Source of the DNA: Ruminococcus albus 7 = DSM 20455
GTDB lineage: Bacteria > Bacillota > Clostridia > Oscillospirales > Ruminococcaceae
Direction of reading: 5' to 3'
Length of the DNA stretch: 32,000 nucleotides
NCBI RefSeq assembly: GCF_000179635.2
Contig: NC_014833.1
Coordinates: 2,670,001 to 2,702,000, forward strand
Positions 1 to 32,000 of this stretch are shown piece after piece; the first letter of the stretch is position 1, and every line of letters starts with the position of its first letter. The position numbers were made by a program, and so were the translations under genes. The notes under the pieces were generated by a model. The model was given only the letters and a program-made list of their open reading frames with translations, did no database searches and was not told where the DNA came from.

Positions 1-384
1 GCCCATATCAACAGTAGCACCGTTGACCTCGCCGTAATGTCTGCTGAGCTTGACCTTGATGATGCCCGACAGTGTTTCAATGGTCATGAGATCGCGGTCT
101 ACCAGACCATTATCACGCATGAACTTAGCCACGCATCTGATACCGTTGCCGCACATCTTGCCCTCAGAACCGTCGAGGTTGAACATCCTCATACGTCCGT
201 CAGCCACCTTGGAACGGCATACCAGTATAACACCGTCGCCGCCGATACCGAAATGTCTGTCGGAAAGGTTCAGCGCAAAGCCCTCGGGGTTATCTATCAT
301 ACGGTCGAAGCAGTTGAAGTAAACGTAGTCGTTGCCGCAGCCGTGCATCTTGGTGAAGTGCAGAGTGGTCTTTTCGCGGCGCAT
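1..384 (-). CDS. dapF: Diaminopimelate epimerase (DapF), N-terminal 128 codons; runs off the left edge and is in frame with carB, with no stop between them
   Basis: Hand translation of the minus strand from ATG 384..382 gives MRREKTTLHFTKMHGCGNDYVYFNCFDRMIDNPEGFALNLSDRHFGIGGDGVILVCRSKVADGRMRMFNLDGSEGKMCGNGIRCVAKF... This carries the DapF signatures FTKMHGxGNDY, DRHFGIGxDG and the catalytic-Cys motif MCGNGxRC. Confidence 0.85.
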   Translation of the reverse strand, partial: MRREKTTLHFTKMHGCGNDYVYFNCFDRMIDNPEGFALNLSDRHFGIGGDGVILVCRSKVADGRMRMFNLDGSEGKMCGNGIRCVAKFMRDNGLVDRDLMTIETLSGIIKVKLSRHYGEVNGATVDMG

Positions 385-3300
385 ATTGTTTATATCAACT
401 ATCTCGGTGTTGCTCTCGTTGTACTTGCTCCTGATGGAGGAAGCGATAGCGTTTGCAGTATCTATAGAAGTCAGGCAGGGTATGTTCCACTCGACTGTCT
501 TTCTTCTTATCTTAACCGAATCACGGGAAGGTATACGACCCTTTGAAGATGTGGAGATAACGTAGTTTACCTTGCCGCTCTCGATGAGTGTAAGGGTGTT
601 CTCGTCGCTCTCGTGTATCTTCTTTACAGCCTCAGCCTTGATGCCGTGGTCATGCAGTACTCTTGCAGTACCCTCGGTAGCATATATCTTGAATCCCAGG
701 TCAGCGAACATCTTAGCTGTCTGAGGTATCTCCTTCTTATCGGAATCACGTACAGTTATGAATACGCCGCCCTTCTGCTCCAGCTTGTAGCCTGCAGCAG
801 TCAGACCCTTGTACAGGGATTCTTCCAGTGAGCTTGATACTGCCAGTACCTCACCTGTAGACTTCATCTCAGGTCCAAGGTGGTTATCAACGCCTATGAG
901 CTTTTCAAAGCTGAATACAGGCACCTTTACTGCAACATAAGGCGAATTGGGGTGCAGACCTACACCATAGCCCATATCGCGGAGCTTTTCGCCAAGCATA
1001 GCCTTTGTTGCGAGGTCTACCATAGGTACACCCGTAACCTTGGAGATATAAGGAATGGTTCTGGAAGAACGTGGGTTTACTTCGATAACATACAGCTCGT
1101 CATCATAGATGAGGTACTGGATATTTACAAGACCCTTGGTCTTCAGTGACAGTGCCAGACGCTTTGAGCAGTCAACTACCTTGTCTATAAGTCTGTCAGA
1201 TACGTTCCATGCAGGGTATACTGCTATGGAGTCGCCCGAGTGTATACCTGTTCTCTCGATATGCTCCATAATGCCGGGGATAAGTATCTCCTCACCGTCG
1301 CATATAGCATCTATCTCAAGCTCGATACCCATGAGGTACTTATCTATAAGTACGGGGTTCTCGATGCCCTGGTCGAGTATGATAGCCATATACTCCTTGA
1401 TATCAGCCTCGTTGAAGGCGATTATCATGTTCTGACCGCCCAGCACGTAGGAAGGACGCATGAGCACAGGGTAGCCTATCTTATCGGCAACGTCCAGTGC
1501 TTCCTCACAGGTCATTACTGTGAAGCCCTCGGGACGCTTGATGTGCAGGTCTTCCAGCAGTTCATCAAAACGCTCTCTGTCCTCTGCGGCATCTATGGAA
1601 TCGGGAGGTGTACCCAGTATCTTGACACCGTTCTCGCTCAGATACTTTGTGAGCTTGATAGCGGTCTGTCCGCCGAAGGCTACCACTACGCCCACAGGCT
1701 TCTCAACGCGGATGATGTTCATAACGTCCTCGTTGGTCAGCGGCTCGAAGTACAGTCTGTCAGCTGTATCGAAGTCGGTGGAAACAGTCTCGGGGTTATT
1801 GTTTACGATAACTACGTCATAGCCGTGTTCTTTCAGCGCCCATACGCAGTGTACGGAAGCGTAGTCGAACTCGATGCCCTGACCGATACGTATAGGACCC
1901 GAACCGAAAACTATTACAGTATCCTTCTTCTGCTTCTGCTCAGCGATGAACTCGGCAGCCTCGTCCTCATCATCGTAGGTGGAGTAGAAGTAAGGGGTAT
2001 TTGCAGCGAACTCGGCAGCACAGGTATCGACCATCTTGAATACTGCGTGTGCGGGTTCATTTATCTTTTCGCCCGATATGCGCTCGATGACCTTATCGGG
2101 ATAGCCCATGCGCTTGGCTTCAAGGTATGTATACTTGGATACATTTCCCTTAGCCAGTTCTTTTTCCATATCTATCAGCTTGCAGAGCTTGTTGAGGAAC
2201 CACTCGTCTATCATGGTTATGGAGTGTATCTCATCAACGCTCACACCGCGGCGGAGAGCCTCGTATACCACGAACATTCTCTCGTCGCTGGGCTCATGGA
2301 GCCTTGCCTTGATAGTTTCATCATCAAGCTCCAGCATCTTGGGCGAGATAAGGCAGTCGTGACCTATCTCGGCACCGCGTACAGCCTTCATTATAGCCTG
2401 CTCGAATGTAGTACCGATAGCCATTACTTCGCCTGTAGCCTTCATCTGTGTGCCCAGTTCACGCTTAGCGTATACGAACTTATCGAAAGGCCACTTTGGC
2501 AGCTTAACTACAACGTAGTCCAGTGCAGGCTCGAAGCAGGCATAGGTCTTGCCTGTTACGGCGTTCTTTATCTCGTCCAGAGTATAACCTATTGCTATCT
2601 GCGCTGCAACCTTTGCTATGGGGTAACCAGTAGCCTTTGAAGCCAGTGCGGAAGAACGTGAAACTCTGGGGTTAACTTCTATTACAGCATACTCGAAGGT
2701 CTCGGGGTTCAGTGCGAACTGACAGTTACAGCCGCCCTCAACTTTCAGTGTGTCGATTATCTTCAGTGCAGCGGAACGCAGCATCTGATATTCCTTATCA
2801 GCAAGGGTAACAGCAGGGGCTATAACTATGGAGTCACCTGTGTGTACGCCGACAGGGTCGAAGTTCTCCATAGAACATACTGTTATAACGTTGCCCTTGG
2901 AGTCACGCATAACTTCAAACTCGATCTCTTTCCAGCCTGCGATGCACTTCTCTACCAGTACCTGAGTGATAGGCGAGAGGTACAGACCGTTTCTGGTTAT
3001 CTCGATGAGTTCTTCTTCATTATTAACGATACCGCCGCCTGTGCCGCCCAGTGTGAATGCGGGTCTGATGATAAGCGGGAAGCCTATGCCCTCCTCCTTG
3101 GAGAATGCAACAGCATCTTCAACGGTATTAACTACCTTTGAGGGTATGCAGGGCTGACCTATGGATTCCATAGTATCCTTGAACAGCTGTCTGTCCTCAG
3201 CCTTGTCGATAGTTTCGGGATTAGCGCCCAGCAGCTTTACGTTGTATTCATCAAGGAAGCCTTCCTTTGCCAGCTGCATGGAAAGTGTCAGACCTGTCTG

Positions 3301-3576
3301 TCCGCCCAGTGTGGAAAGCAGGCTGTCGGGTCTTTCCTTTATTATTACCCTCTTTACTGTTTCAAGGGTAAGGGGTTCTATATATATCTTATCCGCCATT
3401 GCGTTGTCGGTCATTATGGTAGCGGGGTTGGAGTTTATCAGTATTACCTCAAGACCCTGCTGCTTCAGCGCACGGCAAGCCTGTGTGCCTGCATAGTCGA
3501 ACTCGGCTGCCTGTCCTATAACGATAGGGCCCGAGCCTATGACCAGTACGCGGCGTATCTCATTATTCAAAGGCAT
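385..3576 (-). CDS. carB: Carbamoyl-phosphate synthase large subunit (CarB), 1064 codons, with no in-frame stop before the dapF Met
   Basis: ATG at 3576..3574 is preceded by GAAAGGA. The N-terminus is MPLNNEIRRVLVIGSGPIVIGQAAEFDYAGTQ, the classic CarB start. The frame stays open to the window edge, and the ORF track lists no closed minus ORF here. The MGS-like C-terminus is ...PCLTSIDTANAIASSIRSKYNESNTEIVDINN. The plus-strand ORFs listed over 37..3790 are antisense shadows. Confidence 0.95.
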
Positions 3577-3592
3577 TTTTATCTATCCTTTC

Positions 3593-4684
3593 TTACTTGG
3601 TATCGGGAGAATTTTTGTACTCGTCCATCAACTCGCAGAAGCGGTCGAACAGGAAGCCCGTATCAAGGGGACCTCCGCAAGCCTCGGGGTGGAACTGCAC
3701 CGAGAATGCAGGTTCATCGGTATAGCGCACGCCCTCGCAGGTATTGTCGTTTGCATTCACAAAGCTCTCCTTTGCGCCTGCGGGCAGTGAATCGCTTATA
3801 ACAGCGTAGCCGTGGTTCTGTGAGGTGATATATACCCTGCCGGTATCAACTTCCTTACATGGCTGGTTTGCACCTCTGTGACCGTACTTCAGTTTCTCGG
3901 TCTTAGCGCCGTGTGCAAGTGCCAGCAGCTGGTGACCAAGGCATATACCGAAGGTGGGTATCTTCAGTGCGCTTATCTTTCTGAGCTCCTCTATGATCTC
4001 AACGTTCTCCGCAGGATCTCCGGGGCCGTTTGACAGCATTATGCCGTCGGGAGCAAGTTCTTTTATCCTGTCTATCCCGGTGTACGCAGGCACTACCGTT
4101 ACCTCGCAGCCCCTGTTTACCAGACAGCGGCATATATTAGCCTTTGCACCGAAGTCGTAAAGCACAACTCTGCGCTTAGCCTCACCCTCCGGAGAGAAAG
4201 TTTCTTCCTTATCGCAGGTGGTATTCTTCACCGCGTCGATTATCTTATAGTTCTTTACCTCCTCGGGCACTGTGCCGTCGGTGGATGTAACTATCTTACC
4301 GTTCATTACACCATGTTCCCTTACTATACGTGTCAGGTGTCTGGTGTCGATGCCGTATAACCCTACTATGCCGTTTTCACGCAAAAAAATGTCAAGATCA
4401 CCCTCGCAGCGGAAGTTGCTGGGCTCTTGACACCATTGTCTTACGATATATGCTTTTACATGGGGACGGCTGCTTTCAAAATCCTGTGGGATAACGCCGT
4501 AATTGCCGATCAGCGGGAAAGTCTGTACAACGATCTGTCCGTAATAGCTGGGATCGGTAAGGGTCTCAAGATAGCCCGTCATAGCGGTAGTAAACACTAT
4601 CTCCCCGACAGCTTCACCACTTGCGCCAAAGCTTTTACCCTCAAATACAGTGCCGTTTTCAAGAATAAGATATGCCTTCTGCAC
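3593..4684 (-). CDS. carA: Carbamoyl-phosphate synthase small (glutamine amidotransferase) subunit
   Basis: The ORF is 3593..4705. It shows the class I GATase motif FGICLGHQLL and the HRGANQP / HGY regions. The preferred start is GTG 4684, 6 nt after AAGGAGGA, giving VQKAYLILENGTVFEG, a typical CarA start. The ATG at 4705 has no RBS and sits at the predicted transcription start. Confidence 0.93.
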   Translation of the reverse strand: MQKAYLILENGTVFEGKSFGASGEAVGEIVFTTAMTGYLETLTDPSYYGQIVVQTFPLIGNYGVIPQDFESSRPHVKAYIVRQWCQEPSNFRCEGDLDIFLRENGIVGLYGIDTRHLTRIVREHGVMNGKIVTSTDGTVPEEVKNYKIIDAVKNTTCDKEETFSPEGEAKRRVVLYDFGAKANICRCLVNRGCEVTVVPAYTGIDRIKELAPDGIMLSNGPGDPAENVEIIEELRKISALKIPTFGICLGHQLLALAHGAKTEKLKYGHRGANQPCKEVDTGRVYITSQNHGYAVISDSLPAGAKESFVNANDNTCEGVRYTDEPAFSVQFHPEACGGPLDTGFLFDRFCELMDEYKNSPDTK

Positions 4685-4715
4685 TTTAAATCCTCCTTTG
4701 AACATTCTTCAAGAT

Positions 4716-4744
4716 ATTATAGCATATCCCGACTTATTTGTAAA
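4716..4744 (-). promoter_or_regulatory. Sigma-A type promoter for carAB
   Basis: The minus strand reads TTTACA (4744..4739), a 17-nt spacer ending in TATGc (-16 TRTG motif), then TATAAT (4721..4716). The leader is too short (~25 nt) for a PyrR-type attenuator. Confidence 0.6.
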
Positions 4745-4814
4745 GGGCAATTATTACAAAAAATAGAAACACGCTTTTAATTATCTTTGAAGAAAATGCC
4801 ATCGCATGGGTACG

Positions 4815-4861
4815 CAAAAAGCTGTGTGGTCCTATCGGATATTATCCGACGAGAACCACAC
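4815..4861 (-). terminator. Rho-independent terminator ending the diguanylate cyclase / 7TM-PAS operon
   Basis: The minus strand reads GTGTGGTTCTCGTCGGATAATATCCGATAGGACCACAC (imperfect long hairpin, 4824..4861) followed by AGCTTTTTG. Confidence 0.7.
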
Positions 4862-4915
4862 TACTGCATCTGAATATCGTATTTCTCTATACCTCATCCA
4901 CACAGTGATACAAAG

Positions 4916-6469
4916 CTATGCCTGCGTATCCGAAAGCTTCCCGCTCCTCGCTTTAGCCTCACGGGTCAGCTGGTCGATATCCATAAAGCCTATCACGATG
5001 AAATGCTCGTCCTTCGCCATGCGTGATATCTTCATGCTGAAATACACAGGTCTGTCCTGTATCAGGCGGCGATAGGTGAAGGTAAAGGTCTGCCTCAGGC
5101 TGAGTTCCTTCATCAGCTTTTTGCGGTTGAGGGCTGTAAGAAAAGCATCTCTGTCATCAGGGCATACATCCTCGCTGAGTTCTGCTTTGCAGTCGCTGAA
5201 GAAATGCCAGCCGTGACGCACCTCGGAAAGCGTGCTGTCACCTTCTCTTTTCACATACTCCCTGAACTCCTCGCTGTCTGTATCTATATAGAATATTTTT
5301 TCATAATCCCTCGCCAGCGTCTGGGCGATACGATTATACATAAGCCCTGTGCTGACTGCTTTTTCGTAGGCTTCCTTAGTCATAGCCTGCTCGTGGCGTA
5401 TACTCACAAGGTCTGTGATATCCTGACACATACCCAGCACACAGTATCTGCCCTGAGTGTCCTTGTATTTCAGCTTCGTGGTCTGCAGCTGCCTGGGATT
5501 TCCCAGCGCATCGGGAACATCTTCATAGTATATATAAGGCTTGCTCATGGAGAGGGCTAATTTATCAGTTTCAACAAAATATTCGGCTGTCTGTGCATCA
5601 AATATCTGTGCATCCGTAAGCCCTATCACAAGGTCTGTTGAGCTTTTGTGAGCATAGTCGGCAAAAGCTTTATTGCAGGCAAGGTACTTCCCTGTTTCGG
5701 CATCCTTTGTGAAGGTCATGCCGGGCATATTATCAAGGAGTGAGAAAAATCTGTCCTTCAGCTCCGATATCTTTTCTGCCTCTTCCATGCCCCTCTTGTA
5801 TTCCTCCTTCTCATCATTAGCAACGAATGAGTGCAGCAGGCAGGTGCCGAGCATATAAGCTATGGAATATACGGGAAGCAGCGGGAACAGCAGCTGTACA
5901 AAAAGACAGCACGCCATTATCATACCGAAGGATGCCAGTATGCGAAAACGCACACGGTTCTCCGAATCCGCTCCGCTGCTTATCATTGAAGACAAGGCAT
6001 GGAGGGATATTATCAATAGAAATACTATCTGGCTGACAAGAAGTACATATCGCACAGGAAGTGCTATGTAGGTACATTCGCTATCAACTGTGAACAGCAC
6101 CGGTGTGAATATGTTTACTATGGTCACAGCCAGTATCAGCCCTGCAAGTATACGTCCTGTATGAACGAGGAACCGTCCGAAACGGCTATTCTCGTGCAGG
6201 TAGGCGACAGTATATTCAGCCCAGAATGTCAGTCCTGCCGCCATAGCTATGAAATACACGGTAGTATCAACAAAAAGCGCCCCTGACAGCTTTTTGTAAT
6301 CAAGTATGCCCCAGAGTATATCCGTTACATAATATACCAGCACAGCAAACAGGAACCGCCTGTATACGTACCATGCAGGCTTATCGTATACTCTCGGATC
6401 ACGCAGTATATCCAGATTGACTATGCACAGCACCAGGACTGCCAGCAGACCGATCGCGGAATAATACAT
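4916..6469 (-). CDS. Membrane sensor protein: ~7 TM helices plus two PAS-like modules, with no recognisable output domain
   Basis: 517 aa. Residues ~1-215 contain about seven hydrophobic helices. The cytoplasmic remainder aligns with the first two PAS-like modules of the upstream GGDEF protein (LLDNMPGMTFTKDAETGKYLACNKAF vs LLDNIPGIYLTKDANTGEYLACNQTF). No GGDEF, EAL, HD-GYP, HisKA or HTH motif was seen. The start lies 6 nt after the stop of the upstream gene. Confidence 0.75.
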   Translation of the reverse strand: MYYSAIGLLAVLVLCIVNLDILRDPRVYDKPAWYVYRRFLFAVLVYYVTDILWGILDYKKLSGALFVDTTVYFIAMAAGLTFWAEYTVAYLHENSRFGRFLVHTGRILAGLILAVTIVNIFTPVLFTVDSECTYIALPVRYVLLVSQIVFLLIISLHALSSMISSGADSENRVRFRILASFGMIMACCLFVQLLFPLLPVYSIAYMLGTCLLHSFVANDEKEEYKRGMEEAEKISELKDRFFSLLDNMPGMTFTKDAETGKYLACNKAFADYAHKSSTDLVIGLTDAQIFDAQTAEYFVETDKLALSMSKPYIYYEDVPDALGNPRQLQTTKLKYKDTQGRYCVLGMCQDITDLVSIRHEQAMTKEAYEKAVSTGLMYNRIAQTLARDYEKIFYIDTDSEEFREYVKREGDSTLSEVRHGWHFFSDCKAELSEDVCPDDRDAFLTALNRKKLMKELSLRQTFTFTYRRLIQDRPVYFSMKISRMAKDEHFIVIGFMDIDQLTREAKARSGKLSDTQA

Positions 6470-6475
6470 ATCTTC

Positions 6476-9400
6476 TTATCCTCTCAGTTTCCTTTTATCT
6501 TTCAGATAACTCTTGTTTTCATACATTCTCATATCAGCACGTTCGTAAACCTGGGATACCTTTGAATCGCTATTGTAGTATGCCATACCCAGTGCTATTA
6601 CGATACCGCCGTTTTCAATAGCTTCTTCGTTATGGTCATTCATCACTTTTATAAGTTCATCTATCCTGGCATAATCATCTCCCTGTGAAAGCACAGCGAA
6701 TTCATCACCGCCCACACGGAATACGGGGCTTCGCTTGAAGGTGGTGCAGATGATCTTGCAGGCATCTCTCAGGTACTGGTCGCCCGCCTTGTGACCCTCA
6801 TTGTCGTTTACCTTTTTAAGATCGTTGACATCAAGTATGACTATGGCAAATTCCGGTGCGCGGTCCATTTCGATCTGTGCATTCAGACGTTCTTCGTATA
6901 CACGGTAGGCATTCCTGTTCTTTATGCCTGTCAGCGCATCTATATTTGCCTCTATCCTGGCCTGTGCAAGACGTCTGCTGTACTCTTCCTCCTGACGCAC
7001 CTGAGAGTCGATATCGTTGACACCGACTACGAGCCTTCTGCCGTCAGTTTCCTCGACTATGGCAGCTTTCAGCTGTACATAGCGCGGTTCATCATTTATC
7101 ATAAGACGGTAGCTCAGGGTAAATATACCGTTGCGCTCCACTTCCTCCAGAGCATTTTCCATAGTAAGGGCTGTGAACACCCTGTTCTGATCCTCACGGT
7201 AGACCACATGGATCGACTTTTCCCTGAGATCTGAGAAGAAGTTATCACCCTCAGAAGGCATACCCATTGAATCAAATCCTGCTTCGGAACTGTATTCACG
7301 GTACCTGCCTGTCTCGGGCACAACTATGTATATACTCAGATAATCACCTGCCAGGGCACTTATCCTGCTGTATGCGGTCTGCTCCTCCTGCATACGCTGT
7401 GCAGCCTGACGCTCCTTCATCTGCTCATCGACATTGGTCACGCTCATTATTATAAAACGGTCATCATCCTTCATACGTGTTACCTTCATGGTAACATATA
7501 CAGGCACCCCGTCCCTGATAAGGCGGTACGTCATTGTGAATATGTTATTCTGTTCCAGGGCTTTCATCATCGTTTTGCGTTCCACCGCCCTGATGACCAG
7601 ATCGCGGTCCTCGGGATATACCATCTCCACAGCTGCATCATAGCATTCCTCAAAGAAATGCCACCCGTGTACAGCATCTGAAAGCACATCGCCGCCGTTA
7701 TAGGTGTTGTACTCGATATACTCTTCGGTATTGATATCAACATAGAACAGATACATATACCCCTGAGAAAGAGTCTGTGCTATATGTGTGAATATCAGAC
7801 CTCTGCCGCGGGCTTTTTCGTAGGATTCCTTTGTCGATACTTTATTTCGTGATATGCGTATACTGTCGGAAACGTCCTGTACTATTCCCAGCAGACACAG
7901 CCTGCCGTTTGCATCAGTATATTTCACCTTGATATTCTTTACGCTCCTCATGTTCCCGAAGGAGTCTTCCATATCATCATACAATATCAGCGGTTCATCC
8001 ATAGAAAGGGCTATCTTGTCATCCTCCATGAAGCGCTTTGCTCTTTCCTCGTCGAAAAGATCAGAGGAAGTAAGACCTATGACCTCTGATGGATCCTTCT
8101 TGTGTACATAGTTTGCAAAGGTCTGGTTGCAGGCAAGGTATTCACCCGTGTTAGCATCCTTGGTAAGATATATACCCGGTATATTATCCAGCAGCGAGGT
8201 TATGGTCTGCTGAAGCTCCGCCACCTGTGCCGCCTCCTCCAGCAGACGCTTCTGATTGTTCGCCAGACGTTCCGCACGCAGCTTCTGTGTCAGCAGGAAA
8301 AGTATGACCGCAAACATGACCGTCAGCACTGCCACGACTATCAGCCAGTTGTCTTTAAGGAACTGCATGAAGGATACCTTTTGTTCCTCAAACATATACG
8401 AAGCCAGTGCAGCACCCATATCGCTGTGCTGGGTCATGAGCACTGTTTTGTTCAGTATGGTGTAGAGTACACGGTCAGACTTCTTCACAGCAAAGGAGAA
8501 CGTCAGCGTTTCACCTGCAGGTACAGTGAACAGCTTATTTTTCTTTAATTCTTCTTCAACAGCACTTATCCTGTAATTGCTCACAAGTACGCAGTCAGCT
8601 TCGCCCTCCGCAACAGCTTTATAGCACGCATGCAATCCCTTGTAGGGCTTTCTGTCAGATTCGGGATAATGATCCTTTATGAAGCTTTCGATATTGAGCA
8701 TATCAGCATTTACTGCAAAGGTGATACTGCTCTCATCAGAAAGTGAACGGCGGTCAGAAATGCGCATAATGGCATTTATCTCAGTTTCCATAGCAGGCGC
8801 TGACAGCATTATTCCTCTTTGTGCAGCTTCATAGGTACTCATATATACAGGGAAAACACAGTCTATCTCACCTTTATCAAGCGCTTCAAGAGCCTCCTCG
8901 GTCGAATCGAAGGGTATGGTGGTGAACTGAAGATCCTGACAGCCCAGCCTGTTTTTTGCATGAGCCAGATAGTCCTTCAGCGCACCTGTAAGCTCTCCGC
9001 TGTCCTCATCTGTACTGCAGAAGGGCAGATAATTCGCTCTGTAGCCTACCCTGATCTCACCGTGTTCTGCCAGCCAGTCCTCCTGATCGGGCTTTAATAT
9101 CGAATCCTTATTGTTGTAATATATACGCTGCCTGGATATTTTTTCATTGAAATACGGATCCTCATCATGTATCTCATACATCGCCTTGTTTAACTCATCT
9201 ATCAGCCCGGGGCTTTTCCTGCTGACAGCATAGTAGTAGTCCGAACCGCCTATACGGCTGACCGGTATGATCTTATTCTCGTCCTCGGTAGAATATATGG
9301 AAGCAAATCCGTCTATCTCCTTGTTGCAGACCATATTCACCGATCTTTCCTCGCTGCCTGTCAGCTCAACTATCTCAACGGATAAGCCGTTCTTTTCCAC

Positions 9401-9886
9401 CCATTCCTTCAACAGGGTTTCCTGATAGCTTTCCTTGTTAACACCGATCCGCTTTCCGTTAAAGGTGGAAAGATCATCACCTGTGATCTCTCTGTTTTCT
9501 GCATCTATATAAATATAGTATGCCTCAGTGCCCATGGGCAGCTCTGAGAAATACATGAACTCCTCACGTTCGGGCGTGTATGAAACATCGCTGAGCAGGT
9601 CTATATCCCCGTCCTTCAGCATCTGCAGAAGCTCTGACCAGCCGCCCTCAACATATTCATAAGTCCAGCCTGTGTACGCAGATATCTTCTGGTGATACTC
9701 ATAGTCAACGCCGCAGCGCCTTCCGAATTTGTCGAAGTAACAAAAGGAGGAATCGAACCAGCCGACACGTACTACCCTCTGTTCATTTTTATCAGCTGAT
9801 ACCCCTGTCGGCATAAGTATACCGGAAAATATCACTGTCGTCAGTAAAACTGTTATTATCCGTTTTATGATACCTGAAGACTTCAC
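6476..9886 (-). CDS. Sensory diguanylate cyclase: signal peptide, two SBP_bac_3-like extracytoplasmic domains, one TM helix, three PAS-like modules, GGDEF domain
   Basis: 1136 aa with a GTG start. The GGDEF codons were read directly at 6698..6712 (ggc ggt gat gaa ttc on the minus strand), in the context FRVGGDEFAVL with DALTGIKNR upstream. No RxxD I-site is present at -9..-6 (sequence FKRSPVFRV). The TM helix is WLIVVAVLTVMFAVILFLL. There are two tandem periplasmic-binding-protein-like repeats (RVVRVGWFDSS..., IRVGYRANYLPF...). Confidence 0.9.
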   Translation of the reverse strand: MKSSGIIKRIITVLLTTVIFSGILMPTGVSADKNEQRVVRVGWFDSSFCYFDKFGRRCGVDYEYHQKISAYTGWTYEYVEGGWSELLQMLKDGDIDLLSDVSYTPEREEFMYFSELPMGTEAYYIYIDAENREITGDDLSTFNGKRIGVNKESYQETLLKEWVEKNGLSVEIVELTGSEERSVNMVCNKEIDGFASIYSTEDENKIIPVSRIGGSDYYYAVSRKSPGLIDELNKAMYEIHDEDPYFNEKISRQRIYYNNKDSILKPDQEDWLAEHGEIRVGYRANYLPFCSTDEDSGELTGALKDYLAHAKNRLGCQDLQFTTIPFDSTEEALEALDKGEIDCVFPVYMSTYEAAQRGIMLSAPAMETEINAIMRISDRRSLSDESSITFAVNADMLNIESFIKDHYPESDRKPYKGLHACYKAVAEGEADCVLVSNYRISAVEEELKKNKLFTVPAGETLTFSFAVKKSDRVLYTILNKTVLMTQHSDMGAALASYMFEEQKVSFMQFLKDNWLIVVAVLTVMFAVILFLLTQKLRAERLANNQKRLLEEAAQVAELQQTITSLLDNIPGIYLTKDANTGEYLACNQTFANYVHKKDPSEVIGLTSSDLFDEERAKRFMEDDKIALSMDEPLILYDDMEDSFGNMRSVKNIKVKYTDANGRLCLLGIVQDVSDSIRISRNKVSTKESYEKARGRGLIFTHIAQTLSQGYMYLFYVDINTEEYIEYNTYNGGDVLSDAVHGWHFFEECYDAAVEMVYPEDRDLVIRAVERKTMMKALEQNNIFTMTYRLIRDGVPVYVTMKVTRMKDDDRFIIMSVTNVDEQMKERQAAQRMQEEQTAYSRISALAGDYLSIYIVVPETGRYREYSSEAGFDSMGMPSEGDNFFSDLREKSIHVVYREDQNRVFTALTMENALEEVERNGIFTLSYRLMINDEPRYVQLKAAIVEETDGRRLVVGVNDIDSQVRQEEEYSRRLAQARIEANIDALTGIKNRNAYRVYEERLNAQIEMDRAPEFAIVILDVNDLKKVNDNEGHKAGDQYLRDACKIICTTFKRSPVFRVGGDEFAVLSQGDDYARIDELIKVMNDHNEEAIENGGIVIALGMAYYNSDSKVSQVYERADMRMYENKSYLKDKRKLRG

Positions 9887-9987
9887 TCCACAAGCCCCCT
9901 TTTATGCATAGTATATTTATCCTGTGACCTTATCGGTATATTTCTCGGTCATCTCCGTCAGTTGACCTGACTTCCATTATTACTATC

Positions 9988-10016
9988 ATTATAACACAAT
10001 TATATGAATTGTACAA
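9988..10016 (-). promoter_or_regulatory. Sigma-A type promoter for the diguanylate cyclase operon
   Basis: The minus strand reads TTGTAC (10016..10011), a 17-nt spacer aattcatataattgtgt (TGTGt -16 motif), then TATAAT (9993..9988). Confidence 0.55.
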
Positions 10017-10092
10017 GCTTTTTTGAAAAAATAATTAAAATATCTATTAATTTCAACGAATTAACTAAAATAATATATGACCGCTGATGCTA

Positions 10093-10128
10093 ATAAAAAA
10101 GCAGGACATGATCAAATGCCCTGCTTTT
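10093..10128 (-). terminator. Rho-independent terminator after the dockerin protein gene (looks bidirectional)
   Basis: Stem AGCAGG (10100..10105) pairs with CCTGCT (10120..10125). It is flanked by an A-run (10094..10100), which is the T-run on the minus strand, and by TTTT on the plus strand. Confidence 0.6.
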
Positions 10129-10133
10129 AGGTA

Positions 10134-11636
10134 TCATATCCACTTTTTGGGAATGAATTTCTTTGCCTTGACGTGTGCGGATATTACGGAGATATCAGTG
10201 ATGTTGATAGCGCCCGAACTGTTTACATCTGCTGTGAGGGGTCCTCTGCCGTCAAGCTTTTTTACACTCTTAACGTGTGCCGCGATTATGGCGATATCCG
10301 TAACGTTGATAGTGCCGTCACGGTTGCAGTCACCGAGCAGCAAAGGCTTTTTGGATATCTTTATATCAGCCGTCTGCAGAACTTTTGAATCAGTCACATT
10401 GATCTGATTGCCTGATATCTGATAATCTCTGCTGTCGATGCGGTCATCTATAACAACAGTGTACTTGTCAGGAACAAGACCGCCGATGCAGTAGCCGGTC
10501 TTCGGGAAACTCATAAGCACGTTTATCTTCTCAGCCACCCTGGGAAGTGATGCATAGTACCTGCCTCCGCCGCCTGCACCGGAGGTTATCTCACCGTTCA
10601 GTTTGAGTCTGAACGATAAGGTATAGCTGAATACCGCTTCAAGCTTATCATCCCTGACCCAGAACTCCACATAGCCGTTTTCATCAGGTGTGACGACTGA
10701 GATCACAGAACCGCTGCAGCATATATTGGATACCTGTGCATAATAACCATTCCCGCGGTCGCAGCTGCCGCGAAGATCATATTTTACTATGACGGGATCG
10801 CTGCTGAGTCCCGCATTATCCGTTATGATAAGATCACTGTCAGCTATACCGGGAAAAGCGTCATTGAACTTCATCTTCACCTTAGTGTATGTCACCTTGC
10901 TGTCAAACACCTCGCAGCTTTCACCGCCTGTAACACCTGAGTAGGTTATGCTGTACTTACCTGTACTAGCCGAAAGCGCTACCTTCTCTCCTGCGTGTTC
11001 AAGGGGATAAAAGGCGTTCTTCGGTGTGAGGGGCGTATTCTGTGAGTACGATGATGCAGGATCAAGATAAAAATACTCATATTTGTTATTGGTGTTCTTG
11101 AACGTTTTGGCAGTATCTGCTATGATAGTATTGGCAGGGACTGTCATCCTGTCCACCACCTTGAATTTCGTCTGATCGGTATAATCCATAACAAGCACGT
11201 CCGCAGGACTAAGATAACAGCCCTCCTCAGGGTCTATATGATACTGCGCACCGTTTTTCGTGACCTTGCTGGGTGAAGTGCACTTGAAGCTTTCGGGATA
11301 GAACTTATCCATTATCTTATCGAGAGGAAGTTTCTTCTGATTGAAACTTGTCGCATTTGTAATGCCTGTAAGGTCACAGGCATTACCGTAGGTAACCACA
11401 CTGCCGTCTGAACCCGTGAACCTGGCTATAACTTCACCCTTTGAGTTTTTGAGTGCGAACTTCATATTGCTTATGTCGGTATCATCGCCCTTGACCGCTC
11501 TCAGACCTATGTAGGGCTTGTTTAGCCTTACGTTCGTCACCTTCTCGGTCGTATTCGCATAAGCCGATAACGGCACAGCCTCCAGCAGCATGATAAATGC
11601 CGCAGCAAAAGCCGTGATCTTTTTTCTGCTCATCAT
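10134..11636 (-). CDS. Secreted dockerin-containing protein of unknown function
   Basis: 500 aa. RBS AAGGAGA lies 8 nt before the ATG. The signal peptide is MMSRKKITAFAAAFIMLLEAVPLSAYA. The C-terminus has two EF-hand-like dockerin repeats, DCNRDGTINVTDIAIIAAHV and DVNSSGAINITDISVISAHV. The ~400-aa N-terminal region matched no family I recognise. Confidence 0.85.
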   Translation of the reverse strand: MMSRKKITAFAAAFIMLLEAVPLSAYANTTEKVTNVRLNKPYIGLRAVKGDDTDISNMKFALKNSKGEVIARFTGSDGSVVTYGNACDLTGITNATSFNQKKLPLDKIMDKFYPESFKCTSPSKVTKNGAQYHIDPEEGCYLSPADVLVMDYTDQTKFKVVDRMTVPANTIIADTAKTFKNTNNKYEYFYLDPASSYSQNTPLTPKNAFYPLEHAGEKVALSASTGKYSITYSGVTGGESCEVFDSKVTYTKVKMKFNDAFPGIADSDLIITDNAGLSSDPVIVKYDLRGSCDRGNGYYAQVSNICCSGSVISVVTPDENGYVEFWVRDDKLEAVFSYTLSFRLKLNGEITSGAGGGGRYYASLPRVAEKINVLMSFPKTGYCIGGLVPDKYTVVIDDRIDSRDYQISGNQINVTDSKVLQTADIKISKKPLLLGDCNRDGTINVTDIAIIAAHVKSVKKLDGRGPLTADVNSSGAINITDISVISAHVKAKKFIPKKWI

Positions 11637-11675
11637 ATAATATTTCTCCTTAATTCAAATATTTTATTCATTCGA

Positions 11676-12167
11676 TTATAAATCAACGTATTCCTCAGCT
11701 GAATTCCTGATAAGCTCCAAAAGCCATCTAAAAGCCAAATAAAAATCATCGAATGTGATTTCTCTGCCATCATAATACCTTATAATTTTTCCTGTTTCCT
11801 TTGAAAAGCACAGGATTTCACCATCACCTATTATCTTAGCAATAATAATATAGTCCTCAGGGAAATCCGGTGTTTTTTTTAGTTTATTAATTTTTGCTAC
11901 TCTTGCGGTATTAGAAAACTCGGCATAATGCCCACATAGTTGCGCACCATTAGAAAAAAACAAGAATTCTTTATACCCAATTGGCAAAGATGTATCTATT
12001 TCCTTTTCCAAATTTTTTATTTCTTCTTCTGTTGCAGATGCATTAAAATAAAATATTAAACTATATTTATCATCTTCACTAACTTCTGTATCTATTTTGC
12101 TTGCTATGTACACTAGTTCCTCTAATTGAGGCTTTAAATTATTATTCGGTATATCTGGAATATACAT
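11676..12167 (-). CDS. SMI1/KNR4 (SUKH-1) family protein, immunity-protein-like
   Basis: The ORF is 11676..12197. The preferred ATG is at 12167, 6 nt after GAGGAGAG, giving MYIPDIP... The core motif LPIGYKEFLFFSNGAQL and the later IIGDGEILCFSKETGKIIRYYDG resemble SMI1_KNR4. The region is very AT-rich. Confidence 0.6.
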   Translation of the reverse strand: MYIPDIPNNNLKPQLEELVYIASKIDTEVSEDDKYSLIFYFNASATEEEIKNLEKEIDTSLPIGYKEFLFFSNGAQLCGHYAEFSNTARVAKINKLKKTPDFPEDYIIIAKIIGDGEILCFSKETGKIIRYYDGREITFDDFYLAFRWLLELIRNSAEEYVDL

Positions 12168-12341
12168 ATAATACTCTCCTCGTTGTTTTGATAACAAAAC
12201 TTACTATTTAATAATATCACTATTTTTTGCTTTTGTCAATCAGCTCCGGCCACCATACTCCCACTTTTCTCAGAAAATGGAAAAACCATGCTGTAAAATC
12301 CCATGATATCCGATATTTAGTAAATTTTTTTCGTCACCCCC

Positions 12342-12371
12342 TTTACAAATCAAACCTTGATGTGGTATAAT
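12342..12371 (+). promoter_or_regulatory. Sigma-A type promoter for the parE operon
   Basis: TTTACA (12342..12347), an 18-nt spacer ending in TGTGg (-16 motif), then TATAAT (12366..12371). RBS AGGTGAGG precedes ATG 12450. Confidence 0.6.
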
Positions 12372-12449
12372 GATTTTGTTTGTAAATCAAAAGAACAAGT
12401 GTTCTCCCTCTTTTACGGGAGTGCTTATGATATCAGGTGAGGTTTTGAA

Positions 12450-14435
12450 ATGGCTGAAAAGAAGCAGGATTACGGCAATGAAGACATTACACTGCTGAAG
12501 GGCAAGGACAGAGTACGTCTGCGCCCGGCTGTAATGTTCGGTTCTGACGGACTTAGCGGATGTAAGCATTCGGTGTTTGAGATAATATCAAACTCAATAG
12601 ACGAAGCCCGTGAGGGTCACGGCGACAAGATAATCGTTACAAAGTATTTTGATGATTCCATTGAAGTGCAGGATTTCGGACGAGGCTGTCCCGTTGACTA
12701 CAACCAACGCGAAAAGCGCTATAACTGGGAGCTTGTTTACTGCGAGCTTTACGCTGGCGGAAAGTACAACAATAACTCAGGCGATAACTATGAGTACGCA
12801 CTGGGTCTTAACGGACTGGGTGCCTGCGCTACACAGTATTCCTCTGAATATATGGATGTAGAGGTAATACGTGACGGATTTAAATACAACCTTCACTTTG
12901 AAAAGGGTGACAACGTAGGCGGTCTTAAAAAGGAAGAATATTCCTCCAAAAAGACAGGTACACGCACCCGCTGGAAGCCCGACCTCGATGTATTCACCGA
13001 GATAAGCATCGAGAAGGAGTACTTTGAGGACATAATGAAGAAACAGGCTGTGGTCAACCCCGGTGTTACCTTTATACTCAGAGTACAGCGTGAGAATATG
13101 TCCTTTGAGGAGATAACCTATTATTACGAGAACGGTATCGCTGACTACGTCAAGGAAATAGCAGGCGAGGATACCCTCACCAATGTGCAGCATTTCTCAG
13201 GTGACCGCAAGGGACGTGACCGTGCTGACAAGCCCGAATACAAGGTCAAGCTGGGCGTGGCATTCGTATTCTCCAACAAGGTGCAGACGCTGGAATACTT
13301 CCACAATTCCAGTTTTCTCTCCCACGGCGGCTCACCAGATGACGCTGTAAGGAGCGCTTTCGTTTCACAGATAAACGCTTATCTGAAGTCCAATAATAAG
13401 TACAATAAGAATGAAAAGCCCGTTACATTCCAGGACGTTGCCGACTGTCTGGTGCTGGTGTCAAGCTCATTCTCCACGCAGACCTCATACGCTAACCAGA
13501 CCAAGAAGGCTATCACCAACAAGTTCATCAAGGAGTGCATGACGGAGTTCTTAAAGCACAACCTTGAGGTATACTTCATAGAGAATCCCGATGAAGCCCT
13601 GAAAATAGCCGAACAGGTACTTGTAAACAAGCGCAGCCGTGAAAGTGCTGAAACTTCGAGGCTGAACATAAAGAAGAAACTGCAGGGCACTATCGACCTT
13701 TCAAATCAGGTGCAGAAGTTCGTTGACTGCCGTTCAAAGGATCTGAGCAGACGTGAGCTTTACATCGTGGAGGGTGACTCGGCGCTGGGTTCTGTTAAAC
13801 TGGCGAGGGACGCTGAATTCCAGGCAGTAATACCTGTACGAGGCAAGATACTCAACTGTCTTAAAGCCGATTACGACAAGATATTCAAGAACGAGATAAT
13901 CACCGACCTTATAAAGGTACTGGGCTGCGGAGTTGAAGTAAACACAGGCAAGAAAAAGGATCTCTCCGCTTTCAACCTTGATAACCTGAGATGGAACAAG
14001 ATAGTCATATGTACCGATGCGGACGTGGACGGCTTCCAGATAAGGACGCTGATACTCACAATGCTTTACCGCCTGACACCTACCCTCATCGAGAAGGGCT
14101 ATGTGTATATCGCGGAATCTCCCCTGTTTGAGATAACCACTAAGGACAAGACCTACTTCGCCTACGACGAGCCCGAAAAAGACAAGATACTCAAAATGAT
14201 AGGTGATAAGAGTTTCACCATACAGCGCTCGAAGGGTCTTGGTGAGAACGAAGCCGACATGATGAGCCTTACTACCATGAATCCCGAAACACGCCGCCTT
14301 ATCAAGGTAAATCCCGATGATATGGATATGACCAGCTGGATGTTCAATATGCTGCTGGGCGACGACCTGGCAGGACGTAAGGAATTCATCACCAACAACG
14401 GTGCCGAGTATCTGGAAATGGCAGATATATCATAA
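12450..14435 (+). CDS. parE: Type IIA topoisomerase ATPase (B) subunit, best read as topoisomerase IV ParE
   Basis: 661 aa. It has a GHKL N-terminus (VFEIISNSIDEAREGHG), the Toprim motif YIVEGDSALGS, PVRGKILN and DADVDGFQIRTL. It is not next to dnaA/dnaN/recF, and its partner A subunit lacks a GyrA box. Confidence 0.85.
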   Translation: MAEKKQDYGNEDITLLKGKDRVRLRPAVMFGSDGLSGCKHSVFEIISNSIDEAREGHGDKIIVTKYFDDSIEVQDFGRGCPVDYNQREKRYNWELVYCELYAGGKYNNNSGDNYEYALGLNGLGACATQYSSEYMDVEVIRDGFKYNLHFEKGDNVGGLKKEEYSSKKTGTRTRWKPDLDVFTEISIEKEYFEDIMKKQAVVNPGVTFILRVQRENMSFEEITYYYENGIADYVKEIAGEDTLTNVQHFSGDRKGRDRADKPEYKVKLGVAFVFSNKVQTLEYFHNSSFLSHGGSPDDAVRSAFVSQINAYLKSNNKYNKNEKPVTFQDVADCLVLVSSSFSTQTSYANQTKKAITNKFIKECMTEFLKHNLEVYFIENPDEALKIAEQVLVNKRSRESAETSRLNIKKKLQGTIDLSNQVQKFVDCRSKDLSRRELYIVEGDSALGSVKLARDAEFQAVIPVRGKILNCLKADYDKIFKNEIITDLIKVLGCGVEVNTGKKKDLSAFNLDNLRWNKIVICTDADVDGFQIRTLILTMLYRLTPTLIEKGYVYIAESPLFEITTKDKTYFAYDEPEKDKILKMIGDKSFTIQRSKGLGENEADMMSLTTMNPETRRLIKVNPDDMDMTSWMFNMLLGDDLAGRKEFITNNGAEYLEMADIS

Positions 14436-14460
14436 TTCACAATTCATAATTATTGACAGG
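14433..14460. repeat. Stop-codon-anchored repeat, copy 1 (after parE)
   Basis: TAATTCACAATTCATAATT (14433..14451, beginning with the parE TAA stop), then ATTGACAGG. The first 19 nt are identical to 17387..17405. Confidence 0.85.
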
Positions 14461-14567
14461 CATTATACGCGGCTGAGTTTTCATTTAACAAATCATTTTG
14501 TGCCGCGGTTTGAAGTGAGAGATTTTCACCTCAGACGTTCGCTGAAAGGTGATACCACTGAGCTGTT

Positions 14568-14595
14568 ACCAATACAAGTTTAATGAAGGGGAAGT
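14568..14595 (+). repeat. Duplicated translation-initiation leader, copy 1 (upstream of the DUF3592-like gene)
   Basis: ACCAATACAAGTTTAATGAAGGGGAAGT aligns with ACCAATACAAGTT-AACGAAAGGAAAGT at 15119..15145: 24 of 28 aligned columns are identical by hand count. Both copies include the RBS. Confidence 0.8.
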
Positions 14596-14598
14596 GCT

Positions 14599-15069
14599 AT
14601 GAAACAAAAAGTATTTCTGATCATCTCACTTCTGATCATGTTTACAGGCATATTCATTTCTACTTTTGGTGCAAATAATCGTGAAAAACAGATCAGGAAA
14701 TGTACAGTTGAGACCGACGCCACTGTTACCAAAGTTCAGGGCCCCAATGATGATGGTGAATCCGAGATAACAGCATATTTTATGGCAGGTACTAAATACA
14801 TTATCAGGTTCAGTACGTACGGATCTATGGAGACAGGAGAAACGTTCTCTATAAAATACGACCCGAACGATCCAATGAATTATGTTATCTCCGGTCTAAC
14901 CGATGACAATATACCCGAAAAAGCCCACGGCTATCTTTTGACAAAGATGGGCTTGATACTCTCTGTCATATCCGTAATTCTGTATATAGCCTCGCTCAGA
15001 CGATCAGAAAAACAATGTGATATTATGGTCAAGCAGACTTTACCGTCAGACAAACATGAAGACTGGTAA
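14599..15069 (+). CDS. Small two-TM membrane protein, DUF3592-like
   Basis: 156 aa. An N-terminal TM helix (VFLIISLLIMFTGIFISTF) is followed by a beta-rich segment ending in FSIKYDPNDPMNYV, then a C-terminal TM helix (MGLILSVISVILYIASL). This is the typical DUF3592 layout. RBS is GAAGGGGAAG. Confidence 0.65.
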   Translation: MKQKVFLIISLLIMFTGIFISTFGANNREKQIRKCTVETDATVTKVQGPNDDGESEITAYFMAGTKYIIRFSTYGSMETGETFSIKYDPNDPMNYVISGLTDDNIPEKAHGYLLTKMGLILSVISVILYIASLRRSEKQCDIMVKQTLPSDKHEDW

Positions 15070-15118
15070 ATATAGTATACTCTCTGAAATCTTATAGATC
15101 ATTTACCGCAGTGCGGAC

Positions 15119-15145
15119 ACCAATACAAGTTAACGAAAGGAAAGT
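15119..15145 (+). repeat. Duplicated translation-initiation leader, copy 2 (upstream of parC)
   Basis: See 14568..14595. Weaker similarity extends upstream (cgctgaaa / ctctgaaa). Confidence 0.8.
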
Positions 15146-15151
15146 TTATAA

Positions 15152-17389
15152 ATGGCAAAAAAGAAAGCAGAGCCGAAAAAGGCTGCTGCACCTAAGATAG
15201 ATGCTTACATTGAAGGCGCAGGTCTTGTAGCTGAGGAAAAGATAACCCAGACACTTGAAAAGAACTATATGCCCTACGCCATGAGCGTTATAGTATCCCG
15301 TGCTTTCCCCGAGATAGACGGCTTCAAGCCCTCTCACAGAAAGCTTTTGTACACCATGTACCTCATGGGACTTATAAAGGGCAAGCTGACCAAGTGCGCC
15401 AATATAGTCGGTGCTACCATGAAGCTCAACCCTCACGGCGACGGTGCTATCTATGAAACGCTGGTAAGACTTTCCCGCGGCAACGAAGCACTGCTGCACC
15501 CCTATGTGCAGTCAAAGGGAAACTTCGGTAAGTCATATTCAAGAGATATGGCTTACGCTGCATCACGTTATACCGAGGCTAAGCTTGAACCGATATGCGA
15601 GGAGCTTTTCAGGGATATCGACAAGGAAACTGTTGACTTCGTTCCGAACTACGATAATACCATGACCGAGCCGACACTCTTCCCTGCCACCTTCCCGACC
15701 ATACTGGTAAATGCAAATGTCGGTATCGGCGTATCTATGGCTTCATCAGTATGTCCCTTCAATCTGGCAGAGGTATGCGAAACTGCCATAGCACTTATTA
15801 AAAACAAGGATGCCAATGCACTGGATACCCTGAAAGGTCCCGATTTCCCCGGGGGCGGATATCTGCTTTACGATGAAGCTGAGCTTGAAAAGATATACCG
15901 CACAGGCAGAGGTTCTGTAAAACTGCGTGCAAAGTACCGCTTCAATAAAGAGGAGCGCTGCATAGAGATAACCGAGATACCTGCCACCACCACCATTGAA
16001 GCGATAATCGAAAAGATAATCGCACTGGTAAAAGCAGGAAAGATCAAAGAGATATCCTATATCCGCGATGAGACAGACCTTGACGGTCTGCAGATAGGTA
16101 TCGATATCAAAAAGGGCGTTGACCCCGACAAGCTGATGCAGAAGCTTTACAAGCTGACTCCCCTGCAGGATACCTATTCATGCAATTTCAATATACTTGT
16201 ACACGGCTACCCAAAGGTAATGGGTGTGTACGAAATTCTGGACGAATGGACACGTTTCCGCGTTGACTGCGTGCGCAGACGTGTTGAATATGATCTTAAA
16301 AAGAAGAAGGACAAGCTGCACCTGCTGAAAGGTCTGGGCAAGATACTGCTGGATATCGACAAAGCGATACGCATAATCCGCGAGACCGAAGAAGAAAGCG
16401 AAGTTATCCCCAACCTGATGATAGGCTTCGGCATCGACGAGATACAGGCTGACTATGTAGCTGAGATAAAGCTGCGCCACCTGAACCGCGAGTATATCCT
16501 CAAGCGTACCTCCGAGACTGAAAAGCTTGAAAAGGAGATCGCTGAACTGGAGGATGTACTGGGCAGCGAGAAGAAGATCAAGGATATCATAATCAGGGAA
16601 CTGAAAGACGTTATAAAGAACTACGGTCAGGAAAGGAAAACTCAGTTCTTCTATCAGAGCGACATCGAGGAAGTCGAGGAGGAAGAGGAGATCGAGGATT
16701 ACCCCTGCAAGCTGTTTATATCCGAGAGCGGATATTTCAAGAAGTGTACTATGCAGTCCCTGCGTATGGCAAGCGATCAGAAGCTCAAAGAAGGCGATCG
16801 CATGATGTCGGAGACAGAGTCATCCAATCGTGCCGAGCTGCTGTTCTTCTCCGATAAGGCGAGCGTTTACAAATCCAAGGCGAGCCGTTTCGGCAACACC
16901 AAGGCAAGCGACCTTGGCGACTATATCCCTGCTGTACTGGGCTTTGATAACGGTGAAGCCTTCCACACCATGGTAGAAACTATGGATTATTCGGGCTGTC
17001 TGCTGTTTGTATTTGAAAACGGCAAGGCTGCAAAGGTACCACTGGATTCCTATGCTACCAAGACAAACCGTAAAAAGCTGGCAAATGCTTACAGCGACAA
17101 ATCCCCCCTCGTGGCTATACTGAAGCTCACCGATAACGCACAGGTAATGCTGCGAACTACCAACGGCAGAGCACTGCTTTTTGATACAGCTCTCCTGCTG
17201 CCCAAGACCACAAGAAACACTCAGGGCGTACAGGTCATGACCCTTAAAGCCAAGAATGCAAAGGTCGAAAAGGCATACATCGTATCTGACGAAGAAGCAG
17301 AAAACCTTTCCAAGTTCCGCAGCAAGACTATACCCGTAGCAGGCTGCCTGGCAAAGGATCTTGAAGACCCTGATCAACTGTCGTTTTAA
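15152..17389 (+). CDS. parC: Type IIA topoisomerase A subunit, best read as topoisomerase IV ParC
   Basis: 745 aa. It has YAMSVIVSRAFPEIDGFKPSHRKLLY and the catalytic Tyr context AASRYTEAKL. The C-terminal domain is short (~230 aa) and no QRRGGKG-type GyrA box was found on reading it. Confidence 0.85.
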   Translation: MAKKKAEPKKAAAPKIDAYIEGAGLVAEEKITQTLEKNYMPYAMSVIVSRAFPEIDGFKPSHRKLLYTMYLMGLIKGKLTKCANIVGATMKLNPHGDGAIYETLVRLSRGNEALLHPYVQSKGNFGKSYSRDMAYAASRYTEAKLEPICEELFRDIDKETVDFVPNYDNTMTEPTLFPATFPTILVNANVGIGVSMASSVCPFNLAEVCETAIALIKNKDANALDTLKGPDFPGGGYLLYDEAELEKIYRTGRGSVKLRAKYRFNKEERCIEITEIPATTTIEAIIEKIIALVKAGKIKEISYIRDETDLDGLQIGIDIKKGVDPDKLMQKLYKLTPLQDTYSCNFNILVHGYPKVMGVYEILDEWTRFRVDCVRRRVEYDLKKKKDKLHLLKGLGKILLDIDKAIRIIRETEEESEVIPNLMIGFGIDEIQADYVAEIKLRHLNREYILKRTSETEKLEKEIAELEDVLGSEKKIKDIIIRELKDVIKNYGQERKTQFFYQSDIEEVEEEEEIEDYPCKLFISESGYFKKCTMQSLRMASDQKLKEGDRMMSETESSNRAELLFFSDKASVYKSKASRFGNTKASDLGDYIPAVLGFDNGEAFHTMVETMDYSGCLLFVFENGKAAKVPLDSYATKTNRKKLANAYSDKSPLVAILKLTDNAQVMLRTTNGRALLFDTALLLPKTTRNTQGVQVMTLKAKNAKVEKAYIVSDEEAENLSKFRSKTIPVAGCLAKDLEDPDQLSF

Positions 17390-17421
17390 TTCACAATTCA
17401 TAATTCATAATTGTTGGCAGG
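17387..17421. repeat. Stop-codon-anchored repeat, copy 2 (after parC)
   Basis: TAATTCACAATTCATAATT (17387..17405, beginning with the parC TAA stop), then an extra CATAATT unit and GTTGGCAGG. Confidence 0.85.
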
Positions 17422-17495
17422 GGCGCAAGAATGCCATTTTGCGTACACTGACATGCCGAATTATATTTAAGAAGTCCTTTTCGGATATTACAGGT

Positions 17496-17524
17496 TTTAC
17501 AATAGATAAAGATAATGATATAAT
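17496..17524 (+). promoter_or_regulatory. Sigma-A type promoter for the 17545 gene
   Basis: TTTACA (17496..17501), a 17-nt spacer, then TATAAT (17519..17524). Confidence 0.6.
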
Positions 17525-17544
17525 GTAGATCAAAAGAGGTTTTG

Positions 17545-18108
17545 ATGACTATAAAAACAGTTAGTAAAAAGAAAAAAATTATAATAATACTTGCAGCTAT
17601 TGTTCTGGTTGTAAGCATTGCTAAATTTATTTTATATTACACTTCAACAGAGCAGAAAATGATCAGGAGTTACAATAACAACAACGAATTGTATGTAAAA
17701 CTCATTGATGACTTAAGCGATTATCATAATAGTCTTGATGATGATGTTTCCAGAATTGAAATAGGCTGGGATCCTGAAAAAGAACAGTCAGATACCATAA
17801 TGCGTAAAGATCTTGTGCATAAGGTCCCAATAGATGAAAACATATACAATGACTTGAAACTTGCATTAGATACTATCGATAACTCGGAAAAAATGTATTT
17901 CAAAGTTTTTTTTGATCAGGATCGGGTCATAAGAATGGAGATACATATTACTGATTCCAGTTATAGAAATGGAGAAGATATAGTGATCAATACTGATGAA
18001 TTGGTATATTCTGTTTTGCCTGTTGAAAACCTGAACAAAGATATTGCTAAATCAAAACCAATTGATGAAAATTGGTATTTTGTCAAAGAAGAATATAGTG
18101 CAGGTTAA
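17545..18108 (+). CDS. Hypothetical membrane-anchored protein
   Basis: The ORF is 17542..18108. The ATG at 17545 lies 5 nt after AGAGG. It has an N-terminal Lys-rich stretch and a TM anchor (KKKKIIIILAAIVLVVSIAKF). The rest is acidic, Asn/Asp-rich and matched no family I recognise. The gene is very AT-rich and has its own promoter and terminator. Confidence 0.55.
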   Translation: MTIKTVSKKKKIIIILAAIVLVVSIAKFILYYTSTEQKMIRSYNNNNELYVKLIDDLSDYHNSLDDDVSRIEIGWDPEKEQSDTIMRKDLVHKVPIDENIYNDLKLALDTIDNSEKMYFKVFFDQDRVIRMEIHITDSSYRNGEDIVINTDELVYSVLPVENLNKDIAKSKPIDENWYFVKEEYSAG

Positions 18109-18146
18109 TATATATGATGTCAACATTTTCTTTTGATAATTGTTTT

Positions 18147-18183
18147 AGAGCGTGGACACATAAATGTCCACGCTCTTTCTTTA
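18147..18183 (+). terminator. Rho-independent terminator of the 17545 gene
   Basis: AGAGCGTGGACA (18147..18158) pairs with TGTCCACGCTCT (18165..18176), followed by TTCTTT. Confidence 0.7.
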
Positions 18184-18210
18184 TGTGTAAAAATATACCT
18201 CACCGGAGAT

Positions 18211-18240
18211 CAAAAAAAGGGCTGTACCGAAGTACAGCCC
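18211..18240 (-). terminator. Rho-independent terminator of pilB-pilT
   Basis: The minus strand reads GGGCTGTAC-ttcg-GTACAGCCC followed by TTTTTTT (the plus-strand A-run at 18212..18218). It lies 9 nt after the pilT stop. Confidence 0.8.
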
Positions 18241-18248
18241 ATAAATGC

Positions 18249-19319
18249 TTAGATATTCTGATTGATGTATCTGTTGAGGTCGTTTGCGTTTACGCACTTT
18301 TCGAGAGCGACCTCCTTGGAGATAGTTCTGTTTCTGACCAGCTTAGCAAGCTCCTGATCCATAGTCTGCATTCCGACAGCCTTACCTGTCTGCATAGCAG
18401 AACCGATGAGGTGAACCTTATCGTCACGGATCATAGCCTTGATGGAGTCGGTAGCGTTCAGGATCTCACAGCAAGCTACACGGCTTGTACCGTCAAATGT
18501 ACGGCAAAGAGTCTGAGTACAGATACCAACAAGTACAGACGCCAGCTGAGTTCTGATCTGGTGCTGCTGGTGTGCAGGGAATACGTCGATGATACGGTCG
18601 ATGGTGGAAGCCGCATCAGTGGTATGAAGTGTGGACATAACCAGGTGACCTGTTTCTGCGGCGGTTACGGCAGCTTCGATAGTCTCGAAGTCACGCATTT
18701 CTCCGACGAGTATGATATCAGGGTCCTCACGGAGGGCAGCTCTCAGCGCCATGGAGAAGCTGGGAACATCGGGTCCGATCTCTCTCTGGTTGATCATACA
18801 TCTCTTGTGGGAGTGCAGATACTCGATAGGATCCTCAACAGTGATGATATGTGAAGACTTATGGATATTAACGTGGTCGATCATAGCTGCCAGTGTGGTA
18901 GACTTACCTGAACCGGTAGGACCTGTTACAAGTACAAGACCACGGGGACGCATAACGAATTCAGCCAGTACGGGAGGCAGATCCAGATCGGTAAGAGTAG
19001 GTATATCGTTTCTCAGCAAACGGATAGCGATAGCCGTATTGCCTCTCTGATGGTAAACGTTAACTCTGTGACGGAAGCCTCTGCTGGATACATAGGTAAA
19101 GTCGGTATCGATCTTATCCTTGATCTGCTGTCTCTGTCTGTCGTTACACATATCCTCACATACTCTGAGTATTTCGATCTCAGTCATATCAGGATAGCTG
19201 GACAGTTTTCTCAGGTTACCGCCCTGTCTTACGATAGGGGGGATACCAACTGTAAAATGCAAGTCCGAGCAGCCCAGCGCTCTGGATTCGTCCAGTATCT
19301 TGTTAATATCAATTGCCAT
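18249..19319 (-). CDS. pilT: Type IV pilus retraction ATPase PilT
   Basis: The ORF is 18249..19409. The preferred ATG is at 19319, after GGAGGT, giving MAIDINKILDESRALGCSDLHF, a typical PilT start. It has Walker A GPTGSGKST, GEMRD, and the His box LVMSTLHT. There is no N-terminal T2SSE_N domain and no tetracysteine motif. Confidence 0.9.
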   Translation of the reverse strand: MAIDINKILDESRALGCSDLHFTVGIPPIVRQGGNLRKLSSYPDMTEIEILRVCEDMCNDRQRQQIKDKIDTDFTYVSSRGFRHRVNVYHQRGNTAIAIRLLRNDIPTLTDLDLPPVLAEFVMRPRGLVLVTGPTGSGKSTTLAAMIDHVNIHKSSHIITVEDPIEYLHSHKRCMINQREIGPDVPSFSMALRAALREDPDIILVGEMRDFETIEAAVTAAETGHLVMSTLHTTDAASTIDRIIDVFPAHQQHQIRTQLASVLVGICTQTLCRTFDGTSRVACCEILNATDSIKAMIRDDKVHLIGSAMQTGKAVGMQTMDQELAKLVRNRTISKEVALEKCVNANDLNRYINQNI

Positions 19320-19424
19320 TTGTTTATACCTCCAAACAATATATTTATAGCTGGCTGTTAAACGTCTGATTTTTTGGATAGTATGCTGACGCGACACCCC
19401 AACAGCCACCTAAGCTCAACTAAT

Positions 19425-21101
19425 TTATACAGCGTAGGTAACACGTACCAGCTCGTCCATAGTAGTTCTTCCCTGCTGAACAAGCTCAGAAACGTTGTCA
19501 CGCAGCAGACGGCAGCCTTCTTCCTTGGCGAGTTCCTGTATCTGCTCACTCTTGGCACCTGCAGCGATGATCTCTTTCATCTTCGGGGTAGCCAGAAGTA
19601 TCTCATGGATAGCTGTACGTCCAACGTAACCTCTTGTACACTTTACACAGCCAACAGGCTTGTATACGGGTACAGACTCGGTAATGCCCATAAGCTCATT
19701 ATCCTCTTCTGAGGACATATAGCTTTCACGGCAGTTAGGACAAACGACCTTAGCAAGTCGCTGCGCAACAACGCCGATAAGCGATGTAGCAACCATGTAT
19801 GCATCAACGCCCATATCCACAAGTCTTGTAACAGTGGAAGCAGCATCGTTGGTATGAAGTGTGGACAGCACAAGGTGTCCCGTGATAGCGGCTCTGATAC
19901 CGATCTCAGCTGTCTCGGTATCACGCATCTCACCGATCATTATGATATCAGGATCCTGACGAAGGATAGAACGCAGAGCTGCCGCAAAGGTCATGCCTGC
20001 CTTTTCATTTATCTGACACTGATTGATGTTTGCTATCTTCTTCTCGACAGGGTCTTCGACGGTGATAACATTGAGGTTCGGCTTAGCGATCTCACCAAGC
20101 GCCGCATAAAGTGTGGTAGACTTACCTGAACCGGTAGGTCCTGTAACCAGTACCACGCCCTGAGGAACCTTCAGACAGGAAACGAATCTCTTATAGTTAT
20201 AGTCTGTCATACCCAGATCCTGAATACGTCTTACAGAGCTGTCACCGGCGAGGATACGGAGAACGACTTTCTCACCATATACCATAGGAAGATTGGATAC
20301 ACGGAGGTCAACGGTAGTACCGTCGATGACCTGTGACATACGTCCGTCCTGAGGTATACGCTTCTCAGCTATGTTCATACCTGAAAGGATCTTGAATCTT
20401 GTTACAAGCGATACATGGATCCTTGCATCAAGGTCATCCATAAGGGGAACCAGGTCACTGTTGATACGGACTCTGATCTTGGTATTATTCTTGAAGGGCT
20501 CGATATGTATATCGGTTGCGCCCTGACGGTAAGCCTGTTCAACTATGGCAGTTGCCAGCTTAACGATAGGAGCGTTATCAACGGTATCAGAACTGAGGTC
20601 GATATCATTGAGATCAATGGTCTCCTCTTCCTTCTGCTGCTTAGCTTCCTCAGCCACCTTTGCTGCAGTACCCTCAGAGTACATCTTACCGATCGCTCTG
20701 TTGATAGCGCCCTTGGTAGCCAGCTGAGGTGTGATGTTACAGCCTGTGACCATTCTCAGATCTTCAAATATGTACAGGTTCATAGGATCGCTTGTTGCGA
20801 CCATAAGACGTCTGCCTATCTTCCTTACAGCTATAACGCCTGATGCCCTGGACTTGGCTTCGGGTATGAGCCTTACAACATCAGCGTTCAGCACAGTGTT
20901 GTCAAGGTCGATGAACTCAATGTTCATTCTCTCCGCCAGAGTTTTAGCAAAATCAACATCGCTGACAAGCTTCATCTCAACGACGAGATCACCGAACTTC
21001 TTGTCCTTTTCCGTTTTTTGCCTTTCAAGGACAGCGTTAAGCTCCTCTTCGGTCAGCAAGTTCTTTTCAAGCAAATATTGTCCGATTGGTCCGTTTCTCA
21101 T
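19425..21101 (-). CDS. pilB: Type IV pilus assembly ATPase PilB (GspE family)
   Basis: 558 aa. It has Walker A GPTGSGKST, GEMRD, LVLSTLHTNDA, and the tetracysteine motif CPNC...CVKC. The N-terminal T2SSE_N-like region carries two MshEN-like 24-residue motifs. RBS AGGAG lies 7 nt before the ATG. Confidence 0.92.
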   Translation of the reverse strand: MRNGPIGQYLLEKNLLTEEELNAVLERQKTEKDKKFGDLVVEMKLVSDVDFAKTLAERMNIEFIDLDNTVLNADVVRLIPEAKSRASGVIAVRKIGRRLMVATSDPMNLYIFEDLRMVTGCNITPQLATKGAINRAIGKMYSEGTAAKVAEEAKQQKEEETIDLNDIDLSSDTVDNAPIVKLATAIVEQAYRQGATDIHIEPFKNNTKIRVRINSDLVPLMDDLDARIHVSLVTRFKILSGMNIAEKRIPQDGRMSQVIDGTTVDLRVSNLPMVYGEKVVLRILAGDSSVRRIQDLGMTDYNYKRFVSCLKVPQGVVLVTGPTGSGKSTTLYAALGEIAKPNLNVITVEDPVEKKIANINQCQINEKAGMTFAAALRSILRQDPDIIMIGEMRDTETAEIGIRAAITGHLVLSTLHTNDAASTVTRLVDMGVDAYMVATSLIGVVAQRLAKVVCPNCRESYMSSEEDNELMGITESVPVYKPVGCVKCTRGYVGRTAIHEILLATPKMKEIIAAGAKSEQIQELAKEEGCRLLRDNVSELVQQGRTTMDELVRVTYAV

Positions 21102-21173
21102 AGATACGCTCCTAACCTCCGCCCTCAGCGGATAAATAAAATTTTGAATAAATTCTTAAATTCTTAATACCTC

Positions 21174-21202
21174 TTGTAATTCATGTAGAATTGTGTTAAA
21201 AT
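21174..21202 (+). promoter_or_regulatory. Sigma-A type promoter for pilD
   Basis: TTGTAA (21174..21179), a 17-nt spacer ttcatgtagaattgtgt (TGTGt -16 motif), then TAAAAT (21197..21202). Confidence 0.6.
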
Positions 21203-21230
21203 ATATATATGAAATGCGAATGCATATCAA
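21202..21230 (-). promoter_or_regulatory. Candidate divergent promoter for pilB-pilT
   Basis: The minus strand reads TTGATA (21230..21225), a 17-nt spacer, then TATATA (21207..21202). Its -10 abuts the pilD -10. This is weaker evidence because there is no -16 motif. Confidence 0.35.
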
Positions 21231-21256
21231 TTCTTTAAGAAAGGAGGAGATCAAAG

Positions 21257-22090
21257 GTGAATACCGAAACACTGTATCTTATAATAGTATACGCGTTTGT
21301 TTTTATCTTCGGAATATGTATAGGCAGCTTCCTTAACGTATGCATTTACCGTCTGCCGCTGGGTGAAAGCCTTATCAAAAGCAATTCCCACTGCATGACC
21401 TGCGGCACACCTATTAGAAAACGTGATCTTATACCGGTTGTCAGCTGGTGTCTGCTGAGAGGTAAATGTCACGCCTGCGGTGCCAGGATCTCTCCGAGAT
21501 ACACCGTAGTCGAGCTGCTGAACGGCATCTGCTACCTAATTATCTTCCTGCATTTTGATGTGGTATCTCATCCGCTGTACGCTTCCATCGTCGCGCTGAT
21601 GACCTCTGCGCTGATAGTAGTATTCTTCATGGACTGGGATACACAGCTTATAAATACATGGGTGGTAATATTCATAGGTGCGCTGTCAATACCTAAGTAC
21701 ATATTCTGCCGCCAGGAATGCAACTACACACTCACCAAGATGATTGTTGGTGCACTGGTGATAAGCATACCGCTGCTTGTGATCTCACTTGCGAGCCATG
21801 AAAAAGCTATGGGCATGGGTGATGTTTACCTTATGGCAGCCGCAGGACTCTTCCTGGGAACACCGAATGTAGTCATCGCTATGCTGATAGCCCTTATAAC
21901 AGGTTCCGTATGCGGCCTGATAATCAAGCACTCAAACGGAAGCTCCGTATTTGCTTTCGGACCCTATCTTGCAATAGGAATCGCGGTCGCTGCACTTTAC
22001 GGTGATCAGATAGCTGATTTCTACGTAAAGTTCACGGGGCTTGATGAAACACTATCGGAAGCCGCAATGGTCATCGCGAAGGTGCTCTGA
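21257..22090 (+). CDS. pilD: Prepilin peptidase / N-methyltransferase PilD
   Basis: 277 aa. GTG start lies 7 nt after GGAGGAG. It has an N-terminal CxxC...CxxC motif (HCMTCG...CHACG) and catalytic Asp contexts FFMDWDTQ and GMGDVYLMAAAG, within a multi-TM protein. Confidence 0.9.
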   Translation: MNTETLYLIIVYAFVFIFGICIGSFLNVCIYRLPLGESLIKSNSHCMTCGTPIRKRDLIPVVSWCLLRGKCHACGARISPRYTVVELLNGICYLIIFLHFDVVSHPLYASIVALMTSALIVVFFMDWDTQLINTWVVIFIGALSIPKYIFCRQECNYTLTKMIVGALVISIPLLVISLASHEKAMGMGDVYLMAAAGLFLGTPNVVIAMLIALITGSVCGLIIKHSNGSSVFAFGPYLAIGIAVAALYGDQIADFYVKFTGLDETLSEAAMVIAKVL

Positions 22091-22103
22091 TAATCAAAAA
22101 TAT

Positions 22104-22131
22104 CCGCTGAGTTATTCAGCGGTATTTTTTT
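22104..22131 (+). terminator. Rho-independent terminator of pilD
   Basis: CCGCTGA (22104..22110), loop gttat, TCAGCGG (22116..22122), then TATTTTTTT. Confidence 0.8.
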
Positions 22132-22168
22132 GCCCTTTTTTAGGAGCCTGTCACATTTGCTCAAAAGG

Positions 22169-22224
22169 TCTCCGCAGAAACACTGCGGAGATCTTTTCAG
22201 CAAGCGGCTGAATTCAGCCGCTTG
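22169..22224 (-). terminator. Two further hairpins closing the minus-strand pilin operon
   Basis: CAAGCGGCTG-aatt-CAGCCGCTTG (22201..22224) lies 15 nt after the 667-aa gene stop. TCTCCGCAG-n5-CTGCGGAGA (22169..22191) follows, with CCTTTTG after it on the minus strand and TCTTTTC on the plus strand. Confidence 0.55.
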
Positions 22225-22239
22225 TGAATTTGTTTTGGT

Positions 22240-24243
22240 TTAATTTACTCTCAATGAATTTCCATCATAAACGCACGCACAATTATCGTTAACAGTAACG
22301 GAAGAATTATTGAAAGAAACACTTACTGATGCATTATCATAAATGTACAGTTTCAAAACCTGACCAGGTGAAAATACGTTAACAATCTGCTTATAATTTT
22401 CAGCGGTTTCAGAAACGATCTCTGTAGTACCATCCTCTTCGCACAGTACGAAATGAGCAGGAGATCCCTGAATTGCTAATGAATTGTACCAAGGATTGAT
22501 ATCCTCGATGGTAATAGTTACTTCATAAGTACCTTCATAAGCGCATTCTTTGTAAATAGGTTTGATGGTGAATCCACCTTTCGAATATTTTTCAAAAATA
22601 TTCGGATCCGAACCAAAGACACCAAGATCTTTATCAGCAGCATCAAATACATGAAGATTCTCAAATACCTGACCAGCAGGTGCATTGTCCTTTGCTTCCT
22701 GAATTAATTGTTGGAATCTACTATCATTCTTATAATCATCACTGGTATAACCATCAACTATTGTAATACTTGTAGTACTACTAAAACCTGCAACATTAAA
22801 TGCAACAATGTCTTTCTGTTCATAGATAGCGTAGTATGTGTCAACAGAAGTATACTTTGCTCCTGATACGAACCAGCCTGCTTTTATATCTGCAGCAACT
22901 GCTTTAGGATCAGGATCTCCCGATGGAGCACCTGTAGCATCCGGCTTAGTATTCCAACCTATAAACTTATACGCACCTACTTTAGGATCATCACCATTTC
23001 CACGGTGAAAATCTACTGTACCGGTAAATCCATCAGCTTCAGAATAGAAGTCCGCCGTATCTTCCCAGTATGGTGGGGTTTGACCTGTATGATCTATATG
23101 ATGATCATCAAATCTATCTCTGAAAAGAAATTGGCCTGTCGGCTTATTTAAAACCTCAGAAGTATAATTACAATAGAAAACCAGTTTGTTAGATATGGGT
23201 GCTGATCTGTAATAATCGATAGGCTCGTTATTCTCTGAACTTATACCATTAAAATGTAGGAATGTATTAGTAGCGTAGTCCATTTTCTGATTTTTTTTAC
23301 CAATATCCATCCAACTATTATATATACTATCAGAGATAGAAGAACCGGAAGAAATAGTTTGCGTATCTAAAAGAGCCTTAGTCTCACTATTTTTTAATAG
23401 TATTTGTACTTTTTCACTCGACGGTTTTTCCCTTGTGTAAAGGATATAGGTATATGTTCCAGTTTCATCGAGATGATTTGAACCTAAGGAACCAACATTA
23501 GATGACTGGACAAGATTATTATAATCTATAGGGTTAAGAGCATTATCACGACTGCTATAGAAATATCCCTTCATATTTTTTTGTGATGCTTCATCCAGAT
23601 TGATGTTAACAAGCTCAAAATCACGACTCTGGTTGTAGACTACCTTTTTAAATTCATAACTAAGACCTTCACGACTGGGACGCATGAGCTCGATATCAAG
23701 GGTCAGGCACTTGCTCTTACCATTATCAAGAGTTTTCATAGAAGCATCAAACTTACAGCCGTAATCATTGTAAAGATCTTCTGAACGAAGGATGCCCATC
23801 TTGTCTATATCGATACCGGCATCATTAATCCTAGCTCTCAGTATACAACCCTTAGCGCCCTTTCTGTGAGCAACAGTACCCTGCGCATCATATCCAGCTA
23901 ACTGAGAACCTCTGATAGCATTATTATCGATTATAAGAACATCTGTCAGCTTTGCAGTAACAAACGGCTTACTTGTTGAATCAACAAGAAATCCATCGAT
24001 TAACTGGGGAACGCCCTTATAATCCTGAAGTACAACAACATTGGTCGCATATCTCAGTTCGTCATCCACGTTATCCATAAGAATAGAACCGATATCATTA
24101 GTATCGTCCATTGCTTGTGTTCTCTCATAGAACTTATTCACAGGTCTGATAAAATTAAGTATAGCACCCATTACCATTACCATAATCGTCGCAACGATAA
24201 TAAGTTCAATGAGGGTAAAACCTTTTTTATTCACTTTCTTCAT
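22240..24243 (-). CDS. Large modular type IV pilin (prepilin leader, pilin-sized module, ~450-aa C-terminal extension)
   Basis: 667 aa. RBS GGGGGTG. The class III signal is MKKVNKKG/FTLIELIIVATIMVMV (G-1, F+1, E+5). A Cys pair C163-x15-C179 resembles a pilin D-region. The long C-terminal part is beta-rich, for example YKFIGWNTKPDATG...DTYYAIYEQK. Confidence 0.8.
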   Translation of the reverse strand: MKKVNKKGFTLIELIIVATIMVMVMGAILNFIRPVNKFYERTQAMDDTNDIGSILMDNVDDELRYATNVVVLQDYKGVPQLIDGFLVDSTSKPFVTAKLTDVLIIDNNAIRGSQLAGYDAQGTVAHRKGAKGCILRARINDAGIDIDKMGILRSEDLYNDYGCKFDASMKTLDNGKSKCLTLDIELMRPSREGLSYEFKKVVYNQSRDFELVNINLDEASQKNMKGYFYSSRDNALNPIDYNNLVQSSNVGSLGSNHLDETGTYTYILYTREKPSSEKVQILLKNSETKALLDTQTISSGSSISDSIYNSWMDIGKKNQKMDYATNTFLHFNGISSENNEPIDYYRSAPISNKLVFYCNYTSEVLNKPTGQFLFRDRFDDHHIDHTGQTPPYWEDTADFYSEADGFTGTVDFHRGNGDDPKVGAYKFIGWNTKPDATGAPSGDPDPKAVAADIKAGWFVSGAKYTSVDTYYAIYEQKDIVAFNVAGFSSTTSITIVDGYTSDDYKNDSRFQQLIQEAKDNAPAGQVFENLHVFDAADKDLGVFGSDPNIFEKYSKGGFTIKPIYKECAYEGTYEVTITIEDINPWYNSLAIQGSPAHFVLCEEDGTTEIVSETAENYKQIVNVFSPGQVLKLYIYDNASVSVSFNNSSVTVNDNCACVYDGNSLRVN

Positions 24244-24255
24244 ATCAGCACCCCC

Positions 24256-25017
24256 TTATTCTTCTGCAACTTCAGCAGGATCACTATCGAATTGCTCAGG
24301 GGTTTTGAAACCGGATCCATCAAAGTAGATATAGCGCATATTGTCTTTTGTATTAGGCAATCCCATCGAATCAAGATCGATATTTACACCCTCTTGAGGA
24401 AGGCCATCACCTGTGATTTTCAGACAACCATTCATACTAGCACCGGAATTATGTCGCTTGACACCAAATTTCATATAACCACCATTAGGTGCCCAGAGAT
24501 GCGATGGGGTCGATTGCTGTCCGTTATCAACATGTGCATTATTAAAGAATGTGAAATCTGTAGAATTAAGTTCAGCTGTCCATTCATGCTGTACTGTATC
24601 ATAGTTATACAGCGTTACCCAGTATTCATTTTCTTCAAGGCTTAACTGTTCAGCAGATGAAAAGAATGAAAGATCAAATACACCGTCAGGGTCAGTATTA
24701 TCGAGCTTTGCATTATAGCCGAAAACATGATCATTAACAACAGTTGCAGACGTAAATGGAAAAGATATTCTCCACTGGTTAGTACCATTTGTCATGGGAC
24801 GAACATTTGAATACTCAGGATCAAGAACGCTTGCATAAGACGAGAAATGCTCAAGATTGGTCGACTGAGAATTTGTCTTTGTCATTCTGCTTGCGGACTT
24901 TGCCTGCGAACGCATAGAAGCGCTCGCAGCCATAACAAATCCCGTAGTAGCAACTGCAAATACACCCATTGCAATAATGCATTCGACAAGTGTCATACCT
25001 TTTTTATTAGTTTTCAT
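24256..25017 (-). CDS. Type IV pilin-like protein (minor-pilin/PilV-like)
   Basis: 253 aa. RBS GGGAGG. The leader is MKTNKKG/MTLVECIIAMGVFAVATTGFVM (G-1, E+5). Confidence 0.75.
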   Translation of the reverse strand: MKTNKKGMTLVECIIAMGVFAVATTGFVMAASASMRSQAKSASRMTKTNSQSTNLEHFSSYASVLDPEYSNVRPMTNGTNQWRISFPFTSATVVNDHVFGYNAKLDNTDPDGVFDLSFFSSAEQLSLEENEYWVTLYNYDTVQHEWTAELNSTDFTFFNNAHVDNGQQSTPSHLWAPNGGYMKFGVKRHNSGASMNGCLKITGDGLPQEGVNIDLDSMGLPNTKDNMRYIYFDGSGFKTPEQFDSDPAEVAEE

Positions 25018-25038
25018 AATTATGACCTCCCTCCTGCA

Positions 25039-27471
25039 TTAATGATTATCATAGTAATCGAGCATAAAGCTCTTTTCTGCCTTTTCTTCTCCGGAACCCT
25101 TTACGTAAGCAAGCATCGACTTTGATGAAAGCTGGTTGTAAACAATGGCATTATTATTACCGGTTTTTGTATTGTAATGTTTACAAACGATATTGCCGAT
25201 AATATTAAGACACTGCATACGAGAAGTTGAATTATTAATTGCTACCTTACACTGACCGCCCTGATTTGTATTGGTATAAGTTGCTCTCGGCATATACATA
25301 CTAGCTTGTATAAGTGTCGTTGCCTGATCTACTATAAGTTCGCTTCCTTCAGTAAACAGAAAGATGATGTTGTTTGGAGCCATATCAAAGCCATTATTAA
25401 TTTGATTCTTTGTAGTATTAGCGGCCTTATCACCACTTGTTGCTCCGTTACGGCCCATGCAGTCAACATTACAGAATGTATCAAAATCCATAACAAGATT
25501 TTTTGAACCACCAAATGTAAATTTGGGATTCTTATTGAATGAAGAATGATCGTAGGTAGATATCGTATTTTTATCATGACCACTCATAGCATAATCATCT
25601 TTTGTATCACCAAAACCTGAATCACTTACAAAGTAGCAGAACTTAGCATCATCAGATTCAGGGTTTGTTGAGTTCTTAACAAGGATAACATTTTCGTTAA
25701 CTGTTTTACCTCCGTCCTTGAGGATAACCACCAGGTTCTTTTTCCCTGCAGGCAGCTGATCAAGGTCGATAAGTATATTAGTATTTTCAAGGTAATCAAT
25801 ATAGCAATCATCGGTAACTATATGATCAGGCTTGAATGAGCCCGTACCGGTATTACTGGTATAAACAGTGCCATCAGTTCCAAAACTAGTTGCATTTTTT
25901 ACATTATCAATATCTAAAGTTTTGCGGTCTGCTTTATACATATCCCTATACTGATTATAGATAGTTGAAACAGTTTCACTATAACCTGGTTCACAAAGCA
26001 GGTGCTCAGGGAAGTAATAGTAAGGAGGATTAGTATTATCATTTATCGTAGGAAATTCCGGTCTCTGAGCTCTGATTTCACCGGTCCAATCATCATCATA
26101 AGTTACAGAGATACCGCAAACAGTTGCCGGCTGTGTACCAGTTCCGCTACGAGTGGGCTTACCTGATGCATCCACAAATCTGTCCTGGTTTTCAAAAATA
26201 TAATTACCTTTCTGCATGTGGATTTTTTTACAATTAATATTACCAGTCGAATGCGTTATATACAGATCACCGCCAACATACAGCTCACCATTAATATCCA
26301 TAGTAGTATTTACTACAACATCACCGTTAAACGAATCGGTGCCATTAGTAAGATCTTTAAAAGTATACACATTTCCATACACCTTAAAACCGGCACCATT
26401 ACCACTGCCGAATTGATAAGCCTTTTTATTGAAATCAGGATCAGTATTGGAACCCTTTATAGCATTCATCATTCCTGTCTGCATATCGTCTGCTTTACCG
26501 ATATACAGCAGGTTCGTATAAATATCTACCTGATGAGTATCATCCTTACCGAAACATCCACCATTATTAGCAGTATATACCAGTGCTTCACCTACGTTAA
26601 CGTAGTTGTAATTATATGGTGAAACTCGGGCATCATTATTATCACTTGCAGTTTTTTCAAAATCAGGTGAAAATTCGGGTTCATTATTGGATATAATTAA
26701 TGATCTCGTAACATTAAGGACACAGCCCTTACTATCGTCTTCGCCCTGACAGTAATAGGGATTACTCTTAAAATAGTTATGATTCTGTATAACCAATGAA
26801 CCATTGATATCAACATCACCATAAAGTTCATTTTGATTATTGTCAAATTTGTACAGTGTATTATTGTCGTGCGAATCTTTATCTGTTGCACCTGTAGAAC
26901 CATATACTACGATATTTTCAAAATAACCTTTTGATGGATTACCACCATCAGTACCGATTATCTCAAGTGCCTTAGGAGTATACTGGCTCTTACGCATTGT
27001 CTGTGCTGAGAGATATGCTACAGCTGTCTTTTCCTGGCCAAGGTAGGTCGCTGTAGATATCACTTTTACAGAATTATCATTGATCCTTTCCACCTTGAGT
27101 TGACACTTGGCATTGCTCCATCTGGGTTCAACTTTACTAATTGGAGTAGGACTGCCTTTATCCATTTTATCAATCTCAACGTTGACAAATCGATTTTCAT
27201 CTGCAATATGTCTTATCAGATCGAGCTTTGCCTGGATCTCGGCACTAGTGTAGGTTGAATCTGTATAGCCTGTCGTTTCTGCAACAAAAGCACGCAGACA
27301 TGATGATGCAACATAGTACGCTTGTTTTTTTCGGTACTCAATGTTTGTTCTCACGTTGGTATGATTTACCAACGAGGTGGCAGCTGCAATAATGACCATC
27401 ATCATAACCGATACAACAGTTACGGTCATCAGCACAGCGCCCTTGCGTTGTGACGTGAATTTGGTTTTCAT
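25039..27471 (-). CDS. Giant PilX/GspK-like pilus protein (PilX_N-type hydrophobic N-terminus, no Glu+5)
   Basis: The ORF is 25039..27480 from a GTG. The preferred ATG is at 27471, 6 nt after AAGGTGG. The N-terminus MKTKFTSQRKGAVLMTVTVVSVMMMVIIAAATSL resembles PilX_N (QRGxxL...). The remaining ~770 aa is Asn/Gly/Thr-rich, with motifs such as LYGDVDINGSLVI and FNGDVVVNTTMDINGELYVGGDLYI. Confidence 0.65.
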   Translation of the reverse strand: MKTKFTSQRKGAVLMTVTVVSVMMMVIIAAATSLVNHTNVRTNIEYRKKQAYYVASSCLRAFVAETTGYTDSTYTSAEIQAKLDLIRHIADENRFVNVEIDKMDKGSPTPISKVEPRWSNAKCQLKVERINDNSVKVISTATYLGQEKTAVAYLSAQTMRKSQYTPKALEIIGTDGGNPSKGYFENIVVYGSTGATDKDSHDNNTLYKFDNNQNELYGDVDINGSLVIQNHNYFKSNPYYCQGEDDSKGCVLNVTRSLIISNNEPEFSPDFEKTASDNNDARVSPYNYNYVNVGEALVYTANNGGCFGKDDTHQVDIYTNLLYIGKADDMQTGMMNAIKGSNTDPDFNKKAYQFGSGNGAGFKVYGNVYTFKDLTNGTDSFNGDVVVNTTMDINGELYVGGDLYITHSTGNINCKKIHMQKGNYIFENQDRFVDASGKPTRSGTGTQPATVCGISVTYDDDWTGEIRAQRPEFPTINDNTNPPYYYFPEHLLCEPGYSETVSTIYNQYRDMYKADRKTLDIDNVKNATSFGTDGTVYTSNTGTGSFKPDHIVTDDCYIDYLENTNILIDLDQLPAGKKNLVVILKDGGKTVNENVILVKNSTNPESDDAKFCYFVSDSGFGDTKDDYAMSGHDKNTISTYDHSSFNKNPKFTFGGSKNLVMDFDTFCNVDCMGRNGATSGDKAANTTKNQINNGFDMAPNNIIFLFTEGSELIVDQATTLIQASMYMPRATYTNTNQGGQCKVAINNSTSRMQCLNIIGNIVCKHYNTKTGNNNAIVYNQLSSKSMLAYVKGSGEEKAEKSFMLDYYDNH

Positions 27472-27556
27472 AATTACCACCTTTCATTCTTTTGGTTTCC
27501 CGACTTTGTGTGTAATGATCAAAATAAAAATTTTAATCATTTTTTATAGCACGATT

Positions 27557-27583
27557 TGGCAGGCGGAATATTCCGCCCACCAA
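27557..27583 (-). other. Strong intercistronic stem-loop between pilO and the PilX-like gene
   Basis: The minus strand reads TGGTGGGCGGAA-ta-TTCCGCCTGCCA: a ~12 bp stem with one 2-nt internal mismatch. No U-tract follows (AAATCGTGC). Confidence 0.5.
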
Positions 27584-27595
27584 ACGCTATAAACA

Positions 27596-28393
27596 TTACT
27601 TATCATTATAATCCGGCAGCTTTTCTACTACCATCATTATAAGGGTCATGTTGCCCTCAACATCGGTATCGGATACCTTTGGCTTTGTTGACTTATCACC
27701 GGTCTTCTCATTAACAACATCTTCGGTTACGGTCTTACCGTCCTTATCGGTCTCAGCAGAGAACATAAAGTCAACGTTCTTAACGATCATTGTCTTCATA
27801 GACTTCGCTTTAGTTGAATTCTGAAGATCATTACAGAACTTCTCAACATCATCTATCTTGCCCTTGTAAGAGAATGAAACCTCATAGCTGCCTATTATAG
27901 CAGGAGCTGCAACAGCTTCACCCTTTGCGCCTGCCTCTGCATCAGCAGTATCAGGTGTTATAGGCTCAGACTGATTTATATAATCCTGTACCGTTGTATC
28001 AATCTCAGTTACTGCTTTAGTGCTTACATACTCATAAGGCTGGATAGTATAAGGAGTATAAGCTGAAACTGACATATCAAGGTTTTCGATCTTAGCCGTT
28101 TCAAGCAGGTTATCGACCTCCTGAGAAGCGTGCTGATTTGCCTGCACAGAATAGAAGCTTTCAGTCATTTTATTAACCTCTAAATAAGCATCTTGAATCC
28201 TTTTTTTGAGGTCCTTATCAGCCTTATTTCTCTCCTTCAGATCGGCAAGTGTAGCCTTTGCATCATCAAGTGCAGCCTGTGAATCCTGAAGACTTTCTAT
28301 TTTGGGTTTTATAAACAGCATTACACCTGCAACCCAAACAAGAACTACGATAACTATTGTAAGTACGATCCTATCGCGGTAATTAAGCTTCAT
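27596..28393 (-). CDS. pilO: PilO-like pilus alignment/platform protein
   Basis: The ORF is 27596..28399 from a GTG that overlaps the pilMN stop (GTGA). An ATG at 28393 lies 2 nt after that stop, behind GAGGGTGA. The layout is a short N-terminus, a TM helix (IVLTIVIVVLVWVAGVMLFI), a coiled coil, then a globular domain. The call rests on architecture and gene order. Confidence 0.65.
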   Translation of the reverse strand: MKLNYRDRIVLTIVIVVLVWVAGVMLFIKPKIESLQDSQAALDDAKATLADLKERNKADKDLKKRIQDAYLEVNKMTESFYSVQANQHASQEVDNLLETAKIENLDMSVSAYTPYTIQPYEYVSTKAVTEIDTTVQDYINQSEPITPDTADAEAGAKGEAVAAPAIIGSYEVSFSYKGKIDDVEKFCNDLQNSTKAKSMKTMIVKNVDFMFSAETDKDGKTVTEDVVNEKTGDKSTKPKVSDTDVEGNMTLIMMVVEKLPDYNDK

Positions 28394-28395
28394 CG

Positions 28396-29889
28396 TCACT
28401 CACCCTCTTTCTCTAAAATAACAGTAATATCATTAATAACAACAGGATTGTCTTTTTTGCCTGTTCCCGTATAGCCGCTATATACGACCTCTGCAACAAA
28501 ATCAAGTTTCTTAAGATCATCAACGAACTTTTTGGGCACATCCTGTGCTTTTTCCTGCTCTTCTACAGTTAACTGAGAAATAACTATCGAACCATTGTCA
28601 AGGTCATAAGTCATACCACCGTATGTGATCTTATCCTTTTCGATCACTTCCTGTATCTTATCGACCTTTTCTTTCTTCATTACAGGGAGAGTGTCGATAT
28701 CCAGCTGAACTGTTTGAACAAAGTTCTTATACTTGTTTATAAGTTCCAGTCTGTTATGAAGTATCTGGTTAGCAGCCTTGGTCTTTTCTTCTTCCTTTAT
28801 CTCAGCATCGATCCCAGCTTTTTCATTATCAACATTCTTTACCTGAACAGCGATGAAACCGGTGATCGCTGCGATAAGTATAGCAGAAGCAGCAGACAGG
28901 ATACCTGCTGTAGTCAGCATCGAGCTCAGACCTGCAGAAGAATCCTTATTATTGGAGTGATCAACTTCAAGGAGATTGATCCTTTCTGTCTGCTTGTTTC
29001 TTCTGTACAGAGCACCGATAGCGTTTGCAAATACGGTGAACTCGAAGTTCTCATAGCCTGTTATCTGAGAAGGTGTTCCCAGAACGGAAGCTCTGATATC
29101 CAAACCATCCAGTGCATCAACGATCTTCTTGTAATCCTCGATAAAGCCGTAAAGGATAACGTTTGACAGACCGTTACCGCCTCTTGCCTTGTTGAACTGC
29201 TCCATTCTGAATATATTCTCGTTCAGAGCTTCCAGAACGTAGTCATCAGCATCGTACTCATCGGGTGAGATCGGTACGTATCTTGCGAATGCCATCTGTC
29301 CGTTTTCAAACAGTGTCAGACCCAGGAAGTTATTATCCAGCTGGCACACCAGCAGAGGCATCTTATCAGCATTGGACTTATCGCTCAGAACGATTCTTGA
29401 AATAGAATTGCAGCTGATATTTACTGATCTGAGGTTTATGTTCATTACAGCGAAGAGCTTTTTGAAGCCTTCAACTATGGAGCTGGGGCAGGCAGTAGCC
29501 AGTACCTTCAGTGAGCCTGGATTCTGCTCACCTGCTTCACCTACTACTGTATATGAAATGGAATACTCATTGGAGATACCCATTTCCTGACTCATATGAT
29601 TCTGTACCATCTGCAGGAATTCACTGCCCTTAGCCTTAGGTACGATAAGTTCCTTAAATACAATACTGCTGGACGAGAATGTTACAACTGCGTCCCTGTC
29701 CATCATCTGCTCTGATCTCAGCGTTGTGAGCAGCAGCTCTGACAGACCTGAAAGCTGGATAACTTCACCGTTAACGATCATGTCACCGGGTACCTGAACA
29801 GTTGCCGAATTATCGATTCGGATCCTGCTTGCTGTGTTATCACCTTTTACGATATTGATCTGCCTATCAGAAAAATCGAATGATAGCAT
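28396..29889 (-). CDS. PilM-PilN fusion protein
   Basis: 497 aa. RBS GAGGTGAAGGA. The N-terminal ~310 aa is actin-like and PilM-like (MLSFDFSDRQINIVKG...). A TM helix follows (LTTAGILSAASAILIAAITGFIAV), then a coiled-coil plus globular PilN-like C-terminus. Confidence 0.78.
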   Translation of the reverse strand: MLSFDFSDRQINIVKGDNTASRIRIDNSATVQVPGDMIVNGEVIQLSGLSELLLTTLRSEQMMDRDAVVTFSSSSIVFKELIVPKAKGSEFLQMVQNHMSQEMGISNEYSISYTVVGEAGEQNPGSLKVLATACPSSIVEGFKKLFAVMNINLRSVNISCNSISRIVLSDKSNADKMPLLVCQLDNNFLGLTLFENGQMAFARYVPISPDEYDADDYVLEALNENIFRMEQFNKARGGNGLSNVILYGFIEDYKKIVDALDGLDIRASVLGTPSQITGYENFEFTVFANAIGALYRRNKQTERINLLEVDHSNNKDSSAGLSSMLTTAGILSAASAILIAAITGFIAVQVKNVDNEKAGIDAEIKEEEKTKAANQILHNRLELINKYKNFVQTVQLDIDTLPVMKKEKVDKIQEVIEKDKITYGGMTYDLDNGSIVISQLTVEEQEKAQDVPKKFVDDLKKLDFVAEVVYSGYTGTGKKDNPVVINDITVILEKEGE

Positions 29890-29929
29890 TTATTCCTTCA
29901 CCTCAATATAAAAATTTTTATGATCTATA

Positions 29930-29977
29930 CGCCGTTTCATACTTACGGCGGTCATATACGAGAGGCTTAGAGCCTCT
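29930..29977 (-). other. Two small intercistronic hairpins between pilC and pilMN
   Basis: AGAGGC (29961..29966) pairs with GCCTCT (29972..29977), and CGCCGT (29930..29935) pairs with ACGGCG (29945..29950). Neither is followed by a U-tract on the minus strand. Confidence 0.4.
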
Positions 29978-29984
29978 GCGCATA

Positions 29985-31181
29985 TTATTCCTTTTCCATT
30001 TCTGCGATACCACCATAGAGCATTGGGAATACAGCAGCAAGCACAAGACCGATGCCGACACCGAGAACGATGATCATCAAAGGTTCCATCAGTCCTACCA
30101 GTCGAGTTACAGCGGAATCGGCTTCTTCTTCGTAGAAGTCCGCAGTCTTTTCAAGAATATCATCCAGCGCACCGGACTCTTCACCAACGTAGATGATCGA
30201 GCAGAACATACCTTCAAATATCTCTGTCTTTGAAAGAGCAGTAGATACAGGAGAACCCTGCTTTACTTCGTCTACGACCTGAACGAACATCTTATCGATG
30301 TAAGTATTGTTAAGTATCCTCGAAGATCTCTCAAGGCAGTCTACCATCGGTATACCGCTGGAGTAAAGAGAAGAAAGAGTTCTCGAGAAACGACCTTCTG
30401 CTATCTTTACCATAAGAGGTCCGATAAGCGGCATTTTCAACTTTGCCTGATCGAATTTCAGCCTTACCGATTCGACCTTCAGTGCATACACGATAACGCC
30501 GATCACTACAACAACACCTATCAGAAGAGCATACCACTTATTGATGACGAAGTCACTGAATCCGAACAGTGCTTTCTGGAGCACGTTCATCTTTTCTTCA
30601 GGCATCATACTCCTGAATATAGGCAGGATCTTTACGCTCATCAGTATAACAACCGCGATGACCAGTACAAGCAGTACGCAAGGATAGATCATTGCACCCT
30701 TGACCTTATTGTTCAGCTTGTTTGTGTTTGCATAATACTCCTGAAGCCTTTTCATGGTGATATCAAGCGAACCTGATATCTCGCCTGCGTCTACCATAGA
30801 TATGAAGAAATCAGGGAAACAGCCTCGCTTAGCATCCAGCGCACCCGAAAAGCTTTCGCCCTTCTGAACTTCCTCATAAACCTGTTTCCAGACTTCCTTT
30901 GCGCCCTTGTTTTCTTCCTCTTTATAAAGGATATCGAGCGCCTTGACAATCGTCAGTCCCGACGACATCATTGCCGACAGCTGTCGGCAGCAATACGCCA
31001 GTTCAGCCGTGTTGAATCTGTGAGCAGTTTTCCTTCCTCCGCCCAGAGCTTCACTATAGCTTACACAGAACAGACCCTGCTCATAGATCTTTTCAAGCAG
31101 TTCCTGCTCGCTGTCAGCCTCGTAGGTACCTTTAATGGTCTTACCCGTGGTATCCTTAGCGACGTAGCTATAATTTTTCAT
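29985..31181 (-). CDS. pilC: Type IV pilus platform protein PilC (GspF family)
   Basis: The ORF is 29985..31223. The preferred ATG is at 31181, after GGTGGAGGTG, giving MKNYSYVAKDTTGKTIKGTYEADSEQEL, a typical PilC start. It has two GspF repeats and three TM segments. Confidence 0.92.
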   Translation of the reverse strand: MKNYSYVAKDTTGKTIKGTYEADSEQELLEKIYEQGLFCVSYSEALGGGRKTAHRFNTAELAYCCRQLSAMMSSGLTIVKALDILYKEEENKGAKEVWKQVYEEVQKGESFSGALDAKRGCFPDFFISMVDAGEISGSLDITMKRLQEYYANTNKLNNKVKGAMIYPCVLLVLVIAVVILMSVKILPIFRSMMPEEKMNVLQKALFGFSDFVINKWYALLIGVVVVIGVIVYALKVESVRLKFDQAKLKMPLIGPLMVKIAEGRFSRTLSSLYSSGIPMVDCLERSSRILNNTYIDKMFVQVVDEVKQGSPVSTALSKTEIFEGMFCSIIYVGEESGALDDILEKTADFYEEEADSAVTRLVGLMEPLMIIVLGVGIGLVLAAVFPMLYGGIAEMEKE

Positions 31182-31288
31182 ATTGTAGATACACCTCCAC
31201 CATTTTAATGCTTCACAGCTCATGCCGTCTGACTCAGCAGTGCATTAAAAACACAACAAGGCATAAAACCACAAAACATATTTTTATC

Positions 31289-31317
31289 ATTATATCATTT
31301 TTTTGATTTTTTTACAA
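31289..31317 (-). promoter_or_regulatory. Sigma-A type promoter for the pilC operon
   Basis: The minus strand reads TTGTAA (31317..31312), a 17-nt spacer ending in TGa (extended -10), then TATAAT (31294..31289). A/T tracts lie upstream. Confidence 0.55.
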
Positions 31318-31481
31318 GTCAAAATACCGATTTTTTTGCAATTTTATTCACAAAATAATAATGATATTTTTAGTCAACTCTCACTAAAAAGATGCATTAT
31401 TTAACCTTTTAACAAATTCTCAAACTATGCAGAGAATTTTTTTGTACTCATTTGTTCCGATACATTACAGGGAGCATATCA

Positions 31482-32000
31482 TCAGCTTTCATCATCTGTA
31501 ATATCCGCATCATCGCTGACGGTCTGCATCATTCTGCGGCTGCCGGATGCAAGGAGAACAGGGTGTTTTTTCACATAGAGCTTGTATGACATTACATAAG
31601 CCGCAAATGCCGTTCCCAGCATGACCAGTATCGAACCCATGACACCCACAAGGTAGTTGTCATCCAGCATCTTTATCACCCATCCCGCAGGGTAATAGAG
31701 TACCTTATAAAAGATATCCCCTTTGCCCTCGGCATTGAAAGAGTCCCGAAATATTGCAGGAATAAAGTATAGCATACCAACAAGTATCAGAACACCAAGT
31801 ATAGTTGCAAGGCTCCATTCCTCATAGGCTGTATGCTTCCTTCCATCATCAAAAAACACCCATACAAGAAACAGACATATCATAAGTGTACCTATTGCCG
31901 ACTTGACATCAGGCTGTGTAAGAAAGTTCTTGACACCTATCATAGAATAAGGTAGGAAAGTCGCAAGTGCCGGAAAGAGTACAGATCCGGCAAACGCTCC
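31482..32000 (-). CDS. Multi-TM membrane protein of unknown function (partial; probably extends beyond the right edge)
   Basis: The listed ORF is 31482..31943, but the frame stays open and hydrophobic to 32000 (GAFAGSVLFPALATFLPYS-M...). It has an acidic C-terminal tail, DDADITDDES. Confidence 0.55.
   Translation of the reverse strand, partial: GAFAGSVLFPALATFLPYSMIGVKNFLTQPDVKSAIGTLMICLFLVWVFFDDGRKHTAYEEWSLATILGVLILVGMLYFIPAIFRDSFNAEGKGDIFYKVLYYPAGWVIKMLDDNYLVGVMGSILVMLGTAFAAYVMSYKLYVKKHPVLLASGSRRMMQTVSDDADITDDES

Follow-up and report, generated by a model that had tools for sequence, protein, structure and literature searches.

A published type IV pilus locus of Ruminococcus albus 7 carries a strain-variable cassette of three large genes that most likely build the pilus tip

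Known pilus systems related to the locus

In Ruminococcus flavefaciens 007C, type IV pilus genes are clustered in the order pulF(pilC)-pilM-...-orfX-pil1-pil2, with pilD on the opposite strand, and pilB-pilT (Vodovnik et al. 2013, PMC3672088, Table S6). The window, the whole 32-kb stretch of R. albus 7 DNA analyzed here, has the same gene order and orientation, and its proteins E6UE05-E6UE13 are listed as homologues in that table; positions 18249-31317 are a locus for type IV pilus assembly and retraction that had been published before. The equivalents of orfX, pil1, and pil2 are the R. albus genes for proteins of 810, 253, and 667 aa, respectively. Pil1 and Pil2 of R. flavefaciens are much smaller (about 164 and 358 aa), whereas OrfX is larger (about 944 aa). 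In addition, the R. flavefaciens major pilin genes pil3 and pil4 directly follow pilT; in R. albus, unrelated genes occupy that position and the pilins are encoded elsewhere. The pilA1-pilA2 locus of R. albus 8, 20, and 7 (CbpC/GP25; Pegden 1998; Rakotoarivonina 2002, 2005; Christopherson 2014; Yeoman 2021) belongs to the same pilus and provides the fiber subunit on which the machine must act in processing and assembly. It lies at a site of its own, by secD-secF, and encodes small products (169 and 155 aa in strain 8). What we add is modest: an 810-aa protein predicted to be ComZ-like, a predicted four-module 667-aa pilin, and the variability of the three-gene cassette.

Large pilin-like proteins have been described in other systems. 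ComZ-PilA2 of Thermus thermophilus (6QVI; Salleh et al. 2019) and the solenoid-bearing PilX of cyanobacteria combine a pilin-like helix and sheet with a large beta-solenoid, and have been argued to cap the fiber (PMC6561018; bioRxiv 10.64898/2026.02.12.705559). Like the R. albus 810-aa protein, they lack Glu5 or are not predicted to be PilD substrates, and their genes lie beside those of other minor pilins. By contrast, ComZ and the 810-aa protein have no detectable sequence similarity and low TM-scores, the latter exceeds the former by about 250-300 residues and has an extra C-terminal region, and R. albus, as a monoderm, has no secretin through which the pilus must pass. ComZ is known to bind DNA. 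In Streptococcus sanguinis, whose monoderm type IVa pilus has PilT, as here, the minor pilins PilB (vWA) and PilC (lectin) exceed 50 kDa, carry modules grafted after the pilin module, and are modelled as tip adhesins (Raynaud et al. 2021); their modules are recognizable domains, whereas the four modules of the 667-aa protein match no Pfam family.

Co-encoded minor pilins with a Glu5-less cap also characterize FimU-PilV-PilW-PilX(-PilY1) of Pseudomonas and GspH-I-J-K of type II secretion, and the R. albus trio is arranged likewise. Unlike those priming complexes, it consists of three genes only, and the locus encodes neither a FimU/GspH-like adaptor nor PilY1. Each of the three proteins is far larger than its priming-complex namesake, and two bear NCBI PilV/PilW family labels. 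PilV-PilU-PilK of Clostridioides difficile is a comparable core minor-pilin priming complex.

Genes of the assembly and retraction machine

All genes of the locus except pilD lie on the minus strand. PilB, PilT, PilD, PilC, a PilM-PilN fusion, and PilO, named in an earlier reading made from the sequence only, are encoded where that reading placed them, PilO as a PilO-like protein, and its guess of a cellulolytic Ruminococcus host was confirmed by exact protein matches to R. albus 7 (ADU22870 and ADU22872-ADU22875). The retraction ATPase gene pilT (18249-19319) encodes 356 aa (ADU22870 / E6UE05), not 386, when counted from the deposited start at Met31 of the longest ORF. PilT scored 447.5 bits against TIGR01420 in a profile search (cut-off 319.1), matches the R. 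albus 7 protein exactly, and has 100% identity with its R. albus SY3 counterpart. The extension ATPase gene pilB (19425-21101; 558 aa) specifies an N-terminal MshEN-type c-di-GMP-binding domain: PilB matched Pfam T2SSE (424 bits), MshEN (61 bits), and the NCBIfam c-di-GMP motif NF053729 (43.6 bits, cut-off 38), and fell under the equivalog cut-off of TIGR02538 (534.5 versus 675.65). On the plus strand, pilD (21257-22090) encodes a prepilin peptidase/N-methyltransferase of 277 aa (ADU22872 / E6UE07) that matched A24_N_bact (112.7 bits) and Peptidase_A24 (45.5 bits) and is likewise identical to the R. albus 7 protein.

The platform protein PilC (29985-31181) has two T2SSF domains (203 bits); its length of 398 aa, counted from Met15 of the ORF, is that of the form on record. 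Downstream of it, the 497-aa fusion gene pilM-pilN (28396-29889) matched PilM_2 over residues 5-203 (36.1 bits versus 27). A hydrophobic segment at about 325-352 and a C-terminal domain follow; this part, which has no family match, would be the PilN half. The next gene (27596-28393) encodes a bitopic membrane protein of 265 aa, which we call PilO-like mainly from its topology and its conserved place after pilMN, the match to T2SSM being weak (20.3 bits, cut-off 27.8). Curated family matches thus cover PilT, PilB, PilC, PilD, and PilM.

The major pilin is encoded elsewhere in the genome

We searched for prepilin leaders by six-frame scans with strict and loose patterns. Across the entire 32 kb, only the 667-aa and 253-aa proteins were found, and the 10 kb upstream of pilC, taken from identical contigs, contained no others, indicating that the locus and its immediate surroundings lack a pilin gene of 120-200 aa. 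The local absence of an ordinary small pilin gene was therefore correctly noted from the sequence, and a canonical major pilin directly past the window was looked for in those 10 kb and not found.

The further suggestion of a system with no conventional major pilin did not hold, because R. albus pili consist of the small pilin GP25/CbpC (PilA1), as shown by immuno-EM (PMC6916266). In strain 7, pilA1/pilA2 are Rumal_0365/0366, adjoined by two protein-export membrane genes, Rumal_0367/0368 (PMC4300822 supplement). The pilin (YP_004103555) and PilD (YP_004105506) are 1,951 RefSeq numbers apart (PMC3672088 Table S6), and published work puts pilA1/pilA2 about 1,950 protein-coding genes from the window. 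We took the existence and position of the strain 7 genes from two papers and from the sister strain R. albus 8, in which PilA1-PilA2-SecD-SecF are encoded on contig ADKM02000091 and the machine on ADKM02000062. The latter is also the contig of one of the loci that we compared (L011).

Published in vivo RPKM values for R. albus 8 are 32,500-82,700 for PilA1 and about 1,250-2,400 for the three orthologous large genes, so that PilA1 mRNA is 15-40 times as abundant. With these values, the three genes are on a par with pilC, pilMN, and pilO, above the traces at which minor pilins are sometimes expected. The published pilus-gene list of this strain holds one type IVa pil locus and one other cluster, Tad-like judging by its gene products; since the list offers no type IVa pil locus other than the machine, PilA1 needs it. 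Of two explanations offered by the sequence-only reading, a filament subunit encoded elsewhere, with this operon giving a tip or priming set, was supported, whereas a giant polymerized subunit conflicts with the PilA1 fiber and the transcript ratios.

Three large pilin-like proteins

The 810-aa protein (25039-27471, longest ORF 813 aa; ADU22875 / E6UE10, "hypothetical protein") has the length estimated before. Prepilin-type N-termini had been claimed for all three proteins; this is true of the 667-aa and 253-aa proteins, whereas the 810-aa protein starts with a pilin-like helix that has Thr at +5 and no Glu5. It matched no Pfam family and no PDB sequence, and its family comprises 402 representatives at 50% clustering. 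In an AlphaFold2 model (pLDDT 83.7, pTM 0.74), a beta-solenoid is predicted, and the sole significant fold match in the PDB was ComZ (6QVI; probability 1.00, E 3e-6), with TM-scores of just 0.26/0.37 and an rmsd of 14 Å. The match supports a common architecture rather than close superposition, and by this prediction the protein resembles ComZ, a Thermus pilus-tip protein with a beta-solenoid. The GspK/PilX-like character proposed earlier agrees with the fold search.

The 667-aa protein (22240-24243; ADU22873 / E6UE08; N_methyl; "PilW family protein" at NCBI) has a canonical leader, MKKVNKKG followed by FTLIE, with Glu5. In its AlphaFold2 model (pLDDT 84), alpha1 (11-64) is followed by a large pilin sheet that extends to about residue 272, by three alpha/beta modules (278-364, 370-476, and 479-566), and by a beta-sandwich (572-667); the model hence predicts a pilin with four extra modules. 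Relatives were found in Ruminococcus only, and for its C-terminal region no homologue was detectable beyond the near relatives within its own family. The 253-aa protein (24256-25017; ADU22874 / E6UE09; N_methyl; NCBI "type IV pilus modification PilV family protein") has the leader MKTNKKG followed by MTLVE, and keeps its position in all related loci. That the three might be commonplace minor pilins, already annotated as part of a known cluster, was half borne out: two have PilW- and PilV-family names at NCBI, and E6UE08 is listed as a Pil2 homologue (PMC3672088 Table S6), but none of the three is characterized and their globular parts match no Pfam family.

A variable cassette in a conserved locus

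The layout, which had been called unusual, was drawn for R. flavefaciens in 2013 and is conserved across the genus: it recurs in R. albus SY3 and R. albus 8, in R. bicirculans-like contigs, and in other contigs of Ruminococcus, with the three large genes keeping their place in each related locus. In a locus otherwise about 99% identical between strains, these genes form a hypervariable, sharply bounded cassette. Flanking genes are 98-100% identical in DNA to those of other strains (dS 0.01-0.04); for the cassette, the identity is 54-89%, with dS 0.38-0.58 and dN 0.13-0.28. Identity begins to drop at the upstream edge, a 124-bp minus-strand spacer with a hairpin (GGCGGAATATTCCGCC; 27472-27595), and leaps from 54% to 100% at about 22220.

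Proposed mechanism and alternatives

It is very likely that this type IVa locus serves a PilA1 fiber encoded far off, and that its three distal genes supply a minor-pilin set for the tip. PilD would cleave and methylate prepilins, which PilB, with its c-di-GMP-binding MshEN domain, PilC, and a PilMN/PilO sub-complex would polymerize; PilT would retract the fiber. PilA1 (CbpC/GP25 family; Rumal_0365), encoded with pilA2 beside secD-secF at a distant site on the chromosome, is the fiber subunit. The products of the three distal genes would be low-abundance minor pilins that start assembly and remain at the tip. Because it lacks Glu5, the 810-aa protein could only be the terminal subunit, a putative ComZ/PilX-type cap with a bulky beta-solenoid, and the 253-aa (PilV-like) and 667-aa (PilW-like) proteins would dock under it via their N-terminal helices, the latter displaying its four extra modules at the tip. 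The trio would evolve as an exchangeable, strain-variable cassette because it is surface-exposed. The absence of an encoded FimU/GspH-like adaptor from the cassette counts against this tip set. We infer tip location, assembly order, and adhesive role; the three genes most likely build the pilus tip, and their products are plausibly good candidates for a cellulose-binding one.

It is possible, if rather unlikely, that the trio only primes assembly, as core minor pilins do in other systems, while the PilA1 shaft binds cellulose and the extra modules play no part in adhesion. CbpC (PilA1) was originally isolated as a protein that binds cellulose (Pegden 1998), but reviews do not settle whether GP25 itself binds cellulose. 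Moreover, four functionless modules and a solenoid would be costly, and strong strain-level diversification points to contact with a ligand or antagonist; the adhesin-like fold matches are weak.

We consider it improbable that the trio is a DNA receptor, like ComZ-PilA2 of Thermus, in which the solenoid cap would bind extracellular DNA and PilT retraction would serve natural transformation rather than fiber adhesion. The 810-aa protein has a single structural relative, a DNA-binding competence pilin, PilT is present, and solenoid-bearing PilX caps occur on competence as well as motility pili of cyanobacteria. However, comEA, comEC, and dprA were not found in the window or its flanks, and to our knowledge natural competence has not been reported for R. 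albus, whose pili are tied by experiment to cellulose adhesion; nor could the DNA-binding lysines of ComZ be mapped onto the 810-aa protein, given undetectable sequence similarity.

Finally, a large protein is most improbable as the main subunit of an unusually thick filament apart from the PilA1 fiber: the 667-aa protein, the most plausible choice, combines a canonical leader with Glu5, the locus itself encodes no small pilin, and the three genes are transcribed about as much as the machine genes, but R. albus pili consist of GP25 by immuno-EM, PilA1 mRNA is far more abundant, PilA1 itself needs the one type IVa machine listed for R. albus 8, extra modules amounting to about 400 residues could not be packed along a helical fiber (the same has been argued for ComZ and S. 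sanguinis PilB), and strain-level sequence turnover is more typical of exposed accessory parts.

Intergenic regions

Promoter-like hexamers occur in the A+T-rich region upstream of pilC on the minus strand (31182-31481), where TTGTAA-17-TATAAT at 31317-31289 is a consensus match only. The 155-bp divergent spacer between pilB and pilD (21102-21256) has such matches on the plus strand alone (21164-21202), at a frequency near chance level; these matches did not confirm the overlapping divergent promoters suggested earlier. Between pilD and the 667-aa gene, the convergent terminator region (22091-22239), which forms the downstream edge of the variable cassette, does contain the three G+C-rich hairpins reported earlier: the segment 22091-22245 folds with -66.1 kcal/mol (z = -9.5 versus shuffles).

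Gene content and machinery of the pil locus

The pil locus comprises nine genes in 18,249-31,317, all of which lie on the minus strand except pilD. In order of transcription, pilC (29985-31181) is followed by a pilM-pilN fusion (28396-29889, 497 aa), a pilO-like gene (27596-28393), and three large genes encoding pilin-like proteins of 810 aa (25039-27471; ADU22875, UniProt E6UE10), 253 aa (24256-25017; ADU22874, E6UE09), and 667 aa (22240-24243; ADU22873, E6UE08), which NCBI names 'hypothetical', 'type IV pilus modification PilV family protein', and 'PilW family protein', respectively. pilD (21257-22090, plus strand; ADU22872, E6UE07) is convergent with the 667-aa gene and divergent from pilB (19425-21101) and pilT (18249-19319; ADU22870, E6UE05). 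Exact sequence matching assigned the five accessions to R. albus 7 (ATCC 27210 / DSM 20455).

PilT, PilB, PilC, PilD, and the PilM part all matched curated family models. PilT scored 447.5 bits against TIGR01420 (cut-off 319.1), and PilB matched Pfam T2SSE over its full length (424 bits vs 24.9) as well as MshEN (61 bits), although its score against the narrower TIGR02538 equivalog, 534.5 bits, lay below the cut-off of 675.65. PilC matched Pfam T2SSF in two stretches (203 bits), PilD matched A24_N_bact (112.7 bits) and Peptidase_A24 (45.5 bits), and PilM_2 was found in the first 200 residues of the fusion protein (36.1 bits vs 27). The PilN part and PilO were assigned by membrane topology and gene order only, together with a T2SSM match of the PilO-like protein below threshold (20.3 bits vs 27.8). 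PilT, PilB, PilC, and PilD are those of type IVa pilus machinery of the monoderm type. The genes and the locus were thus as described in a sequence-only reading of this DNA, apart from minor changes to the start of pilT and to the length of the 810-aa protein, and its three terminator hairpins between pilD and the 667-aa gene were confirmed.

According to published work, the major pilin is encoded at another locus

A major pilin is expected to be about 120-200 aa long and by far the most abundant of the pilins; the proteins of 253, 667, and 810 aa all exceed this size. Strict and loose six-frame leader scans of the whole 32 kb detected prepilin leaders only on the 667-aa and 253-aa proteins, bearing out the earlier observation that no small pilin gene is present in the window. 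Nor did the scans detect a further prepilin leader in the 10 kb on the far side of pilC, a stretch that encodes a conserved membrane protein (201 aa), RecG, and a GH94 phosphorylase. The leaders of the 667-aa protein (MKKVNKKG/FTLIE) and the 253-aa protein (MKTNKKG/MTLVE) are class III signal peptides, and the N-terminus of the 810-aa protein (MKTKFTSQRKG/AVLMT), with Thr at +5, falls outside the prepilin pattern. That pattern consists of a short basic leader with Gly as its last residue, F or M at +1, Glu at +5, and roughly 20 hydrophobic residues.

R. albus was the first monoderm (Gram-positive) bacterium shown to have type IV pili, and immuno-EM identified GP25, a small pilin whose leader is canonical, as the subunit of its fibers (PMC6916266). 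In R. albus 7, pilA1, which encodes this fiber subunit, and pilA2 are Rumal_0365/0366, and their organization matches that of the loci in strains 8 and 20 (PMC4300822 supplement). Vodovnik et al. listed E6UE05-E6UE13 as the R. albus 7 homologs of the R. flavefaciens pil cluster, and the R. albus 7 pilin homolog YP_004103555 is 1,951 RefSeq numbers away from PilD, YP_004105506 (PMC3672088). In R. albus 8, Yeoman et al. reported PilA1 (169 aa), PilA2 (155 aa), SecD, and SecF on contig ADKM02000091, separate from the pilus machine on contig ADKM02000062 (PMC8092306); the orthologous locus that we fetched independently lies on the latter contig.

In vivo RNA-seq of R. albus 8 gave 32,500-82,700 RPKM for PilA1, about 1,250-2,400 RPKM for the three large genes, 500-840 RPKM for PilT, and 100-180 RPKM for PilD, so that mRNA levels of the large-gene orthologs were 15-40 times below that of PilA1 (PMC8092306). 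These proportions are as expected for one major pilin and a minor set. The locus is the pilus machinery locus already published for R. albus; the position of the major pilin is likewise in the literature, so that a 'missing major pilin' poses no puzzle. The headline of the sequence-only reading, a pilus machine with no conventional major pilin, does not hold, because the published R. albus 7 and 8 loci place a conventional one elsewhere. The first of its two alternatives proved correct: the subunit is encoded elsewhere, and the operon most likely supplies a tip or priming set.

The 810-aa protein is predicted to resemble the ComZ/PilX cap

To describe the 810-aa protein, we used an AlphaFold2 model built from 36 homologs (pLDDT 83.7, pTM 0.74). 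The model has a pilin-like N-terminal helix of about 60 residues (9-67) and a small sheet up to about residue 157, followed by short repeated strands at about 165-460 (about 300 residues) and a further mixed domain. Its last strand, at 801-807, is compatible with a solenoid inserted between the penultimate and final strands of the pilin sheet. In a Foldseek search, the sole significant PDB fold match was ComZ of Thermus thermophilus (6QVI; probability 1.00, E 3e-6, TM 0.26/0.37), with the next match at E 0.6. Because the TM-scores are low, we claim for the modeled protein and ComZ a common architecture, not a close relationship.

ComZ, a GspK-like pilin into which a beta-solenoid is inserted, was argued on steric grounds to cap the fiber (PMC6561018). 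Cyanobacterial PilX proteins also have the solenoid-in-pilin design, and a subunit that lacks Glu5, the glutamate at +5 of the mature pilin, is taken as the terminal one (bioRxiv 10.64898/2026.02.12.705559). Tip pilins of this type are further defined by binding of DNA and of a neighboring minor pilin. By prediction, the 810-aa protein combines the pilin helix, sheet, and large beta-solenoid of the ComZ/PilX-type design, and its Thr in place of Glu5 is as expected of a terminal subunit. A full HMMER scan recovered 402 representatives of its family, 51 of them at E ≤ 1e-30 and most of 700-950 aa; Pfam has no model for this family.

The 667-aa and 253-aa proteins

The 667-aa protein has a canonical leader with Glu5 and an N_methyl motif. 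In its AlphaFold2 model (62 sequences, pLDDT 84), alpha1 is a long helix and is followed by a large pilin sheet up to about residue 272, beyond which lie four modules, three of them alpha/beta and the terminal one a beta-sandwich. A search with the whole model gave weak, low-TM, multi-domain fold matches to ubiquitin-like/beta-grasp repeats and beta-sandwiches of Gram-positive adhesins. For the globular parts of the large proteins, searches of Pfam (E up to 10), NCBIfam, and PDB profiles matched the N-terminal helix only. With residues 275-667 as query, nine proteins were retrieved, all of the protein's own family, and no dockerin, CBM, or other surface protein was among them. As modeled, the protein would fit the architecture of the modular pilins of Raynaud et al. 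(2021), in which a pilin motif precedes extra modules, but the recognizable non-pilus domain that is grafted onto those pilins was not found in it.

The 253-aa protein is a plain minor pilin with Glu5. Priming complexes of the FimU-PilVWX/GspHIJK type, which form at the tip, comprise co-encoded minor pilins and one subunit without Glu5; co-encoding and a member without Glu5 are seen in the R. albus cassette of three large genes. Neither the FimU/GspH adaptor nor the PilY1 of these complexes is encoded in the R. albus 7 pil locus, as judged by Pfam and NCBIfam.

Layout of the locus in Ruminococcus

The gene order recG, small membrane protein, pilC, pilMN, pilO, ~800-aa gene, ~255-aa gene, ~650-aa gene, pilD (reversed), pilB, and pilT recurs in R. 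albus SY3, R. albus 8, two R. bicirculans-like loci (L009 and L010), a Ruminococcus metagenome genome from roe deer, and two more distant contigs (L029 and L030). None of these seven loci (L007, L009-L012, L029, and L030) contains a small prepilin within 10 kb, and a pilin after pilT is absent from four more distant Ruminococcus loci. The layout is thus a feature of the genus.

The R. flavefaciens cluster has the same gene order as the R. albus 7 window, but there pil3, encoding the major extracellular pilin, and pil4 directly follow pilT, unlike in R. albus (PMC3672088). In R. albus 7, the spot of those major pilin genes is occupied by 17542-18108 (plus strand), encoding a 188-aa membrane-anchored protein with no family match. 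At the same spot, R. albus SY3 encodes a 161-aa acidic protein and the R. bicirculans-like strains an EamA protein, both unrelated to the 188-aa protein; the post-pilT spot is therefore a variable junction. The SY3 gene was rejected as a pilin, having neither a leader nor a hydrophobic N-terminus.

At the other end of the locus, a gene at 31482-32000 (minus strand) that runs on past the window (L001 9095-9700) encodes the 201-aa multi-pass membrane protein, which has no Pfam match. Every related Ruminococcus locus has such a gene, for 182-220 aa, between recG and pilC, and the R. albus 8 counterpart is expressed at about 500-660 RPKM (PMC8092306).

The three large genes form a variable cassette

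In five metagenome strains (L002-L006), the DNA of pilC, pilMN, pilD, and pilB is 98-100% identical to the window, whereas identity drops to 54-89% from about 27,500 to 22,220. This stretch corresponds to the three large genes; at the terminator hairpins, identity is back at 100% within a single bin of 300 nt. In the flanking genes, dS was 0.01-0.04, dN at most 0.01, and dN/dS 0-0.3; in the cassette, dS was 0.38-0.58, dN 0.13-0.28, and dN/dS 0.24-0.52. With dS 10-40 times higher than in the flanks, the cassette alleles are much older than their surroundings and have been swapped by recombination.

Similarly, PilT is 100% and ParC 96.5% identical between R. albus 7 and SY3, against 41% for the 667-aa protein; PilO is intermediate, at 90%. 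Even in the R. bicirculans-like strains PilT is about 89-92% identical, in contrast to the neighboring minor pilins, and its 90%-identity cluster has 943 members from several Ruminococcus species. Across 61 aligned relatives of the 667-aa protein, conservation averages 83% in the N-terminal helix and is 22-31% in the modules. In some strains modules 4 and 5 are 95-98% identical while module 2 is below 50%, indicating that the protein is a mosaic at the module level. Such variation would fit surface-exposed parts that touch ligands or antagonists.

Strain-to-strain divergence starts at 27472-27595, in the 124-bp spacer that separates pilO from the 810-aa gene. Here a G+C-rich hairpin (GGCGGAATATTCCGCC) precedes an A+T-rich stretch, and the spacer may act as an attenuator or internal promoter or mark a recombination boundary.

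PilB and cyclic di-GMP

Residues 1-150 of PilB form an MshEN-type c-di-GMP-binding N-terminal domain. As this domain passes the curated NCBI cut-off (NF053729, 43.6 bits vs 38), c-di-GMP probably switches on pilus extension via PilB. An Rfam search of the window gave no match, and hence no c-di-GMP riboswitch.

At 8 kb from the pil locus, 6476-9886 (minus strand) encodes a membrane sensor of 1,136 aa in which two solute-binding domains are combined with one PAS and one GGDEF (diguanylate cyclase) domain. It adjoins 4916-6469 (minus strand), whose product, a multi-pass membrane protein of 517 aa, has a related PAS region but lacks a GGDEF domain. The two proteins could be a source of c-di-GMP for PilB.

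A possible route of assembly and a candidate tip adhesin

In the mechanism that we propose, PilD would process PilA1, PilA2, and the two local prepilins. By analogy, assembly on the PilC/PilMN/PilO platform would begin with the 810-aa protein, the 253-aa protein, and the 667-aa protein's pilin module. PilB, which c-di-GMP probably activates, would then insert PilA1 below the three, and PilT would retract the fiber. By the same analogy, the solenoid and the four modules would stay at the tip.

PilA2 was reportedly found by Rakotoarivonina in 2005 to be membrane-associated and outside the external fiber; that it serves as the missing adaptor is speculation on our part. In R. albus 8, prepilins are also encoded away from both pil loci, namely CUS_7109 (243 aa, 1,400-4,500 RPKM) and CUS_7046 (214 aa) (PMC8092306 Table S1), and either is a possible candidate for the adaptor pilin that the cassette lacks. 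The same strain has a second cluster, which looks Tad-like judging by the gene products: it includes genes for platform proteins and a prepilin peptidase, as well as a 106-aa gene with very high expression (PMC8092306 Table S1).

Pili are a recognized route of cellulose attachment for R. albus in the rumen, and pilus genes account for about 8-19% of in vivo transcripts in R. albus 8 (PMC8092306). We hypothesize that the cassette proteins have an adhesive role. Tentatively, and with more doubt than confidence, we propose that the cassette is a strain-specific, recombination-swapped tip adhesin, that it and not the PilA1 shaft sets which plant-wall polymer or other surface the pilus of each R. 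albus strain grips, and that its turnover is driven by substrate niche or by phages with the tip as their receptor. If true, this would tell which R. albus pilus component binds cellulose, and no ComZ/PilX-type solenoid cap would have been described in a monoderm before the 810-aa protein. The candidates for cellulose binding are the predicted solenoid-bearing cap and the pilin with four orphan modules. Both vary sharply between strains that are otherwise near-identical at the pil locus, and the pattern suggests that adhesion specificity may differ among R. albus strains. Of secondary interest are the ComZ-like cap in a monoderm, the orphan-module pilin, and the recombining cassette themselves.

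Dockerin gene in the window

The window also encodes, at 10134-11636 (minus strand), a 500-aa secreted protein with a C-terminal type I dockerin and no other recognizable domain; dockerins are reported in the literature to be present in R. albus, and cohesins to be almost absent. Upstream of the dockerin gene, 11676-12197 (minus strand) encodes a SUKH/SMI1-KNR4 family protein, of a kind often found as immunity proteins.
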